Part shown: piece by piece, positions 1 through 64,000 of the stretch
Position numbering within the stretch: the stretch's first letter is position 1
How the letters are laid out: each line of letters begins with the position of its first letter
NCBI GenBank assembly: GCA_039802605.1
Contig: JBDRWW010000001.1
Coordinates: 256,001 to 320,000, forward strand
Length of the DNA: 64,000 nucleotides
Direction of reading: 5' to 3'
DNA from: a candidate division WOR-3 bacterium
GTDB taxonomy: Bacteria; Hydrothermota; Hydrothermia; LBFQ01
Notes under the pieces: model-generated
Told to the model about the DNA's origin: nothing
Databases searched by the model: none
What the model saw: the letters and a program-made list of their open reading frames with translations, nothing else
Program-made: the position numbers and the translations under genes

Positions 1-1
1 T

Positions 2-703
2 TACGATAGCGTTATACACGATGTTGCATTGCAGAAATTACCGGTAAGGTTTTTCCTTGATAGGGGTGGCCTCGTGGGGGACGATGGTCCAACACATCAT
101 GGGGTTTTTGACCTATCATATTTAAGATGTATACCAAACTGCGTGGTTGCGGCGCCAAAGGATGGGGATGAATTCAGGGATTTAATTTATACCGCTTGGA
201 AATACGAGGATGGCCCGATATTCATAAGGTATCCTAGGGGGAGTGTTCCGGCGCCTTTAAGCGGTGGAACCCCAAGAATATTGGTTATAGGCTCTTGGGA
301 GGTTTTAGAGGAAGGGGAGGACATATTGTTCTTGCCGGTGGGATACTTTGTATATCCCGTAATGGAATTGCTAGAATCCTTAAAAGATTACGGAATACAC
401 CCCTATGTCATAAACGCGAGGTTTGTTAAGCCTATGGATGTTGAAACTTTGGAAAACCTTGCGCAGAAGGTTAAATACATCTTTACATTTGAGGATAACG
501 TTTTAAACGGTGGATTTGGTAGCGGGGTTTTGGAATATTTGGCGGATAAAGGCCTTTTAAACGGGAAAAAGGTTATGCGTTTTGGAATACCAGACAGGTT
601 TATTCCGCATGGAGAAAAGGGTTTGTTGCTTAAAGACTTGGGTCTTGATAACGAGGGCTTAAAGGCAAAAATCTTGGAGGTCTTAGGGGTTAGGGTGGTT
701 TAA
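2..703 (+). CDS. dxs: 1-deoxy-D-xylulose-5-phosphate synthase, C-terminal part (5' end outside window)
   Basis: YDSVIHDVAL, DRGGLVGDDGPTHHG, IRYPRG, NARFVKP and GIPDRFIPHG motifs; frame open from the window edge. Confidence 0.95.
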   Translation, partial: YDSVIHDVALQKLPVRFFLDRGGLVGDDGPTHHGVFDLSYLRCIPNCVVAAPKDGDEFRDLIYTAWKYEDGPIFIRYPRGSVPAPLSGGTPRILVIGSWEVLEEGEDILFLPVGYFVYPVMELLESLKDYGIHPYVINARFVKPMDVETLENLAQKVKYIFTFEDNVLNGGFGSGVLEYLADKGLLNGKKVMRFGIPDRFIPHGEKGLLLKDLGLDNEGLKAKILEVLGVRVV

Positions 704-1128
704 AGTTCAACCGTTATCCTTTTACCCTCCTGTTTTACCTTAACCCCTTTTCCGATAAACTCTTCCACAAAACCTTCAATTGCGCCTACCAAGGGACTTA
801 ATGCTTTGCTCTCATCCGGATGCGCCCTTAGAAGAAACGAATCTTTAACCTCTATGCTTAAAACATCCCCGCTTATGGAAATATCTATATTACCGAAACC
901 CGCCTGTAAAAAGAACTCCTTTAAGATTTCCGGCAATTCATCCTTAGAAAGATCAACCTTATTTCTCAGGGATTTTGCCGCGGCCTTGCCCGCTTCATTG
1001 GAGCCCTTCCTTATTAAACCCGATAACGGCCCCGCAAACTTGAGTATTTGGGAATAAACCTCCACGACAAAGTCCTTAGGCAATATTATCCCTTCTTCCT
1101 TCAAAAATTTTGCTATTTTTTCCTTCAT
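700..1128 (-). CDS. V4R/hydrocarbon-binding (Bet3/HNOB-like fold) small protein
   Basis: 142 aa; pattern FFxxAGFG..I.I.....IEVxDS...GAIEGFVEEF.G..V.V.E typical of V4R-like proteins; SD-like AGGGGGTGG upstream; no Cys residues. Confidence 0.55.
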   Translation of the reverse strand: MKEKIAKFLKEEGIILPKDFVVEVYSQILKFAGPLSGLIRKGSNEAGKAAAKSLRNKVDLSKDELPEILKEFFLQAGFGNIDISISGDVLSIEVKDSFLLRAHPDESKALSPLVGAIEGFVEEFIGKGVKVKQEGKRITVEL

Positions 1129-1140
1129 TTCCCACCCCCT

Positions 1141-1521
1141 TTACATATAGGCCTTAACGATTTCGTAAATCTTTTCCCTCTGTTTTTTGAACTCCATAAA
1201 CAGAGGTCCCAGCTTAACATTGGCCGTGGTTATAAACCCTATATAAAACCCTTCTATTACACCAACCAAAATGGATATTTCCCCCCCTTGCACGAAAACC
1301 ATTTGAAAATCCCTATCTCCAAACTCGTTTAAAACATTTTGAACCATAGCCGTGGCGGATGAAAGTAATCCCGCTATAACTATCGAGTCCTGTATGCTTA
1401 AAGCCTTTGAGATAACATGGGCTATGGGTAATCCCTCATCCGATGCAACAATTACGCCTAAGGTTTCGGGCACAAACCTTTTTATATCGTCCAAAACTTT
1501 TTCAAGTTCCGCGGCTATCAT
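1141..1521 (-). CDS. Roadblock/LC7 (MglB-like) domain protein
   Basis: GVIVASDEGLPIA...VFVQGGEISIL...ANVKLGPL pattern; start moved from 1584 to ATG 1521 (MIAAELEK) because a TATAAT box lies at 1531-1536. Confidence 0.8.
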   Translation of the reverse strand: MIAAELEKVLDDIKRFVPETLGVIVASDEGLPIAHVISKALSIQDSIVIAGLLSSATAMVQNVLNEFGDRDFQMVFVQGGEISILVGVIEGFYIGFITTANVKLGPLFMEFKKQREKIYEIVKAYM

Positions 1522-1628
1522 AATGCAAATATTATACGGTTGATTACCTTGTAAAGTGATAAAACTATCCAAAAATTGTTTCAAGGGATTGTGTTTGATT
1601 CCCCCTTTACAACCTTATAATACGGGTT

Positions 1629-3314
1629 ATGACCGTAAAGAATGGAAAGAAAATTTTGGAAGAGTTGTATAGCGAGTGGAAGGAGAGGATGAAAGCGTGT
1701 TCAAGGGATAGAAAGGAGAGGTTTTTAACGCTTTCGGGTATTCCTATAAAGGAATTATACACACCTTTAGACATACCGAACTTTGATTACGAAGAAAAGC
1801 TCGGTTTTCCCGGCGAATATCCGTATACCCGGGGGCCTTATTATAACATGTACAGGGGTAGGCCCTGGACTATAAGGCAGTTTGCCGGATACGGTAGGGC
1901 AAAGGATACAAACGAAAGGTTTAAGTATTTGATATCCATAGGGCAAACGGGTTTATCAACGGCCTTTGATATGCCAACCCTTATGGGATACGATTCCGAC
2001 CATCCATTGGCCGAAGGCGAGGTGGGTAGGGAAGGGGTTGCGGTGGATACATTAGCGGATTTTGAGATTTTGTTTGATGGGATAAACCTGGGTGAGGTTT
2101 CCGTATCCTTTACCATTAACGCCCCGGCAATTTTTATATACTCTTTGTACTTGGCATTGGCCGAAAAGCAGGGGGTACCCTTTGAAAAACTCAGGGGAAC
2201 GCTACAAAACGATATGTTAAAGGAATTCCACGCGCAAAACGAATGGATATTCCCCCCAGAACCTTCCGTAAAATTGGTAACGGATATAATAGAATTTTCC
2301 TCAAAGCATACGCCTAAGTTCAATCCCGTTTCAATTTCCGGTTATCATATTAGGGAAGCGGGATCAACGGCCGTTCAGGAACTGGCCTTCACCCTTGCGG
2401 ACGGGTTTGCTTATGTTGAAAGCGCCATAAGGAGGGGGCTTGATGTTGATGAATTCGCCCCAAGGCTTTCCTTCTTCTTCAACTCGCATTTGGATTTCTT
2501 TGAGGAGATAGCAAAGTTTAGGGCGGCGCGCAGGATTTGGGCTAGGGAGATGAGGTTTAGGTACAAGGCCAAAAATCCGGAAAGTTGGAGGTTGAGATTC
2601 CATACCCAAACCGCCGGGTGTTCCCTAACCGCCCAACAACCCCTTGTAAATGTTATAAGAACGGCCTTTGAGGCCTTAGCGGCCGTGCTGGGTGGAACGC
2701 AATCCCTACATACAAACTCTTATGACGAAGCCCTTCAATTGCCATCAGAAGAAGCCGTTACGATAGCGGTAAGGACACAGCAGGTGATACTTCATGAAAC
2801 GGGTGTTGCAAATACCATTGACCCGTTGGCGGGCTCCTACTTCGTTGAATGGCTTACGGACAAAATTGAAGAGGAGGCTTATAAGTACTTTGAGAAGATT
2901 TTAGACCTCGGAAACGGTTCATTCCTTGATGGGATTTTAAAGGGCATAGAGTTGGGGTTCTTTAAGAAAGAAATAGCGGATGCGGCCTATGAGTTTCAAA
3001 AGAGGGTGGAGGAGAAAGAATTCATATGGGTTGGAATAAACGAGTATGTTGAAGATGTTCCCTTAGAAGTACCAAAGTTTTATGTTGATCCGAAAATAGA
3101 GGAAGAACAGAAGAAATTCTTAAAGAAGATAAAAGAGGAGAGGGATAACGAGAGCGTTAGGTTGGCAATTGAGAGGTTGAAAGAAGCCGCCAAGAAAAAC
3201 AAAAACCTTGTACCATATTTCATAGATGCAGTAAAGGTTTATGCCACGGAAGGGGAGTTGATGGATGCCTTAAAGGAGGTGTATGGAACTTACAGGGAAA
3301 CCATAATAGTGTAA
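1629..3314 (+). CDS. icmA: B12-dependent acyl-CoA mutase, large substrate-binding subunit; isobutyryl-CoA mutase (IcmA)-type residues
   Basis: GEYPYTRG, WTIRQFAG, GTLQND, SISGYH, QSLHTNS and DPLAGSY motifs; no DxHxxG cobalamin-binding domain. Confidence 0.8.
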   Translation: MTVKNGKKILEELYSEWKERMKACSRDRKERFLTLSGIPIKELYTPLDIPNFDYEEKLGFPGEYPYTRGPYYNMYRGRPWTIRQFAGYGRAKDTNERFKYLISIGQTGLSTAFDMPTLMGYDSDHPLAEGEVGREGVAVDTLADFEILFDGINLGEVSVSFTINAPAIFIYSLYLALAEKQGVPFEKLRGTLQNDMLKEFHAQNEWIFPPEPSVKLVTDIIEFSSKHTPKFNPVSISGYHIREAGSTAVQELAFTLADGFAYVESAIRRGLDVDEFAPRLSFFFNSHLDFFEEIAKFRAARRIWAREMRFRYKAKNPESWRLRFHTQTAGCSLTAQQPLVNVIRTAFEALAAVLGGTQSLHTNSYDEALQLPSEEAVTIAVRTQQVILHETGVANTIDPLAGSYFVEWLTDKIEEEAYKYFEKILDLGNGSFLDGILKGIELGFFKKEIADAAYEFQKRVEEKEFIWVGINEYVEDVPLEVPKFYVDPKIEEEQKKFLKKIKEERDNESVRLAIERLKEAAKKNKNLVPYFIDAVKVYATEGELMDALKEVYGTYRETIIV

Positions 3315-3799
3315 TCCACTTTTTCCACAACCCTTTCAAAAACATAAACCCTATTATTGTTTAAAACCTTGACGTTTATGTAATAAATTCCCTCAGGCAA
3401 ACCGTTTAGATCAAAATAAACCACACCCTTACCCCGTTTTTCAAGGAATTTTTTACCGTCAACGAATAGGGTTGCCTTCACAAAACCTTCACCGTTAATA
3501 AGTATGTACCCTTCGGTTAAATCGTCCAAACCGTAAATATCAACACCCCTATGAAATTGAACCATTAAGGTTAAAAACAAAACTATTCCGAGCGCATAAG
3601 ACATCCACCTAACAATAGCCCTTTTAATCCCAAAAATTACGGATTTTCTCAAAGAACCTTGTAAATACAATTCAAATTCGTACAACCTTTTGCACCCATC
3701 ACAAGCCTTTATATGGTTTTCAACCTCAAACCTTTCCCAACCCGTTAACTTACCTATAACCAAAAGGGGAATTTTATCCTTTACCTCCTCGTGCTTCAT
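3290..3799 (-). CDS. zf-HC2 (ZAS) transmembrane anti-sigma factor
   Basis: HxxxCxxC (HIKACDGC), one TM helix, overlaps the upstream ECF sigma gene. Confidence 0.85.
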   Translation of the reverse strand: MKHEEVKDKIPLLVIGKLTGWERFEVENHIKACDGCKRLYEFELYLQGSLRKSVIFGIKRAIVRWMSYALGIVLFLTLMVQFHRGVDIYGLDDLTEGYILINGEGFVKATLFVDGKKFLEKRGKGVVYFDLNGLPEGIYYINVKVLNNNRVYVFERVVEKVDYTIMVSL

Positions 3800-4301
3800 T
3801 CTCCAAAATCTCCTTTAACTTCACCTTAGCCCTATTCAAACGCGACTTCACCGTACCTATGCTAATACCCAATTCATCCGCTATTTGCCTGTAAGTCCTC
3901 TTTTCAATATAAAACAACCACAACACCTTTTGATAACCCTCGGGGAGTTGGGAAAAGGCCTTTTTAAAACTCTCCAAGGGATATACGGGTTTAAACTCGT
4001 CGTAATCCTCCTCTTCGGGAATTTCATAGAAAAATATGGTTTCATCCGTATCCTCAATATCATCGGATAGGGAAACCTTATAAGAGTTATCCCTCCAATA
4101 CCTTCGCATTTCGTTTATTGCAATTTTGAAAAGCCATGTCTTCACACTTGACAAACCTTTAAATCTTTTAAACCCTTTTAAGGCCCTCAGGAATACCTCA
4201 TTTGTTAGGTCTAATGCATCGTTGATATTCCGTATCTTACTCAAAATGAACCTAAAAACATCGTTGTAATAGCACTTATATATATCCTCAAACCTTTGCA
4301 T
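3774..4301 (-). CDS. ECF sigma-70 family RNA polymerase sigma factor
   Basis: DALDLTNEVFL, TWLFKIAIN (region 2); YRQIADELGISIGTVKSRLNRA (region 4 HTH). Confidence 0.93.
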   Translation of the reverse strand: MQRFEDIYKCYYNDVFRFILSKIRNINDALDLTNEVFLRALKGFKRFKGLSSVKTWLFKIAINEMRRYWRDNSYKVSLSDDIEDTDETIFFYEIPEEEDYDEFKPVYPLESFKKAFSQLPEGYQKVLWLFYIEKRTYRQIADELGISIGTVKSRLNRAKVKLKEILENEARGGKG

Positions 4302-4310
4302 ACGGATGCT

Positions 4311-5075
4311 TTAATAGCCTATGCCCGCATAAAAGGATAGGGGTAAATCGGGGTGAAAGTTTGATATTGCGGTAAAGTTAAAGCCCCTTGCGTTCAGCGA
4401 AAATCCGACAAAGTAAGAGGGGACCTTTCCGTCATACCTCAGAGAGGCCAATATGTCTATTAAATCGTTTATTCCCCAAACTCCGCCCAAACCGTAATTG
4501 ACATCCCCGTACTGATCCTTTAAAACCCCAATCGCGGTTGTTAAATCGGCTCTTGGTGAAAAGGCTATATAAGAACCCAGAAAGGTGGGCATTGAAAAAC
4601 CTCCTATATCCGGTGAGTTTAAGTTTTTTGAGAATATCCCCAAGCGCCAGAATTCGTATATTTTGAAACTCGCCCCAATATTTGCACCTAGGGAATATTT
4701 TGTCCCGACATCACTTCTCGGATTGCTTATCTGAAAGTATGAGAGTGAAATTCCCAGATTAAAACCTTCCAAAACCTTTAAATTATAACCTGCGGTTGCG
4801 GAGAATTCGTTATATCTACCGCTGTACTCGTCCTCATCGGGTAAATCTACAAACATGTCCTCAAAGGTTAATGCAAAGCTTTTATAACCCAAACCCAAGA
4901 ACCCTTGATTTAAAATTGAAAAACTCCTCTGATAACCCGTTGAGAACGAAAAACCGTCAAATGTAATTGAAGGGTCAAAGGAAAACCTTAAAGGATTTTC
5001 AAGGGGCAAAAACCAAAACCCGGAAAAAAGGGGGCCCCCAGACCACCCAAAGGCCCCCAAAAGTATTAGAACCAT
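4311..5075 (-). CDS. Putative outer-membrane beta-barrel protein (possibly PorV/PorQ-like)
   Basis: Alternating aromatic/Gly beta-strands, C-terminal aromatic residue (FYAGIGY); GGAGG SD upstream. Confidence 0.5.
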   Translation of the reverse strand: MVLILLGAFGWSGGPLFSGFWFLPLENPLRFSFDPSITFDGFSFSTGYQRSFSILNQGFLGLGYKSFALTFEDMFVDLPDEDEYSGRYNEFSATAGYNLKVLEGFNLGISLSYFQISNPRSDVGTKYSLGANIGASFKIYEFWRLGIFSKNLNSPDIGGFSMPTFLGSYIAFSPRADLTTAIGVLKDQYGDVNYGLGGVWGINDLIDILASLRYDGKVPSYFVGFSLNARGFNFTAISNFHPDLPLSFYAGIGY

Positions 5076-6217
5076 TAATCAACCTCCATTTCGCCGCTTT
5101 TTACCTTCTCCTCAACCCCTCCAACCTCCAAACCCTTCTTCTGTCTGAGCTTCCTTAGGATTTTCGGCAAGTTTGTGTATTCCATCTCCTCTTCGGGCAA
5201 CCTGTGGGGTTCAAATACACCTTGCCTGCGCATAATATTTGCCAATAGGTTGCACTCCTCACGGGCCTTATCAAAGGACGGGTCATCAAACATATCCCTA
5301 GGCCCTATTAGTTTCCCATTTGCTATTTGGAATCCGGCGGCTATAACCCTTGGGGGACCGTCAAACCTTGAAGGGTTTGCCTGATGGAAGGGAACGGGCA
5401 TTAAGGGGCCAACATGGGAACCCCTCATCCACCCCTCAACGAAGAAGGGCCTTGCAAATGGTTCAAGAACCTCGCCCACGGCCGGGAATCCGCTCTGAGC
5501 CCTAACTATTAAAACCGGGTCATCCTTACCGACATACCTACCCGCTATTAGGGATAACCTCTGGGTTGAAGCAACGGCCCCTATTTCGTTATCGCTCCTC
5601 CTATAAACCTCCTTTACAACAAACCTTTCAACGCTTCCTATTAAGGCTAAAAGGTCGTACATCTCATCCGGGCAATCAACGGCATACTCTTCACCCGTTT
5701 TAACATCCAAAACTATAAACCTAAAACCCTCATGCATTGACGGGTCTATTACAAGGCCCGATGTGTTTTGTGGATTTGCGAACATCTCGTAAAGGGGTAA
5801 GTTCCAAGCGGAAGGGGAGGTTTTATCGGCCATGAAAATTATTACGGGTTCGGATGGCCTTTCTTCAAACTCCATTTCCGCAACACCTGGCCCCATACCC
5901 TTAACATTTCCGCTAAAAGTATCGGATAGGAGATCCTGGCCCGCACCGTAAAGTTTTAATTCTTTCGCCACCTCCGTAGCCCTTTGAAGGGCCTTCCACG
6001 CAAGGCCGTGTATTTCCTCGCTATCCTTACCCTTCTGGTGGGTCATTATTAGGTTTATATCATCTCCCACCCTCATAACCGCATAGTCTATTATCGTTCC
6101 CGCATCCCTGGCTTCCCTGAGGACATTATCCGCCGCTTCCAAGAGTTTCGGATGGGTACTTGAATGCCCCACCCATCCACCAACATCCGCCTTTATAACG
6201 CTCAAAGTTATCTTCAT
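5075..6217 (-). CDS. fbp: Fructose-1,6-bisphosphate aldolase/phosphatase (class V FBPase)
   Basis: SVIKADVGG, GDD, LYGAGQDLL, GNVKGMGPG, RYVGKDDP, GWMRGSH and MEYT motifs. Confidence 0.95.
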   Translation of the reverse strand: MKITLSVIKADVGGWVGHSSTHPKLLEAADNVLREARDAGTIIDYAVMRVGDDINLIMTHQKGKDSEEIHGLAWKALQRATEVAKELKLYGAGQDLLSDTFSGNVKGMGPGVAEMEFEERPSEPVIIFMADKTSPSAWNLPLYEMFANPQNTSGLVIDPSMHEGFRFIVLDVKTGEEYAVDCPDEMYDLLALIGSVERFVVKEVYRRSDNEIGAVASTQRLSLIAGRYVGKDDPVLIVRAQSGFPAVGEVLEPFARPFFVEGWMRGSHVGPLMPVPFHQANPSRFDGPPRVIAAGFQIANGKLIGPRDMFDDPSFDKAREECNLLANIMRRQGVFEPHRLPEEEMEYTNLPKILRKLRQKKGLEVGGVEEKVKSGEMEVD

Positions 6218-6221
6218 AGGT

Positions 6222-6239
6222 GGGTATTTTATCCCCGTT
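6222..6239 (-). promoter_or_regulatory. Putative -10 promoter/operator AACGGGGATAAAATACCC of fbp
   Basis: TAAAAT 8 nt before ATG 6217; 17/18 identical to 36249-36266. Confidence 0.5.
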
Positions 6240-6296
6240 TAATTTTTGGTTATACAGTTAAAAGTGGGAATTTCAGCCTTATAATATCCGCTTAAA

Positions 6297-6370
6297 GCCC
6301 CCGTAGCTCAACGGGATAGAGCGGCGGATTTCTAATCCGCAGGCTGGGGGTTCAAGTCCCTCCGGGGGCG
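6297..6370 (+). tRNA. tRNA-Arg (anticodon TCT), CCA not encoded
   Basis: Acceptor GCCCCCG/CGGGGGC, anticodon arm GCGGA-TTTCTAA-TCCGC, T-loop GTTCAAG. Confidence 0.95.
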
Positions 6371-6371
6371 C

Positions 6372-6548
6372 TTGAAGAACCTGCCAAAATACACAAGGAT
6401 TAATTGGATCTTTTGGGGCTTGTCGGCACTTTGCATAGCCGGAGGGTTCTATTTGACTCTAAACGGTGAAAAGGTTATATCAACGGTACTTTTTATCCTG
6501 GGATATGTTGTTTTCCCAATACCGGCAATATTATTAACGGAGAAATGA
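6372..6548 (+). CDS. Small two-TM membrane protein (DUF3098-like), 58 aa, absent from the ORF track
   Basis: TTG start; MKNLPKYTRINWIFWGLSALCIAGGFYLTLNGEKVISTVLFILGYVVFPIPAILLTEK; ATGA overlap with the next gene. Confidence 0.7.
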   Translation: MKNLPKYTRINWIFWGLSALCIAGGFYLTLNGEKVISTVLFILGYVVFPIPAILLTEK

Positions 6549-7042
6549 GGGTTTTGGTGCTATCCGATACCCATATACCACACAGGGCTAGTATGCTACC
6601 AAAGGAATTTTATGAAAAGGTTGATGGGGTGGATTTAATAATACATGCCGGCGATTTTACAACCCTTAGGGTTTTGAGGGAATTGGAAAGTTTTAAACCC
6701 GTTATAGGGGTTGTGGGTAATATGGATGAACCGGAACTCTATTCCGTATTACCGGAAATAAGGGTGGAAAACCTGAACGGTTTGAGGGTTGGAATTTTTC
6801 ACGGCGTTGGCTCTCCCATAGGTTTGGAGAAAAGGGTTAGGGAGAAGTTTAAGAGGGAAAACTACGAGGTGGATTTTATAATTTTTGGGCATAGTCATAG
6901 GTGGTTTTATGGGGAGGTTGAAGGGGTTAAAATGCTAAATCCGGGTTCTGCAACCGATAGGTTTTTCACCTTCAAAAGGAGCTTTGCCATATTAAAAATT
7001 GAAGGTGGAAATGTAGAAGTGGAAAGGGTTGAAGTTGAATAA
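6545..7042 (+). CDS. YfcE/VPS29-like metallophosphoesterase
   Basis: SDTH, HAGD, GNMD, FHG, GHSH and NPGS motifs. Confidence 0.9.
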   Translation: MRVLVLSDTHIPHRASMLPKEFYEKVDGVDLIIHAGDFTTLRVLRELESFKPVIGVVGNMDEPELYSVLPEIRVENLNGLRVGIFHGVGSPIGLEKRVREKFKRENYEVDFIIFGHSHRWFYGEVEGVKMLNPGSATDRFFTFKRSFAILKIEGGNVEVERVEVE

Positions 7043-7077
7043 TCAAATGTCTGGCAATGGTTAGAAAGGGTAAGGGG

Positions 7078-9579
7078 TTATACAAGACTGTGATCGTTAA
7101 ATAACGATTTAACCCTATCCGTATGGTATTTTATTAGGTTCTCAACCTCAACGGGTGGTTCCCCGAATATATCCCGCATTTCGTTTAATATTTCCATAAT
7201 TTCGCCTTCACTTTCCGCCTCCGCGAGTTTAATGTAATATTCAACCCTTTTATCCGTACTTCTTATGTAATCCTCCGGTATATAGGCATCCTCCGCATCA
7301 ATGTCGTATTCGAATCGGAAACCCAAAGCCCTCTTTATGAGTTTTATGTAAAGTTTAAAACCGAGCTTTTTTACATTACCGTGTTGTTTTATCCCCAAGA
7401 GCTCCCCCATACCCCTTATTTCAAGGTCTTTTAAGGCGAGTTTATAGCCATCCCCCAAGGAGGAATACATTAAAATGTATTCAAGCCTCCTCTTTGCATT
7501 ATGGTTTTTTACATTTCTGTAAAGCAAAAAGGCATAAGCCTGCTTATCCCATCTCCCTATCCTTCCCCTCAATTGGTGTAATTGAGATATTCCGAGCATT
7601 TCAGGGGAATCTATTATTAATGTGTTTGCATTCCTGAAATCCAAACCCGCCTCTATTATTGCGGTTGAAACCAAAACCTTGATTTTGTTTTCGGAAAAGT
7701 AGTCCATAATCCTTTTAATATCCGTCTTTTTCATCCTCCCGTGAAGCATCTCCATCGGAACACCCGGAAGTATTGCCCTTAACCTCTCAAAAATATCCTT
7801 TAAACCCTCTATACGGTTATACACATAAAACACCTGCCCATCCCTTTCCAATTCTCTTTCTATCGCATTTTTAACCCTTTCTTCACTCCAAGGTTCGACA
7901 TATGTTTCTATCGGTAATCTCCCGGGTGGGGGTGTTCTTATATGGGATATGCTAATCAAACCTTCAAGCCCCATCCCCAATGTTCTGGGTATAGGTGTTG
8001 CGGAAAGGTATAGGTAATCAACCTTTGGATTTAATTTTTTAAACTTTTCCTTTTGTAATACCCCAAAATGCTGTTCCTCATCAACCACAACCAAACCCAG
8101 GTTATTAATTCTTTGATTTAAAAGGGCATGCGTGCCTACAAACAAGCCGTAATCTCCAAACTCTTTTTTTAACCTTGAAACCATATAAACGGGTATACCA
8201 AACATTTCAAACCTATCCTTAAAGTTTTTGTAATGTTGGTATGCCAAGAGAGTACTCGGACACAGCCAAACAACGCTCTTTCCATGTGATAGAACCCTAA
8301 AAGCCGCCCTCAAAGCGACTTCCGTTTTGCCAAAAGATACCTCCCCAACTATTAATCTGTCCATAACATAGGGGCCTTCAAGGTCGCTTAAAACATCGTT
8401 TATAGCCTTTATCTGATCTTCCGTTTCCGTATAAGGAAATGTGGCCCAAAACTCCTTTTCGTTATCAATGGGTGGATATGAAAAACCCCTTGGGGTTTTC
8501 CTCTCAAATATTAAATTAACTATTTCTCGGGCTATTTCGCTTATTTCAGCCAAAGCCCTCTTCTTCTCCGAATTCCATGTTCCGGAGTATATTGAAGAGA
8601 TCTCGGGTTCGTATCCCTCAGGGCCTATATATTTACTAACTTTGTGCGATTTATAAACGGGAACATATACCTTTCCATCCTTATATTGGATTGACATCAT
8701 CTCCAAACCGTTCCTTTTCTCCAAACCAACAAAAACCCCTATCCCGTAATCCTCGTGGACTATATAATCACCCAATTGTAGGTATCTTGGGGTTTTTATT
8801 GGCACCTTTGAAATCTTAATCTTTGAGGTCGTTGGTTCCGCCCCGAGTATTTCCCACTCACCCAAGTAAAGGACCTTATCCTCAAAATCCGAAAACCCCT
8901 CGTATATATTCCCGTTTTTTGCATCGACCCTTAAACCCTCAAATAGGGCGATCCTAATAGGATTTCCAAAGAATAAAACTTTATATCCCTTTTCGTATAA
9001 TTCCCACGCGTAATCAACGGCTTTTCTGAAATCCCCCAGGAAGGGCGGATTTGGGCTTATCCTCTTTGGAGGTATTGAAATTTCTTCCGGATATTCTCCA
9101 CCTTTATCGGGAATTATCAAGAAACCCCCGTTATGTTTTGATATGCTAACCTGGGTATAGGGTGAAAACTCCCTTATATCGTAAATTACATCGCCATCAA
9201 GTTCCACCCTCAAAGAGGTGTTTTCAAATACCAAATCCAAAATCCCACCCCTTATGGCAAATTGTCCTAACATTTCCGCAAAATCCACCCTTTCCCAACC
9301 GTTTAAAATTAAAACGTTAACGATTTCCCCGAGTTTTAACCTTTCACCCACTTTTAACGGAATCCTCGTTATTTTTAAGCGTTTTCCGAGAATTATTGCC
9401 CTTTCATCATAGAAAAAAAACGAAACCCTATCGGATAAGCCCGCGGAGATTCCAAAACTTTGAAGTTCCCTTAAAACCTTTAAGTTATCCCCCCCGAAAT
9501 CCGCACAGAAAACCCCCCTTTTATTCCTCAAAACCTCAGAAATCCTTAGTGTTATATACCCGCTCGGATATTTCTGCAT
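7078..9579 (-). CDS. mfd: Transcription-repair coupling factor (short form)
   Basis: RGGILD UvrA-binding module, GDYIVHEDYGIG RID domain, GKTEVA, DEEQHFG, SATPIPRT, QLRGRIGR, DLEIRG and TRCF tail. Confidence 0.88.
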   Translation of the reverse strand: MQKYPSGYITLRISEVLRNKRGVFCADFGGDNLKVLRELQSFGISAGLSDRVSFFFYDERAIILGKRLKITRIPLKVGERLKLGEIVNVLILNGWERVDFAEMLGQFAIRGGILDLVFENTSLRVELDGDVIYDIREFSPYTQVSISKHNGGFLIIPDKGGEYPEEISIPPKRISPNPPFLGDFRKAVDYAWELYEKGYKVLFFGNPIRIALFEGLRVDAKNGNIYEGFSDFEDKVLYLGEWEILGAEPTTSKIKISKVPIKTPRYLQLGDYIVHEDYGIGVFVGLEKRNGLEMMSIQYKDGKVYVPVYKSHKVSKYIGPEGYEPEISSIYSGTWNSEKKRALAEISEIAREIVNLIFERKTPRGFSYPPIDNEKEFWATFPYTETEDQIKAINDVLSDLEGPYVMDRLIVGEVSFGKTEVALRAAFRVLSHGKSVVWLCPSTLLAYQHYKNFKDRFEMFGIPVYMVSRLKKEFGDYGLFVGTHALLNQRINNLGLVVVDEEQHFGVLQKEKFKKLNPKVDYLYLSATPIPRTLGMGLEGLISISHIRTPPPGRLPIETYVEPWSEERVKNAIERELERDGQVFYVYNRIEGLKDIFERLRAILPGVPMEMLHGRMKKTDIKRIMDYFSENKIKVLVSTAIIEAGLDFRNANTLIIDSPEMLGISQLHQLRGRIGRWDKQAYAFLLYRNVKNHNAKRRLEYILMYSSLGDGYKLALKDLEIRGMGELLGIKQHGNVKKLGFKLYIKLIKRALGFRFEYDIDAEDAYIPEDYIRSTDKRVEYYIKLAEAESEGEIMEILNEMRDIFGEPPVEVENLIKYHTDRVKSLFNDHSLV

Positions 9580-10745
9580 ACCAGGTTTTCAATAAAGGCA
9601 AAGAGTTGATAAAGCCTTGTCTTCTCCTTTAATATTAAAACCAAAGAGATTGCCATATAAACCCAAGCGAGGATAAAGCGAATTGACGGAACCGGTATTG
9701 CGAACTGGATAAAAAACAAAGTAAATAGCCAAAATGCTTCCCAAAGGGATAACCTTAAGTTCAAAAGGAGTATTGTACCAAAAAGGGATTGCGCTGCGGT
9801 TAGGAATATTTCCTCCCTTTGAATGTAATCCAAGGGCATCCCCGATAAACCACCCAATCCCAAGGAATACGCAAGTGGAAGCATGCCTATTAAAAGCGAC
9901 CACTGATTTACCTTACTTGAAATTAGGGCACCCATCGCCACGGATGCCTTTCCCTTTAAGGCAAGCATTATGGCAACAACCAATTCCGCAAATTCCGAAG
10001 CAATTGGTGCAACCCACTGTATTAGTAAAAACTCGCTTATACCGAGCATTTTACCCGTTTCCAAAAGGCCGTGTACAAATGGTTTAACGGATAAGAAAAT
10101 AAAGACACCCGCAAGGGCAAACAAAAGAACCACTATTGGTATCCTAAACCTCTTGCGTAAGGATACTATGACCTTGGCGGCGCCTTCAAACTCCTCCTCC
10201 CTCTCACTTGATTTCGCGGAAACATAAGCGTAAAACAGGAAAAGCGAAATTAAAACTATGCTATCAATTATGTCAATTGAACCGGTTATTGGGATTTTAA
10301 AGGAATAAAGCGTTGCCAAGAACAAAAATGCTATTTCCAACCTTATACCCCTCTTAAACAAAACCGACTTACCCAATATATCACCCCCCTTTGAAAAGAA
10401 TACCGCAACTACTACCACAACTGGCCAGAAAAGACCCAAGAGCATGCGGTTGGCACCCGTCATGTTTGCGGCGGCATAATGGATAAACTGTGGGTCCTGG
10501 CCGCCCTTATATGCCAAGTATATATCAACGGCGTACTCGGGCAAAACCGCCAACAATGCCAAAACTATCGTGGCAAAAGACCTTGAAACATCTTTCTGGG
10601 CGGCCTCAACCGCCACGGATAGGATATAACCCGCGGACATTATTGCAAAGCCACCTATCAGGGATAATAATATTGGATTTTGGATAAACTTTACGGCAAA
10701 ACTGCAAACAAGGCCTACAATTATTGATAAATACAAAGCTTTCAT
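9552..10745 (-). CDS. Sodium/calcium exchanger (CaCA) family antiporter
   Basis: AVLPEYAVD...AANMTGAN and PIASEFAE...ISSKVNQ alpha-repeats; many TM helices. Confidence 0.85.
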   Translation of the reverse strand: MKALYLSIIVGLVCSFAVKFIQNPILLSLIGGFAIMSAGYILSVAVEAAQKDVSRSFATIVLALLAVLPEYAVDIYLAYKGGQDPQFIHYAAANMTGANRMLLGLFWPVVVVVAVFFSKGGDILGKSVLFKRGIRLEIAFLFLATLYSFKIPITGSIDIIDSIVLISLFLFYAYVSAKSSEREEEFEGAAKVIVSLRKRFRIPIVVLLFALAGVFIFLSVKPFVHGLLETGKMLGISEFLLIQWVAPIASEFAELVVAIMLALKGKASVAMGALISSKVNQWSLLIGMLPLAYSLGLGGLSGMPLDYIQREEIFLTAAQSLFGTILLLNLRLSLWEAFWLFTLFFIQFAIPVPSIRFILAWVYMAISLVLILKEKTRLYQLFAFIENLVCRNIRAGI

Positions 10746-12124
10746 TCGTGCCTCGCTTCTAGTATTTCTATGTTCAAAAACCCTATTACCGACATTATCG
10801 TCGCCTGCTTTTCCAAACTCCCCTGTTGTAAGGTTATCCTATAAGGTCTTGCGGGAAATTCCCCATAAACGGGGTCTATCGGAACCCATTGGCCACCTAT
10901 CCAAGAAGCATTCCAAGCGTGATAATAAAAACCATCACCCTGATATATCAAACCCACCATTATTTCGGTTGGTATTCCCGCAGCCCTCGCCAAGGCGGCG
11001 TAAAGGGTTGCATGTTCGTTGCAGTCCCCATACCTTTCCCTTAAAACCTGCTTAGCGGTTGGAATCGTTATAGAACCCCTCTTTTCAAGGTTGTTATACA
11101 CCCACTCAAATATCCTTTTTGCCTTTTCAAGATCCGTTTTAGCACCCTTTGTTATTTCCTTTGCGAGGCTTTGTATTTCCGGGTCATTAACCTCTAAGAA
11201 TTGGGTGGGTTCTAAGTAGTGGGAAAGTTGGGTTGGTGGTGGAGATGTTGAGCCCCTTAACTCTTTGGGATATTCAACATTTACCAAGGCCGTATCCCCC
11301 CTAGCCTCTGCAACCCTTTGATTGGCAAAGTTCGGGTTTAGATCCCCCCTAATGGGATAAATCTTTACTTTTAAGAATGTTAGGGTTTTAACATCACCTA
11401 TGTTTCCCTTCGGCCTAACCGCGTAAAGGGATAGTACATTAAACGGTTCAACGGGCGCTTTTGCTTCCTCCTCCGGTTGGGCTACGATATCCATTTTAAG
11501 GGGTTGGTTTTGCAACAGGAGTTTCCCATCCCTCACATGCGCCCTGACCAATATACCCTTTGCGTTAAGGATCCATAGGGTATCGCCTTCTTTTTCAACA
11601 TCCGACTCCATAAAGGCGGCAACGGAAGGGTCAAAGTAATGATATTTACCCTCTTTTAACAAACCTTTTGCCGCAGCAAATACAAATGTTTGGGGGGTCA
11701 AAACCGGTTTATGGGCGTTATACACAAAGGATTGGGGGGAACCGGTTGGGGGCTTGTATTCAACAACAAATTTACCGTTTTCAATTCTACCCTCCGCCGT
11801 TATATTCTGGTCTTGGGTTGATAAAACAAAGTTTAAGACTCTTACTCCACCGTTTTCGTTCAAATCCGCATTAATCTTTGTGGTCATTTCCTTAACCAAA
11901 CCCAACATCAAAACCTTTATATACATCTCCTCGTTGAAATCGTACCCATTGGATGTTTTATAAACCTTTATCTCCTCCCACCCAGCTCTATTGCCCATCA
12001 TATAAACGCTTCCAATAAAGTGAAAATCGTAATTTTTTGCCTTTTCGGAAACCCTTTCCCCTTTATCGGCATTACCACCAAAACAGGCTATCAGTAAAAA
12101 AGTTAATAAAAAAATCCTTCTCAT
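10742..12124 (-). CDS. Transglutaminase-like lipoprotein
   Basis: Lipoprotein signal MRRIFLLTFLLIAC; catalytic GDCNEHA / HAW / IDP triad. Confidence 0.85.
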   Translation of the reverse strand: MRRIFLLTFLLIACFGGNADKGERVSEKAKNYDFHFIGSVYMMGNRAGWEEIKVYKTSNGYDFNEEMYIKVLMLGLVKEMTTKINADLNENGGVRVLNFVLSTQDQNITAEGRIENGKFVVEYKPPTGSPQSFVYNAHKPVLTPQTFVFAAAKGLLKEGKYHYFDPSVAAFMESDVEKEGDTLWILNAKGILVRAHVRDGKLLLQNQPLKMDIVAQPEEEAKAPVEPFNVLSLYAVRPKGNIGDVKTLTFLKVKIYPIRGDLNPNFANQRVAEARGDTALVNVEYPKELRGSTSPPPTQLSHYLEPTQFLEVNDPEIQSLAKEITKGAKTDLEKAKRIFEWVYNNLEKRGSITIPTAKQVLRERYGDCNEHATLYAALARAAGIPTEIMVGLIYQGDGFYYHAWNASWIGGQWVPIDPVYGEFPARPYRITLQQGSLEKQATIMSVIGFLNIEILEARHE

Positions 12125-12146
12125 TAAGCCGTTATTCTAAGGTTGT

Positions 12147-13298
12147 TTAATATATTACTGCACTTGCAAAACTCACGGCGGAATTCGTATCCTCCTCGTA
12201 TGAAATCTTATAGGATAAAACCTTTCCCCTTCCAACCCCTCCGAAATATTCCAACAAGGCATATATTGCAGGAACTGCGTCTATGCGTGTTGGGTTTTGG
12301 TATAACTTAACCCAAGATATTAGGGTTTCCGGGTTTAAACTTTCAAGTATTTCCAAAAACAGTTTATCGTAATATTTTAAGGCTTCGTTATCCAAAAACT
12401 CATCCCCAAACCTCCCACCCATATGGCTCATATCAACACTCGCCACAATGAGGGCGTTTTTACCAATTAATACTTCCCTTAAAGCGTTGATAAATTCCTC
12501 TATCATCCGGAAATCCCCAATATCCTCACCCGAAAATATAAAAGGCAGAACTTTAATGTCTTTTTCGGGGAAAAGCGCCTTTATGAAAACTATGGGGAAT
12601 TCAACGGAGTGTTCCCCCTTAAACGCCAAGGGGTCGGAAAATAGGTCAAATTTAAGGCTTGAATTCAATTTTTCTAAGGTTTTTAGATCTGTTTCAACAA
12701 CACCCAAAGGGGTTTCAAAGTGCATGGGTAATGCGTTTATGGGGTTTGATATATAACTATGTGCTATTCCGAATATTACAAATGTATCCGCATCGCTCCT
12801 ATAAATCGCCCTCAAACCCTCAACATAAACATCCCAGCCTCTCCTCGGGTCTATATGGGGGATTACCACGCCTTTGGGTTTAACCAAAAGGAGGTTTTCC
12901 AACCTCTTTGCGGGTAGAACCATCTCCAAAAGTTCTGTGGAATTTTCCGGATATGCATCCCCCGCAAATACCATAGGCCTAACCTTCAAGTTTATAAATT
13001 CCGAGGACAGTTCTCTATATTTCCTTTGAAAGTTTTCGTTATCCAGAAGGAACCAATCGTTTAACCTATTTACAAAGTTTAAAACCTCAACTGGGCTTAT
13101 ATCGTATCCCGTTATACCCCTGAATTCTTCTGCTATTTCGTTTATAGTCCTGTTCCCATCCATCAAACTTAAAAGTAAAACTGCACCGGATGAAAGCACT
13201 ACGGGTTGGGGTGTAATACCCAAAGGGTCTATCAAAACAACCCCTTCATCAACCATGCTAACCTGTAAAGGCCTTAACCTCGGCTTAGTGCCCTCCAC
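12147..13298 (-). CDS. MEMO1 family (AmmeMemoRadiSam protein B) with N-terminal PqqD-like extension
   Basis: AGDAYP, PHID, ETPLG, EHSVEF, ASVDMSH and VSFAS motifs; N-terminal LMDGNRTINEI. Confidence 0.85.
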   Translation of the reverse strand: MEGTKPRLRPLQVSMVDEGVVLIDPLGITPQPVVLSSGAVLLLSLMDGNRTINEIAEEFRGITGYDISPVEVLNFVNRLNDWFLLDNENFQRKYRELSSEFINLKVRPMVFAGDAYPENSTELLEMVLPAKRLENLLLVKPKGVVIPHIDPRRGWDVYVEGLRAIYRSDADTFVIFGIAHSYISNPINALPMHFETPLGVVETDLKTLEKLNSSLKFDLFSDPLAFKGEHSVEFPIVFIKALFPEKDIKVLPFIFSGEDIGDFRMIEEFINALREVLIGKNALIVASVDMSHMGGRFGDEFLDNEALKYYDKLFLEILESLNPETLISWVKLYQNPTRIDAVPAIYALLEYFGGVGRGKVLSYKISYEEDTNSAVSFASAVIY

Positions 13299-13312
13299 AA
13301 GTGTGAATTATA
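13293..13312. repeat. Direct repeat copy 1 flanking the type IIG-like RM gene
   Basis: CTCCACAAGTGTGAATTATA, 18/20 identical to 16355-16374; on the minus strand it reads TATAAT box + GTG GAG start. Confidence 0.7.
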
Positions 13313-16300
13313 GAGTTGAAGGTTCTATTTGTGGATACACCTCATCAATGAGTTTTTGGATTTCTATCGTTTGGGCTATGGCTTTTACGATGTTAATATA
13401 CCTAATTGGGTTTTCCAACCGCCTTCCTTTCCTATCTTTTAGATATTTTTGCAAAACTTGATAACCCCCGATCATATATTCCCACATTTCCGTTGTAATC
13501 CCAACAAAATATTTGTTTTTGTTTATAAAAACCCTACCACTTTCGGGGTCATACTTTACAAATTCCACCATATCATCGCCATGGCCTTCGTATTTAATTT
13601 TCGGTTCATCCGGAATTTTACGCAACAGGTGTAAATCTATAAGTTCTTTACCCAATTCGGCCATTTCCTTGAAAATCTCAGCCTCTTTTGTAAATGGGAT
13701 TCGTGGAAAATCTATTTTTAACTCGTTTGTAAAATTCTGGCGATATGTTGGGCTGTATAAAACCGCATATATGTATGCCAAAATATCTTCGGGTTCTGGG
13801 GTAAAACCGTAGGCTTCTTTGAGTTTTTCAAACAACCAATCGGCTATGTTGGGTTTTTTATCTTTGGAAACAAGGTCGGAGGGGTAAAGGTAGAGGGGAA
13901 AGAGGTAAGTTATGGATACGGCATCTGTAATCGCATGGGCATCAACGATATTGGTGGTAATAAAGGCGGGTGGAATACCTTCACGAGTGGCTTGACGAGA
14001 ACCACATAACCCCACATTCTCCCCTGCCAACATATGGCGCATTACTTTATATCTGGGTCTCCAAATGAAACCGCTATCTCTCCCGGTATAGTATGTATAA
14101 CGAACATCAAAGGGTCTATATAAAACGGGGACGATTTTATCCCTATGGGGTCCTCCGTTATACTTTAAATCTTCCTGTGCCAAAGAAACCTTCCAACCCT
14201 TTTTATCGGATCCAAGCCCATAAAATCGGCGTGCGTCTTCTTCATTCATACGGACAAAGTTTATAACAGTTGCCCACACTTCCTCGGGGGTGTAATGTAT
14301 AGTCAACTTATCCCGGGCGGTCACTATTCCCGTGCTGCTTACCGGAAAAATTTCCGAAATTGAGGGCCAAGTTTGGTAATCCCGATTTGGTGAGTACGGA
14401 ACAAAAAAGTAAAAGGGTTTAACGGGTTTTATCGGTTTATATCCAGCATTGGTTATGTCATGGGTTTCAAGCCATTTATACTTTTCCTCACGGCTTCCGT
14501 AAAGGTCTAAATGATATATTCCCCTTAACTCCTTTTTCCCGTGTTTTACGAAAATCCCAATTGCAACGCCTTGTCGTATATCAAAAATGTTTTCGTCCGG
14601 TAAGCCTTCCGGTGTGGTTTCCCGCTTTAAACTGTTCCCGTGCAGATCAAGGATGTATATTTCATCAAAAGTTTTAAGCAAGCTCTGGCGCATTCCCCTA
14701 AATGTCGGGTTATCAATATAACTGTGGTTTGTAATCATCGCCACTATACCCTTCCCCGTTTTGTTTATCTTCCATTGTGCGAACCGTAAGAATTTAACAT
14801 AATCGTCTTGTAGCCACACTTTCTTTTCACCTAAGGGTTTTCCATCTACCTTGTAATAACTTTGAACGCCATCTATATCGGTTTTAAGCAACCTTTCCGT
14901 CCATTCGTTTATATTCTCGGAAATTCCGGAGTATGGGGGATTTCCCATAATAACCAAAATGGGTTCATTCTTTTTAATCCTCGCGGCTTTATGGCTTTCT
15001 TCACTTAGCGATGCCAATCCCGGAAAACGGCTTTCCGGTAATTCTTCCATTTCCAAGGTGTTTGTTAAATAGAGTTGGAAACGCTCACCCTCTTTAAGGG
15101 GTATTCCAAGGGATTCCAAAAGGAAACCTATTTTCATATGCCCTATTGCATAAGGGGCCATAAGTAATTCAAAAGCGTAATAGTTTTGAAGTATATGCCT
15201 TTTTAACTTTTCCTTAACCCCCTCACCGTATTTTTCTGTAAATTCTTTAAAAGCCAACCTTATGGCTTCCGCCACAAATGTCATAGTTCCGGCGGCCGGG
15301 TCTAAAAGTTTAACCCTTTCATCCGCCAAACCCTCCGATAAACCAAATCTATCTTTTAGCAAGATATTTACCGAACGGACTATATAACTTACAACGGGTT
15401 GAGGTGTGTAATAAACACCGCGACGCTCCCGAGTTTCGGGGTCGTATTCCGCAAGAAAGGTTTCGTAAAAGTGTATTATCGGTTCATCTCCCTTTCCCGA
15501 CTCCTGATACTGCTTCATAATAGCCCTAACATCCACAGCGTTTAACAATGCCGCTATATCATCAACCATAACTTCCATCTGTTGGGAAACTTGCCCAAGG
15601 GAAATATAATGCCAATGGTTGAGGGTATAAGGGCATAGGCAATTTTCCTGTTAAAGTTGTTTTCCGTCCTTGTGCGTGCGCTGAAAAGTCCGTATGCAAT
15701 GGTCTGGGCATAAAGGTCTGCAAATTGTTCCTCTGTTAAACTCGGCAACAGGTACTCCTTAAAAGCCTCATAAAAACCGTAAATATCGCTTTTTCCGTCT
15801 TTAAGTTCGGGAAGGATTACCTCATCCCTTAAAAAACGGGTTTTGTGTGCCAATTCTCGGGCTAGCGCTTCGGCCGTGGATATAGGGGGTATGGCAAAAT
15901 CCAAAAAGTTGTGGAAAAGTCTTTTTAATCCCTCCACACCTTCGGCCGGAGGTTTAACTTTGATTTTTTGGGGTATGAATGGACGGGCAAGGAGTACCCT
16001 TTGGATTTCCTGACCGTTTCGGTAAAGCCTAAATTCGTAAAAATCCGTTAAAATCAGGTTTGGGAATGTATTTAAATACCTTTTTAGTTGCTCGGTGGTT
16101 ATAACATTATCAAGGTTTATCCCGGGAGTCTTGGCCTCAATATACCCTGTAACATTATGGGAACTATCCCAAACCCTAAAATCCGGATTCCCCGCCTCCG
16201 TTTTCTTTGGAAGTATGGTTATATGAACATTTTTACCGTAAAACCTTGCAACCTCTTCAACCAATTCCTTCAATACCGGGTAATAACTCTCCTCACGGGC

Positions 16301-16360
16301 ATCGCCCCTTTTTGTAATATCCGATATGCCATCAAGATACCTTTTTATAAACCTCTCCAC
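13308..16360 (-). pseudogene. Fused restriction-modification enzyme (type IIG / ISP-like N6-adenine methyltransferase with N-terminal PD-ExK nuclease), split by a frameshift near 15600
   Basis: ORF 15554-16360 has GNPDFRV..GYIEAK; ORF 13308-15578 has GVYYTP, LDPAAGT, GNPPY and a C-terminal YRPFD...FPRIPF...IGGYQVL specificity domain; the second frame reads YISLGQVSQQMEV across the junction. Confidence 0.8.
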
Positions 16361-16374
16361 GAATGTGAATTATA
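16355..16374. repeat. Direct repeat copy 2 flanking the type IIG-like RM gene
   Basis: CTCCACGAATGTGAATTATA; contains the RM gene's GTG start and its TATAAT box. Confidence 0.7.
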
Positions 16375-16425
16375 TTTGCGGAAGATTTTTAAAAGAGAAA
16401 TCAAACACGCATAAAATACCCTTCT

Positions 16426-17646
16426 ATGGCATACATTTATAAAGCGGGCGTAGTAGGCGGAGGCACCATGGGTTCCGGAATTGCTTATGTAATATCTTAC
16501 TCCGGGATACCCGTGGTATTAAAGGAGATAGATAAGGAGAGGGCACAAAAGGCATATGAAACCATAAAATCCCTTTATGAAGGCAGGGTTAAAAAGGGAA
16601 AGATTACGGAAGAAGAGGCCGAAAGGAGACTCGCATTGGTTGAGGTGACGGATTCTTACGAACCCTTTTCGGATGTTGATATTGTTATAGAGGCCGTTTT
16701 TGAAGATCTTGATGTGAAAATAAAGGTTTTCCAGGAGTTGGAAAACTATGTTCCGGAACATACGATCCTTGCAACCAACACCTCCGCCTTATCAATAACC
16801 GCAATGGCAGCCGCGACAAAGAGACCCGATAAGGTTATAGGTATGCACTTTTTCTTCCCAGCCCCCGTTATGAAACTCGTGGAGGTTATACCGGCATTGC
16901 AGACCTCGGAGGAAACCGTGCAAACCGTAATAGAGTTTTCGGAATCCTTATCAAAACTACCGATTAGGGTTGAGGAATGTCCCGGCTTTTTGGTGAATAG
17001 GATTTTGATGGCCTATATGAACGAGGCGGCCTGGGCTTTACTCGAAGGCGAGGCTACGGCCGAAGAGATAGATGCCGCCGCAAGGGAATTCGGTTGGCCA
17101 ATGGGTCCCTTTACACTCATAGATGAGTTAGGTGTTGATGTGGGCGTAAAGGTTGCGCATATACTTTATGAGGGTTATGGTGAGAGGATGAGACCCGCAC
17201 CCATTTTGGACGAGATAATAAAGGAGGGGAGGTTTGGGAAAAAGGCGGGTGCGGGTGTATATGATTACGGAAAGGGTGTAAGGCCCATAGAGGAGATTGC
17301 CGAAAAGTTGAGGAAAGAACTCGGAATACAAAGGAGGGAAGGGTTTGATTACAATAGGCTTATGATAGCAATGATAAACGAGGCCATACTAACATTGCAG
17401 GAAAGGGTTGCATCTCCAAGGGATATAGATCTCGGTATGCTTGCGGGTACTGGCTTCCCACAGGCAAGGGGAGGTGGTCCATTAATGTACGCGGATATTA
17501 TCGGCCTTGATGAGGTTTTGAAAATGAGTTTGGAATACGAGAAGAAGTACGGTTGGAGGTTTCACCCATCTTACCTTTTGAAGAAATACATAGACGCGGG
17601 GTGGCTTGGCAAAAAGAGCGGTAAGGGCTTCTTTGAGCATGTATGA
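16426..17646 (+). CDS. 3-hydroxyacyl-CoA dehydrogenase with duplicated C-terminal domain
   Basis: GGGTMGSG, IEAVFE, ATNTSAL, GMHFF, PGFLVNR, PMGPF and two GKKxGxG motifs. Confidence 0.93.
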   Translation: MAYIYKAGVVGGGTMGSGIAYVISYSGIPVVLKEIDKERAQKAYETIKSLYEGRVKKGKITEEEAERRLALVEVTDSYEPFSDVDIVIEAVFEDLDVKIKVFQELENYVPEHTILATNTSALSITAMAAATKRPDKVIGMHFFFPAPVMKLVEVIPALQTSEETVQTVIEFSESLSKLPIRVEECPGFLVNRILMAYMNEAAWALLEGEATAEEIDAAAREFGWPMGPFTLIDELGVDVGVKVAHILYEGYGERMRPAPILDEIIKEGRFGKKAGAGVYDYGKGVRPIEEIAEKLRKELGIQRREGFDYNRLMIAMINEAILTLQERVASPRDIDLGMLAGTGFPQARGGGPLMYADIIGLDEVLKMSLEYEKKYGWRFHPSYLLKKYIDAGWLGKKSGKGFFEHV

Positions 17647-18134
17647 AATTGGCAATATTGGAAATACTCTACGAGGATGAGGTTATAGGATTTTCGAAGA
17701 GCAGAGGGGATTTTTACATAAGGGATGAAAGGTTTAAAGTAAAGGACAAATCGCCATTTTTCGCAGCCGAAGGGGTTAATGTGGTCTTGGGATTTGGTCC
17801 GGAAAGGGGGGAAAACCTTTTGAGGGAGTTTTTGGCCTTGGGTGCCGAAAGGGCCGTATATCTACCCATCCCATTTTACGGCGTCAAAAACTTTGACCTA
17901 TATCCCGTTTGCGATTACATAATAAAGAACTTTCCCGATTACGAGATATTTACATCAAACTGGGAAGTCTTTTACAGGTGTAAGGGCTTAAAGATAAACC
18001 TCGTTAAGGAGAACATACCGGGAAGGCTTCCAACGGCATTGGAAATAGTAAAGGGTAGGAAGAAACCTTTACAGATTCCCGAGGATTTTGTATATTCCAC
18101 CCCCTTCAGGTTCATAAGCGGGGAAGAGATATAA
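17643..18134 (+). CDS. Small degenerate ETF beta-subunit-like protein
   Basis: FGPE..LREFLALGAERAVYL and GRLPTALEIVKGRKKPL resemble EtfB segments; only 163 aa. Confidence 0.5.
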   Translation: MKLAILEILYEDEVIGFSKSRGDFYIRDERFKVKDKSPFFAAEGVNVVLGFGPERGENLLREFLALGAERAVYLPIPFYGVKNFDLYPVCDYIIKNFPDYEIFTSNWEVFYRCKGLKINLVKENIPGRLPTALEIVKGRKKPLQIPEDFVYSTPFRFISGEEI

Positions 18135-18559
18135 TGTTTTTATCCCAAACCACGGAGTACGCCCTAAGCGTTCTTGTGGAGATATACAGAACCAAAAAGA
18201 GGAAAGGGGGATATGTTAGGCTTGAAGACCTACCGGAAAGGTTTAGAAAACCTTACATAGGATTGATACTCAACCATTTAGTGAAGAAGGGGATTTTAAG
18301 ATCCCAAAAAGGCAAAGGCGGGGGATTTGATTTCAACATTCCACCCAATAAACTTACATTATGGAGAATTGTTGAGGTTTTAGAGGATACGGAACGGTAC
18401 GACAGATGCGTTTTTGGTTTGGAGCAATGTAATTCTTCTCAACCCTGCCCATTTCACAAAGAAATTGAGCCCATAAGGGAACGATTTAAAAGGTTTTTAA
18501 CGGGAAACACCATAGAGAAGTTGGCAAGAAATCTACCGGAAAGCATAACGGCCTTATAA
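18134..18559 (+). CDS. Rrf2 family transcriptional regulator
   Basis: TEYAL, SQKGKGGGF, LTLWRIVEVLE and a C-x6-C-x5-CPFH cysteine cluster. Confidence 0.9.
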   Translation: MFLSQTTEYALSVLVEIYRTKKRKGGYVRLEDLPERFRKPYIGLILNHLVKKGILRSQKGKGGGFDFNIPPNKLTLWRIVEVLEDTERYDRCVFGLEQCNSSQPCPFHKEIEPIRERFKRFLTGNTIEKLARNLPESITAL

Positions 18560-18567
18560 TATCATGC

Positions 18568-18957
18568 ATGTTGGATTTTGGCTTACTCTTTTTAAGGTTT
18601 ATAGTATCCCTTTTGATGATTTTGGGGCACGGTGTTCCGAAAGTTTTGAATCCGCAATCCCACATAAACCTTGTTGAAATGGCCTTTCACACCGGCCCCC
18701 TATCCCCAATATTGGCATACTTATCCATAGCAGCGGAAACCCTATTTCAGGTGTTCATTTTATTCGGTATCTTTACCCGTATATCCTCTCTTATATCCTC
18801 CATAAACATGCTCGTAGCCCTGTTTTTCCTTATATTCATAAGGGGTACGGATTTCCCAAATTATGAAAAAGCCCTGTTATACTTTGTAATATATACTTTT
18901 CTTGTTTTCTCGGGTGCGGGGAGGTATTCCTTTGATGAGTTGGTAAGGAGGAGATGA
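18568..18957 (+). CDS. DoxX family membrane protein
   Basis: LRF...HGVPK, AE...GIFTR and GAGRYSFD motifs. Confidence 0.9.
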   Translation: MLDFGLLFLRFIVSLLMILGHGVPKVLNPQSHINLVEMAFHTGPLSPILAYLSIAAETLFQVFILFGIFTRISSLISSINMLVALFFLIFIRGTDFPNYEKALLYFVIYTFLVFSGAGRYSFDELVRRR

Positions 18958-21900
18958 TGGTACCATTTTACTTTACCCTTCAAAATCCAACATTTAAAGA
19001 TGTAGGTTTTTATGTGTATCCAGTTGTTGAAGGTGGAGTATATAATTACATCGCCGGAGAACCCTTCTTACCTTACCTCGTCTTGGAAATAAATACCGGC
19101 TTTCCGGTAAGAAGCGTTGAATTAACCGTTTTGGATGTTGATACATTCCTTTTAAACAAACCTTTATATCCATCCCAAGGGTTTTTGTATGCAGACGGTA
19201 GAGAAATACCTTATGACGAGTTTAAGCCAAAATATAGGGGAGAGTATGGGGGCTTTGGCGTTATTTCTTGGAGGTATTCCAAGGGTAGGGTTTTTGTTGT
19301 AATATCGGCCTTTAAATATATTTCCGAGGGGAATATCCTACTATTTTCAAGGGGGATAAAACTTGAAGTGGAGCCCTTAATCGGGGTTAAAAGCAAAGAC
19401 GAAGGCAATTACAATTCGCAAGAGCACTACGATATGCTTTTGATATATCCGGATAACTTCTCGGGCGGCTCCGTTGAAAGGTTTATAAACTTTAAAAAGA
19501 AACAGGCCATAAGGGTTATAGCAAAGAAGGTTCAAGAGGCTAATGATTTTCGGGGTAGGGATTTGGCCGAAAGGATCAGGGAAATGATAAAGTATTATCA
19601 CTCACAGTTCGGTGTAAAATGGGTTTTGTTGGTAGGCGATAACGATGTTATACCCGTAAGATATGCAAAGTTATACGCATATTTCCAATACGGAAACGAA
19701 ATTCCCACAGACCTTTATTATGCGGATTTGGATGGGGATTGGGATTTAAACGGGAACGGGGTTTTTGGTGAGGTTTCGGATAGCCTTGATCTGTTTGCGG
19801 ATGTTTATGTTGGCAGAATTCCTATAAACGACGAATATGTTTTTGATAGGTATATTGATATGCTTGAAGAATATTTAAACTTTTCGCCGAGATATTTAAA
19901 GGTTTTTGCCCTGGGTTATGACCTTTTTTCCGGAGGCTCAAACGAGGGTATGGATGCGGTAAATTATATGCTCCAAAACTTACCACCAACTATGACCCTT
20001 GATACCCTTTCAAGGATGGATTTAAGCTCTTTTATAGATTCTCTTAACACCCATTTCTTTACAACCGTTGTAGTTCATGGGAATTTTCAGCATTTTTTAC
20101 TCGGTGGGGGATATTACACCATTGGTTCCGCAACATCGCAAAATATCAACAAACCGGTGTTTTTGAACATAATAGATTGCAACAACGGTGCGCTGGATAA
20201 GCCTTCTTTGGTGAAGTTTATTTTTAATAACTCCAATTCCGGGATTATAGGGATAAGGGCTACGAGTAGATTAAACGCCCCAACATTTTCGTCCACTGTG
20301 GATAAGGCCTTTATAGACTCCGTATTTTCGGGCAAGAGTCTTGGGGAAGCCTTTTATAAATCCTTAGCATACTTTATACCCTTAGCAATATCCGACAACA
20401 TTTACAGATACCTCACTTTTGGTTATGTTCTTTACGGCGACCCATCTTTATACCTTTGGCATAGTAATCCCTCTACCCTTAGTTTCTCTTCAACTCTTCC
20501 GGGTTCAACATATGGAACATTGTATGTGAATTGCGATTCCGGTTGTAGGGTTTTGGTTGATGGCATTACTTCATATGTTTCGGATGGTTCTACAAAATCC
20601 ATAACCACAAACTTCCCGAATAATCTTAAAATATACGCTTACAAACCCAATTATTATCCCGCCGAAACCTCCGCTGTTTTAACCGGTTATAAATTAAAGT
20701 TTTATTTAAACAAAAGTGTTTTAAGCGTTGGGGATACGGCGGAATTAACCTTGTATATAGAAAATAACGGAAATGCTCCGTTCAACGATACTGTTGAGAT
20801 TTCCTTTTTGAAGGATACCGTATTTATGGCCTATATTCCACCTAAGGGTAAAATAAACATCCGTTTCGATGTGTTTTCACCTTTTGAGGGTGATACATTT
20901 TTGGTAATAAACTCCGAAACATTACGGGTTAATTTTATAAACAACTCACCCCTTGTATTCCTATCACCCTTTGGAACATGGATAACAAACCCCCACAATG
21001 TGCAAACGGATACATTTTTCATAAACGGAAATCCCTATATTTTGCGGGAAAAATCGTATTATGTTGTTTCCGCGGATACGGTTTTCTTTTATTATAAATC
21101 CTATGCGGATACAATATTGCCAACACCCGTGGATACACCGGTTGTTTCCTTCACCCCTATCCAAAACGGAATAAGGATAACTTCAAGCGATACCTTTATG
21201 GTTTTTCACACATATGACAGGAAAACATTACGACCTTTAACCCTAAAACCTATAACTGGAATGTTTGAAATCAATAACATTTCGGGATTTTTGGGAATAT
21301 CAAGGGTTAGGAGGTTTAACCTTTCAAATCCCGTATGGATAGAGGTAAGGGGCTTCCCGAGAAAGGTTTGGGAGATTACATTAAAAGGGGCGGGGCAAAC
21401 ATCCCCGATTTTTATAAACGGATATATATATGCCACAGCAAATTCCAAAATTTATAAACTTAACTTAAACGGTGTAATTTTGGACAGTGCAGACTTAACC
21501 GGTGATGTTTGGGATAACATATCCTATGGTGATGGCCTATTAGGTATAGTTTCATCCAACGGAAAATTCGGGATTTATGATACTTCCTTAAACGCTTTAA
21601 AAGTTTTTGATATAACGGTTATTCCTACACAAACACAGGTTGCATACTTTAACGGTAAGTTTTATATAAATTCGGGAAACAACCTTTTAAGGTGCGATAC
21701 AACTAAATGCGATACCCTATTCTCCGATACGAGTTTAATAACATCTTTTTCCATAAGGCAGAACGGGGAAATATTTCTAACAACTTTCAAAAACCTTTAC
21801 AGGATTTATAACGATAGCATTTATGCTTTAAAAACCTTTTATAACCAAACCCGTCAGGTCGTTTCAACAAACTCCAAGGTTTTTGTTTTACTAAACGCCT

Positions 21901-22544
21901 ATTTATACACTTATCCGGATGATACTACGATTTATATCGGAGAAACCGACGGATATATGTCTTTAACGCCAAGGGGGGAGGCCGTAATTTCACTCTTAAA
22001 CAGGGGTTATATGAGCGGAAATTATACGAACCAATACTGGACTTTGGCCTTTTATAACGAACCTTTATCGGCATTCATAAACGGAAAGGAAACTTATATC
22101 TTTGCCCCAGGAGATGGGGGATTTTTCGCTTTTGACAGCTTGGGAAATATTATTCCCCTTTCTCCCTTCGGAAACAATGTATTAACGGGTAGGTCATACG
22201 AGTTGTTTGAAAATGGCGGAAAGGTATATCTCCTTTTGGCAAACTCCTGGAATATAACACTTTACGAGTTGGGTGAGGGGACAATTTCGGGTTATTGGTA
22301 TTATTCGGGTGGGGATTTAAGCCGTAGGAATTACTTAAATGTTGGGACAATAAGCGTATCGGAAATAACGGATTCAAAGGGATGTGTATTTATTGAAAGG
22401 GATAAGGTGGTTATGGAATGCGAAGGGGTTATATACGATGTTTTGGGTAGAAAGGTTTTTAAAGGTAAGGGGGTGTTTTCCAAAAGGGGTGCGTTTTTTG
22501 TTAAGGTTAAGGATAGGGTTTTAAAGGTTGTTTTAAAACTCTAA
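18954..22544 (+). CDS. C25 (gingipain-like) cysteine peptidase with T9SS-like C-terminal domain
   Basis: WVLLVGD, PTDLYYADLDG, VGRIP, HG...C dyad (VVHGNF, IIDCNNG), LYGDPS; tail IYDVLGRKV...GAFFVK. Confidence 0.85.
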   Translation: MMVPFYFTLQNPTFKDVGFYVYPVVEGGVYNYIAGEPFLPYLVLEINTGFPVRSVELTVLDVDTFLLNKPLYPSQGFLYADGREIPYDEFKPKYRGEYGGFGVISWRYSKGRVFVVISAFKYISEGNILLFSRGIKLEVEPLIGVKSKDEGNYNSQEHYDMLLIYPDNFSGGSVERFINFKKKQAIRVIAKKVQEANDFRGRDLAERIREMIKYYHSQFGVKWVLLVGDNDVIPVRYAKLYAYFQYGNEIPTDLYYADLDGDWDLNGNGVFGEVSDSLDLFADVYVGRIPINDEYVFDRYIDMLEEYLNFSPRYLKVFALGYDLFSGGSNEGMDAVNYMLQNLPPTMTLDTLSRMDLSSFIDSLNTHFFTTVVVHGNFQHFLLGGGYYTIGSATSQNINKPVFLNIIDCNNGALDKPSLVKFIFNNSNSGIIGIRATSRLNAPTFSSTVDKAFIDSVFSGKSLGEAFYKSLAYFIPLAISDNIYRYLTFGYVLYGDPSLYLWHSNPSTLSFSSTLPGSTYGTLYVNCDSGCRVLVDGITSYVSDGSTKSITTNFPNNLKIYAYKPNYYPAETSAVLTGYKLKFYLNKSVLSVGDTAELTLYIENNGNAPFNDTVEISFLKDTVFMAYIPPKGKINIRFDVFSPFEGDTFLVINSETLRVNFINNSPLVFLSPFGTWITNPHNVQTDTFFINGNPYILREKSYYVVSADTVFFYYKSYADTILPTPVDTPVVSFTPIQNGIRITSSDTFMVFHTYDRKTLRPLTLKPITGMFEINNISGFLGISRVRRFNLSNPVWIEVRGFPRKVWEITLKGAGQTSPIFINGYIYATANSKIYKLNLNGVILDSADLTGDVWDNISYGDGLLGIVSSNGKFGIYDTSLNALKVFDITVIPTQTQVAYFNGKFYINSGNNLLRCDTTKCDTLFSDTSLITSFSIRQNGEIFLTTFKNLYRIYNDSIYALKTFYNQTRQVVSTNSKVFVLLNAYLYTYPDDTTIYIGETDGYMSLTPRGEAVISLLNRGYMSGNYTNQYWTLAFYNEPLSAFINGKETYIFAPGDGGFFAFDSLGNIIPLSPFGNNVLTGRSYELFENGGKVYLLLANSWNITLYELGEGTISGYWYYSGGDLSRRNYLNVGTISVSEITDSKGCVFIERDKVVMECEGVIYDVLGRKVFKGKGVFSKRGAFFVKVKDRVLKVVLKL

Positions 22545-22563
22545 TCAACCTTAAAATAACGGT

Positions 22564-22899
22564 ATGGAAAAGTATATCTCAGATCATCTTCGCTATAAAA
22601 CGTTAGATGATTATGTAAAAAAAGAGATAGAAATTTTCCGGAAGTATGGTATTAAAGATGAGCTCTACCGCTTTCCGGATGTATGGGTCTCTCCTACACT
22701 TGAAGATATCTCTGAATTTATAGAAGAGGGTCATCGTATGTCCCCGGAGGTTGAGGCAGAGTTGAGGGCAGTCCTTATTGAGAAATTGGCGGAACTTGAG
22801 GACTGGCAGAAGGAGGCTCTACGTGAGGAGTTTCGTTGGTATCACAAGGTCTATCCCGACCGCAAGAAGCACTGGTGGTGGTGGCTACTTGAAGACTAA
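22564..22899 (+). CDS. Hypothetical protein ending in HWWWWL
   Basis: 111-aa ORF with its own TAAAAT box 6 nt upstream; uses CGT/CGC Arg codons, unlike its neighbours. Confidence 0.65.
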   Translation: MEKYISDHLRYKTLDDYVKKEIEIFRKYGIKDELYRFPDVWVSPTLEDISEFIEEGHRMSPEVEAELRAVLIEKLAELEDWQKEALREEFRWYHKVYPDRKKHWWWWLLED

Positions 22900-22911
22900 G
22901 GGCATTTCTAC

Positions 22912-22944
22912 GGAAATCCTACAACCTTAAAATTCCCGTATAAT
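22912..22944 (+). repeat. 33-bp direct repeat copy 1 flanking the type II RM pair
   Basis: GGAAATCCTACAACCTTAAAATTCCCGTATAAT, 32/33 identical to 25096-25128. Confidence 0.9.
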
Positions 22945-22946
22945 TT

Positions 22947-24419
22947 ATGCTAAAATATAAATTCCTTGGTCAAGTTTGGACACCGAGGGAAATAGCAGAA
23001 TTTATGTTAGATAAAATAAATTTAGATTTTCCAAATTTAAGGATACTTGAACCCGCATGCGGTGAGGGGATCTTTTTGGAAGTTTTGGTAAATAGGTTAA
23101 AAGGCAGAAGTTATGAAATCCATTGCGTTGATATAGACAAAAAGGCTTTGGAAATTGCACAAAGAAAGTTTTACAACAATCCGAATATCAAGTTCTTTTA
23201 CATGGATTTCCTAAAAAAATTTAAAGGTTTTGGATATGACATCATAATATCAAATCCCCCATACATAAGGATACAAAATATACCGGACGGTTATAAGGAC
23301 TTTTTGTTTAATAATTTTAAATTTTGCAGGGGTGATACCGATATATTTTATGCATTTATTGAGAAATCACTAAGGATTTTAAACAATAAAGGATATTTGG
23401 CATTTATAATACCCAATTCTTGGTTATGGTCAAAAGCAGGAGAACCGTTCAGAAATTTTTTAATGAAAATGGAATACAATGTTGAGGTTTATGATTTTGA
23501 TCACTTTCAAATTTTTAGTGATGTATCAACCTATGTTTCCATAATTATATTACGGAAAGAAAAGGGACTCTATGGTTATTACAGGTTTGACGGTTCGGGT
23601 TTTGAGGGTAAAACCCTTTCTTGGCACAAAGTTAGATACTTTAAAGTTGTGGATAATGAAATTGTAGAAATGGTTCAATCCCAACCTTTAAAAATCGGCG
23701 ATATAAGGGTTGGTATAGCAACCTTATGCGATAGAGTTTTCATTTTTGAACCCGAGGGTGAAGATAAAAATTTTTATTTGTACAAGGGCTTTAAAATTGA
23801 AAAATCCATAACCAAAGAGATTATAAAAAACAGTAAAATTAAGAGTCATGAGGATATAAAGAACAACCGTTTAAGAATAATTTTCCCATATAAGAGCGGA
23901 AAATTGATAAAAGAAAATGTTCTTAAAGAAGAGTTTCCAAATGCGTATGAATATCTTTTGAATCATAAAGAAGAACTTTTAAAAAGGGACAAGGGTAAAA
24001 AGGTATATGAAAATTGGTACGCATTCGGCAGAACCCAGGGAATAAAAACATTATTTGGTAAAAAAATCTTAACACCTGCATTTAGTAAAAAACCGAATTT
24101 TGTGTATTGCGATAAAGAAGAGGCTTTGTTTTATGCGGGATATGGAATTTTTAACCCCCCTTATGATTTTGATGTTGTTGAGAAAATATTAAACAGTAGT
24201 TTAATTGAAAGTTATATGAATACCATATCAAAACCTTATAGAAACAATTGGAGATCATATTCAAAGGCCTTTCTGGAAAAAATAAGACTACCAATTTTAA
24301 ATCCCGATGAGATTGATAAACTCAAAAACACAACTAAAAAGGAGGAAATAGATGAATTTGTTTTGTGGTTGTACAAAAGAAAAGGCTTTAGAGGAAGCGT
24401 TAAGGGAAAGCTATTATAA
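22947..24419 (+). CDS. Type II N6-adenine DNA methyltransferase (gamma class, TaqI/Eco57I-like)
   Basis: GQVWTP, LEPACGEG (motif I), NPPY (motif IV), C-terminal target-recognition region with WYAFGRTQ; AT-rich. Confidence 0.9.
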   Translation: MLKYKFLGQVWTPREIAEFMLDKINLDFPNLRILEPACGEGIFLEVLVNRLKGRSYEIHCVDIDKKALEIAQRKFYNNPNIKFFYMDFLKKFKGFGYDIIISNPPYIRIQNIPDGYKDFLFNNFKFCRGDTDIFYAFIEKSLRILNNKGYLAFIIPNSWLWSKAGEPFRNFLMKMEYNVEVYDFDHFQIFSDVSTYVSIIILRKEKGLYGYYRFDGSGFEGKTLSWHKVRYFKVVDNEIVEMVQSQPLKIGDIRVGIATLCDRVFIFEPEGEDKNFYLYKGFKIEKSITKEIIKNSKIKSHEDIKNNRLRIIFPYKSGKLIKENVLKEEFPNAYEYLLNHKEELLKRDKGKKVYENWYAFGRTQGIKTLFGKKILTPAFSKKPNFVYCDKEEALFYAGYGIFNPPYDFDVVEKILNSSLIESYMNTISKPYRNNWRSYSKAFLEKIRLPILNPDEIDKLKNTTKKEEIDEFVLWLYKRKGFRGSVKGKLL

Positions 24420-25005
24420 CTACCTTGAAGGGTATAAAAAGGGCAAAAAGGGTTCAAGGAGCACGGCAAAATTACTTACATTGCATAAGTTTATAGCGGA
24501 AAATGTTAAGGAAATTTTGGAGAATAACTTAAAGGCAAAATTTGAGGTTTTCTACATAAACGGAAAAGAAGTTAATATAAATGGTGCTTTCTATACTAAA
24601 AGGGTAGATGTATTTATCGGGCAAATAGGAAACTTTGAAGTTTTGAAAGATAGCGCAAAGAAAATTCATATATCTATAAAAAATCCCGAAAATCTATTCG
24701 TCTTTTCAATAAAGTTCATTACATCCAACTACAAACAAAATGCGAATAATTACTTTGAAAGTTTGATAGGAGAAACCGTAAATTTAAAGTCCTTAGGTAT
24801 CAAATTCGGTTATCTATTATTTTTAAAACACCCCATGCCTTATTTGGATAAAGTAGGCGTAATAAAAAAGTTTGAAGAAATTAGCGAAGATGACATTTTA
24901 AAATATTACAAACTATTCCAGAAACGGAAAGAGATTTTTTCACCAGATTTTATATTTTTGGGAGTTTATAAAATAAGCGCATTAATGAATCGCGGAAAAA
25001 TTTGA
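24352..25005 (+). CDS. Putative type II restriction endonuclease (start uncertain)
   Basis: Directly follows the MTase inside the direct repeats; KRVDV...SIK..SNYKQNANNYFE resembles a PD-(D/E)xK core. Confidence 0.6.
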   Translation: MNLFCGCTKEKALEEALRESYYNYLEGYKKGKKGSRSTAKLLTLHKFIAENVKEILENNLKAKFEVFYINGKEVNINGAFYTKRVDVFIGQIGNFEVLKDSAKKIHISIKNPENLFVFSIKFITSNYKQNANNYFESLIGETVNLKSLGIKFGYLLFLKHPMPYLDKVGVIKKFEEISEDDILKYYKLFQKRKEIFSPDFIFLGVYKISALMNRGKI

Positions 25006-25095
25006 TAGAATAACTGTATTCAGATATATCCCAAAAAACATAAAAAACGGTTATCTTATTTCTTTTTTATCCCAACCTTTTTGCAGATTTTTATG

Positions 25096-25128
25096 GGAAA
25101 TCCTCCAACCTTAAAATTCCCGTATAAT
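25096..25128 (+). repeat. 33-bp direct repeat copy 2 (panD promoter region)
   Basis: GGAAATCCTCCAACCTTAAAATTCCCGTATAAT immediately before the panD ATG. Confidence 0.9.
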
Positions 25129-25129
25129 C

Positions 25130-25480
25130 ATGCTGGTAAAGGTTTTGAGGGCAAAAATACATTGGGCGAGGGTTACGGATAAGGATTTGAATTATGAGGG
25201 GAGTATAGTTATAAGTAGGGAACTTTTGGAAAAGGTGGGAATTTTACCTTATGAGAGCGTTTTAATAGTCAATGTGGAAACCGGTAATAGGTTTGAAACA
25301 TATGTTATACCCACGGATGAAAAGGGGGTAATTCAGTTGAACGGGGGGACTGCAAGGCTTGTGGAGATAGGCGATAGGTTGATAATCATGGCCTTTGGCT
25401 GGTTTGAAATTGATAAGGCAAAAGATGTTAAACCTAAGATAATCGTATTAAATGAAAGGAATGAGATAATTCAACCTTAA
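25130..25480 (+). CDS. panD: Aspartate 1-decarboxylase
   Basis: AKIHxARVT, YEGS self-cleavage site, GNRFETYVI, NGxxARL. Confidence 0.95.
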   Translation: MLVKVLRAKIHWARVTDKDLNYEGSIVISRELLEKVGILPYESVLIVNVETGNRFETYVIPTDEKGVIQLNGGTARLVEIGDRLIIMAFGWFEIDKAKDVKPKIIVLNERNEIIQP

Positions 25481-25490
25481 AATACCCGCT

Positions 25491-25997
25491 ATGAGTATTC
25501 TTAGGAATATGTTCGTGAATTTCAAACACATATTCAAAAAACCCGTTACGGTTATGTATCCGAATAAAACGAGAGAAATTCCCGAAAGGTGGAGGCTTGG
25601 GGGATTTGCCCTAACATATAACCCCGAGACGGGTGAGGAAAACTGCATAGGTTGTCAGTTATGCCAAAACATATGCCCTTCACAGATAATAACCGTTGTA
25701 AGAGGTATGGAAACCATAACATTACCAGATGGTAGCACCAAGAAAAAAACATTTGCAAAGGAGTTTTATTTAGATTTTCAAGCCTGCATGCAATGCGAAC
25801 TGTGCGTTCAGGTTTGTCCTACGGATGCAATAGTAATGGTTAAGGAAAGGAGAAAACCGGGATATACGAGGGAGGATCTGCTATACGACAAGGAAAGGCT
25901 TCTTGAAAACGGAAGAAGGATATTAAAAGGAGAACTTGAAGTTTCTTGGACAACGGGTAATAGAATAAGGGAATTACAAGATCCTAAGAGGGCATGA
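25491..25997 (+). CDS. nuoI: NADH-quinone oxidoreductase subunit I (two 4Fe-4S)
   Basis: VTVMYP; CIGCQLCQNICP and CMQCELCVQVCPTDAI; REDLLYDKERLL. Confidence 0.85.
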   Translation: MSILRNMFVNFKHIFKKPVTVMYPNKTREIPERWRLGGFALTYNPETGEENCIGCQLCQNICPSQIITVVRGMETITLPDGSTKKKTFAKEFYLDFQACMQCELCVQVCPTDAIVMVKERRKPGYTREDLLYDKERLLENGRRILKGELEVSWTTGNRIRELQDPKRA

Positions 25998-26341
25998 TCG
26001 GTTTTCTTTTATTTGTATCTTCGCCGGATGTAAATGTTGCAAAGGATACAGTGGTGGAAACAAACATGTCTTTTTGGTCATATTCTTCCTGTGCCGCAGC
26101 TTCCGGAGTAGAAGTTTTGGCATTCTACCTATCTTCTGGTTTGAGCGGGGGAATACCTTTATTGATAAGCACGGGTGCGGGTGGCACCGCGTGTGCGGTT
26201 TATAGTTATACCGCATACACCTTAACCCCCATAAAAGAGTTAAAACCAAAAGCTTTTAACAGTGCTTTTAGAGGGGGGACTGTGGGGATATTTTTGGGTT
26301 TAGGGACTGTAATAGTCTTAAAGCGTTTAGGGGTATTTTAG
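25994..26341 (+). CDS. Hypothetical membrane protein
   Basis: Gly/Ala-rich hydrophobic helices; ATGA-coupled to nuoI. Confidence 0.55.
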   Translation: MIGFLLFVSSPDVNVAKDTVVETNMSFWSYSSCAAASGVEVLAFYLSSGLSGGIPLLISTGAGGTACAVYSYTAYTLTPIKELKPKAFNSAFRGGTVGIFLGLGTVIVLKRLGVF

Positions 26342-26347
26342 AAAATT

Positions 26348-27535
26348 ATGGCAAATACAAAACTTGTTGAAGAGATTAAGGCGGAAATAGAGAATTTGAA
26401 GGAAACGGGGTTTTATGTGAATATCAGAACTGTACAAAGCCCCGTGGATGCGTGGGTTATAGTTGATGGTAAGAGGGTGTTAAACTTAACCTCCAACAAC
26501 TACTTGGGATTTGCAAACGAACCGAGGTTGAGGGAAGCGGCAAAAAAAGCAATTGATGAATACGGCATAGGTCCCGCCGCGGTTAGAACAATATCCGGAA
26601 CTATGAATCTCCATCTTATTTTGGAAAAAATGCTTGCAGAGTTTAAGAAGGCCGAGGCGGTAATATCCTATCAGAGTGGTTTTAAATCCAACTTATCCGT
26701 AATACCTGCAATAGTCGGAAGGGAAGACGGTATATTTTCAGATGAGTTGAACCATGCCTCAATAATAGACGGTTGCAGGCTTTCAAGGGCAGAGATCATA
26801 AGGTATGCCCATGCGGATGTTGATGATTTAAGGAAAAAGTTGGCGGAAAACAGACACAGGTTCAGGCGGGCATTAATAGTTACGGATGGCGTTTTCTCGA
26901 TGGACGGGGATATAGCACCTTTACCGGATATAGTGAAGGTTGCGAAGGAATATGATGCCATAGTTATGGTAGATGACGCCCATGGTGAGGGTGTTCTGGG
27001 TAAAGGCGGTAGGGGTATAGTGGATCACTTTGACCTACACGGGGAGGTTGATATAGAAATAGGAACGCTTTCAAAGGCTTTTGGTGTTGTTGGTGGATAC
27101 GCAGCATCTTCAAGCGTTATAGTGGATTATCTAAGGCAAAAATCAAGACCTTTCCTTTTCTCCTCAGCAATGACCGTTCCGGATGTGGCCGCATGTATAG
27201 AAGCGGTTAGGATTTTGCAGGAAAGCGAGGATAGGGTTAAAAAGCTTTGGGATAACGCAAACTACTTTAAGAAAAGGATGCAGGAGGCGGGTTTTAACAC
27301 TTGGAAATCCCAAACACCTATAACACCGATAGTAATAGGAGACGAAAAGACAACCCAAGAGTTTTCCAAAAGGCTCTTTGAAGAGGGTATATTCGTTCAG
27401 GCAATAGTTTATCCGACGGTTCCAAAGGGTACTGCAAGAATGAGGGTTATGATCTCAGCGGTACATACCAAGGAAGATTTAGATTTTGCTGTTGATAAGT
27501 TTATAAAGGTGGGTAAGGAGTTGAGGGTTATATGA
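26348..27535 (+). CDS. kbl: Glycine C-acetyltransferase / 8-amino-7-oxononanoate synthase family PLP enzyme
   Basis: [41 protein letters not shown] and SRPFLFS motifs. Confidence 0.85.
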
Positions 27536-27960
27536 AGGTGTATTTGAGGTATAACGGAAACTTTTGGGAAAACTCAAAAAGGTATGAATATAAAGGCAAC
27601 AAGGATGTGGTTAAGTATGTACTTTTCGGAGAAGAGGAAGGTTTAAACTTTGAGGTTAGGGTCTTTGTGGTGGAACCGGGGGGAGCAACATCCTTAGAAA
27701 AACACCAACACCAGCACGCCGTTTTGGTTTTGGAAGGTGAGGGCTCAGTGCTAGTAGGTAATAAGATATACGATATAAAACCCCTTGACGGTATATTCGT
27801 TCCACCATTAACGCCTCACCAGTTTGTGGCAAACAAGGGAAGTATTTTAAAGATCCTATGCATTGTTGATGCGCGTAGGGATAGACCACAAAGGTTAAGC
27901 GACGAGGAATTGAAGGATCTTTTAAAAAATCCGGAAATAGCGGGCGTTATAAAACCTTAA
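27532..27960 (+). CDS. Cupin domain protein
   Basis: [19 protein letters not shown]...PHQF. Confidence 0.9.
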
Positions 27961-28693
27961 CGATTTCACAAACCTCGCTTGCAATTTTTCTTAATATTTC
28001 CTTATCCCTTTCATCAAGGTTTGCCTTTTTGAGTAAATCCGGTCTAAAAAGCAATGTTCTCTTTAAGGCCTGTTCCCTCCTCCACAGCGCTATGGCTTTG
28101 TGATTTCCGCTTAAAAGTATATCCGGAACCTTCTTCCCTTCAAAATCATAAGGTCGGGTATAAACGGGACTTTCCAATAGGTTATCGTAAAAAGAATCCG
28201 TTTCAGCCGAACCCTTATGCGTTAATACTCCTTCCAAAAGTCTAACAACGGCATCCAATATCACCAAGGACGCCAATTCCCCCGATGAAACTATAAAATC
28301 CCCAATGGATATTTCAATATCAATGTAATCGTATATCCTGCTATCAATCCCCTTATAGTGTCCTCCAACCAGTATAATTTCTGGCAACTTGGCGATTTCT
28401 TTAATGTCCTCCTGATTTATCCTTTTGCCCGAAGAAGACAGTAAAAATACCGGTGCATTTTTTAACCAATCTTTCGCATCTTCTATCGCCTTTACTATGT
28501 AATTTACCTTTAATACCATTCCCTCACCGCCACCGTATTGATAATCCTCAACATCCTTAGGGCCCTCGGCGTAATCTATTGGAGAATAAAATTTTATTTC
28601 CAAAATACCTTTTTCTATTGCCTTCATTAAAGGTGCATACTTTAAAGGGCTTTTAAAGTATTCCGGAAAAAGACATATTATTCCCACCTTCAC
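27947..28693 (-). CDS. trmD: tRNA (guanine37-N1)-methyltransferase
   Basis: FPEYF, YGGGEGM, GHYKGID, SIGDF..SGE, YTRP and VPDILLSGNH motifs. Confidence 0.95.
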   Translation of the reverse strand: MKVGIICLFPEYFKSPLKYAPLMKAIEKGILEIKFYSPIDYAEGPKDVEDYQYGGGEGMVLKVNYIVKAIEDAKDWLKNAPVFLLSSSGKRINQEDIKEIAKLPEIILVGGHYKGIDSRIYDYIDIEISIGDFIVSSGELASLVILDAVVRLLEGVLTHKGSAETDSFYDNLLESPVYTRPYDFEGKKVPDILLSGNHKAIALWRREQALKRTLLFRPDLLKKANLDERDKEILRKIASEVCEIVKVL

Positions 28694-29776
28694 CCCTTTA
28701 CCTTTTGTTGAACGAGATAAGCCTTTATAAATTCATCCAAATCCCCTTCCAAGACACTTTCGGCGTTTCCGGTTTCGTATCCCGTTCTATGGTCTTTAAC
28801 GAGTTTATAAGGATGTAGAATATAAGACCTTATCTGGTGCCCCCATTCTATTGAGGATTTTGGACCCATAAGTTTTTCAAGTTCCTCTTCTTGCTGTCTC
28901 TTATAATACTCGTAAAGCCTTGCTCTCAAAATTTTTAAAGCATTTTCCTTGTTTTGGTGTTGAGACCTTTCGCTTTGCATTACCACGGTTATACCGGTTG
29001 GTATATGTCTAACCCTAACGGCAGTTTCATTCTTTTGCATATGCTGACCACCTGGACCTCCGGATCTAAAAGTTTCTATTTCTATTTCATCTTCCTTTAT
29101 CTCAACTTCTACCTCGGGCATTTCCGGATATACCGTAACCGCAGCGAAAGATGTATGCCTCCTCTTATTGGCATCAAAGGGTGAAATCCTTACAAGTCTA
29201 TGAACACCCTTTTCCCCCTTTAAATAACCATAAGCGTAAGGACCCTTTATATGTATGGTTGCGGATTTTATCCCAGCAACATCCCCCTTTTGATAATCCA
29301 ATATTTCAACTTTAAAGCCTTTTCTTTCAGCCCATCTGATATACATTTTCAAAAGCATTTCCGCCCAATCTTGGCTTTCGGTTCCACCCGCTCCTGGATG
29401 GATTTCCAAAAAGGCGTTTTGAACATCTTCCTTTTGTGTAAATAGGGTTCTTATCTGAAAATCCAATACATCCCTTTTTAACCTTTTAACCTCTTCTTCC
29501 AATTCCTTCAACATATCCGGATCACTTTCCGCCATTTCATAAACTTCCCTTACATAACCTATCCTATCCACCAAGTCCTTATAATCCTCCAAGAGTTTTT
29601 TCAGAGCCCCCAATTCCTTCATTTTCTCGGATGCCCTACCAGGATCGCTCCAAAATTCCGATCTTCCACTTTCTTCTTCCAAAGTCTTTATCTTCTCTTC
29701 AATTTCTTCTATGTTAAAGATACCCCCTTATGGTTTCAATTTCCTCAATCAATTCCTCAATTTCGGAAAACATCAT
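28690..29776 (-). CDS. prfB: Peptide chain release factor 2, expressed via +1 programmed frameshift
   Basis: SPF and GGQ motifs; upstream frame MMFSEIEELIEEIETIRGYL* joins the long ORF by a +1 shift at CTT TAA C. Confidence 0.93.
29713..29728 (-). other. prfB +1 frameshift signal AGGGGG-TAT-CTT-TAA-C
   Basis: Internal SD 3 nt before the CTT slippery codon; the stop is TAA instead of the usual TGA. Confidence 0.9.
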
Positions 29777-29802
29777 AAGTGGGAATTATAAAACCGTTTG
29801 AT

Positions 29803-30936
29803 TCACCATTCCCAACGCGTTTGCCTGTTTATATCGAGGGAAGGCACGGAGGAAGGTCTTGAAAACCTCGTCTCCTCTGGGTCGTTTGTCTTTATTAAGA
29901 CATACTCGCCGGTACCCACGGGATCGCCGAATATATAGTCGTATCCCCCTCCGGAATAGTATATCCATCTAATATAAGGTTTATCACTAATGCCCATATC
30001 AACGGATGTTATCTCATCGGGTTTTCCCCTCTTTATATATATCCTACCCATATCGGTATATCTACCCCTTAAAGCGGGCGTTGAAAAGGCGCTATCGGCG
30101 TATTTAACCCTTTTCCTGAACTCCAAGTAATAATCCCATCCCCTTTTTTCCCAGAAATTCTTCAAAAACGCCAATCTACCCTCTAAGGTTATAATCTTCT
30201 CAAATTCCTCCTTCTCTTTTGGTGATGCTATGTAATCTATAAATGAGGCTATATCATCCCCATAAGGCGAAACGAAAAACTCCCGCTCTAAATTGATCTT
30301 TTCTCCAAGAGAAGGGGAGATTACCTCTAAAACCAAACGGTATTTTCCATCTTTTAAATCCTCTATCGGAACCTGGGAATATACCGTTGATGAGGAGTTA
30401 AATGTTTTGGGAGGAAGTCTCAATACGGGCTTATCCCCATCAAATATAGCACCCACAACTATAAAGGGGCTATCGGATACCACCTCCAAGTAATAATTCA
30501 AATTCCTATAAAAAACGCAGGGAAAACATGGCCTTATATATAGGTTTCCCCTTTTGAATAGGGCGGTTGAATCGTTTTCCGATATGTTGTATGCGAGGAT
30601 TAAGGAGGAGGTTTTAATATTTCCAAATCCTTGGATAGAATCCTCCTTTTTAAAATCCATACCCTTACCCTTCAAATTGCCCTCAAACACCAAATTCTCC
30701 CAACCCGCTACGCTTTCATAAAACAAAATTGCATACCTACCCTTTGGCAATTTCTGTTTAACCTTATCCGTAAATTCCTTTTTATCCGAAGACTTAAAGG
30801 ATACGCTTAAATTTACATCACCGCCGAGGACTTTATCGGACATCAAACTATAAACCAAGATTATATTTCTGAGATTATCGTTTATAGGAAACCAAACCTT
30901 ATAAACTTCAACATTTACAGCCGCCACCAAAAGCAT
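29803..30936 (-). CDS. GWxTD-domain protein
   Basis: FLKNFWEKR...RVKYAD...GRYTDMGRIYIKRGKPD; start moved to ATG 30936 (TAAAAT 7 nt upstream). Confidence 0.8.
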   Translation of the reverse strand: MLLVAAVNVEVYKVWFPINDNLRNIILVYSLMSDKVLGGDVNLSVSFKSSDKKEFTDKVKQKLPKGRYAILFYESVAGWENLVFEGNLKGKGMDFKKEDSIQGFGNIKTSSLILAYNISENDSTALFKRGNLYIRPCFPCVFYRNLNYYLEVVSDSPFIVVGAIFDGDKPVLRLPPKTFNSSSTVYSQVPIEDLKDGKYRLVLEVISPSLGEKINLEREFFVSPYGDDIASFIDYIASPKEKEEFEKIITLEGRLAFLKNFWEKRGWDYYLEFRKRVKYADSAFSTPALRGRYTDMGRIYIKRGKPDEITSVDMGISDKPYIRWIYYSGGGYDYIFGDPVGTGEYVLIKTNDPEETRFSRPSSVPSLDINRQTRWEW

Positions 30937-31001
30937 AATGGATATTTTAAAGGTGAAATGCATATTCCAACTTTCCCCATCATCATTAAAATAGACGGTT
31001 T

Positions 31002-33191
31002 ATGTTGTTTTTGATTTTAAACCACATAACCCTTGAAGGTGAGATAAGGGATAGTTTAAATCAAAAAATCCCTTTTGCGGTTATAAGGGTTAAGGAGTTG
31101 AAAAAGGGAACCTATTCGGACGAAAGGGGTTATTTTTACTTAAAACTCCCGGATGGCAAATGGACAATAGAGGTAAAGGCCATTGGTAAAAAAACATATA
31201 CCTTTGTGGTAGAGGGAAGGGATACCGTAATAAGCAAAACCATAACTTTAAAGGATGAGCCTTTAACAACACCCGAAATAATAATTACGGCTAAGAGGGA
31301 AGAGTTTAAGCAGGGTACGGGTCAAGCCATAAGGTTCAAGGCAGAGGTTATAAGGCAAACCCCTACATTTATTACGGCGGATGTTTTAAGGACAATCCAA
31401 GATTTTCCAGGGGTTCTGGGTTTAGCGGATTTTTCTGGGAAATTTTCCGTTAGAAGTGGTGGTCCAAACGAAAACGCCGTTTTATTGGACAACGCAACCG
31501 TTTTCAATCCCTATCACTTGGGTGGATTCTTTTCTGTATTTGATTCGGATGCCCTTGAAAGCTTCACATTTTACAGGTCAAACTTCCCTCCAAAATTTGG
31601 AGGTGTTATGTCTTCCGTTTTGGATATGAAAACCTTGGAACCGGACAGCATTTACGGGAACCTTTCGGTAAGCCTCCTTGCGACAAAGGTATTTCAAACA
31701 TTTAAAGGCGAAAGGTTTGGAGGCTTGGTATCCCTTAGGAGGTCCTACTTCGACGCAACGCTTAAGCTCTTCGATTACGATTTTCCATATTACTTTTACG
31801 ACGCCTTGGGCAAGGTGTATTACAACTTAAACGATAAATGGACGGTTTCCACCACATTTATGCACGGAAGGGATCACTTCAACTTTACCATTAACAGGGC
31901 TTTTTTGAATACCTTCTGGGGGAACGATTTGGTAGCATTTAATTCTAGGGTTATTTTCGGCAATTGGATAAACTTCACCACTTTCAGCAGTACATACTTT
32001 ACAAACGGCATATCCGTTGGGTATGAAAATCAAAACTTTGTTTCCATAAAAACACCTATGGATTTAACAGAGTTTAAAACGAACTTTATAAGTATAGCCG
32101 AAGGTAGCGAGATAAACATGGGGTTGGATGTTCAAAGGGGTAGGGGGAAATTTGATCAGGAATTTTTTGGTTCCAATCTCCAATTCTCGGGTATTGGTTA
32201 TACATCGGCCTTTTTCGGTGAGTATATGTTGAAAAGGGGTTTGTACAACTTATCCCTTGGATTTCGCATAAACGCGTTTTTAAGGAAACTCATAAACGAT
32301 CCAAAAAGGGATGTAATGTATTTAAACCCGGAGCCAAGAATAACCTTTAAGCTATTTTTAACCCCGGATGTAGCATTAAAGGGTGGATTTGGTGTTTTCC
32401 ATCAGTATTATGTGGGTTTATCCGGAGGTGGTGGAACACTTGGTGAAGTCCTATCATCTTTTTACTACTGGGTTCCGGTTTATAGGGGGTTTGAGCCGGA
32501 AAGGTCATACCATTATTCCTTGGGCTTATCCGGAATAACCACTTGGGGGGATTGGGAAATAGAAGGGTTCTATAAAGACTACCCATACATACTAATTGAC
32601 AACCCAAATGTTGATCCAAACGACATTTTCGGAACACTGTTCAGAAAGGGATACGGCTGGGCTTACGGGTTTGACGGTTATATTAGAAAGGACATGGGAA
32701 GGCTTAGGGGTATGGTATCTTACTCCTTTTTGGTCGGCAGGGTAAAAATTTCGGATTCCCTTATGAATTCCCCGTATGATAGGAGGAACGCGGTGATAAT
32801 CGCCCTATCTTATGATATCCGTAGGGGTTTTGAGGGAGGTTTTAGGTTTGCCTATCAGAGTGGTCTTCCTTACACGGGTGTTATCGGTAGGTATGATATA
32901 TACACCATTTACAACCCGGGAACGGGACTACCCGCGAGGCTGAGAACCGAGGAGATTTATAGTTATCCCTATTCCTTACGGTATCCCCCATATCACAGGG
33001 CGGATGTTTATATATCAAAGGCCTTTGGCATTAAGCGGTTTAAAGGGAAATTATTCCTATCGGTTATAAACATTTACAATCGGGAAAATGTATTCACATA
33101 CTTTTACGACTACTCCAAGGATCCACCTCAGAAAATAACAATTCCCCAACTCCCTTTATTCCCATCCTTAGAGATTTTCCTAAACTGGTAA
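31002..33191 (+). CDS. TonB-dependent receptor
   Basis: N-terminal carboxypeptidase-regulatory-like domain; plug DVLRTIQDFPGV..VRSG..NAVLLD..NPYHLGGFFS; barrel with EPR and YHRAD; C-terminal W. Confidence 0.9.
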   Translation: MLFLILNHITLEGEIRDSLNQKIPFAVIRVKELKKGTYSDERGYFYLKLPDGKWTIEVKAIGKKTYTFVVEGRDTVISKTITLKDEPLTTPEIIITAKREEFKQGTGQAIRFKAEVIRQTPTFITADVLRTIQDFPGVLGLADFSGKFSVRSGGPNENAVLLDNATVFNPYHLGGFFSVFDSDALESFTFYRSNFPPKFGGVMSSVLDMKTLEPDSIYGNLSVSLLATKVFQTFKGERFGGLVSLRRSYFDATLKLFDYDFPYYFYDALGKVYYNLNDKWTVSTTFMHGRDHFNFTINRAFLNTFWGNDLVAFNSRVIFGNWINFTTFSSTYFTNGISVGYENQNFVSIKTPMDLTEFKTNFISIAEGSEINMGLDVQRGRGKFDQEFFGSNLQFSGIGYTSAFFGEYMLKRGLYNLSLGFRINAFLRKLINDPKRDVMYLNPEPRITFKLFLTPDVALKGGFGVFHQYYVGLSGGGGTLGEVLSSFYYWVPVYRGFEPERSYHYSLGLSGITTWGDWEIEGFYKDYPYILIDNPNVDPNDIFGTLFRKGYGWAYGFDGYIRKDMGRLRGMVSYSFLVGRVKISDSLMNSPYDRRNAVIIALSYDIRRGFEGGFRFAYQSGLPYTGVIGRYDIYTIYNPGTGLPARLRTEEIYSYPYSLRYPPYHRADVYISKAFGIKRFKGKLFLSVINIYNRENVFTYFYDYSKDPPQKITIPQLPLFPSLEIFLNW

Positions 33192-33202
33192 GGGATCCTT
33201 TT

Positions 33203-34093
33203 CTATTGTGCTCCTCGCATTAAAACCCCAAGGGCTTTTTTAAGCCTATTTTTTGCGTTTTGAATTGAAAAGTATTCAAGGTTTGCATTTGGGGGTTTAA
33301 TTCCGCCCTTTATGTATTCCGCCATCTCCTCTAAGGAATCAAAGCCGTAATCGTATAAACCCAACATTTGGAGTATCTCCCACACACCACCGGATGTTTT
33401 GAATGTTATAACGGGTGTATTGTAATAAAGGGCTTCAAGGGCCGTTAGGGAAAAGGATTCGTAATATGAGGATACTATTAAGGCGTATGCCCTTTCGTAA
33501 AATTGTGATAAATCTTCAACATACCCGAAGAACTTTACATTTTTTTTATCTTTACCTTCCAAGCCTATAACCCAACCCTCATATCCGGTAATATCAACGA
33601 GCTTTAAAAACCTATCAAAACCCTTTATCCAAGCATTTCTACCCACCCATAATAACGCCCTTTCCCTATTTAAACCCTTGGGATTTGGGAGTTTGTTAAA
33701 ATCCAAACCTATATGAACCACATAAGGATTTATCCCATAAAACTTATTACACATCTCCGCCATTGAAAAACTCGGGGCAAGCCAACCGTCAAACTTTTTT
33801 ACCCATTTTTTAAACTTTAAGAGTTTATAAAGATTTAAAGGGTTTTTCTCAAAACCTCCAAAAACCATTCTCCTTGATAGCGCCCTCAAGCCGTGAAAGA
33901 AGAAAAACTTGGGAACACTAATACTTTCAGGGTTTAAGTTTTTAAAGTATCCGTTTATAACAACCGCTTCATAACCGCTTATCTCCGGAAACCCGCCTTT
34001 CTCCACTTCCCAAATTTCAAAATTTTCACCTTCAATTTCGCTTAAAAATTTACCGACACCCCCTCCCTTTTTTCCTAAGATGAATAATACCAA
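33203..34093 (-). CDS. GT4 family glycosyltransferase
   Basis: VGR...KG and SYYESFSLTALEA (Ex7E) motifs. Confidence 0.8.
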   Translation of the reverse strand: MVLFILGKKGGGVGKFLSEIEGENFEIWEVEKGGFPEISGYEAVVINGYFKNLNPESISVPKFFFFHGLRALSRRMVFGGFEKNPLNLYKLLKFKKWVKKFDGWLAPSFSMAEMCNKFYGINPYVVHIGLDFNKLPNPKGLNRERALLWVGRNAWIKGFDRFLKLVDITGYEGWVIGLEGKDKKNVKFFGYVEDLSQFYERAYALIVSSYYESFSLTALEALYYNTPVITFKTSGGVWEILQMLGLYDYGFDSLEEMAEYIKGGIKPPNANLEYFSIQNAKNRLKKALGVLMRGAQ

Positions 34094-36244
34094 TTATCTG
34101 ATCACAACCCTATAAACCCTATTTCCGGTCTTGATAAAGAATACACCTCTGTTTAGTTCAACCCTTTCACCCTTGCCAAACTTGCCTATGAGCCTTCCCG
34201 TTGATGTGTATATATTAGCATTTTCGTATAGGATTATATCCTTACCCTTTAAGACGAAGGGAGTTAAGGAAGTCCCCCTTGAAACCATATCTTCGCCAAC
34301 ACCCAAGGGATCGTTATTTCCACAGGGGCCGCCGTCTATGGCTACGAGACTATAAGGCTGGCCACCCGGCTTGGGATTGTTTAATGTTATACCCTTGACA
34401 TTTACCGTCCAATACCCCCTTTGTGCGTTTTCAACATACACGACTTCAACATTATTTACATAATCGGTGGGACCAGACGGATTTGGTATTGATTGACCGC
34501 CTGAAAACTTATTCCCTTTATACACCGTTCCATCCGGGGCTATAACTTCAAGGTCAAGGTTGTTTTGTAATGTGCTTCCGGGTGCGTCCGTCCAAGCCAA
34601 AACCACTTTGAAATATGGAGTTGTAAATTGGGAATGGCAACCCACGGGTATGTTATATGTCTCAGTTGCACCGGCCTGGACCCCAATACTATCATCAACC
34701 ACAAAGAGCCTATGCTTTTCGGCAACATCGTCAAAAAACAATACCCTCTTTAAGTTTATCCTTCCCCAACCTATTGCGTTATTGGGTGGGAGGTTTTCAT
34801 TTAACATTTTTTGTGCCGATGCTATAAGCATGGCCTTTAATAGGGAACCTTGTGGGTTGAAAGCGTTTGAGGAAACGGGACTACCCGTTGGATACCAGCC
34901 CTCGCGGAAATATTGCCTTACGATCGCGGCCGCACCCGCCGCCGCGGGTGTTGCCATAGATGTACCCATAAACCCAGAACTAACGGCGGCGCAGGAATAT
35001 GTCCTATCGGTTCTGTTCTTTGCGGATGTTATATAACTTGGGGTAAATCTGTTATCACCTCCGGGTGTCATAACATCGGGCTTTATTCTACCGTCATATG
35101 TGGGGCCTTGGCTGGAATACCAAGCCCTGTTCTCATCCGGGGGGATTGCCGCATTTGAAAATGCCCCGGCCGCGCCTACGGTTAAAATATTTTTTGCGGT
35201 TGCCGGTGCTCCCACCGTACCATCCTCATAAGAGGAGGCGCTGCTGCTATTTCCAGCGGCGAACAACACCAAAGCATCCGGGTGATCCCACATAAACTGG
35301 TCGGCATCACGGGCGTTTGATGTGTAAGCGTTTAAAGAACTTCCCCAAGAGTTCGTTATAACCCTCGCCCCATCGTTGTAAAACCAAGTAAAAATCGTGT
35401 TTATTGAATACGAATAGCATATGCCTCCACAACTGCCACAACTTGGGCCCCCGGCATCTCCGAATGTAATTTTAGCCTTATAGGCCATACCCCTAATATC
35501 CAAAAATACGCCCGTGGTATCCGGATCGCCGGCTGCCGTCCCAGAAACATGGGTTCCGTGCTCATCCGGACAGGTGGCAAAATCATCGGCATAAGGTGAT
35601 AATTGCCTATAATTAACCACCTTTCTGTGGGATGGGCCGGGCATTATGACGGATGTATCCCTGAAAAAGCAAGAGTAGTAATCAAGACCCGTGTCCATCA
35701 CACCTATTATTTCCCCCTCTCCGTGCAATCCGTGGGCCCAAATCAAGGAATCTCCGAATACATGTGTTTGGATAGACCACCTCGTATTCCTATTCCACAA
35801 ATAATTTTTATAATTGGGTTCTATCCTCGCAACATAAGGCAAAGATGCCATCTTTTGGGAAAAGTATAAAACCTCCTCTTCCGGAACCAAAACCTTAAAC
35901 CTTGGAACATCTTCAAATGGTACCGCTTCGTATCCCAATTTCTTTATTTCAAGTTCCAAAATCCTTTTATCCGCATTCGGAAAACCCACTACCAAGAGTT
36001 CCACGAGGGAACCTTCCTTTGCATCCCCAAACTTACCTTCATATATCTCTTTTGCTATTTTTAGCTCCTCTGGAATTCCCGTTATTTGAAAGTTGGGGAG
36101 TTTAACACCGTTAGGGATATAGGCAATATAGCCGTATTGCGGAATGTATTCGTATATTTTCACACCCCTGTTTGCAAGACCCAATGCATCCGCATTTTCA
36201 CCAACGGGCTTAACAATCGCCCAATACGATAAAACCATTAACAT
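34094..36244 (-). CDS. S8 subtilase (KP-43-like) with T9SS-like C-terminal domain
   Basis: DTG, HGTHVSG and GTSMATP triad; LLKAMLI, LAWTD, NNLDL, NNVE; start ATG 36244 or TTG 36247. Confidence 0.9.
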   Translation of the reverse strand: MLMVLSYWAIVKPVGENADALGLANRGVKIYEYIPQYGYIAYIPNGVKLPNFQITGIPEELKIAKEIYEGKFGDAKEGSLVELLVVGFPNADKRILELEIKKLGYEAVPFEDVPRFKVLVPEEEVLYFSQKMASLPYVARIEPNYKNYLWNRNTRWSIQTHVFGDSLIWAHGLHGEGEIIGVMDTGLDYYSCFFRDTSVIMPGPSHRKVVNYRQLSPYADDFATCPDEHGTHVSGTAAGDPDTTGVFLDIRGMAYKAKITFGDAGGPSCGSCGGICYSYSINTIFTWFYNDGARVITNSWGSSLNAYTSNARDADQFMWDHPDALVLFAAGNSSSASSYEDGTVGAPATAKNILTVGAAGAFSNAAIPPDENRAWYSSQGPTYDGRIKPDVMTPGGDNRFTPSYITSAKNRTDRTYSCAAVSSGFMGTSMATPAAAGAAAIVRQYFREGWYPTGSPVSSNAFNPQGSLLKAMLIASAQKMLNENLPPNNAIGWGRINLKRVLFFDDVAEKHRLFVVDDSIGVQAGATETYNIPVGCHSQFTTPYFKVVLAWTDAPGSTLQNNLDLEVIAPDGTVYKGNKFSGGQSIPNPSGPTDYVNNVEVVYVENAQRGYWTVNVKGITLNNPKPGGQPYSLVAIDGGPCGNNDPLGVGEDMVSRGTSLTPFVLKGKDIILYENANIYTSTGRLIGKFGKGERVELNRGVFFIKTGNRVYRVVIR

Positions 36245-36248
36245 CAAC

Positions 36249-36266
36249 GGGTATTATATCCCCGTT
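36249..36266 (-). promoter_or_regulatory. Putative -10 promoter/operator AACGGGGATATAATACCC
   Basis: TATAAT 8 nt before ATG; nested in inverted repeat CAACGGG/CCCGTTG (36245-36267); matches 6222-6239. Confidence 0.5.
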
Positions 36267-36304
36267 GGGTTTATTTGTGGGAAATACTGGGGGTGGAGGG
36301 GTTT

Positions 36305-37294
36305 CTACCCATGCTGACCGATTAGAGTATCAACTATCCTTTTTTCGGCATAAGGTTCAAAGTATTGGGAGAGCTTGGATATATATCTTTCGGAATTTTT
36401 GAGCAATTTTTCAAGGATTTCAACCACTTTGGCAATATTTGTATCCCTTTCCAAAAGCATCTCCGCGGCACCAAAATTATATACATCCATTGCATTAAAT
36501 ACCTGATGACCCCCTGCATAAGAATATGGGATAAACAAAGCGGGTTTTTTAAAATAGCATATTTCACCTATGGAACTCACACCCGCACGGGATATTATGA
36601 CATCCGCCGCCGAGTAAAATGGGGATATGTCCTTTAAAAACTTTACAAATTTGTAATTCTTACCTTCGGCGTCTTCACCCCTTTTCCCCACTATCCCCAA
36701 AATGAAAAACTTATTTAAATCGGCCAAGTTTTTTGCAATTTCGTTTAGGATTTTTGAACCCTGACTACCACCTATTATTCCGACTACCGGCAACTTTGTA
36801 TCAATTCCCAAAACTTTATGGGCATGTTCCCTTTCATAAACCTCCAACTTCCTAACGGGTATTCCAACAAAGATACCCTTTGAAAAGTATTTAACCGCGC
36901 TCCTGAAAGCGCAAAAAACACCCCTTGAAAACACCGATAATACTTTATTGGATTTTCCAGCAACGGCATCCCCTTCGAAGAGGTAATAGGGTTTATTGTT
37001 GATTATGGCGTTTATCATAGGAGGTAATTGCGGATAACCCCCAAAACCCAACAAAACATCTCCCTCCACGACGGGATCAAAGGTTTGAAAAATCCCTTTT
37101 AAAATTGCGTTTAAATTCCTTAATTTTATTTCACCTGCGGAGAATTCCAAAAAACTCTCCTTTATGGGGAAATCAACCTTTAAACCCCCAAGAAGTAAAA
37201 CCTTAGATATTTTTCTCCTGTCCAATTCGGCCGATACGGATAGTGCGGGGGATATATGCCCTCCGGTGCCGCCGGAAACCAAAACGACCTTCAT
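36305..37294 (-). CDS. murG: MurG N-acetylglucosaminyl transferase
   Basis: GGTGGH, GFGGY, GIPVR, GGSQGS, ISRAG and HQVFNA motifs. Confidence 0.92.
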   Translation of the reverse strand: MKVVLVSGGTGGHISPALSVSAELDRRKISKVLLLGGLKVDFPIKESFLEFSAGEIKLRNLNAILKGIFQTFDPVVEGDVLLGFGGYPQLPPMINAIINNKPYYLFEGDAVAGKSNKVLSVFSRGVFCAFRSAVKYFSKGIFVGIPVRKLEVYEREHAHKVLGIDTKLPVVGIIGGSQGSKILNEIAKNLADLNKFFILGIVGKRGEDAEGKNYKFVKFLKDISPFYSAADVIISRAGVSSIGEICYFKKPALFIPYSYAGGHQVFNAMDVYNFGAAEMLLERDTNIAKVVEILEKLLKNSERYISKLSQYFEPYAEKRIVDTLIGQHG

Positions 37295-37929
37295 TTCTCC
37301 CCAAAAATTAAGCCCTCAACATGTTTCCAAGCCTCGTTTATCACCCCTTCAACACTCTGATTTCCGTTTATAACCTTTATCCTCTTTTTAGCCCTCCTTG
37401 CCAATGCCAAATATCCATACCTAACCCTTTCAAAGAATTCCAGGCCAAGCTTCTCGTAATAATCAAAATCTTTTGTTCTCTTTAACCTTTCCAAGGCGAT
37501 CTTTGGGTCTATGTCTATAAGGAGGGTTAGGTCGGGCTTCAACTTCATACTCGCTATTTTGTTTAAACGGGTTATCAGGTAATACTCCAACCCTTTACCA
37601 AAAACCTGGTATGCAAAGGTTGAATCCGAATACCTGTCGCTTATAACTATTTTCCCTTCCCTCAGCGCAGGTATTATTTTCCTCTTAGTGTGGTCATACC
37701 TTGAAGAAAGTAAAGCGAAAACTTCCGCCAAAGGCTCCCTCGCTATGGGTTTTGATAAGACCTTTCTTATTTCCTCCGCGAAATCCGTCCCACCCGGTTC
37801 CCTTGTTATAACTATTCTTTCGGGTTTTACCCCCCTTTGAAGTAATCTCTCCCTTAATCCCTCAATTAAAGAGCTTTTGCCGCTACCGTCAATGCCCTCA
37901 ACGGTTATAAACTTTCCCCATCTACCCAA
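37291..37929 (-). CDS. tmk: Thymidylate kinase
   Basis: EGIDGSGKS, REPGGT, DRYSDSTFAYQ and PDLT motifs. Confidence 0.95.
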   Translation of the reverse strand: MGRWGKFITVEGIDGSGKSSLIEGLRERLLQRGVKPERIVITREPGGTDFAEEIRKVLSKPIAREPLAEVFALLSSRYDHTKRKIIPALREGKIVISDRYSDSTFAYQVFGKGLEYYLITRLNKIASMKLKPDLTLLIDIDPKIALERLKRTKDFDYYEKLGLEFFERVRYGYLALARRAKKRIKVINGNQSVEGVINEAWKHVEGLIFGEK

Positions 37930-37932
37930 AGT

Positions 37933-39834
37933 TTAAAGTGCCAAAATCCCGAGAATAAACAGGGCACCAACAACAAGCCACAACGCGTATGTTCTGACGG
38001 AACCCGTTTGCAATTTCCTAAATAGGGAACCAAATGCGTAAGATATCCAAGCCAAGGCATTAATGGTACCGTCAATCAAAATCCTATCAACGAGTAGGAA
38101 CAATATCCACTTTGAAATGAAGTTCAAACCCTTAACAAAAACAAAGTAATAAATCTCATCCACCCAATACCTGTTATACAGCACAACATAAACGGGTTTG
38201 AAAACCTTAGCCATAACGACGGGAATACTCGGGGAAAGTACATACATAAAGTAGGCCAACAAAATTCCCAGAACGCCGGCGGTTATACCGAGAAGCATGG
38301 GCAAGGATGTATGGGATATGTGGAAGTGTTCGGGTAATACGAATGCATCCTTAAAGAGTTTTGCCCACAAGCTGTGCTCACCTCCCAAACCGACAAAACC
38401 GGCAACTATTGAACCCATTGCCAAAATTCCCATAGGTATAAGCATTATAGGGGGACTTTCATGGGCGTGTTCGTAAAGGTGATGATCCCTAGGTTTCCCA
38501 AAGAAAACCATAAAAAACATCCGAAACATGTAGAAAGCGGTTAAAAATGCGGTGATGACCAAAAGCCAAAAGACAAAGGGGAATTCCTGGGTTGCCAAAA
38601 GAATTTCGTCCTTACTGAAAAAGCCGGCAAAAGGAGGGATACCCGCAAGGGCCAAGCCCCCTATCGCCATAAACAAACCCGTCCATGGGAGTTTTTTCCA
38701 AAGCCCTCCCATCCTCTGAATATCCAATACATCGTGTAATGCATGCATTACGGAACCGGCGGTTAAGAACAACAGGGCTTTAAAGAAGGCGTGTGTGTAT
38801 AGGTGGAAAACCCCCGCGGAATACCCAAACATACCCGCAGCCGAAAACATGTAGCCCAACTGTGATATGGTTGAAAAGGCGAGGATCCTCTTTAAGTCGT
38901 TATTTACAAGGGCCATAGTTGCGGCAAAGAAGGCGGTTAAGGCCCCTATTATAGCCACCATTTCGGGGGATGATAGACCAAAAAGTATGGGGACATCCTT
39001 AACGGATGAGTATAAAAACGATGTCCTCGCCACGAGATATACGCCGGCCGTTACCATAGTTGCGGCGTGTATTAATGCCGAAACCGGTGTTGGACCCTCC
39101 ATGGCATCCGGCAACCAAACATAAAGGGGGATCTGGGCCGATTTACCGGTTGCCGCCACAAAAAACAGCAAGCCCGCTAATGCCAAAGAAGATGCCAATG
39201 TTTCTTTATTTTGCAAAACAAAGTTATTAACCTCCGTATATTTTAGCGTCCCAAAGAGGGCAAATATTAAGAACATACCCAATAAAAACCCCGCATCCCC
39301 AATTCTATTAACCACAAAGGCCTTCATACCGGCCTGACGGGGTGCATCCCTAAAATACCAGAACCCTATTAAAAGGTAAGAGGCCAAACCGACACCTTCC
39401 CAACCCACAAATGTAACCGGGAATGAGTTTCCCAAAACCAAAACCAGCATAAAGAACACGAACATATTTAAATAGGAGAAATACCTCCAATAACCCTCAT
39501 CGTGCTCCATATAGCCTATGGAATAAAGGTGTATCCAAAGGGATACGAATGTTACAACGAATAGCATTATGCCCGCAAGGGGATCAAGTAGATAACCCAC
39601 GGTAATGTTTAGGTCTCCGGCGAACATCCATGTGTATAGGTCTTTTTCAACGGTAAGACCCCCGAATAGGGTTTGGTACGCGAGATAACCCCCGGTAAGG
39701 GTGGAGATCAAAAGCATAAGGGTGGCTATCCATCCCGGAAGTTTGCCGAGTTTTCTACCGAATATTCCGTTAATCAAAAACCCAAAAAAGGGCGCACTAA
39801 CGGTGGTAATAACGAGAATATCCACGGTATTCAT
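37933..39834 (-). CDS. nuoL: NADH-quinone oxidoreductase subunit L
   Basis: GWEGVGLASYLLIGFW, NRIGD, GKSAQIPL.WLPDAMEGPTPVSALIHAATMV and HAFFKALLF; start moved to ATG 39834 (TAGAAT 8 nt upstream). Confidence 0.95.
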   Translation of the reverse strand: MNTVDILVITTVSAPFFGFLINGIFGRKLGKLPGWIATLMLLISTLTGGYLAYQTLFGGLTVEKDLYTWMFAGDLNITVGYLLDPLAGIMLFVVTFVSLWIHLYSIGYMEHDEGYWRYFSYLNMFVFFMLVLVLGNSFPVTFVGWEGVGLASYLLIGFWYFRDAPRQAGMKAFVVNRIGDAGFLLGMFLIFALFGTLKYTEVNNFVLQNKETLASSLALAGLLFFVAATGKSAQIPLYVWLPDAMEGPTPVSALIHAATMVTAGVYLVARTSFLYSSVKDVPILFGLSSPEMVAIIGALTAFFAATMALVNNDLKRILAFSTISQLGYMFSAAGMFGYSAGVFHLYTHAFFKALLFLTAGSVMHALHDVLDIQRMGGLWKKLPWTGLFMAIGGLALAGIPPFAGFFSKDEILLATQEFPFVFWLLVITAFLTAFYMFRMFFMVFFGKPRDHHLYEHAHESPPIMLIPMGILAMGSIVAGFVGLGGEHSLWAKLFKDAFVLPEHFHISHTSLPMLLGITAGVLGILLAYFMYVLSPSIPVVMAKVFKPVYVVLYNRYWVDEIYYFVFVKGLNFISKWILFLLVDRILIDGTINALAWISYAFGSLFRKLQTGSVRTYALWLVVGALFILGILAL

Positions 39835-39908
39835 GAACGGATATTCTAAGCCCGAAAAACGATTATTGGGTTCGGTATGCATTTAATTCAACCTTAAAAT
39901 AAATTCTT

Positions 39909-41561
39909 ATGCTTATACTGACGGCTTATATAACTTTTGCAAGTAGGTATGGAAACGGCAATGAGGAGCCCTACTCAATGGTTAGAATATCCGAAGGCTA
40001 TGCGATTTTCGGGCAAACCAATTCGTTTTCCGGGGGTGGACTGGGATACGGCGACTTATTTTTGATAAAAGTTGATACTATGGGAAATCTTCTCTGGAAC
40101 AGGGTTTACGGTAGATACATAAGTCCTTCCACACCACGAGAGGATTATGCCACTTGGATGATAGGAACATCGGATGGTGGTTTTTTGATGTTGGGTTATA
40201 CGGGTGTCGACCCCTCGCCTTCCGATAGTATGCACCTTTTTATGATAAAAACAAATTCTCTTGGGACAGTATCCTGGGCAAAAAGAATAGGTGTTAATCC
40301 AATTGCCGTTGGAGAAATTGATAAGGCTTGGAGTGCTGTGGAGGATACGGGTGGATATATTCTCGCCGGACAAACAAACACATCACCGGGTGCAGACTTT
40401 GATGCAATAGTTTTAAAAGTGGCTTCGGATGGGAGTGTTATAAGGTGGCAAAAGCGTTTGGGTAGGTTTAAGTTTGGAACCGATACGGTTCTGGCACAGC
40501 TCATGTTTGACATAGCAAAAGGACCGGACGGAAACTATATTTTGGTTGGAAGGGTTGAGGACAGTTTAACAACCCTCCCTTCGGGAGACCCGGAAGATTG
40601 GGATATTTATGCGGTAAAGATTAGACCCAATGGGGATACTGTATGGACTAAAAGGTATAGGGGGCAGCCAACGCGCACATTTGTATCGGGGAATAGAGAA
40701 AGCGCCATAGGTTTGACCATGCTACCATCGGGAAATTTTGTAGTCGTTGGATACGCCAACACTTGGGAAAGTCCATCAAACAATCCGGCTTATAGGGATA
40801 TGCTGGTTATGAAGATAAGGGGAACGGATGGGGCGGTGCTGTGGGCAAAAAGGGTCGTAAGCAATGGAACATACGACCTTTTCAGAAACGCGTATTACTC
40901 AAACGGATATGTTTTCCTAAGCGGTGAGCTAAACGGCGATGCGGTTTTAATAAAGATGGATACATTGGGTAATCTCATATGGGCTAAGAGGTTTTCAACA
41001 CCTTCAACGGATATAGGGAGATATGCCTTTCCAACAAACATAAATGGACAACAACATGTGGTGTTTTTACTATCGTCAGGTGGGTATGCTATTTTGATTC
41101 AATTGGATAGCAGTGGAAATTATTTAAGACCACCTCTTTGCGGATATTTAACGACAATAAGCCCTACCATTAGCAATGTTAGCCTTTATGCAATACCCAC
41201 AAGGGATAGCGTTTACAACCTCTCGTTTTCTATAAACGACGCATCCGTGGCAACCACGAATGGAATAAACTCCAACAACCTTTGCCCCCTTAACGGCGAT
41301 TACGAACTCGTTGTAGGGGAGAGGGAAAGTTGCAAGGATGCAATTGTTGTAAAATCTTCCAAGGGTGGTTTAAAATTGGATGTTTATAAGGCCGGAGATT
41401 ATGAAATAAGGGTTTATGATGCGAGCGGGAGGTCGGTTAGGGAATTTAACGGTTATATGGGTTTGGGAGTTTATACCTTAAATGTTCATAGAGGGCTGTT
41501 CTTCGTAGAGATAATAAAGGACGATAAGAGTTTGGGGATATTTAAAGCGGTAATAATGTGA
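39909..41561 (+). CDS. Secreted beta-propeller-like repeat protein with T9SS-like C-terminal domain
   Basis: Repeats of D.F/Y.IK.D..G...W.K/R..G and DGGF/Y..G.T; tail VYDASGRSV...GLFFV. Confidence 0.75.
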   Translation: MLILTAYITFASRYGNGNEEPYSMVRISEGYAIFGQTNSFSGGGLGYGDLFLIKVDTMGNLLWNRVYGRYISPSTPREDYATWMIGTSDGGFLMLGYTGVDPSPSDSMHLFMIKTNSLGTVSWAKRIGVNPIAVGEIDKAWSAVEDTGGYILAGQTNTSPGADFDAIVLKVASDGSVIRWQKRLGRFKFGTDTVLAQLMFDIAKGPDGNYILVGRVEDSLTTLPSGDPEDWDIYAVKIRPNGDTVWTKRYRGQPTRTFVSGNRESAIGLTMLPSGNFVVVGYANTWESPSNNPAYRDMLVMKIRGTDGAVLWAKRVVSNGTYDLFRNAYYSNGYVFLSGELNGDAVLIKMDTLGNLIWAKRFSTPSTDIGRYAFPTNINGQQHVVFLLSSGGYAILIQLDSSGNYLRPPLCGYLTTISPTISNVSLYAIPTRDSVYNLSFSINDASVATTNGINSNNLCPLNGDYELVVGERESCKDAIVVKSSKGGLKLDVYKAGDYEIRVYDASGRSVREFNGYMGLGVYTLNVHRGLFFVEIIKDDKSLGIFKAVIM

Positions 41562-43982
41562 TCATCTAACCACCACCTTATAAACCCTACCGCCTTCTTT
41601 TACAAAATAAATACCCCTTTTCAGTTGCACAAATCCCTTTCCTTTGAAAACCCTTCTGCCATCCACAGAATAGATTTCACCGCTTAGATAAACCCCGTAT
41701 TTTGATGAATAAAATCCCATCGCAACCCCCTTTTCATTCTCAACATAGGATAACACCGGGCATATTGGGTTTGTGGTGTAAAACAACCTTAAATAAAGGG
41801 TTGCGGAATCCCCGGGTGAAAGGGTATAAGGTCCTGAACCGATCATAGCCGACCAATCGCTTACGGTATCTGGTGGAAAGGATATATCACCCCTTAAAAG
41901 GAGAAACTTTACGCTATCGTCCATTATCTCAAACCAGCTTGCGTTTTTTATAAAAGAAATGTTTGAAAGCGGGTTCAAAGCCTGCAAACCTATATAACCG
42001 TTGAAGCTGCCATCAACCGCCCCCATTAACAAACACCTATAAGTTGGATACATGTATCCCGTATCCTTACTCGGCCTTCCAACATCAAAATCCGCAAAAA
42101 ATCCTATATAACCGGATATAGTTGAAGGTGTAGTATTTTTAACGGTAAAGGCCAAATGTATAAATGTATCCCCGCCGTACCCGTATCCGGAAAGGGTGTA
42201 TTCCAAACCGTTGCTATCACGCTGTTCAATGTAGTAGCCCTGCGGGACAAAGGGTATAAACTTAAATGTATCCGTAGGGTAAAAGTCTCTATCGTTTCCG
42301 TCTTTACCTATCCAAGCATCGCTAACATTTGAATGGGAAATTCCAAAGGCAAAACTCCCCAAATATAAATTTCCAATGCCCCCATACCAGAGGTTAAAAA
42401 ACTTTCCCGTTCTCGTAAAAGAGACCTTTAAAGCGGTTGTATCAATGCTAACATATTCCCTTGGAGGATTTCCAAAAGGTACGAGTATGCCGTTTATAGT
42501 GCTATCGCTATAAGAAATCTTTAAAACAAAGGATATGTATTCGCCGTCGTTTATACCACTTGCGAATATTTCAAAGGATACGGAAAATGTATCCGAGGCC
42601 GGGACGGTGGCATTAAAGGGTGGTGTGTTTATGGAAACCCTTGTATCGGATGTTTGTAGGGAAAAGTTTGCCAAGGAAGATGAAGCGGTATAATTCTTTA
42701 TTAAAACCACCAAAGTGTCAAGTCCATCAAACCTTCCATCCTTTATTTGCCAAGATAAAACCCTTGGTAAAATTGTTGAAGGTAAGGGTGTATTCTTTAC
42801 GGCTTTCCAAGCGTTAACCCTTCCCCAACCGTATGAATTGTTGGGATAGGGGGAACCCCATGGGAAGGTATCGGTTGAATAGGTTAAAATGTTATAAATA
42901 TCGTAAAATGTTAAAGATGGATTCTTTTGAAGCATTAAGGCTATTACCCCCGCGGTTATAGGTGATGAAAGCGATGTTCCACTTGCGGTTCTAAAACCCC
43001 CCCCTATGTTTGTGGTCAATACAGCTACGCCCGGGGCAACCACATCGGGTTTTAAAAGGTTCCATGTCGGATAAGGCCAGTATGTGGGGTCATTCCAAGG
43101 GTTTTTGTTGGGGGCTGGGCCCCTTGATGAAAACGATGCCAATGTATCGCCGGAATTTGTAGCCCCAACACCTATAACCAACGGATAGTTTCCAGGGGAG
43201 AAATTAACACCCGGGGTATTCCCCAGAGCAAATACGGGAATAATTCCGGCCATCCTTAAAAGGTATATATCGTTCCAATATTCAAGCGAGCCACTCGTAT
43301 CACCGGTTTTCCAAGAGCCGTTATACACCCTTATGTCATAGCCGGAGTCTATTTTCCATTCGAGGATCTTTGAAAAACCCAGGTGAGTTGCAACTTCGTT
43401 TGATGTTATATAATATCCAAACATCCTAACAACCGCTATTTTTGCCCCGGGTGCCACGCCCGTGCTATCCGCCACCAAAACCCCCGATACCAAGGTTCCA
43501 TGCGGGAGTATGGGGGAATCCGTGGGCCTTTCACTACCCTCAACGGCGTCGTACCATATGCCCGACCACTTCCCTATTAAATACGGGTGACTCGTATCTA
43601 TTCCGGTATCCATTATAACCACCAAAACCCCATTTCCATTATAGCCGTTTGCCCAACAGGAGTCCGCCATAATTTTATCTAAGGCCCAAGAACCCGTTGA
43701 ATTCCTTCCGTAATCGTATATTGGTAAAAGTTCAACCGTTCCGGCTTTGTGGTACCCAACCGCGCCTAATACATCCCTTATTTTGTTCAGGTTTTCTTTG
43801 GATGTATATACGGCCACGGCGTTTGCCGATGGTAAGGGTATAACGCTATCCGCGAGGTTATAACTTTTTAAAAGGTTTGCCCTTTGACTTGTTTGCAGTT
43901 TTAACATTTGAAAAAGGGGTTTTACATCCCTAAACTTATAATCCACAACATTACCAAGGGAAAAAATATACCAACCCATCAT
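41562..43982 (-). CDS. S8 serine peptidase with T9SS-like C-terminal domain
   Basis: DTG, HGTLVSG, FSSRGP, KPDVVAPG, GTSLSSP, YGWGRVNA; tail IYSVDGRRV...GIYFV; start moved to ATG 43982. Confidence 0.9.
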   Translation of the reverse strand: MMGWYIFSLGNVVDYKFRDVKPLFQMLKLQTSQRANLLKSYNLADSVIPLPSANAVAVYTSKENLNKIRDVLGAVGYHKAGTVELLPIYDYGRNSTGSWALDKIMADSCWANGYNGNGVLVVIMDTGIDTSHPYLIGKWSGIWYDAVEGSERPTDSPILPHGTLVSGVLVADSTGVAPGAKIAVVRMFGYYITSNEVATHLGFSKILEWKIDSGYDIRVYNGSWKTGDTSGSLEYWNDIYLLRMAGIIPVFALGNTPGVNFSPGNYPLVIGVGATNSGDTLASFSSRGPAPNKNPWNDPTYWPYPTWNLLKPDVVAPGVAVLTTNIGGGFRTASGTSLSSPITAGVIALMLQKNPSLTFYDIYNILTYSTDTFPWGSPYPNNSYGWGRVNAWKAVKNTPLPSTILPRVLSWQIKDGRFDGLDTLVVLIKNYTASSSLANFSLQTSDTRVSINTPPFNATVPASDTFSVSFEIFASGINDGEYISFVLKISYSDSTINGILVPFGNPPREYVSIDTTALKVSFTRTGKFFNLWYGGIGNLYLGSFAFGISHSNVSDAWIGKDGNDRDFYPTDTFKFIPFVPQGYYIEQRDSNGLEYTLSGYGYGGDTFIHLAFTVKNTTPSTISGYIGFFADFDVGRPSKDTGYMYPTYRCLLMGAVDGSFNGYIGLQALNPLSNISFIKNASWFEIMDDSVKFLLLRGDISFPPDTVSDWSAMIGSGPYTLSPGDSATLYLRLFYTTNPICPVLSYVENEKGVAMGFYSSKYGVYLSGEIYSVDGRRVFKGKGFVQLKRGIYFVKEGGRVYKVVVR

Positions 43983-44025
43983 ATCGCACATTTTATAGTT
44001 GAAAAACCCACCTTAAAATACTTGT

Positions 44026-45051
44026 TTGTCCTTGAAGGAAGTCAGGGAGATAATCGAAGGTGTTGTTAAGGGGAAGAAAACGGGGGTTTTGAGGATTTAT
44101 AGGAAAATGTTCGGCGATCCCCTTTTGTATGTAACATTTTTGAAAGGCACACCTGTATATGCTTACTCGTTTCTCGTAAAGGAGAAGTGGTATGACGGTC
44201 TTCTGAGTTACGAAGAAGTGGAAAACAACCTTTTTGGAAACCTTTTTGAATACGCCTTCAAAAAACACGGACAAAAATATGTGGAACACCTCGTTGTTTA
44301 TTCAAATAGGGTTATTCAAGAGGCTCTAACCGGTGCCGTAGAAAACAATTGGCAATTGGAGGCGGAATTTATCCATGAGGATGAGGATACCGTAAGGGAA
44401 AGTATTGGGATTTTAAAGGTTAAAAGTGAAATAGAAGCCTTCGCAAAAACCTTGCAATCACTTGGGGCAAAAGAGATTTTTATACCCAAATTGGATAAGT
44501 TCATAGGTTATTACGCCCAGAGCGATTTAAGGGATATTTACAACTTTATGGTTAAGGCATTCGGTGATTGCGACAACATATTTTCATCTCCGTTTGGAAA
44601 CATTTTTATTATCCACAAATACGGCCAACCAGTCGTATTTTCTATGGAAAATGTTTTAATAGGTGAAGATGTTGAAAGGTTGATCAGTATAATTGAGGGT
44701 TCGGAAAAGGTGTTGTTTGGAGGCAAAATTGAAGGGGGACAAAGGATTGAGGTTCCGGTATTTAAAACCTACGGGAAACCCTTTTTAATATCGTTAAGAA
44801 CGGATGAAGGGTTTTTAACCCTGCATTTAAAAAGCGACAAGGTTTATATGATGGATGTAAAACCTACAAACGCGGTTTTTTCAACAATTTCGGAATACAA
44901 CGAGAAGATAAGTATCGCGCTCTATGATATGCTCGGTAAGGAGACAAAAATTAAGTCTCAGGATATCGTTGATATGCGAATAAAAATCCTTTTGATGAAG
45001 TACCCCAATCCACAGGAGTTTAAGGAAGTTGTTCAGAAGGAGAGGTTTTAA
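44026..45051 (+). CDS. Hypothetical protein with N-terminal DUF4388/PATAN-like segment
   Basis: KKTGVLRI...VTFLKGTPVYAY resembles DUF4388/PATAN; TAAAAT box 6 nt before TTG. Confidence 0.45.
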   Translation: MSLKEVREIIEGVVKGKKTGVLRIYRKMFGDPLLYVTFLKGTPVYAYSFLVKEKWYDGLLSYEEVENNLFGNLFEYAFKKHGQKYVEHLVVYSNRVIQEALTGAVENNWQLEAEFIHEDEDTVRESIGILKVKSEIEAFAKTLQSLGAKEIFIPKLDKFIGYYAQSDLRDIYNFMVKAFGDCDNIFSSPFGNIFIIHKYGQPVVFSMENVLIGEDVERLISIIEGSEKVLFGGKIEGGQRIEVPVFKTYGKPFLISLRTDEGFLTLHLKSDKVYMMDVKPTNAVFSTISEYNEKISIALYDMLGKETKIKSQDIVDMRIKILLMKYPNPQEFKEVVQKERF

Positions 45052-45847
45052 GGGTTTTTATGTATTCCAATATGCTTTCCACAAATGGGGGTTTTTCAAT
45101 GTTTAGTTTTGTATCCAGTAATATTGAGGTTTTTGGTCTAATACCGAGGTCGGGTTTTATAATGTAAATTTTTGAATTTGATCTTATGGCATCCTTTATC
45201 AAAACCGTACCCTCAAATGGGGTTATCGGGGTTTTCCCCGTTATATGATAAATCCCCGGGGATTTTTCCAAAACCTTTAAGATATTCTTGGCCAAAAAAT
45301 CCGCAGGGGTTGGGCAAACCAACTGTTCGTCGTGCGTATAAATATCCTCGTTTTTTATAAGTTTTAAAGGCATGGTGCTAAAAAAGTTTTTACCGTTTTC
45401 TCCAAAAACCCAAGATGTTCTTATAACATAAGAGTTTGTGCATATACTTAAAACCGCCTCTTCCGAAAGCGTTTTTGTTTTTCCATACCAACTTATTGGG
45501 TTAGGTTTATCGTCCTCTGTATAAAGACCAACTTTACCGTCAAACACATAATCCGTGGATATGTGAATAAGTTTAATTCCGTTTCTTTCACAAAATTCGG
45601 CTAGGATTTTTGGAAAAACAAAGTTTATATTATAACACCTCTCCCTCTCCTTTTCGGCCAAGGAAACATTCGTATAAGCAATGGAATTTATGACAACGCT
45701 TACACCATCTAAAAACTTTTCCAAAAAGCCTTCTAAACCCCGGATGTTTTCAACATCAAAATCCTTACGCGTATGAAACTTGGCATTTTTTAAGGTTTTC
45801 CTTAATGCGGTTCCAAGGGTACCGGTTGAACCGAATACGGCTATCAA
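45020..45847 (-). CDS. rfbD: dTDP-4-dehydrorhamnose reductase
   Basis: GSTGTLG, AYTNV, HISTDYVFDG, YGKTK and IRTSWVFG motifs. Confidence 0.9.
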   Translation of the reverse strand: MIAVFGSTGTLGTALRKTLKNAKFHTRKDFDVENIRGLEGFLEKFLDGVSVVINSIAYTNVSLAEKERERCYNINFVFPKILAEFCERNGIKLIHISTDYVFDGKVGLYTEDDKPNPISWYGKTKTLSEEAVLSICTNSYVIRTSWVFGENGKNFFSTMPLKLIKNEDIYTHDEQLVCPTPADFLAKNILKVLEKSPGIYHITGKTPITPFEGTVLIKDAIRSNSKIYIIKPDLGIRPKTSILLDTKLNIEKPPFVESILEYIKTLKTSPSEQLP

Positions 45848-45904
45848 AGGAAGTATTTTATATCCGCATAATAAACCGTTCGCCCTTAAAATACCCGTTT
45901 ACTC

Positions 45905-45977
45905 GGCGGCCGTAGCTCAGCGGTAGAGCACCAGACTGTGGCTCTGGGGGTCGCGGGTTCGAATCCCGTCGGCCGCC
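45905..45977 (+). tRNA. tRNA-His (anticodon GTG) with encoded G-1; CCA not encoded
   Basis: G-1 + GCGGCCG/CGGCCGC + C73; anticodon arm CCAGA-CTGTGGC-TCTGG; T-loop GTTCGAAT. Confidence 0.95.
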
Positions 45978-45979
45978 CT

Positions 45980-46954
45980 TTGCGAATAGCAATTGTTGGG
46001 GCTACGGGGTTGGTGGGGAGGAAAATGTTAGAGGTTTTGGAGGAAAGACTCTGGAAGGAAAATCCCGAAATTATCCCCTTAGCCTCCGAAAAATCCGCCG
46101 GTAAAACCCTGCACTTTCTAAACAAAACCATAAAAGTTTTGCCTTTGGAATACGAAATTCCCGAGGTTGATTATGCTTTATTTTCGGCGGGTTCCGAAAT
46201 ATCCAAAAAGTTTGCCCCACTTTTTGTTGAAAGGGGGGCGGTTGTAATTGATAATTCAAGCGCTTTCCGTTTGGATGAGAGAGTACCCCTTGTGGTACCG
46301 GAGGTAAATCCGGAAGATATAAAGAATCACAAGGGCATAATATCCAACCCAAATTGTTCCACGATACAAATGGTAGCTTTTTTAAAGCCACTACTGGACG
46401 CCTTCGGCATAGAAGAGGTTTTTGTTGCCACATATCAGTCGGTTTCGGGTGCGGGTATGAAAGGTCTGATGGCTTTGAACGAGGAGGAGAGGGGTGGAAT
46501 ATACGATGATACGCCTTTCCCCACAAGGATATACCGCAATGTTATCCCACAAATTGGAGATTTTTTTGAGGGTTATTCAACCGAGGAGTGGAAGATGATA
46601 AAGGAAACAAAAAAAATACTGAAAAGCGATATAAAGGTTTATCCAACAACGGTTAGGGTTCCGGTTGAGGTTGGGCATTCGGAAGCGATAACGGTTATAT
46701 TAAAAAGTTCCCCATCAATTGAAGATGTTTATGAGGTTTTGGAAAGGGCAAAGGGTTTAAAGGTTTTGAGGGATGGATATTCAACCCCCATAGATGTTGA
46801 GGATAAGGACTATGTTGTGGTAAGTAGGTTAAGGTTTAACCCTGACAATTCAAGGGCTTTGAGCGCCTGGGTTGTGGCGGATAATTTGCGTAAGGGTGCC
46901 GCAACGAATGCGGTTCAAATTTTGGAACTTTTAATAAAAGGTGGATTGGAATAA
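45980..46954 (+). CDS. asd: Aspartate-semialdehyde dehydrogenase
   Basis: IVGATGLVG, DNSSAFR, NPNCST, TYQSVSGAG, RVPV..GHS and DNLRKGAA motifs; start TTG 45980 because 45938 lies inside the tRNA. Confidence 0.95.
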   Translation: MRIAIVGATGLVGRKMLEVLEERLWKENPEIIPLASEKSAGKTLHFLNKTIKVLPLEYEIPEVDYALFSAGSEISKKFAPLFVERGAVVIDNSSAFRLDERVPLVVPEVNPEDIKNHKGIISNPNCSTIQMVAFLKPLLDAFGIEEVFVATYQSVSGAGMKGLMALNEEERGGIYDDTPFPTRIYRNVIPQIGDFFEGYSTEEWKMIKETKKILKSDIKVYPTTVRVPVEVGHSEAITVILKSSPSIEDVYEVLERAKGLKVLRDGYSTPIDVEDKDYVVVSRLRFNPDNSRALSAWVVADNLRKGAATNAVQILELLIKGGLE

Positions 46955-47630
46955 CATAATCCCACACCTTGAAGAACTCAGGAATAGAATAATACGGGCT
47001 TTTCTTATATACGCCTTAGTTTCGGTTATAATGTGGTTTTTTCACGATTATGTTATAAGGTTTATATCCCAACCCGTTGGGAAGCTGTACATTTTTAATG
47101 TTCAGGATGCCTTTATGCTTAGGTTAAAGGTTTCATTAATGTCTGCCCTGTTTATATGTCTCCCATACTTTGTTTTGGAAATTTGGGGTTTTATATCCCC
47201 AGCACTCTATCCCAACGAAAAACTCGCCGTAGGGCTTATTCTCATTTCAACCCTTGTACTTTTTTACTTAGGCGCATTTTTGTCCATTTTTGTGATATTA
47301 CCCAGGGCGGTTGTTTTTCTACTTTCTTTTTCTTCTGGATTTCAGACCATAATAGGCGCAAACCAATATTTGGACTTTATATTTTGGAGCACATTGATAT
47401 TCGGAGTTTTATTTGAACTTCCGGTCGCGGTGGGTATATTGGCAAGATTAGGGATAATAAACAGCAAGTTATTAACCAAGAGGCGTAGGGAGATGATAGT
47501 GGGTATAGTCATAGTGGCGGCGGTAATATCCCCTACCGTAGATGCTTTTAGCCTTATAGCAATGTCTTTACCTTTAATATTGTTGTATGAAATCAGTATA
47601 TGGGTGGCCAAGGTTGTTGAAAAGAAATAA
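46941..47630 (+). CDS. tatC: Twin-arginine translocase subunit TatC
   Basis: HLEELRNR, WGFISPALYPNE, FELP and LYEISI motifs. Confidence 0.95.
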   Translation: MDWNNIIPHLEELRNRIIRAFLIYALVSVIMWFFHDYVIRFISQPVGKLYIFNVQDAFMLRLKVSLMSALFICLPYFVLEIWGFISPALYPNEKLAVGLILISTLVLFYLGAFLSIFVILPRAVVFLLSFSSGFQTIIGANQYLDFIFWSTLIFGVLFELPVAVGILARLGIINSKLLTKRRREMIVGIVIVAAVISPTVDAFSLIAMSLPLILLYEISIWVAKVVEKK

Positions 47631-47634
47631 TTTA

Positions 47635-47646
47635 CAACCTTAGAAT
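47635..47646 (+). promoter_or_regulatory. Putative extended -10 promoter CAACCTTAGAAT of the Uma2 array (representative of a recurrent motif)
   Basis: The same motif precedes many operon-leading genes, e.g. at 1610, 22546, 25472, 39889, 49874. Confidence 0.65.
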
Positions 47647-47657
47647 ATAAAACGAAT

Positions 47658-48212
47658 ATGGAGGTTTATTCAAGGGAAAAGGTTTGGACATATGAGGATT
47701 ACTTAAAACTTGAAGACGATAAGCGTTATGAGGTTATTAACGGGAGGTTGGTAGAAATGCCCGCGCCGGGTTTTGAACATCAAAAGGTTTTAAATGCCAT
47801 AAACTTGAAGATTTACACTTTCGTGTTGGAAAAGGATTTTGGCGAAATTGTCCCATCACCCTTTGATGTTATATTATCCGAGGATATCGTAGTTCAGCCG
47901 GATATAGTTTTTATATCCAAAGATAACTTGAAAAACATAAGAGAAGGCCGTTTGTTTGGCGCCCCGGACATGATTGTTGAAATAGTATCGCCAGGTAGTT
48001 ATAATAGGGATAGGTATGAAAAATTCAAAATATATGAAGAGTTTGGTGTTAAGGAGTATTGGATAGTTTTACCCGGTGAAAAGGCGGTGGAGGTGTGGGT
48101 TTTGGGTGAGAAGGGAAAATATGAACTTTACTCCTTTGCGGAAAAAGAGGGGAAGGTTAAAAGCAAAGTTTTAGAAGGCTTAGAAATTGATTTAAAGGGG
48201 GTGTTTGGATGA
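47658..48212 (+). CDS. Uma2/DUF820 family PD-(D/E)xK endonuclease, copy 1
   Basis: TYEDY..L...RYEVING, HQ, QPDI, PD..VEIVSP and GVKEYWIV motifs. Confidence 0.92.
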   Translation: MEVYSREKVWTYEDYLKLEDDKRYEVINGRLVEMPAPGFEHQKVLNAINLKIYTFVLEKDFGEIVPSPFDVILSEDIVVQPDIVFISKDNLKNIREGRLFGAPDMIVEIVSPGSYNRDRYEKFKIYEEFGVKEYWIVLPGEKAVEVWVLGEKGKYELYSFAEKEGKVKSKVLEGLEIDLKGVFG

Positions 48213-48763
48213 ATACGGAAGTTAAGGAAAAAGTTTGGACTTATGAGGATTATTTAAAACTTGAAGATGATAAGCGTTATGAGGTTATTAACGGGAGGTT
48301 GGTAGAAATGCCCGCGCCTACTCCTTGGCATCAGGATATTTCAAGGAATTTGTTATTTCTACTTTGGGGATTTGTTAAGGGCAAAGACTTGGGTAAAATA
48401 TACCACTCTCCCATAGATATAGTGTTAAGAGAAGATGTGGTATTACAACCCGATATAGTTTATATTTCAAAGGAAAAACTCGGGATAGTAGGGGAGAAAG
48501 CGGTAAATGGCACGCCGGACTTGGTTGTAGAAATAGTTTCGCCATCAACGGCACGGAGGGATACGGTAGTTAAGAAGGGGATATATGAAAATTTTGGTGT
48601 TAAGGAATATTGGATTGTTTATCCCGATGAAAAGGCGATAGAGGTATGGGTTTTAAATGAAAGCGGAAAATATGAACTTTATTCCTTTGCAGAAAAAGAG
48701 GGGAAGGTTAAAAGTAAAGTTTTGGAAGGCTTAGAGGTTGATTTAAAGGAGGTGTTCGGATGA
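48209..48763 (+). CDS. Uma2/DUF820 family endonuclease, copy 2
   Basis: Same motifs; ATGA overlap with copy 1. Confidence 0.92.
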   Translation: MNTEVKEKVWTYEDYLKLEDDKRYEVINGRLVEMPAPTPWHQDISRNLLFLLWGFVKGKDLGKIYHSPIDIVLREDVVLQPDIVYISKEKLGIVGEKAVNGTPDLVVEIVSPSTARRDTVVKKGIYENFGVKEYWIVYPDEKAIEVWVLNESGKYELYSFAEKEGKVKSKVLEGLEVDLKEVFG

Positions 48764-49311
48764 AGGAAATGGTTAAGGAAAGGATTTGGACTTACGAGGA
48801 TTATTTGAAACTTGAAGACGATAAGCGTTATGAGGTTATTAACGGGAGGTTGGTAGAAATGCCCGCGCCGGGTTTTGAACATCAGAAGATTTCGGGCTTA
48901 ATAGACTTTATATTGCGGAAATTTGTCTATAAAGAGCGCATAGGGGAAGTTTTATATGCCCCCTTTGATGTAATACTTTCGGAAAATATCGTAGTTCAAC
49001 CGGATATAGTTTTCATATCAAACGAAAATCTGAAAAACATAAAAGAAGGGCGTCTTTTCGGTCCTCCGGACTTGGTTGTGGAAATAGTATCTCCGGGCAG
49101 TTATAAGAGGGATAGATTTGAAAAGTTCAAGATATACGAGGAATTTGGGGTTAAAGAGTATTGGATAGTTTTACCGGGCGAAAAGGTAATAGAGGTTTGG
49201 TGTTTGAAGGAAGGTAAGTATGTTTTACACTCCATAGCCGTTGAAAAGGGGGAGGTTGAAAGCTGCCTTTTAAAGGGTTTAAAGGTAAAAGTTGAGGAGG
49301 TGTTTAAATGA
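48760..49311 (+). CDS. Uma2/DUF820 family endonuclease, copy 3
   Basis: Same motifs; ATGA overlap; distinct C-terminus. Confidence 0.92.
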   Translation: MKEMVKERIWTYEDYLKLEDDKRYEVINGRLVEMPAPGFEHQKISGLIDFILRKFVYKERIGEVLYAPFDVILSENIVVQPDIVFISNENLKNIKEGRLFGPPDLVVEIVSPGSYKRDRFEKFKIYEEFGVKEYWIVLPGEKVIEVWCLKEGKYVLHSIAVEKGEVESCLLKGLKVKVEEVFK

Positions 49312-49859
49312 AAGTGGATGTTAAGGAAAAAGTTTGGACTTACGAGGATTATTTGAAACTTGAAGATGATAAGCGTTATGAGGTTATTAACGGGAGGTTG
49401 GTAGAAATGCCCGCGCCGGGTTTTGAACATCAGGATATTCTTACCGAGCTGATTTTAAAATTTAAAGTTTTTACTAAGGAGAATACTTTGGGAAAGGTTA
49501 TTCCCTCCCCATTTGATGTAATACTCTCGGAAAGTGTTGTCGTTCAACCCGACATAGTTTATATATCAAAAGAAAACCTGAAAAACATAAAAGAGGGTCG
49601 CTTATTCGGGGCTCCGGACTTGGTTGTAGAAATAGTTTCGCCATCAACAACGAGGAGGGATACGGTTGTCAAGAAGGGGATATATGAAAATTTTGGTGTT
49701 AAGGAATATTGGATTGTTTATCCCGATGAAAAGGCAATAGAGGTGTGGGTTTTGGGTGAGAAGGGAAAGGAGGGTTATGAACTTTATTCCTTTGCCGAGA
49801 AAAAAGTTAAAAGCAAGGTTTTAGGAGGCTTAGAGGTTGATTTAAAGGAAGTGTTTTAA
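49308..49859 (+). CDS. Uma2/DUF820 family endonuclease, copy 4
   Basis: Same motifs; ATGA overlap; mosaic of the other copies. Confidence 0.92.
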   Translation: MKVDVKEKVWTYEDYLKLEDDKRYEVINGRLVEMPAPGFEHQDILTELILKFKVFTKENTLGKVIPSPFDVILSESVVVQPDIVYISKENLKNIKEGRLFGAPDLVVEIVSPSTTRRDTVVKKGIYENFGVKEYWIVYPDEKAIEVWVLGEKGKEGYELYSFAEKKVKSKVLGGLEVDLKEVF

Positions 49860-49893
49860 TATCAAAATCCCTTCAACCTTATAATTTTCACCC

Positions 49894-52437
49894 GTGAAAT
49901 CAAAGGAAATTAGGAAAGTTTTTTTGGAGTTTTTTAAAGAAAGGGGGCATACCATTGTTCAATCTTCCCCACTATTACCGCCAGACCCCACGCTCTTATT
50001 TACAAATGCTGGGATGAACCAGTTTAAACCCTATTTTCTCGGGGAGATGGAACCCCCTTTCAAAAGGGCGGCATCCGTACAAAAATGTTTAAGGGCGGGT
50101 GGGAAACATAACGACTTGGATAATGTGGGATTTACGAGAAGGCACCACACATTTTTTGAAATGCTCGGTAATTTTAGTTTTGGGGATTACTTTAAAAAGG
50201 AGGCCATTGTTTGGGCTTGGGAACTTTTAACGGGAGTTTTCAAAATACCCAAGGATAGATTGTGGATAACCGTGTACGAGGAGGATGAGGAGGCTTATAG
50301 CATTTGGAAGGATGAGGTTGGAGTAAGCCCCGATAGAATTATAAAAATGGGCGCCAAGGATAACTTTTGGGAAATGGGCGATGTCGGTCCATGCGGTCCA
50401 TCTTCCGAAATAATTTACGATTTGGGAGAAGAATCCGACCCAAATCAAAAAACCCCAAAGGATGAAGGTGAGAGGTTCTTGGAGTTGTGGAATCTCGTTT
50501 TTATGCAGTTTAACCGCAAAGCGGATGGTAGTTTGGAACCCCTACCCAAAAAGAACATAGATACCGGCATGGGTTTGGAGAGAATAGCATCGGTTTTGCA
50601 GGGTACATACTCCAACTACGAAACGGATCTGTTTATGCCGATAATAAACTTTATAGAGGATATAACTGGGGTTAAATACACATATGAAACCGGAGCCCCC
50701 CATAGGGTTATAGCAGACCATACAAGGGCATTGGTTTTTGCAATATCTGACGGTATATACCCTTCAAATTTTGGCAGGGGTTATGTTTTGAGGAGGATTT
50801 TGAGGAGGGCTTACAGGTTTGCCCAAAAGTTAAATGTGGCGGAGCCAATAATTTATAAGGTGGCGGATGTCGTAGCGGATATTATGGGGGATGTATATCC
50901 CGAGGTAAGGGAAAACATTAAAACGATCAAGGAGATTATTAAAAACGAAGAGGAAAGGTTTTTGAATACACTCGGCAGGGCTATTCCGGTTTTAATTGAA
51001 AGCCTTGAAAACGCAAAAGAAGGGGGTATATTGGACGGTAAGACGGCTTTCACCCTATATGACACATATGGTATACCCCAGGACATGATAGACGACTGGG
51101 CAACAACTTATAAAATAAAAATTGACTGGCAGGGATTTTGGGAGGAGATGGAAGATGCAAAGGAAAGGTCAAGGGAGAGCGCAAAGTTTAAGCTCTTAGT
51201 GCCCGAGTGGTTAAAAGTTTCCGAGGATTACACGGGTTCAAAGTTTGTTGGGTATGATAATTTGCGATGGAAATCGCGAGTTGCAAAAATAGGTAAAATA
51301 AACAATCTGGATGCATTGGTATGTTTTGAAACACCTTTTTACCCAGAAGGTGGAGGGCAGGTAGGTGATGTGGGGATTATTAAGGGCAAGACTTGGGAAT
51401 TTAAAGTTGAGGATACGAAAAGGATAGGAATGGATATCATACATTACGGGAAATTAAAGGGAAGCGTAGATATCGGGGATGAATGTGATCTGTTGGTTTC
51501 CGAAAAGGAAAGAAATGCGGCAAGAAGGGCGCACACTTCAACACACCTCCTTCACGCATCTTTAAGGGCCATTTTGGGTCATCATGTAAGGCAGCAGGGT
51601 TCTTTGGTTGAAAGGGAGAGGTTGAGGTTTGACTTTTCCCACCCAAAACCCCTATCCGATGAGGAAATAAATGAAATTGAAAACCTGGTAAACGAGAAGA
51701 TAAGGGAAAATATTCCGGTTTCACAGGAGTACAAACCTTATAGGGAGGCGGTAAGAGAAGGGGCCATTGCCATTTTTGAGGAAAAATATGGCGAAATAGT
51801 TAGGGTTATAACCATTGGGGATTTCTCAAAAGAACTATGCGGGGGAACACATGTCGATAGAACCGGGGACATTGGGGTTTTCATTATAACAAAAGAGGAA
51901 AGCGTATCAGCCGGGACCAGGAGAATAGAGGCATTGGTTGGTGAGAGGGCTTTAAAGTATATCCAAGAGCATAGGGATATATTAAAGGCTTCGGCCGGAT
52001 TACTCAACACCGGTATCAAGGATTTGCCGAAGGTGATTAACAAACGCTTGGAGGAGTATAGGCAACTTGAAGGGGAACTCAATTCAATTTACGATAAACT
52101 TGCGGAAATATACGCCGAAAGGGTTAAGGTTATGGATAAGGGGGAATTTAAGGTTATATATGGAATTGCGCCACTACCAAAGGATGCCCTTAGAAGGGTT
52201 GGGGATAAGGTATCGGAGCCCTTGGGAATAACCGTTCTCGTGTCGGAACATCCAAAGGATAGGGGTTTTATACATATCAGAATAGGGAACGGATTAAACG
52301 GGAAGGTATCGGCAAAGGAGATAATTTCAAAGATAACAAAGGAGTTAGGAGGGGGAGGGGGTGGAAGCGATGTTAAAGCCGAGGGGAAAATAAAGGATGT
52401 TAAAGGGCTTGAAAAGGTTTTGAAGGGTGTGATATGA
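49894..52437 (+). CDS. alaS: Alanine--tRNA ligase
   Basis: LLFTNAGM, HHTFFEMLGNFSFGDYFK, DTGMGLER, HTSTHLL and ELCGGTH motifs. Confidence 0.98.
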   Translation: MKSKEIRKVFLEFFKERGHTIVQSSPLLPPDPTLLFTNAGMNQFKPYFLGEMEPPFKRAASVQKCLRAGGKHNDLDNVGFTRRHHTFFEMLGNFSFGDYFKKEAIVWAWELLTGVFKIPKDRLWITVYEEDEEAYSIWKDEVGVSPDRIIKMGAKDNFWEMGDVGPCGPSSEIIYDLGEESDPNQKTPKDEGERFLELWNLVFMQFNRKADGSLEPLPKKNIDTGMGLERIASVLQGTYSNYETDLFMPIINFIEDITGVKYTYETGAPHRVIADHTRALVFAISDGIYPSNFGRGYVLRRILRRAYRFAQKLNVAEPIIYKVADVVADIMGDVYPEVRENIKTIKEIIKNEEERFLNTLGRAIPVLIESLENAKEGGILDGKTAFTLYDTYGIPQDMIDDWATTYKIKIDWQGFWEEMEDAKERSRESAKFKLLVPEWLKVSEDYTGSKFVGYDNLRWKSRVAKIGKINNLDALVCFETPFYPEGGGQVGDVGIIKGKTWEFKVEDTKRIGMDIIHYGKLKGSVDIGDECDLLVSEKERNAARRAHTSTHLLHASLRAILGHHVRQQGSLVERERLRFDFSHPKPLSDEEINEIENLVNEKIRENIPVSQEYKPYREAVREGAIAIFEEKYGEIVRVITIGDFSKELCGGTHVDRTGDIGVFIITKEESVSAGTRRIEALVGERALKYIQEHRDILKASAGLLNTGIKDLPKVINKRLEEYRQLEGELNSIYDKLAEIYAERVKVMDKGEFKVIYGIAPLPKDALRRVGDKVSEPLGITVLVSEHPKDRGFIHIRIGNGLNGKVSAKEIISKITKELGGGGGGSDVKAEGKIKDVKGLEKVLKGVI

Positions 52438-53129
52438 TAGTTTACGGTAGGCGTGTAATATACGAAATGTTGAGAAGCGGATTTAAACCAAAGGTTATAT
52501 ACCTACAAAAGGGGGCAAAGTTTGAGGATAAGCTTTTGGAAATGATAGCGGGTTTAAACGCCGTTATGGTTTCACAAAAGGAGATAAATTCCCTAACTTC
52601 AACAAGGGATCACCAAGGTATTGCGGCGGATATAGGGGAGTTCATAACATATGATAGAAAGGAGATAATAAACGAATCTATAAGGAGAAACAAACCCGTC
52701 CTCGTATTAGACCACTTACAGGATGTTAGAAATGTTGGGGCATTGATAAGGAGTGCGGAGGCATTTGGGTTTGTCGGTGTAGTAATATCATCCCATAAGG
52801 CCGCTCCCATTACCCCAACCGTTGTGAAAACCTCCGCAGGTGCGATATTTCATATAAAGGTTAGCATATACAACACTTCAAGGTTTATAAGGGAGTATAA
52901 AAGGGCTGGTGGGTGGAGTATTGCTTTGGATTTGGATGGTATGGATATAAAAAAGGTTAAAAAGGTAAAACCCTTTGCCCTTGTAGTGGGTAGTGAGGGG
53001 GAGGGGGTTTCGGAAATTATAAAAAAACAGGCGGATATAGTGGTGAAAATCCCCATGGTTGGAAATATAGAATCCCTTAACGCATCCGTGGCCGGAGGTA
53101 TAGCAATGTTTTTTCTAAGCATGCTATGA
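52434..53129 (+). CDS. rlmB: 23S rRNA Gm2251 methyltransferase (SpoU/TrmH family)
   Basis: [31 protein letters not shown] and IPM.G.IESLNAS motifs. Confidence 0.88.
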
Positions 53130-54178
53130 AGGACAGATATTTGGAAATCTTGCAAAGGTTTAAAGAGTTAGAGAAAAAACTCACGCAAACCACGGATTTT
53201 TCAAGTCCGGAATTTTCTAAGGTTTTGGAGGAGTATAGAAATTTGAAGGGTGTGGCGGAATTAATAGAAAAGTTAAAGAAAACCGAGGAAGATATATCGG
53301 CATTAGAAGAAATACTCCAAGAAACTCCCGATACGGATTTTCAAATGGAACTTGAAAGGTTGAAAAAAATGGCTAAGGAATTGGATGAGGAGATTACCCT
53401 AAAACTTATACCCAGGGACCCAAGGGATGTAGGAAACGCAATACTTGAAATAAGGGCAGGTGTGGGAGGGGAAGAGGCGGCATTATTCGCAAGGGATTTG
53501 GCGAGGATGTATATAAGGTTTGCCGAAAGAAAGGGTTGGAAGGTGTCAATAACGGATTACACCGAAAGCGAGCTAGGGGGTTATAAGGAATTGGTTTTGC
53601 TTGTAGAAGGTAAAGGTGCTTATGGTTTGTTAAAGTTTGAGGGAGGTGTTCATAGGGTTCAAAGGGTTCCAATTACGGAATCATCCGGAAGGATACATAC
53701 ATCTGCGGCATCAGTGGCGGTTTTGCCGGAATTTGAGGATATAAAAATAGAAATAAAACCGGAGGATTTGAAAATAGAGACTTTTAGGGCTGGTGGCGCC
53801 GGCGGGCAGTATGTCAATAAGACCGAATCGGCCGTCAGGATTACCCACATACCCACCGGCATAGTTGTAAGTTGTCAGGATGAAAGGTCACAACACCAAA
53901 ACAGGGAAAAAGCTATGAGGATATTAATGGCGAGGTTAAAGGAGTATTTTGAAAGGCAGCAGGATGAAAGTATCCAGAATTTAAGAAAGATTTATATCGG
54001 GACGGGTGATAGGAGTGAAAAGATAAGAACCTACAATTTCCCACAAAACAGGGTTACGGATCATAGGATAAACTTAACCGTTTATAACCTCGAAGCTGTA
54101 TTGGATGGGGAACTTGATGAAATTATAAATGCACTCGTTGATGCCGATTTAAAGGAGAGATTAAAAAGGATTGGGTAA
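53126..54178 (+). CDS. prfA: Peptide chain release factor 1
   Basis: PxT (PIT) and GGQ motifs; [18 protein letters not shown]. Confidence 0.96.
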
Positions 54179-54221
54179 ACGGTTTATTCACAAATTATTT
54201 GACCGTATAATACACGCTCCT

Positions 54222-57032
54222 ATGACGGATAAGATAATAGTTAAAGGGGCGAGGCAACACAACCTAAAAAATATAACCGTAGAAATACCAAAAAACAAAC
54301 TTGTGGTTATAACGGGGGTTTCCGGTTCCGGTAAATCTTCCTTAGCCTTTGATGTTATATACGCCGAGGCGCAGCGTAGATATGTTGAGAGTTTGTCCCC
54401 TTACGCGAGGCAATTTTTGGGGATAATGGAAAAACCCGATGTGGATGAGATCATAGGTCTATCTCCGGGTATAGCAATAGAGCAGAGGAAAATAATGAGA
54501 AATCCGAGGTCAACCGTGGCCACTTCAACGGAGATATACGATTATTTAAGACTCCTGTTTGCGAGGGCAGGGACACCTTACTGCCCAAACGATGATTATC
54601 CTTTACAAAAGTGGAGTGTTGACGAGATTGTTGAGGAGATATTTAAGAGGTATCCTTTAAGGAGAATACAGATATTGGCGCCCGTTGTTAGGGGTAGGAA
54701 AGGGGAATATAGGGAACTTTTTAACAAACTCGCCAAAAAGGGCTTTGTTAGGGTTATGATTGATGGGATTATGTACGAAATAAATGAAGTTCCAAACCTT
54801 GACAAGAACAAAAAACACGATATAGATGTGGTCGTTGATAGAACCATAGTAAAAGAAGAGGAGAGGAGTAGGATACACCAGTCAATAAGCACGGCGCTAA
54901 AAGAGGCGGAAGGCGTCGTAAAAATCATTACCGATAGGGATGAAGAAGACGCTTTTAGCGAAAACCTTGCGTGTCCAAAGTGTGGGTTTTCTATGCCCGA
55001 GTTGGAACCCAGGTTGTTTTCCTTTAACTCCCCCTATGGTGCTTGCCCAACATGTACGGGCTTGGGTGTAAAAATAGATTTTGACCCGGCAAAACTCGTT
55101 TCAAATCCGGATTTGAGCATATTAGAAGGGGCAATAAAACCCCTTTCGGAACCGCATCCCATAACTGCAAGGGTTCTTGAAAGGATAGCGAGGAAATACG
55201 GGGCGAGCATTGAAGAACCTTGGAGGCTTTTGCCGGAGGAGTTTAAAAATGTGGTAATGTGGGGGGATGAAACCCCGCCGGAATTTCTTGACGACGAAAA
55301 CTTTAAGCCGAAGTATAAGGAATGGGAGGGGATAATCCCGCAGCTTTGGAGGAGGTATAAAACCACGGATTCCGAATGGGTTAGGTCGGATATAGAAAGG
55401 TATATGGTATATACCACATGCCCAACCTGCGGCGGGTCAAGGCTTAAAAAGGAGGCCCTTTATGTAAAAATAGACGGAAAATCCATATGGGATATAGTGC
55501 AAATGGATGTGAAATCCGCCCTTGAATATTTTGAAAACCTAAAACTTGAAGGTACAAAGGGAATAGTAGCGGAGAGAATAGTGGAGGAAGTAAAGAAAAG
55601 GTTGAGGTTTTTGGACAATGTGGGTTTGGGTTATTTAACCCTTGATAGGAGGTCGGATACATTATCCGGCGGTGAGGAACAGAGGGTTAGATTGGCTACA
55701 CAAATAGGCTCGGGTTTATCGGGAGTGGTATATGTTTTGGATGAGCCGTCAATAGGTTTGCATCCAAGGGATGTCTCGAAACTTATAAATACCCTTAGGG
55801 AATTGAGGGATTTGGGTAATACTGTTATAGTGGTGGAGCACGACGAGGAAACGATCAGGAGCGCCGATTGGATAATAGATCTTGGACCTTATGCGGGCGT
55901 TTATGGCGGTGAGGTTGTAGCCCAAGGGACGGTTGAAGATATAATTTCAAACGATAAGTCTTTAACCGGGGCATACCTATCCCGTAAAAAGGAAATACCC
56001 GTTCCAAAGGCGAGGAGAAAACCTAAGGGCGAATATTTAAGGATTGTCGGGGCAAGGGCAAACAACCTAAAAAACATAACGGTGAATATACCTTTGGGTT
56101 TGTTTGTGGTGGTAACCGGTGTTTCCGGTTCTGGAAAATCAACCCTAGTTTTTGACATACTATACAAGGCTTTGGCGAAAAAACTATATAACGCAAAGGA
56201 AGACCCAGCCGAACACGATGCCATATACGGCTTAGAGTATATAGACAGGGTTATAGACGTTGATCAGTCCCCCATAGGGAGAACTCCGAGGAGCAACCCC
56301 GCCACATATACCGGAGTATTTACATACATCAGGGATTTCTATGCAAAACTCCCAGAGGCTAAGGCAAGGGGTTTTAAGGCCTCACATTTTTCCTTTAATA
56401 TGAAAGGCGGGAGGTGTGAGGCTTGCGAGGGTGAAGGTTATATAAGGATAGAAATGCACTTTTTACCCGATGTGTATGTCCCCTGTGAGGTATGCAAAGG
56501 TACGAGATATAACTCCGAAGTTCTTGAAGTAAAGTATAAGGGTAAATCCATAGCAGATGTTTTGGATATGACGGTTGATGAGGCCTTTGAATTCTTTGAG
56601 GATGTACCCAATATAAGGAGAAAACTACAACTTATGGTCGATGTGGGTTTGGGTTATATCAAATTGGGGCAACCATCAACGACGCTTTCCGGAGGTGAGG
56701 CCCAAAGGATTAAGTTGGCAAAGGAGCTCTCAAAAATGGCTACCGGTAGAACCCTGTACATACTTGACGAGCCCACAACGGGATTACACTTCGACGATGT
56801 GAAGAAGCTCATAAATGTACTACACAGGTTTGTTGATAACGGGAATACCGTCCTCGTAATAGAGCACAACCTTGATGTTATAAAGAATGCGGATTGGGTG
56901 ATAGACCTGGGTCCGGAAGGTGGAGATGAAGGCGGTTATGTGGTGGCCGAGGGAACACCGGAAGATATAGCAAAGGCTGAGAACTCCTATACTGGTATGT
57001 ATTTGAGGGAAGTTTTGGGCGTATGGGTATAA
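54222..57032 (+). CDS. uvrA: Excinuclease ABC subunit A
   Basis: GARQHNLK, two GVSGSGKS Walker A, LSGGE signatures, zinc fingers; start ATG 54222 (TATAAT at 54206-54211). Confidence 0.98.
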
Positions 57033-57061
57033 AGACAATTTAACACCCTTAAAATGTAGAG

Positions 57062-57331
57062 TTGTATAAGGATAGACTTGACGAGTTGGCTTACAAAATT
57101 TACAAAATGGGTTTGGGTACTGTTGCCATTTTTTTCTTAGAGAGCATGAAACCCTTAAACAATGTTGTGTTCAACGCGGGCTTGTTTTCAAAGCCCTTTG
57201 CGGAAGTGTTCCTAAAAGAGGAAATATACAAAGAGATTTTGGGAATCATTAAGGACAAGGACGCATTGGAATATCTGATTAACAGATTGGAGGAATTGGA
57301 AGATGGTATGGTTGGTAATGGGGCAAATTGA
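57062..57331 (+). CDS. Small hypothetical protein
   Basis: 89 aa; TAAAAT box 6 nt before TTG; leads an operon. Confidence 0.7.
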   Translation: MYKDRLDELAYKIYKMGLGTVAIFFLESMKPLNNVVFNAGLFSKPFAEVFLKEEIYKEILGIIKDKDALEYLINRLEELEDGMVGNGAN

Positions 57332-59288
57332 GGGTTTAAGCCTTCAACCTCAGGGAACATTTGGTGGGCCTTCAACGGAAGTGGTTATCCTAATAGATGT
57401 TTCCGGTAGTATGGTTAAACTGGATCCGGAAGGTCTCGCCCGCGAAGGTTCAAAAATGATAAACGATATAGCGGATATCCTTCAAGCCCCTGTAAAGGTT
57501 AATGTAATATTTTACGGGGAAAAGAGTAGGGTAATAGCCTTGGGTTTAAATCCGGCGGAGGTTAAAAATATATTAACCGATTCCTTAAAGGCTGTAAAAT
57601 ACGAGAAATATTCCGATCTGAGGTCCGCATTGGTGCTCGCGAAAGATATACTTAAAAAGCGCTCGGATAAAAGACAGGCGTTTGTAATAATTTTAACGGA
57701 TGGGCGGATCAAAGAGGACGATATACCTTCGGGAGAAGATATAAACAATTACCTCGCAACCCTTTCATCCATGGCGTCGGATTTTAAGGATAACAACTGG
57801 AACATTTTTGTATTTTCAACACATGAAGCCGTTCAAAGCATAATTGATTTGGCCAACTTTTCGGGTGGTGCATATGAAAAACTGGATAACTTGTCCGAGT
57901 TATCTTCAAGGTTTATAAACCTTATGGAGGAGAAGGTATTGAGGTTTAAGGTGGATGTGAAACCAAATTCACTTATTGAACTTCCAGTGGAAGAGGGAGT
58001 TGCGGAAATAGGTTTGGTTATAGGGTTCAATCCGAAAGAGAGGCATTACTTAAAAATTTACGACCCATATGGGAAAGAGGTTGAGGGTAAAAGGAAGGAA
58101 GGTAAAGGATATATCGTGGTTATAGTTGAAAACCCTAAACCCGGAGTATGGAAGTTTGAAATATCCAAAGGGGCTACAATACTATTATCAATGGCCATTC
58201 CGAAGATTATTTCCCCAAGTTGGGAACATCCGTATACGGAGCCGATAAATGTTAAACTCAAGCTTGAACCGATATTACCAAAGCATCCCGATTGGAAAAA
58301 CTTTAATGCCAAAATATATGTGGAATATCCTTCCGGAAAACAAGAAGTATATGACCTATACGATGACGGCAAAAACGGAGATGAAAACCCATGGGATGGT
58401 ATATTTGGGAGGAACATAGGGAAGTTTCCCGAAGGGGAATATGTATTCACGGCGGTCGTTAGCCATAGGCCCACAAATGCGGAAATCCGCATAAAAAAGA
58501 GGGTAAAATTGGTTTATATACCCATTCCCAAAATAGACATTGAAGGACCTTGGATATTGAGCAGGCCATTAAAGATTTCCATAGGAATATCAAACAGGAG
58601 CGGGAAGGTTTTTACGGAGGAAAACTACACCCTCAGGGTTGTGGATCCAAAGGGGAATACGGAAAATGTAAATCTTCAAAGGGACAACTTCGGCCAGTGG
58701 TTTGGATATTACGAAAAAACCTTCTATCCGGGGAAATATAAGGTTTTTGGCGCTGCAAATGTTGTGGTTAAAGATTCAAATAGGGTTATGAGGTTTTCAA
58801 ACATCACAATTGAGGATACATTTACCCTATGCGTGGATTTTTACAAATCAAAGATACCCTCTTTCTTGTTCTTCGGCCAAATGCCCGGTAGGACATATAC
58901 CCATAAATTAACCCTATTAAACTACTGCGATACCGATATAAGGATAAGGTTCTCGTATCTTAGGTCTGTTTTTTCGGATACTTTAAAGGATAAGACCATT
59001 TCCGAATCCCAAAGGCCACAGTTTGAAAAGGTTGAACCGATAGAAATTCCACCATCAAAGGGGCAACCAACGGCCGCATATGTAAATTTAAAGTGGATTA
59101 TACCAAGGGAGGCAAAATCCGGAACATATGACATTGTTTTAAAGGGGACGCAGGCACCGTCTTATAGGCCGATAGAGATAAGGTATCCCTCCAAAGTTGG
59201 CTCTTGGAAACAGGTTTGGATAACATTCGTAGGGATGGGAGTTCTCGTCGTTGGTGGGGGATTTGCCGCCTGGCACTTCACAAGATGA
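57303..59288 (+). CDS. VWA-domain surface protein with choice-of-anchor-X-like motif and C-terminal membrane anchor
   Basis: MIDAS DVSGSM and LTDG; LYDDGKNGD...DGIF; C-terminal TM helix. Confidence 0.8.
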   Translation: MVWLVMGQIEGLSLQPQGTFGGPSTEVVILIDVSGSMVKLDPEGLAREGSKMINDIADILQAPVKVNVIFYGEKSRVIALGLNPAEVKNILTDSLKAVKYEKYSDLRSALVLAKDILKKRSDKRQAFVIILTDGRIKEDDIPSGEDINNYLATLSSMASDFKDNNWNIFVFSTHEAVQSIIDLANFSGGAYEKLDNLSELSSRFINLMEEKVLRFKVDVKPNSLIELPVEEGVAEIGLVIGFNPKERHYLKIYDPYGKEVEGKRKEGKGYIVVIVENPKPGVWKFEISKGATILLSMAIPKIISPSWEHPYTEPINVKLKLEPILPKHPDWKNFNAKIYVEYPSGKQEVYDLYDDGKNGDENPWDGIFGRNIGKFPEGEYVFTAVVSHRPTNAEIRIKKRVKLVYIPIPKIDIEGPWILSRPLKISIGISNRSGKVFTEENYTLRVVDPKGNTENVNLQRDNFGQWFGYYEKTFYPGKYKVFGAANVVVKDSNRVMRFSNITIEDTFTLCVDFYKSKIPSFLFFGQMPGRTYTHKLTLLNYCDTDIRIRFSYLRSVFSDTLKDKTISESQRPQFEKVEPIEIPPSKGQPTAAYVNLKWIIPREAKSGTYDIVLKGTQAPSYRPIEIRYPSKVGSWKQVWITFVGMGVLVVGGGFAAWHFTR

Positions 59289-59935
59289 CAACATTTTTGA
59301 CCCTTCAACCCTTAATATTTGGAAGGTGGGATTTAATGTTGGGGTACGGTCTTGATGAGAGGGGTTATTATACGAGGTTTGACATGATAGGTGAATGGCT
59401 GATAACGGGAGAGGACATGGCTTTAATATTTGATATGCCTTTTGTTCATAACGGATTGGAATTTTCCCTAACGGATACAAAGTTTGGAGCAAAGGTTAGG
59501 TTTTTGGAAACCGGATATGTTAATTTTAACCTCATTTTCCCCACTGGGAAGTTTTCGAGCAGGAATCCCGCCGGTGAAGTGCTTTTCGGTAGGTATATAA
59601 AAAGGGATACGAATTTCGGTTTGTTCCTTATTGCAGGGGGGTCTTTTACCGCCGCATCGGACACAAACGAGTATGCATATAACAATAAGGTTTCTTATAG
59701 GAGGGCTTACAGGCATATGAATGTTGAACTCATGGCATACAAAGGCATCGGCGAAACCATGGGAGCCGGTATCTCCATAGCGGGGGATTACGCGTACTCT
59801 TTGAACTCCTTTTGGACATCCGTAAAGGTTGGATATTATATAGCGCCGTTTGTTGAAATTGGGGGGCAGTTTTGGTTGTACAAGCCGAGGCCCGAGGTTT
59901 TCAGGTTGTATATACTTGGAAACCTTTTCATATGA
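59285..59935 (+). CDS. Hypothetical protein, possibly outer-membrane beta-barrel
   Basis: ATGA-coupled at both ends; amphipathic beta-strand pattern. Confidence 0.5.
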   Translation: MTTFLTLQPLIFGRWDLMLGYGLDERGYYTRFDMIGEWLITGEDMALIFDMPFVHNGLEFSLTDTKFGAKVRFLETGYVNFNLIFPTGKFSSRNPAGEVLFGRYIKRDTNFGLFLIAGGSFTAASDTNEYAYNNKVSYRRAYRHMNVELMAYKGIGETMGAGISIAGDYAYSLNSFWTSVKVGYYIAPFVEIGGQFWLYKPRPEVFRLYILGNLFI

Positions 59936-60879
59936 TAGATCACCTCGAATTTTTCAAAAAAAACCTTGTCCCGAATTTAATAATTATGGCGGGTGAGGAA
60001 CAATATCCCGCCGATATGATAGTGAAGGAATATAAAAGGAGGATTGAGGCGGATTCAACAACCGTTATATGGGCGGACGAATACGAAAACCTGATAGGGA
60101 AGGTTGTGGAAAAGTTGGGTGCGGGTATAATGAGGAGAAATGTGGTTTGGGTTAAGGGTTTGGAGAGGGTAAAGGGGTATAAAAAGGTTTTGAGGGATTT
60201 GGTAAAATCCGTAAGGGGTTTTAAGGGTTGTGCAATTTCCGTATCGGATAGCGTTGAAGAGTTTAAGGACTTGGAAGGTCAGGGGGTTTTGTTGATAAAT
60301 ATGAGGCCTTTAACCGAAGATGAATTTAAAAAATGGTTAAAAAAACATCTACCCTGGATTGCGAGTAGGCCCGAGCTTATGGGGATATTAGAAGATAGTT
60401 TTAAGGGTATGCACTTGTCGGAAATATACCTTGAAATTAAAAAGTTAAAGCTCTTTTCGGAAACACCCGCAAGGGAATCACTAAACCTTCTATGGCATCA
60501 ACCCACAACAAAGGTTTATGAACTCGCGAATTACATACTTTCAAAGGATATAGAAGGTGCTTTTAGGGTTTTGGACAACTTAAAAGAGCAGGGAGAGAAT
60601 CCGATAAATATAGTGTCGTTTTTAATGAGGGAAGTAGAAAGGTTGGTTTATATAAAATTGGGTAAAAATCTTCCCAAATACCAATACGCAAGGTTGAAAA
60701 AATACCAAAACTGGATTTCAAACGGGGAAATTTCGTTGGCACTTGAAAAACTCAAAAGGGCGGATTTTGATCTAAAGGGGAAAATAAGGGGAGAATCCCA
60801 GTGGTCTTATTTGAAGGTTTTGGTAAAGGATTTGGTTAAACTCTTGGGTAAAATACCCTATGAAGATTCTCGCCCTTAG
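59932..60879 (+). CDS. holA: DNA polymerase III subunit delta
   Basis: GEEQY, EIKKLKLF, VYELANYI...A and ADFDLKG; divergent. Confidence 0.7.
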   Translation: MIDHLEFFKKNLVPNLIIMAGEEQYPADMIVKEYKRRIEADSTTVIWADEYENLIGKVVEKLGAGIMRRNVVWVKGLERVKGYKKVLRDLVKSVRGFKGCAISVSDSVEEFKDLEGQGVLLINMRPLTEDEFKKWLKKHLPWIASRPELMGILEDSFKGMHLSEIYLEIKKLKLFSETPARESLNLLWHQPTTKVYELANYILSKDIEGAFRVLDNLKEQGENPINIVSFLMREVERLVYIKLGKNLPKYQYARLKKYQNWISNGEISLALEKLKRADFDLKGKIRGESQWSYLKVLVKDLVKLLGKIPYEDSRP

Positions 60880-61786
60880 GCTTTCCGCCCTCGGAGATGT
60901 AATACTATCAACACCGATTTTGGAATATTTAAGTAAAAAGGGTGTTTTGGATTTTTTAACTTATGAAGAATATGCGGATATTTTTAGGGAAGACCCGAGG
61001 ATAAACAGGGTTTGGAGGGTTAAGAGGAAGGGTTTGATGAAATTGGTGGATATTTTAAAAGAGCAGGATTACGACCTTCTTGTTGATTTACAGGTTAAAC
61101 CCATAACGGTTTTTTTCTCAAAAATTCTAGGTGTAAAAACCATTAGGGTTGATAAGAAAACTATAAAAAGGAGACTACATGTTTGGTTTGGGTTGGATTA
61201 CGAAGGCGGTGTTGTTTGGAAGAGGTACCTTAAAAATGTTGCGGATTATTTTGGCGAGGAACCACCAAATACTTATCCAAAAATATATCCGCCGGATGTC
61301 CTTTTACCCTTTGATATTCCGGATAACTTTGTGGCTATATTTCCCGAGGCGAGTACAAAATTAAAGAGGTGGGATTTTGAAAGGTTTTTAAATGTTGCAA
61401 AAGTTTTAACGGATAAGGGGATAAATGTCGTGTGGATGGGAAAAGAAAGTTTTCCCGAAGTGGATGTAGGTTTGGATTTGAGGGGTAAAACGGATATTTT
61501 ACAAACGATAAAGGTTATAGGTTCGGCCAATTTAGTTTTATCAAACGATAGCGCACCGGTTCATATGGCGAGGGCTTTAAACATACCGGTTGTCGTGATT
61601 ATGGGACCCACAGCAAAAACTTTGGGTTTTGTTTATGAAGGGATTAGGGTTGTTGAAAAAAACTTAAATTGTAGGCCATGCTCAACAAACGGTGGGGGTA
61701 GGTGTTGGAGGGGGGATAGGGAATGTTTGAACATAAACGAATTTGATGTCATTTCCTCAATTTTTGAATTAATTCGTCAAATTTAG
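60860..61786 (+). CDS. GT9 family (LPS heptosyltransferase-like) glycosyltransferase
   Basis: RLSALGDV, DLQ, KRW, SNDSAPVHMA, GPT and CRPC motifs. Confidence 0.9.
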   Translation: MKILALRLSALGDVILSTPILEYLSKKGVLDFLTYEEYADIFREDPRINRVWRVKRKGLMKLVDILKEQDYDLLVDLQVKPITVFFSKILGVKTIRVDKKTIKRRLHVWFGLDYEGGVVWKRYLKNVADYFGEEPPNTYPKIYPPDVLLPFDIPDNFVAIFPEASTKLKRWDFERFLNVAKVLTDKGINVVWMGKESFPEVDVGLDLRGKTDILQTIKVIGSANLVLSNDSAPVHMARALNIPVVVIMGPTAKTLGFVYEGIRVVEKNLNCRPCSTNGGGRCWRGDRECLNINEFDVISSIFELIRQI

Positions 61787-62450
61787 AGTATATTTCTTCC
61801 CAATCCACATTTTCAAAGGGTACCGTATCGTCCTTTGATTTACCCGTTTTTTTACCCCCGGTTTCCTTATTTTTTACATAACTTTCAAAATCAACTTCAA
61901 TCTTCCTTTCATTAAAGTTTTTTAACATTTCTAGGTTCTCGGCAGTTGTATCGGGCTCTTTCTTCGTGTATTTTATAAACCCCCTTTCAAAATCCTTCTC
62001 ATTAAAGTTTTTTGACATTTCTATTTTCTCGGCCGTTGTATCGGGTTCTTTCTTCGTGTATTCCACCTTAGTGTTTTCCTTTTTTGAAAGTTTGTTTAAA
62101 TAATCGTCAAATTCCGCGGGATCCCATATTACAACATTTTTGTTAATCCACTTTACCCTATTCGCAAGGGCTTTATCCCTCGTTATCACTTTAATATTAC
62201 CCTTATTTTTTGAAACGAATTCAATTATCCAATCGTCCGCTTTTTTATCACTACCAACCCAAACCATATGATTTGCACCCGCGTAGTTCTCGTTATATCC
62301 ATCAAAAACGAATAAGAAGTCTTTCTTACCGGCCTCTTCCAAAATCCTTATGGCATCCTCTACAACCCCAATGGCCTCTTCTAATGTAATGGCTTTACCG
62401 CCCTTTGAAAATGCATAGTTTAAGGCATCAACTATTATCATCATTTTCAA
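61749..62450 (-). CDS. NYN/YacP-like PIN-domain nuclease with low-complexity tail
   Basis: IVDALN, VFDG, ADDWI and VITRDKAL acidic PIN motifs. Confidence 0.8.
   Translation of the reverse strand: MKMMIIVDALNYAFSKGGKAITLEEAIGVVEDAIRILEEAGKKDFLFVFDGYNENYAGANHMVWVGSDKKADDWIIEFVSKNKGNIKVITRDKALANRVKWINKNVVIWDPAEFDDYLNKLSKKENTKVEYTKKEPDTTAEKIEMSKNFNEKDFERGFIKYTKKEPDTTAENLEMLKNFNERKIEVDFESYVKNKETGGKKTGKSKDDTVPFENVDWEEIYSKFDELIQKLRK
61909..62062. repeat. Intragenic tandem duplication, 90-bp period (61909-61972 and 61999-62062)
   Basis: YTKKEPDTTAEKIEMSKNFNE / YTKKEPDTTAENLEMLKNFNE; 5 mismatches in 64 bp by my count. Confidence 0.9.
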
Positions 62451-64000
62451 AATACAGCTCTCAAAACTATTGAAGATATCGGATAGGATGTTGTTAGGTT
62501 TGCGAAATCGGCATCCGGGTTTGTGGGGTCAAAGGTAATGTTTTTATTGGGGAAAAGGTTAATAACGGAAAAGGAAATGTCAAACTTAAACCCACCAAAT
62601 TCAAGGGGTATGGGTGCCCTGCTGAAAACATCAATGCGAGCATAGGGTGGTAGTTTTAGCCTATTTGTGGTATCCTGTATATAAACCTCCCCGTAAAAAG
62701 GCGTCCTGTAATGGCTTAAATACCCCCTGTAAGGCCTTCCCACCAAGTAAGCTATGGAAACCCCCAATATAACCTCGTATTTGTCCCTTATAAGGTGAAA
62801 GGATGCCGTTCCGTTTATAGTATGATTTACATCCCAAGGGGTTGGTAAAAATTCGGATGTATCCGTCAGTTTTATCCTTGAAATCATAAATGTGTAAGAC
62901 AAATCGGCGGTTAGGGGTACGGGTACCTTGCTCTCCTTCCTTACCCAAAGGTCAAAACCGAAGGAGTTCATGATCCCAACCCTTTCGTTTAAATCCTCAT
63001 CCAAATATACAAACTTCGGGTAATACTTCTCAAATATGTTTATTTCGGATATGCCCCAGGGGAAAACCCTTTCACCACCAAATATAACCTGATAGGATAG
63101 TATTTCGTTTTGTTTTACGGGGGTGTAGAAGAAGAATTGGGGGGGGAATGCATAAAGGGATGTTATAAACTGCCTATAAATACCACCCTGAACCTTTAAC
63201 GCATTCGTGGAATTAAAGTAATACTTAAAAAATCCCGAAGGGGATGGTTTTAATCCCACATCGTACATATAATCCAGCCTTATACCGAATTCCGTTAAAA
63301 TGTTTATGTTTTCAAACCTATACTTTATGTAGTTTCCGATAAAGGGCTTTTTCTCGCCTTTGCTTATGGAATCCTTATCAATGTTTGCGTTATAAAGGCT
63401 TATTTCGTTTCCGAACGAAAAGGAGGAAAACTCGGCATCGTTCCTAAGGGTTAAAACCGAAAAGTTGGAGTTTATGCTCTTGGGCTGTATTCTAGGGTTA
63501 AAGGGGTCTTTCCTTGAACTGTCCCAAGAATTGAATGTTGATATTGAATAAACCAATCTGGGCCTTAAAAATACCTTGCCCATGTAATACCTTCCGTTTA
63601 TTGAGAATCCGCCGTTTAAAATGCCCGCTTTGTAATACAACCCCCTGTAATCGTTTAAATATATGTTATCCGAAATGTTTGCAATGTACGAAAGGGAAAA
63701 GCCTTTTAAAGAGTTGCCAAAATCAAATTTGCCGGATAAATCCCCAAGCCTTATTCCCACCTTTCTCCAATACTTCAAAGGTGCAAACAACCCCATCCTC
63801 AAAGAGAAGAGCCAACCCTTAGCCAGTGCGGAAAAACCCGTATTTGTTCTGCTAAACCTGAAAACATACCTCAAACTATCAGAACTCTTACTCTTAAAGG
63901 ATATTAAAGAACCCGATAGGTTGCCGATTTCAGGCGTAAATCCACCCCTCAAAAACTCAACACCACCAACAATATCCACATTTATGGGTGTGTACATCCC
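62447..64000 (-). CDS. TonB-dependent receptor, C-terminal part (5' end outside window)
   Basis: VEFLRGGF..EIGN.SGSLI plug end, GIRLDY, TPWDVNH, LPPYARID; C-terminal F. Confidence 0.8.
   Translation of the reverse strand, partial: GMYTPINVDIVGGVEFLRGGFTPEIGNLSGSLISFKSKSSDSLRYVFRFSRTNTGFSALAKGWLFSLRMGLFAPLKYWRKVGIRLGDLSGKFDFGNSLKGFSLSYIANISDNIYLNDYRGLYYKAGILNGGFSINGRYYMGKVFLRPRLVYSISTFNSWDSSRKDPFNPRIQPKSINSNFSVLTLRNDAEFSSFSFGNEISLYNANIDKDSISKGEKKPFIGNYIKYRFENINILTEFGIRLDYMYDVGLKPSPSGFFKYYFNSTNALKVQGGIYRQFITSLYAFPPQFFFYTPVKQNEILSYQVIFGGERVFPWGISEINIFEKYYPKFVYLDEDLNERVGIMNSFGFDLWVRKESKVPVPLTADLSYTFMISRIKLTDTSEFLPTPWDVNHTINGTASFHLIRDKYEVILGVSIAYLVGRPYRGYLSHYRTPFYGEVYIQDTTNRLKLPPYARIDVFSRAPIPLEFGGFKFDISFSVINLFPNKNITFDPTNPDADFANLTTSYPISSIVLRAVF

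Follow-up and report, generated by a model that had tools for sequence, protein, structure and literature searches.

Ultrashort uncharged N-terminal segments on predicted exported proteins of Ca. Caldipriscus (WOR-3), a bacterium in which no signal recognition particle was found

Ca. Caldipriscus (WOR-3), a hot-spring bacterium abundant in streamer communities of the Conch and Octopus Spring type (PMC11696919), appears to start most of its non-lipoprotein exported proteins with a minimal, uncharged hydrophobic segment. The canonical bacterial Sec signal cleaved by signal peptidase I (SPI) is tripartite (n-h-c) and usually about 18–30 residues long, with an h-region of usually 7–15 residues. 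A minimal export segment had been proposed for this lineage from the window, the 64,000-nucleotide stretch of a Ca. Caldipriscus assembly analysed here, and the proposal held up both genome-wide and in sister families for proteins presumed to be exported. We believe these stubs are probably genuine, strongly shortened Sec-type SPI signals and that, in Ca. Caldipriscus as in its nearest families, most envelope and secreted proteins other than lipoproteins carry them; that the proteins are exported and cleaved is what we infer from sequence.

Results

The features of the window that bear on this question are as follows, and each of the eleven N-termini quoted in the original prediction is present in the sequence at the coordinates given for it.

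4311..5075, minus strand: protein called a barrel in the original prediction, without a match in Pfam and NCBIfam searches; start MVLILLGAF, stop 1 codon and GGAGG 8 nt upstream
10742..12124, minus strand: transglutaminase-like lipoprotein (Transglut_core), a contrast case with the conventional signal MRRIFLLTFLLIA followed by C; TAGAAT box at 12139-12134
18954..22544, plus strand: Peptidase C25 family protein (Peptidase_C25 at residues 161-499); start MMVPFYFTLQ, Shine-Dalgarno-led, stop 5 codons upstream
25994..26341, plus strand: 115-aa protein; start MIGFLLFVS, stop 2 codons upstream
29803..30936, minus strand: GWxTD-domain protein (TIGR04514, 63.8 bits); MLLVAAV at 30936, TAAAAT box at 30949-30944, spacing 7 nt
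30987..30992, plus strand: -10-like box TAAAAT, 9 nt before ATG 31002
31002..33191, plus strand: TonB-dependent receptor (SusC/RagA-like); N-terminus MLFLILNH (31002-31025), then a CarboxypepD_reg-like domain
34094..36247, minus strand: subtilase S8a (Peptidase_S8 at residues 175-494); (M)MLMVLSY at 36244 or TTG 36247, TATAAT box at 36258-36253
39909..41561, plus strand: beta-propeller protein (weak NF047494 match; marginal T9SS C-terminal sorting domain, TIGR04183, 22.1 bits vs a cut-off of 23); start MLILTAY, TAAAAT box at 39895-39900
41562..43982, minus strand: subtilase S8b (Peptidase_S8 at residues 116-387); start MMGWYIFSL at 43982, TAAAAT box at 43995-43990
57303..59288, plus strand: VWA-domain protein (VWA domain from residue 26-27); start MVWLVMGQ
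59285..59935, plus strand: possible small outer-membrane beta-barrel (weak OMP_b-brl_2 match, E 0.0034, below cut-off), overlapping the end of the VWA gene; start MTTFLTLQ

In the TonB receptor the first Pfam or NCBIfam domain opens at residue 9-12: CarbopepD_reg_2 covers residues 12-94, a Plug domain is also matched, and position 1 of the TIGR04056 profile aligns with residue 9. An in-frame TAA (30987-30989), formed by the first three bases of the TAAAAT box, lies 4 codons ahead of its ATG. In-frame TAA codons also stand 2 codons ahead of ATG 39909 of the propeller gene (39900-39902) and 3 codons ahead of ATG 36244 of S8a (36256-36254); the original prediction had read these three stops in the same way. 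A -10-like box lies 7–9 nt upstream of the start in 5/5 genes of the span on which that prediction centred. The codon preceding ATG 36244 of S8a is TTG, which could lengthen the protein by one residue. An upstream ATG of S8b (43991) falls within the TAAAAT box, the end of which is 7 nt before 43982. The GWxTD gene has a second in-frame ATG upstream, at 30963 (MHFTFK...). At this locus in a 95%-identical strain the upstream sequence diverges and conservation starts at MLLVAA, and this, together with the box spacing of 7 nt, favours the start at 30936.

Short uncharged N-termini are real and extend much wider than the window, to about 90 ORFs genome-wide. An ultrashort start consists of M and 5–8 hydrophobic (aliphatic or aromatic) residues without K or R, absence of K/R within the first 7 residues being part of the definition. 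The pattern was found at 125/1576 crude ORF starts vs 294/8502 internal Met and therefore exceeds chance. W often occupies position 3 (22/93 ORFs, 18-fold), and positions 7–9 commonly hold a small residue with Q or D after it, with Q at position 8 in 16/93 (9.7-fold) and at position 9 in 8/93 (4.8-fold). In 22/30 Q-cases Q was preceded by a small residue (S, A, G, T or C), and -3 was mostly L or I. Among 95 pattern ORFs without a later transmembrane segment, the hydrophobic run including Met was 5–9 residues in 86, at or under the usual minimum of an h-region. The set contained no Tat twin-arginine motif (the first 7 residues being free of R and K by definition) and no lipobox Cys except for one possible case, MILAVYWFSG/C, where the slash, here and below, marks the presumed or predicted cleavage point.

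The ultrashort set, to which essential periplasmic and outer-membrane proteins belong, includes BamA (MLLGILVL/Q), SurA, TolC-like, LolA-like and DsbA-like proteins, TonB receptors and S8 proteases. Ultrashort starts were found on 6/7 S8 proteases (1 ambiguous), 2/2 TolC-like proteins and 4/8 Plug-domain receptors (2 conventional, 2 ambiguous). The three observations that would have contradicted the original prediction (upstream alternative starts giving normal signals, normal-length signals on most outer-membrane proteins genome-wide, and cytoplasmic localisation) were not made. A Pfam scan covering 57 of the 93 ORFs gave matches in 41: 28 to envelope or secreted families and 4 to cytoplasmic ones (false positives), with 9 unclear; the pattern-based set contains ~10% cytoplasmic false positives. 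The envelope and secreted matches comprised SurA, LolA_like, DsbA-like, redoxin, Amidase_3, M23, M14, M16, M28, S8, OEP, FadL, TonB receptor and Por_Secre_tail.

Conventional signals are found in the same cell. About 56 lipoproteins keep MKR-type signals, K/R being present in 55/56, mostly as MKR or MRR; these signals are also short, with a median of 11 residues from the last K/R to the lipobox Cys. The lipoprotein of the window at 12124 is one that retains its MRR...C signal, as the original prediction stated. About two dozen further proteins retain conventional signals, some ending ...FAQ or ...YAQ. This coexistence indicates that the machinery still handles normal signals.

We examined the start codons across the genome. 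The upstream in-frame stop preceded the start by a median of 5 codons and by 5 or fewer in 51/93 ultrashort ORFs. TAnAAT boxes ending 6–9 nt before the start, a leaderless-type layout, were found in 416/1576 ORFs vs ~19 per four background positions. With stops and -10 boxes so close to the start there is no space upstream for a positively charged n-region, and the set by definition has none. Stops of all three kinds (TAA, TAG and TGA) stand 0–5 codons before the starts in many independent assemblies; a single recoded stop was considered and rejected, since no one recoded stop accounts for the short starts. Out-of-frame upstream ORFs of the form M..K/R preceded 6/93 ultrashort vs 158/1471 other ORFs, so frameshifted leaders are not in excess, and the other two frames upstream of ten window genes contained no K/R-hydrophobic peptide. 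These results show that translation start is confined to the annotated Met, often on a predicted nearly leaderless mRNA. That true starts lie upstream, concealed by a non-canonical start, read-through, a frameshift or an assembly error, is largely refuted by the stops, the boxes, the lack of hidden leaders, the ortholog layout and the conservation that begins at Met in the GWxTD locus, and we give it only the slightest chance. What speaks for it is that GTG and TTG each start 8/93 ultrashort ORFs, and that a longer TTG-initiated form is possible at a few loci (one S8 protease, two Plug proteins and the TonB receptor of genomes G001 and G004). For a 19.9-kb stretch, the ~3% that was read of each of two raw-read metatranscriptomes contained 0 matching reads, and two contig-form RNA runs gave only gene-internal fragments (at least 99% identity), which cannot show 5' ends nor, strictly, transcription.

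The largest surprise came from the inspection of ffh that had accompanied the original prediction as a proposal: unexpectedly, no signal recognition particle (SRP) was found. Ffh, FtsY and SRP RNA were found in 0/31 genomes of the class. PF00448 gave noise only (28.5 bits or less) in 31/31 of these genomes, PF02978 and RF00169 (SRP RNA) were each found in 0/31, and tblastn with four in-phylum FtsY proteins gave no match. Controls were positive in 14/14 (PF00448), 14/14 (PF02978) and 12/14 (RF00169) genomes, and SRP components were detected in other members of the phylum. A simple rule linking SRP loss to short signals was rejected, as the traits do not co-vary across the phylum: BamA signals are conventional in the SRP-less families f11, f17, f21, f24 and f26, but short and uncharged in the SRP-positive families f13, f14, f19, f22, f27, f29 and f31.

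Comparison of orthologs located the stub relative to normal signals. TonB-receptor loci in 19 relatives yielded 15 uncharged starts of 6–15 residues with no room for longer ones, the remainder being one start with a single K, two ambiguous and one unreadable. BamA and SurA of families f1 and f5 had the same short uncharged layout. Orthologs elsewhere in the phylum bear normal K/R signals, the predicted cleavage point of which aligns with residue 8 here (for example, MVLFLLS/QWSFGQNK here vs ...ALSICYA/QFSYFGKNK in a distant genome); Q8 of BamA here aligns with ...SLYS/Q and ...LYAA/Q elsewhere. Intermediate starts of 10–15 uncharged residues were found in related families, which suggests that a Sec signal was shortened gradually. 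A crude whole-genome heuristic discriminated weakly, with 'hits' of 3–6% in three comparison genomes (G020, G058 and G037, of which 400 kb apiece were covered) vs 9.6% here, because beta-strand-starting cytoplasmic proteins and spurious ORFs score too; it was dropped as too noisy, and the ortholog-by-ortholog comparison was used in its place.

These alignments also bear on whether the stubs are cleaved at all. SecA might instead read targeting information in the mature domain, the N-terminus being no more than a weak helper or remnant that the protein retains. Mature-domain targeting signals exist, prl strains can export signal-defective proteins, the stub is too short to span the membrane, and with SRP absent targeting must fall to SecA anyway. 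Furthermore, Q follows L, F or P, a poor fit to SPI, in 8/30 Q-cases, and 63/93 ultrashort ORFs have no Q at positions 7–12. We nevertheless consider uncleaved stubs improbable: across families the composition of the segment is kept while its sequence drifts, as in signal peptides, the small residue and following Q or D are enriched at a fixed distance, and Q8 lines up with the predicted mature N-terminus of the normal-signal orthologs.

The genome encodes the Sec translocon and a type I signal peptidase (SecY, 335.5 bits; SecA_DEAD, 380.3 bits; a single LepB, Peptidase_S26, 154.3 bits), as well as YidC (187.6 bits). The original prediction had also raised a possible role for the N-terminal formyl-Met, and a deformylase gene is present. 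The modified recognition by SecA, SecY or signal peptidase that the original prediction had envisaged has so far found no support, as SecY, SecA, YidC and LepB look ordinary, with no visible alteration. SecY aligns over its whole length with its Aquifex and E. coli counterparts, and at the positions that we take to be the pore-ring and prl sites its residues are kept except for I187 to A, which is common to Aquifex. The layout of LepB is ordinary, YidC lacks a long basic C-terminal tail and SecA lacks a Cys-rich one. An adaptation of SecY was set aside, the classical positions being unchanged, and no change that would account for altered recognition was found in SecY or LepB. Within the class, 17 SecY columns separate families f1/f2/f5 from f4/f8, of which Q288 (just past LLFP, at the end of TM7) is the sole invariant one (21 vs S in 4); the contrast is confounded by descent, and we treat Q288 as a lead only.

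The lack of adaptation in SecY or LepB would also fit a separate, non-SecA/SecYEG route that recognises an M-hydrophobic-W-type N-terminus and whose origin may lie in WOR-3 lineages with short signals or without SRP. With its excess of W at the third position, the motif is unusually uniform, and it is sharply separated from the K/R-bearing lipoprotein class. However, the same families carry ordinary Sec signals in sister lineages, and the intermediate lengths suggest gradual shortening of a Sec signal, so that we find a separate route quite unlikely.

Discussion

The stubs resemble canonical Sec/SPI signals in being N-terminal and hydrophobic and in standing on periplasmic, outer-membrane and secreted families (the 28/41 Pfam-matched ORFs, plus BamA, S8, Plug and OEP members), often with a small residue before the presumed cut; the same proteins bear the canonical form in sister lineages, and SecY, SecA and LepB are present. 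They differ in the absence of a basic n-region, a hydrophobic run of 5–8 residues, a total of ~7–9 residues, the frequent W at position 3 and their occurrence in a cell without SRP. Unlike the lipoprotein (SPII) signals of the same genome, they lack both K/R and a lipobox Cys. Signal-defective or signal-less proteins are exported in prl (secY/secE) suppressor strains of E. coli, so Sec is able to move proteins with crippled signals, and a 7-residue stub resembles such a signal; unlike in prl strains, this is the natural state here, with SecY unchanged at the sites compared apart from I187 to A.

Under the Bacteroidetes Q-rule, SPI substrates have Gln at +1, which glutaminyl cyclase cyclises (PMC5837995 and PMC10653852); the rule does not hold throughout the FCB group, according to PMC5837995. 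Q is likewise enriched at the presumed mature start here (24/93 at position 8 or 9), but just a quarter to a third or so of the ORFs have it, and a type I glutaminyl cyclase (PF05096) was not found in the genome. In E. coli, complete loss of SRP is survivable when translation is slowed, as reported in PMC7844537 and bioRxiv 10.1101/2021.01.06.425660. Those suppressors are engineered, whereas Ffh, FtsY and SRP RNA are missing here from a whole natural class. The literature searched, including WOR-3 and Caldipriscus papers, yielded no description of ultrashort signals or of SRP loss.

A segment of 7–8 residues is too short for a helix that crosses the bilayer, and signals of this length are not known in nature, so the mechanism is conjectural. 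If the stubs are shortened Sec-type signals, the proteins would be delivered by SecA rather than SRP, and the hydrophobic hexa- to octamer would open the SecY lateral gate. The whole stub could then move to the outer leaflet, since no positive charge retains the N-terminus at the cytoplasmic side. LepB, the binding groove of which takes ~the last seven signal residues, would cut after the small residue, often exposing Gln. Lipoproteins may retain K/R because processing by Lgt and LspA perhaps needs an N-in anchored signal. Against a flipped stub speaks the W at position 3 that directly follows K/R in 6/56 lipoprotein signals, a hint that W marks a position at the cytoplasmic interface.

It is conceivable, though we rather doubt it, that the stubs are a distinct kind of signal, with which Ca. 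Caldipriscus and its nearest families export the greater part of their envelope proteome. Being too short for a classical membrane-spanning hairpin, an uncharged stub of 7–9 residues would engage SecA/SecYEG or another factor differently in these SRP-less cells; it would take the form M-hydrophobic-W/L-hydrophobic x4-small/Q or D, and its N-terminus would cross with the chain.

Most of the secretome of these WOR-3 lineages will probably escape predictors that were trained on canonical signals, and published metabolic or 'secreted enzyme' inferences for them may therefore be too low. Completeness will also be underestimated where marker sets include ffh and ftsY. Very short thermophilic export tags could have biotechnological use. 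The tripartite signal peptide and SRP are regarded as near-universal; here a free-living diderm lineage appears to export BamA, SurA, TolC and most secreted enzymes with an uncharged stub of 7–9 residues and no SRP. This would set a natural lower bound on the needs of Sec export and signal peptidase and provide a ready-made test system for models of signal recognition. Were the stubs a distinct kind of signal, the n-region, the bilayer-spanning h-region and SRP would all be dispensable for a free-living diderm.

Start codons in the window

The proposal that exported proteins of this organism carry ultrashort, uncharged N-termini is borne out in the window, and also genome-wide and in relatives. 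Every start codon, upstream stop and N-terminal peptide quoted in the original prediction is found in the window sequence.

31002: start of the TonB-dependent receptor, N-terminus MLFLILNH, with a TAA four codons 5′ of the start
30987-30992: TAnAAT box
39895-39900: TAnAAT box
36258-36253: TAnAAT box
43995-43990: TAnAAT box
12139-12134: TAnAAT box

According to profile matches, the earliest recognisable domain of the TonB receptor begins at residues 9-12, with CarbopepD_reg_2 at residues 12-94 and position 1 of the SusC/RagA profile at residue 9. The starts of the propeller protein (39909), the subtilases S8a (36244) and S8b (43982) and the GWxTD protein (30936) behave in the same way. In all five genes a TAAAAT or TATAAT box ends 7-9 nt 5′ of the start codon, and in three of them (TonB receptor, propeller protein and S8a) the in-frame stop noted previously is part of this -10-like box. 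Two doubtful starts favoured the predicted position: at 30936 the sequence of a 95%-identical strain departs upstream of MLLVAA, and at 43982 the alternative ATG (43991) sits within the -10 box. The signal of the lipoprotein at 12124, predicted to be conventional, is an ordinary MRR...C.

The genes at 25500-45400 are represented, at ≥99% identity, by fragments in the contigs of two metatranscriptomes (labels: sediment and hot springs); these record presence only and are uninformative on transcript ends. At 47631-49859 (+) four paralogous ORFs, each about 184-194 aa long, stand in tandem and have the stretch ...VWTYEDYLKLEDDKRYEVINGRLVEMPAP... in common; we take them to resemble Uma2-type endonuclease-fold proteins.

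Ultrashort N-termini across the genome

The assembly around the window (1.65 Mb, 23 contigs) belongs to the candidate phylum Caldipriscota (WOR-3), whose sole cultured strain has inner and outer membranes according to PMC12285271. Crude ORF calling (longest non-overlapping frames, each starting at the first ATG, GTG or TTG) gave 1576 ORFs. The ultrashort pattern, Met followed by at least five hydrophobic residues in six, the first seven residues being free of K, R, D and E, was present at 125 of the 1576 ORF starts versus 294 of 8502 internal Met. Once proteins with a long hydrophobic run or a transmembrane segment further on had been excluded, 93 ORFs were left, in which the hydrophobic run, including the Met, is mostly 5-9 residues long. 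Trp occupies position 3 in 22 of the 93, 18-fold above background. Sixteen have Gln at position 8 and eight have it at position 9. Of the 30 ORFs with Gln at positions 7-12, 22 carry S, A, G, T or C immediately before it. Many remaining N-termini have A, S or T followed by D at the presumed cut.

A Pfam scan of 57 of the 93 ORFs, chosen solely by physical clustering, yielded matches in 41, comprising 28 periplasmic, outer-membrane or secreted proteins, 9 of unclear location and 4 false positives from the cytoplasm (DUF503, BFN, YidD and L13, whose start was mis-set). The 28 include SurA, LolA_like, DsbA-like thioredoxin, redoxin, Amidase_3, M23, M14, M16, M28, S8 (two), OEP, FadL, a TonB receptor and Por_Secre_tail (two), among others. 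By family, the short form was seen in six of seven S8 proteases (one ambiguous), both TolC-like proteins and four Plug-domain receptors (two others conventional, two ambiguous), and BamA begins MLLGILVL/Q (slash, presumed cut).

An in-frame stop lies within five codons upstream in 51 of the 93 ORFs. Across all 1576 ORFs, the end of a TAnAAT box falls 6-9 nt ahead of the start codon in 416 (26.6%), whereas any four background positions give ~19; the frequency in three other WOR-3 genomes, sampled over 400 kb each, was 8.0%, 1.7% and 2.0%. GGAGG peaks at 6-7 nt upstream (110 of the 1576 ORFs). The 93 divide into 39 with a TAnAAT box, 14 with a Shine-Dalgarno-like site and 40 with neither. A box at this distance is typical of mRNAs with little or no leader, and its frequency here suggests that such mRNAs are very common in the genus. 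A hidden, frameshifted leader was considered and rejected: candidates occurred at 6 of the 93 ultrashort ORFs versus 158 of 1471 other ORFs, with none at the window genes.

Orthologs in relatives

We read the TonB-receptor locus in 19 relatives. In 15, an uncharged start of 6-15 residues abuts the conserved domain, and upstream of it there is either a stop or no codon that could serve as a start. Of the others, one (family f3) has a single K, two from the same genus could have a longer TTG form, and one is cut by a contig end. Starts in WOR-3 family f2 include MLFLLIN/Q, MLLILLN/Q, MTLILLS/Q and MLNLIFS/Q, and an f5 example is MLVLLLVSGSLSG. TAA, TAG and TGA all occur as stops upstream of orthologs' starts. 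BamA and SurA gave the same picture in f1 and f5; they carry ordinary K/R signals in three families of the same class (f4, f8 and f10) and in many other WOR-3 families. Short uncharged signals also appear in several unrelated-looking families (f13, f14, f19, f22, f27, f29, f31).

The predicted cut of a distant ortholog's normal signal aligns with residue 8 of the short form (...ALSICYA/QFSYFGKNK versus MVLFLLS/QWSFGQNK), as do the predicted cuts of distant BamA orthologs. These alignments therefore argue that the trait is a shortened Sec signal, which from sequence comparison appears most pronounced in f1, f2 and f5, with a patchy occurrence in other families.

Export machinery and SRP

The original prediction had proposed modified SecY or LepB, and no such changes were seen. 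Along its whole length SecY (443 aa) can be aligned with its counterparts in Aquifex (414 bits) and E. coli, and no large gaps are needed. It is identical to E. coli at positions 67, 82, 86, 191, 278, 282, 286 and 408, and position 187 (E. coli numbering) is Ala, as in Aquifex; we take these to be pore-ring and prl positions. SecY residue 288 (contig C2, locus L058), just after LLFP at the outer end of TM7, is Gln, invariant in 21 SecYs of the ultrashort-signal families f1, f2 and f5 and Ser in 4 of f4 and f8; within the class this one column follows the trait, a difference confounded by descent. Only one LepB is encoded (223 aa); its lone N-terminal membrane segment runs directly into SSSMENTL, with YVKRV and GDNRDYSWDSR further along the chain. 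The genome also encodes SecA, of about 975 aa, and YidC, with no unusual tails seen on either. The original prediction had also raised a possible role of the N-terminal formyl-Met; a deformylase gene is present. Nothing in the SecY, LepB, SecA or YidC of this genome accounts for altered signal recognition.

SecY matches in f4 and f6-f9 (loci L216-L218, L220, L225, L227, L229 and L230) each contain one in-frame stop (TGA, TAA or TAG), probably from alignments spilling a few residues over an upstream gene boundary.

Searches for the whole SRP pathway, covering the NG and M domains of Ffh, FtsY and SRP RNA, did not recover it in the 31 class genomes, or in 16 further WOR-3 genomes. PF00448, the GTPase domain common to Ffh and FtsY, gave only noise in this genome (20.8 bits) and in 30 class relatives (≤28.5 bits), several of them rated 100% complete and one in 3 contigs; the same search succeeded in 14 of 14 model genomes. 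Neither the M domain, which binds the signal (PF02978; controls 14 of 14), nor SRP RNA (RF00169) turned up in any of the 31, and tblastn with four in-phylum FtsY proteins gave no match in this genome. SRP was not found in the class, so it cannot read these very hydrophobic N-termini.

Across 81 WOR-3 genomes, 50 had strong PF00448 matches; those listed show one frame the size of Ffh and one the size of FtsY. SRP RNA was present in 49 of these 50. SRP RNA was not found in the remaining 31 of the 81, which comprise 15 of the same class and 16 of f11, f17, f21, f23, f24, f25, f26 and f32. Five of these 31 have one intermediate PF00448 match (138-158 bits), which may be FlhF. The idea that SRP loss tracks signal length was rejected across WOR-3 families.

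We found no published description of ultrashort signals or SRP absence in WOR-3, supplements (possible ffh/ftsY gene tables) aside, and no literature joining 'WOR-3' with 'signal recognition particle'. Term look-ups gave no occurrence of 'signal peptide' in PMC12285271, PMC12542636, PMC11696919 or PMC4791363, and none of 'signal recognition' in PMC4791363.

Coexisting classes of signal

K/R is kept in 55 of the ~56 lipobox ORFs, mostly as MKR or MRR; the last K/R and the Cys are separated by a median of 11 residues. In 6 of the 56, Trp directly follows the last K/R (MRW..., MKRW...). Inspection of 62 candidates by eye assigned conventional MKR...FAQ-type signals to about two dozen non-lipoproteins. 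On contig C7 (about 56145-65500), a 1063-aa TonB receptor and two more large exported proteins are neighbours, and each of the three has a conventional MK(R)-type signal that differs from the majority of the genome.

For the ultrashort class, the reading with the best support, and judged from sequence a probable one, is that of a minimal export signal; so short a stub would have to open the translocon and reach the peptidase. The coexistence of ultrashort, lipoprotein and conventional classes would therefore mean that three kinds of signal are handled by one cell.

Follow-up and report, generated by a model that had tools for sequence, protein, structure and literature searches.

In Tn5 transposase with its inhibitor, and in McrB with its long and short forms, the full-length protein is bound by an in-frame isoform that lacks the N-terminus and that either regulates it or makes it complete. 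Cas10d/Cas11d is named as another truncated in-frame isoform in the accessible part of the paper on the Rpn/YhgA nucleases (10.1101/2023.05.02.539157). All three differ from the locus described here in being multi-domain, in having known partners and in having no allele library. Rpn/YhgA itself (10.1101/2023.05.02.539157; PMC10400984) resembles our locus in several respects: it is a PD-(D/E)XK nuclease with tandem arrays and a patchy distribution, it has an internal SD and an in-frame start (at our locus a sequence signature) as well as stand-alone short genes, and it has a variable helix common to the long and short forms. The families are different, however, Rpn being PF04754, for which the genome studied here (G000) had no match. 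RpnS is described in the accessible part of the same paper (10.1101/2023.05.02.539157) as a small C-terminal tail with its own promoter and no catalytic domain, whereas the short form predicted here would comprise 82% of the protein and retain the active site. The variation also differs, consisting of repeat number in Rpn and of old alleles in our case.

The genes at our locus belong to Uma2/DUF820/COG4636 (PF05685; Feder and Bujnicki 2005, PMC551604; Makarova 2009, PMC2701414), for which the accessible text of those two papers describes the fold, the active site, lineage expansion and paralog cassettes and, in agreement with our data, no linked methylase or antitoxin. In some genomes more than 2% of the genes are Uma2 genes, and no function has been settled for the family since 2005; the lack of a linked antitoxin or methylase led to their being labelled as selfish elements or as solo toxins. 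An array with mosaic copies is a known and ordinary habit of this family, and what the accessible descriptions (PMC551604, PMC2701414) do not include are the internal start, short isoform and allele-specific dimer helix proposed here. A literature search, for which subscription papers were mostly out of reach and on which supplements (PDC, Synechocystis TIS tables) may bear, returned no description of a Uma2 internal start, and both this start and the self-complementary helix appear to be new. A Ribo-seq study of Synechocystis (10.64898/2025.12.20.695498) gives 305 candidates for internal in-frame TIS.

The window, which is the whole 64,000-nucleotide stretch of DNA that was analysed, carries four Uma2 (PF05685) ORFs between tatC and alaS (Table 1). 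A sequence-only reading of the window had called this array, and its ORFs, peptides and coordinates were all exact, as were the three ATGA overlaps with GGGGGTG or GGAGGTG upstream of each, the tracts of 65 bp shared by copies 2 and 4 (48572-48636 and 49671-49735) and of 29 bp shared by copies 1 and 4 (48090-48118 and 49740-49768), and the absence of a methyltransferase among the array neighbours. A linked DNA methyltransferase, as expected for restriction-modification, was not found at any of the five arrays of the genome. The single promoter that had been claimed corresponds to a consensus match (TTGAAA-18-TAGAAT) and to nothing beyond that. The long start of copy 1 lies 11 nt past its -10 box and has no SD, so this form may use a short-leader or leaderless start; such leaderless starts are frequent in this genome (311 of its 985 long ORFs). 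A CCTTAGAAT/CCTTAAAAT-like box was found upstream of each of the five Uma2 arrays. We considered whether the flanking CCTTAGAAT/CCTTATAAT boxes were a target-site duplication and rejected this reading, since they resemble ordinary -10 elements.

Table 1. Positions of the Uma2 genes and associated sequence features in the window.
Feature	Position	Strand	Remarks
Uma2 copy 1, long form	47658..48212	+	184 aa, FE/RLF/RDRY subtype
Uma2 copy 2, long form	48209..48763	+	184 aa, PW/KAI/DTVV subtype, ATGA-overlap coupled
Uma2 copy 3, long form	48760..49311	+	183 aa, FE/RLF/RDRY subtype
Uma2 copy 4, long form	49308..49859	+	183 aa, recombinant with an FE/RLF front and a DTVV back
Copy 1 internal SD (GGGAGGTT) and in-frame ATG (Met34)	47742..47759	+	predicted short form 47757-48212, 151 aa
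Copy 2 internal SD and ATG	48293..48310	+	predicted short form 48308-48763, 151 aa
Copy 3 internal SD and ATG	48844..48861	+	predicted short form 48859-49311, 150 aa
Copy 4 internal SD and ATG	49392..49409	+	predicted short form 49407-49859, 150 aa
Copy 1 allele-specific helix 1 and next strand (residues 43-67)	47784..47858	+	putative self-pairing interface
Copy 2 allele-specific helix region	48335..48409	+	
Copy 3 allele-specific helix region	48886..48960	+	related alleles in sister-genus genomes
Copy 4 allele-specific helix region	49434..49508	+	same allele in G002, in another array
Four-way identical 50-bp block	47718-47767, 48269-48318, 48820-48869, 49368-49417	+	
Promoter-like site (TTGAAA-18-TAGAAT) before copy 1	47617..47646	+	consensus match
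Promoter-like site of alaS	49856..49885	+	TATAAT 8 nt 5' of GTG; array end

The four copies scored 122-127 bits to PF05685 (cut-off 27), and Uma2 was their sole Pfam match. The H-PD-EXX-K site with a migrated lysine (motif as defined for Uma2 in the accessible part of PMC551604) was almost invariant, with H41 present in 99/100 sequences, D82 and E108 each in 100/100 and K122 in 99/99, and all four catalytic residues are retained in the array copies. The predicted fold (pLDDT 89) is TT1808-like with an N-terminal subdomain and a continuous helix 1 (H39-59), and matched the structures 6OKH, 9Y1L, 1WDJ and 3OT2 at Z 19.6-27.2, with 6OKH at Z 27.2 and rmsd 1.6 A. Model residues 38-174 align to the nuclease domains of type IIG and HsdR enzymes. 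In distant relatives, residues T11, Y12, D14, Y15, E25, I27 and G29 of the N-terminal subdomain are conserved at 75-97%. A prediction of the homodimer (two chains, alignment A3) had a score of 0.01 and gave no verdict, and a single-sequence fold of the short form (pLDDT 42) was uninformative. The PADLOC PDC-S03 HMM matched the copies with E values of about 1e-45 to 1e-48; PDC systems are presented as untested defence candidates in the accessible part of Payne et al. 2024 (10.1101/2024.01.29.577857), the main text of which does not name PDC-S03. A search for longer homologues returned four proteins among 8000 candidates scored, one of them a diverged fusion of a short and a long gene in tandem that is too weak to bear weight.

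All four genes of the array were said to share a 50-bp block without a single difference, synonymous sites included. The identity is exact, none of 20000 codon shuffles reached such a length, and degenerate codons were identical at 15/15 sites inside the block versus 29/72 outside it (P 1.4e-5). As a shared anchor it holds for the four window copies, but of the genome's 14 full-length copies just 5 carry it exactly, which indicates that recent gene conversion accounts for part of the identity. Judged from these comparisons, the block is a fixed SD and ATG, with the remainder of its identity due to recent conversion, and the anchor probably holds an internal translation start that the sequence-only reading had missed.

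To place this start in context we drew on 39 loci in seven genomes, covering part of their arrays, which gave 128 Uma2 ORFs; 103 near-full-length copies of the main clade were kept, the other 25 being left out (17 from a divergent clade and 8 partial or broken), and as copies and genomes share kinship the P values reported for them are overstated. The SD lies 8 nt upstream of the in-frame Met34 ATG, which was present in 100 of the 103 near copies. Across the seven genomes, the codons that form the motif were fixed (G29 as GGG in 102/103, R30 as AGG in 102/102 and L31 as TTR in 103/103), while the codons of conserved Gly, Arg and Leu residues at all other positions varied, the commonest codon reaching 38/101 at G62, 37/103 at G101, 30/100 at G153 and 33/103 at R23, and the flanking codons 32, 33 and 35 varied freely. 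As background, GGGAGGTT encodes only 7 of the 115 G-R-L strings in its long ORFs, and GGAGG stands upstream of 63 of 5600 internal methionines. SD pairing was stronger than in synonymous recodings for 100/100 of the ATG copies versus 53/106 control methionines, with energies of -11.5 to -12.8 versus -5.4 to -6.1 kcal/mol for recoded sequences, as computed against a generic 16S tail that has the same complementary CACCTCC core as the genome's own. The one copy in this genome that lacks Met34 and the helix also lacks the SD (n=1); in all, 3 of the 103 near copies had no Met34 ATG. At the codon level we saw neither a conserved internal promoter nor a conserved slippery site.

Similar sites were found beyond the main clade, GGAGGT being kept ahead of the same start in three other lineages and in two other codon registers. 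The divergent clade carried AGGAGGT 7 nt before the ATG in another register in 17/17 copies, with a modest gain against its own codon bias; Hydrogenobacter paralogs carried GGGGAGGT 7 nt before the ATG in 5 of the 8 shown; and in a Bacillota genome GGAGGT or GGGGGT lay 9 nt before an ATG, GTG or TTG in 5/9 paralogs. Three Thermoanaerobacter copies had weak SD sites. In two independent sets of distant relatives the Met34 column was by far the richest in methionine (73/90 and 74/93), and a strong SD preceded the equivalent of Met34 in 31/73 and 31/74 cases compared with 3/126 and 6/154 control methionines, although the gain in pairing over the null was small in these sets (-6.2 versus -5.6). Where Leu or Val replaced the methionine, TTG or GTG was used in 11/15 cases (3.95 expected; 7/11 after pruning of duplicates) and in 6/8 in the second set (2.3 expected), a test that may be inflated as both codons are one mutation from ATG; neighbouring codons used TTG or GTG at or below chance (12/88 and 21/86). 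Of 167 distant loci, 64 had a start with a strong SD and 18 had no start-capable codon, so the predicted short form is not obligatory across the family. Strong SD sites were not enriched at multi-copy loci (7/13 versus 33/93, P 0.23).

Short-only Uma2 genes occur in the relative G002 and on a Bacillus plasmid. Of the 188 residues of 9Y1L, 151-153 are resolved in each of its two chains, and the alignment of chain B begins at residue 36, just past the homologous Met34. In 1WDJ, chain B resolves 152 of 187 residues, more than the 150 expected from a start at the homologous Val38; short chains can thus arise from an N-terminus that is flexible or clipped, and the crystals are no proof of a second product. 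The N-terminus is resolved in both chains of 6OKH and in chain A of 3OT2. It is very likely that a short form (S) is translated from Met34 in this lineage.

Downstream of this start, helix 1 falls into 57-73 classes among the 103 copies. For the 23/29 reciprocal nearest helix pairs closer than 0.30, dN/dS was 0.21, and with the scored codon left out the overall ratio was 0.20 and that of the most variable face 0.14, values from Nei-Gojobori counts that the choice of pairs by similarity biases somewhat low. One helix peptide was identical across two genera with 6 synonymous and 0 replacement changes, while the tatC synonymous sites of the same genera were saturated (pS 0.77), a pattern that points to horizontal transfer. 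The allele of copy 4 lies in a different array in G002 than in G000. By these substitution counts the helix is a library of old alleles under purifying selection and no mutation hotspot. We looked for signs of a diversity-generating retroelement: no PF00078 reverse transcriptase match was found in the 90%-complete genome, and the helix alleles are conserved and not hypermutated.

At helix positions 44-56, 10 of 13 are mostly hydrophobic, including the variable face (52-73% hydrophobic at positions 49-51 and 53). Charges at positions 47 and 57 were opposite rather than the same in ratios of 23:2 among 61 near helices and of 21:2 and 23:2 in sets of 85 and 78, all pruned of similar helices so that relatedness is partly removed; both polarities occurred (FWER at most 0.001), and a control helix gave just r -0.26. 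These positions lie ten apart on one continuous helix, so that contact within a chain is impossible; their equivalents in 6OKH are K52 and E62 in the numbering of its deposited sequence. Weaker non-local charge pairs were found at 43-53, 46-53, 47-53, 50-57 and 51-57, and the position sums of covarying pairs (96, 99-100, 104 and 107-108) follow a helical periodicity, as an antiparallel homodimer would predict. We consider it likely from this covariation that helix 1 pairs antiparallel with helix 1 of a second chain, which speaks against the free hetero-oligomers previously suggested for the array. Yeast two-hybrid data list nine Synechocystis proteins with DUF820 that interact with themselves, as well as two interacting pairs of DUF820 paralogs (accessible part of PMC2779905).

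The remainder of the gene has a different history. Gene conversion, which the earlier reading described as ongoing, is real: a PHI-type test gave P 0.002-0.003 for the window, G000 and G003 (0.002 at the lowest), identical tracts of 65-77 bases are shared within and between arrays, so that conversion links different arrays as well as the copies of this one, and the trees of four segments (41 copies) are not congruent but reject one another (AU P<0.003). Ongoing hypervariation, the other part of that claim, is unsupported. The nearest neighbour of a copy came from the same genome in 72/103 cases for the anchor and 81/103 for the C-terminus, compared with 16/103 for the helix (chance 15%); by this measure the frame is homogenised within each genome and the helix is not. 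The downstream modules, which had been thought to be two-state and freely reassorting, have three states that are mostly inherited together, forming three linked ancient subtypes (42, 23 and 17 of 100) and a minority of recombinants that includes copy 4.

The genome as a whole contains 15 Uma2 copies, which form five arrays (4, 5, 2, 2 and 2) that lie between housekeeping genes and not in defence islands; almost every copy belongs to an array that exchanges segments with others. A Uma2 match was found in 14 of the 31 genomes searched; at the family level, nine relatives carry 3-36 copies each and two carry 0, the genomes of these two being 57% and 89% complete. Sister species differ in array content at every shared site compared, several copies are broken, and the tatC site has no Uma2 genes in G001, G003 and G004. 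In G001 and G004, which are free of Uma2, waaA adjoins the gene that follows another array in G000 and G002, from which it appears that arrays coincide with rearrangement points. Synteny is broken at other places too.

Our preferred reading, to which we assign a probability of roughly 0.55, is that these are one-gene, two-protein nuclease modules in which S restrains its cognate long form (L) through the allele-specific helix and different alleles insulate the paralogs. Each gene would yield L (184 aa) from the annotated start and S (151 aa) from the internal SD-ATG, the latter retaining the core without the N-terminal helix-plus-hairpin subdomain. Helix 1 would pair antiparallel with another helix 1, and since both isoforms carry it S could pair with its own L; given a self-complementary surface in each allele, S would bind mainly the cognate L as a dominant-negative partner that holds it in check, as in Rpn, though predicted S retains H41, D82, E108 and K122, unlike RpnS. 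Gene conversion would even out the frame in each genome, selection would keep the many helix alleles distinct and shift them between arrays and genera, and this array would be one part of a genome-wide library of such modules. That S inhibits L at all we favour to the same modest degree. The likeliest role would be toxicity triggered by stress or phage, and an anti-phage role is suggested tentatively by just the Rpn analogy and the match to the candidate PDC-S03. It is conceivable, at somewhat less than even odds, that Uma2/DUF820 is a second and wider class with an antitoxin within the toxin gene and that its arrays are horizontally traded, insulated defence modules. A built-in short isoform, if true, would account for the missing partner and for the tolerance of dozens of copies, and would answer a published question on internal-start regulators beyond Rpn. 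It may also have implications for cloning, as a native Uma2 gene may co-express its own inhibitor, as with Rpn. The internal start and the self-complementary helix make the function of the Uma2 family directly testable.

The same SD and covariation evidence would fit equally well if L and S were both made and paired through helix 1 without S being an antitoxin, either with an L:S heteromer as the enzyme (compare Cas10d/Cas11d) or with S as the active form and the N-terminal subdomain of L as an auto-inhibitory or targeting lid. That S spans the whole nuclease core aligned to type IIG/HsdR and keeps the catalytic residues agrees with this alternative, but a catalytically intact short-only gene leads the G002 array right behind its promoter, so that S alone seems harmless, and the strong conservation of N-terminal subdomain residues in distant relatives (75-97%) suggests that L needs them for function; on balance we think this alternative unlikely. 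Plain concerted evolution of selfish or near-neutral paralogs, in which GGGAGGTT is either a frozen accident or a DNA or RNA element (a site of recombination or pausing) and an old, divergent helix escapes conversion, would agree with the proliferation and the four-gene tandem already described in the accessible part of PMC551604, with the paralog cassettes in that of PMC2701414, with the range of 0 to 36 copies and the broken genes within one family, and with the position of arrays on synteny breaks. It is nevertheless quite unlikely, as the motif stays 7-9 nt from the start codon in three codon registers, codons 32, 33 and 35 beside it are free to vary, and the helix alleles are under purifying selection, one identical peptide having crossed genera whose tatC pS is 0.77.

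The sequence-only reading itself proposed that recombination actively builds a combinatorial, hetero-oligomeric repertoire in which the helix sets specificity for a substrate or phage protein. Genuine mosaics such as copy 4, the 57-73 helix classes among 103 copies, the differing array contents of sister species at every shared site compared and the two paralog pairs that interact in yeast two-hybrid (accessible part of PMC2779905) are all in line with it. We regard such a diversity generator as very unlikely, however, because the alleles are old (dN/dS 0.2) and the same in four studies (see below), the subtypes are mostly linked, with 82/100 copies in the three commonest patterns, and no reverse transcriptase match was found in the 90%-complete genome. 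Moreover, the complementarity of 47 and 57 within a chain is predicted by self-pairing and not by a foreign partner, and the largely hydrophobic variable face is unlike a DNA-reading helix. Self-paired modules with an internal inhibitor remain our preferred reading.

The array is real and no assembly artefact: in contigs of four runs from four studies, pieces unique to copies 1, 3 and 4 recur with 0 differences, apart from 2 differences in one copy-4 piece in run X8, and at a depth about that of the flanks. Unique pieces of copy 2 were present in 3/4 runs, the fourth (X12) having one uncovered bin that proves nothing. The alleles are therefore stable in the populations of these four studies, the contigs being silent on gene order. 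Contig joints of the unitig graphs are a paralog effect and show neither chimeras nor gene order. In the RNA runs X19 and X20, just 0.06-0.11 of the words were present. The runs that contain the array are labelled as hot-spring or unspecified metagenomes.

Genes that are adjacent in Uma2-free relatives border different Uma2 arrays in the source genome, G000, and in its relative G002 (fetched loci L055, L056, L017 and L018 compared with G000 contigs C12, C17 and C5), and this split of neighbouring genes suggests rearrangement through the arrays. Uma2 copies with truncations or internal deletions were found at array ends (L001 and L002; the first copy on C5 and both copies on C2 of G000). tRNA genes adjoin three of the four G000 arrays outside the window, and the tRNA-His gene of the window is listed below together with a small, apparently HEPN/paREP1-like gene present in three copies in G000, which lies upstream of alaS in the related genome G003.

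Positions of the small gene and of the tRNA-His gene in G000
Feature	Location	Context
Small gene	C4:78423-78767	
Small gene	C5:79161-79505	
Small gene	C11:20775-21116	
tRNA-His	window 45906-45978	directly upstream of asd

Judged by sequence, many genes of G000 look leaderless: in a genome-wide count of 985 long ORFs, 311 carry a -10 box 6-9 nt ahead of their start and 170 carry SD-like sites. The leaderless-looking genes include alaS (at window 49880-49896) and, in some arrays, the first genes. The first gene of one G002 array (L025:3110-3565) exists as the short form only, its start falling at the position of Met34, the internal start codon, 9 nt after a -10 box. Within the window array, a sigma70-like match (11/12) at 47977-48005 occurs in copy 1 only and is probably due to chance. 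The 16S tail in the family of the source genome (G000:C3 near 81976; L260-L262) is GAACACCTCC, not GATCACCTCC, and 13 bases of the junction SD ahead of Uma2 copy 3, AAAGGAGGTGTTC, match this tail.

A divergent second Uma2 clade is mixed into the same arrays in G003, G006, G008, G009 and G010 (L031, L035-L052); no member of it was found in G000. Among longer Uma2 homologues, P0004 naturally joins two Uma2 domains in tandem, one short-type and diverged and the other full-length, and P0002 carries a long helical-repeat-like domain with Uma2 fused behind it.
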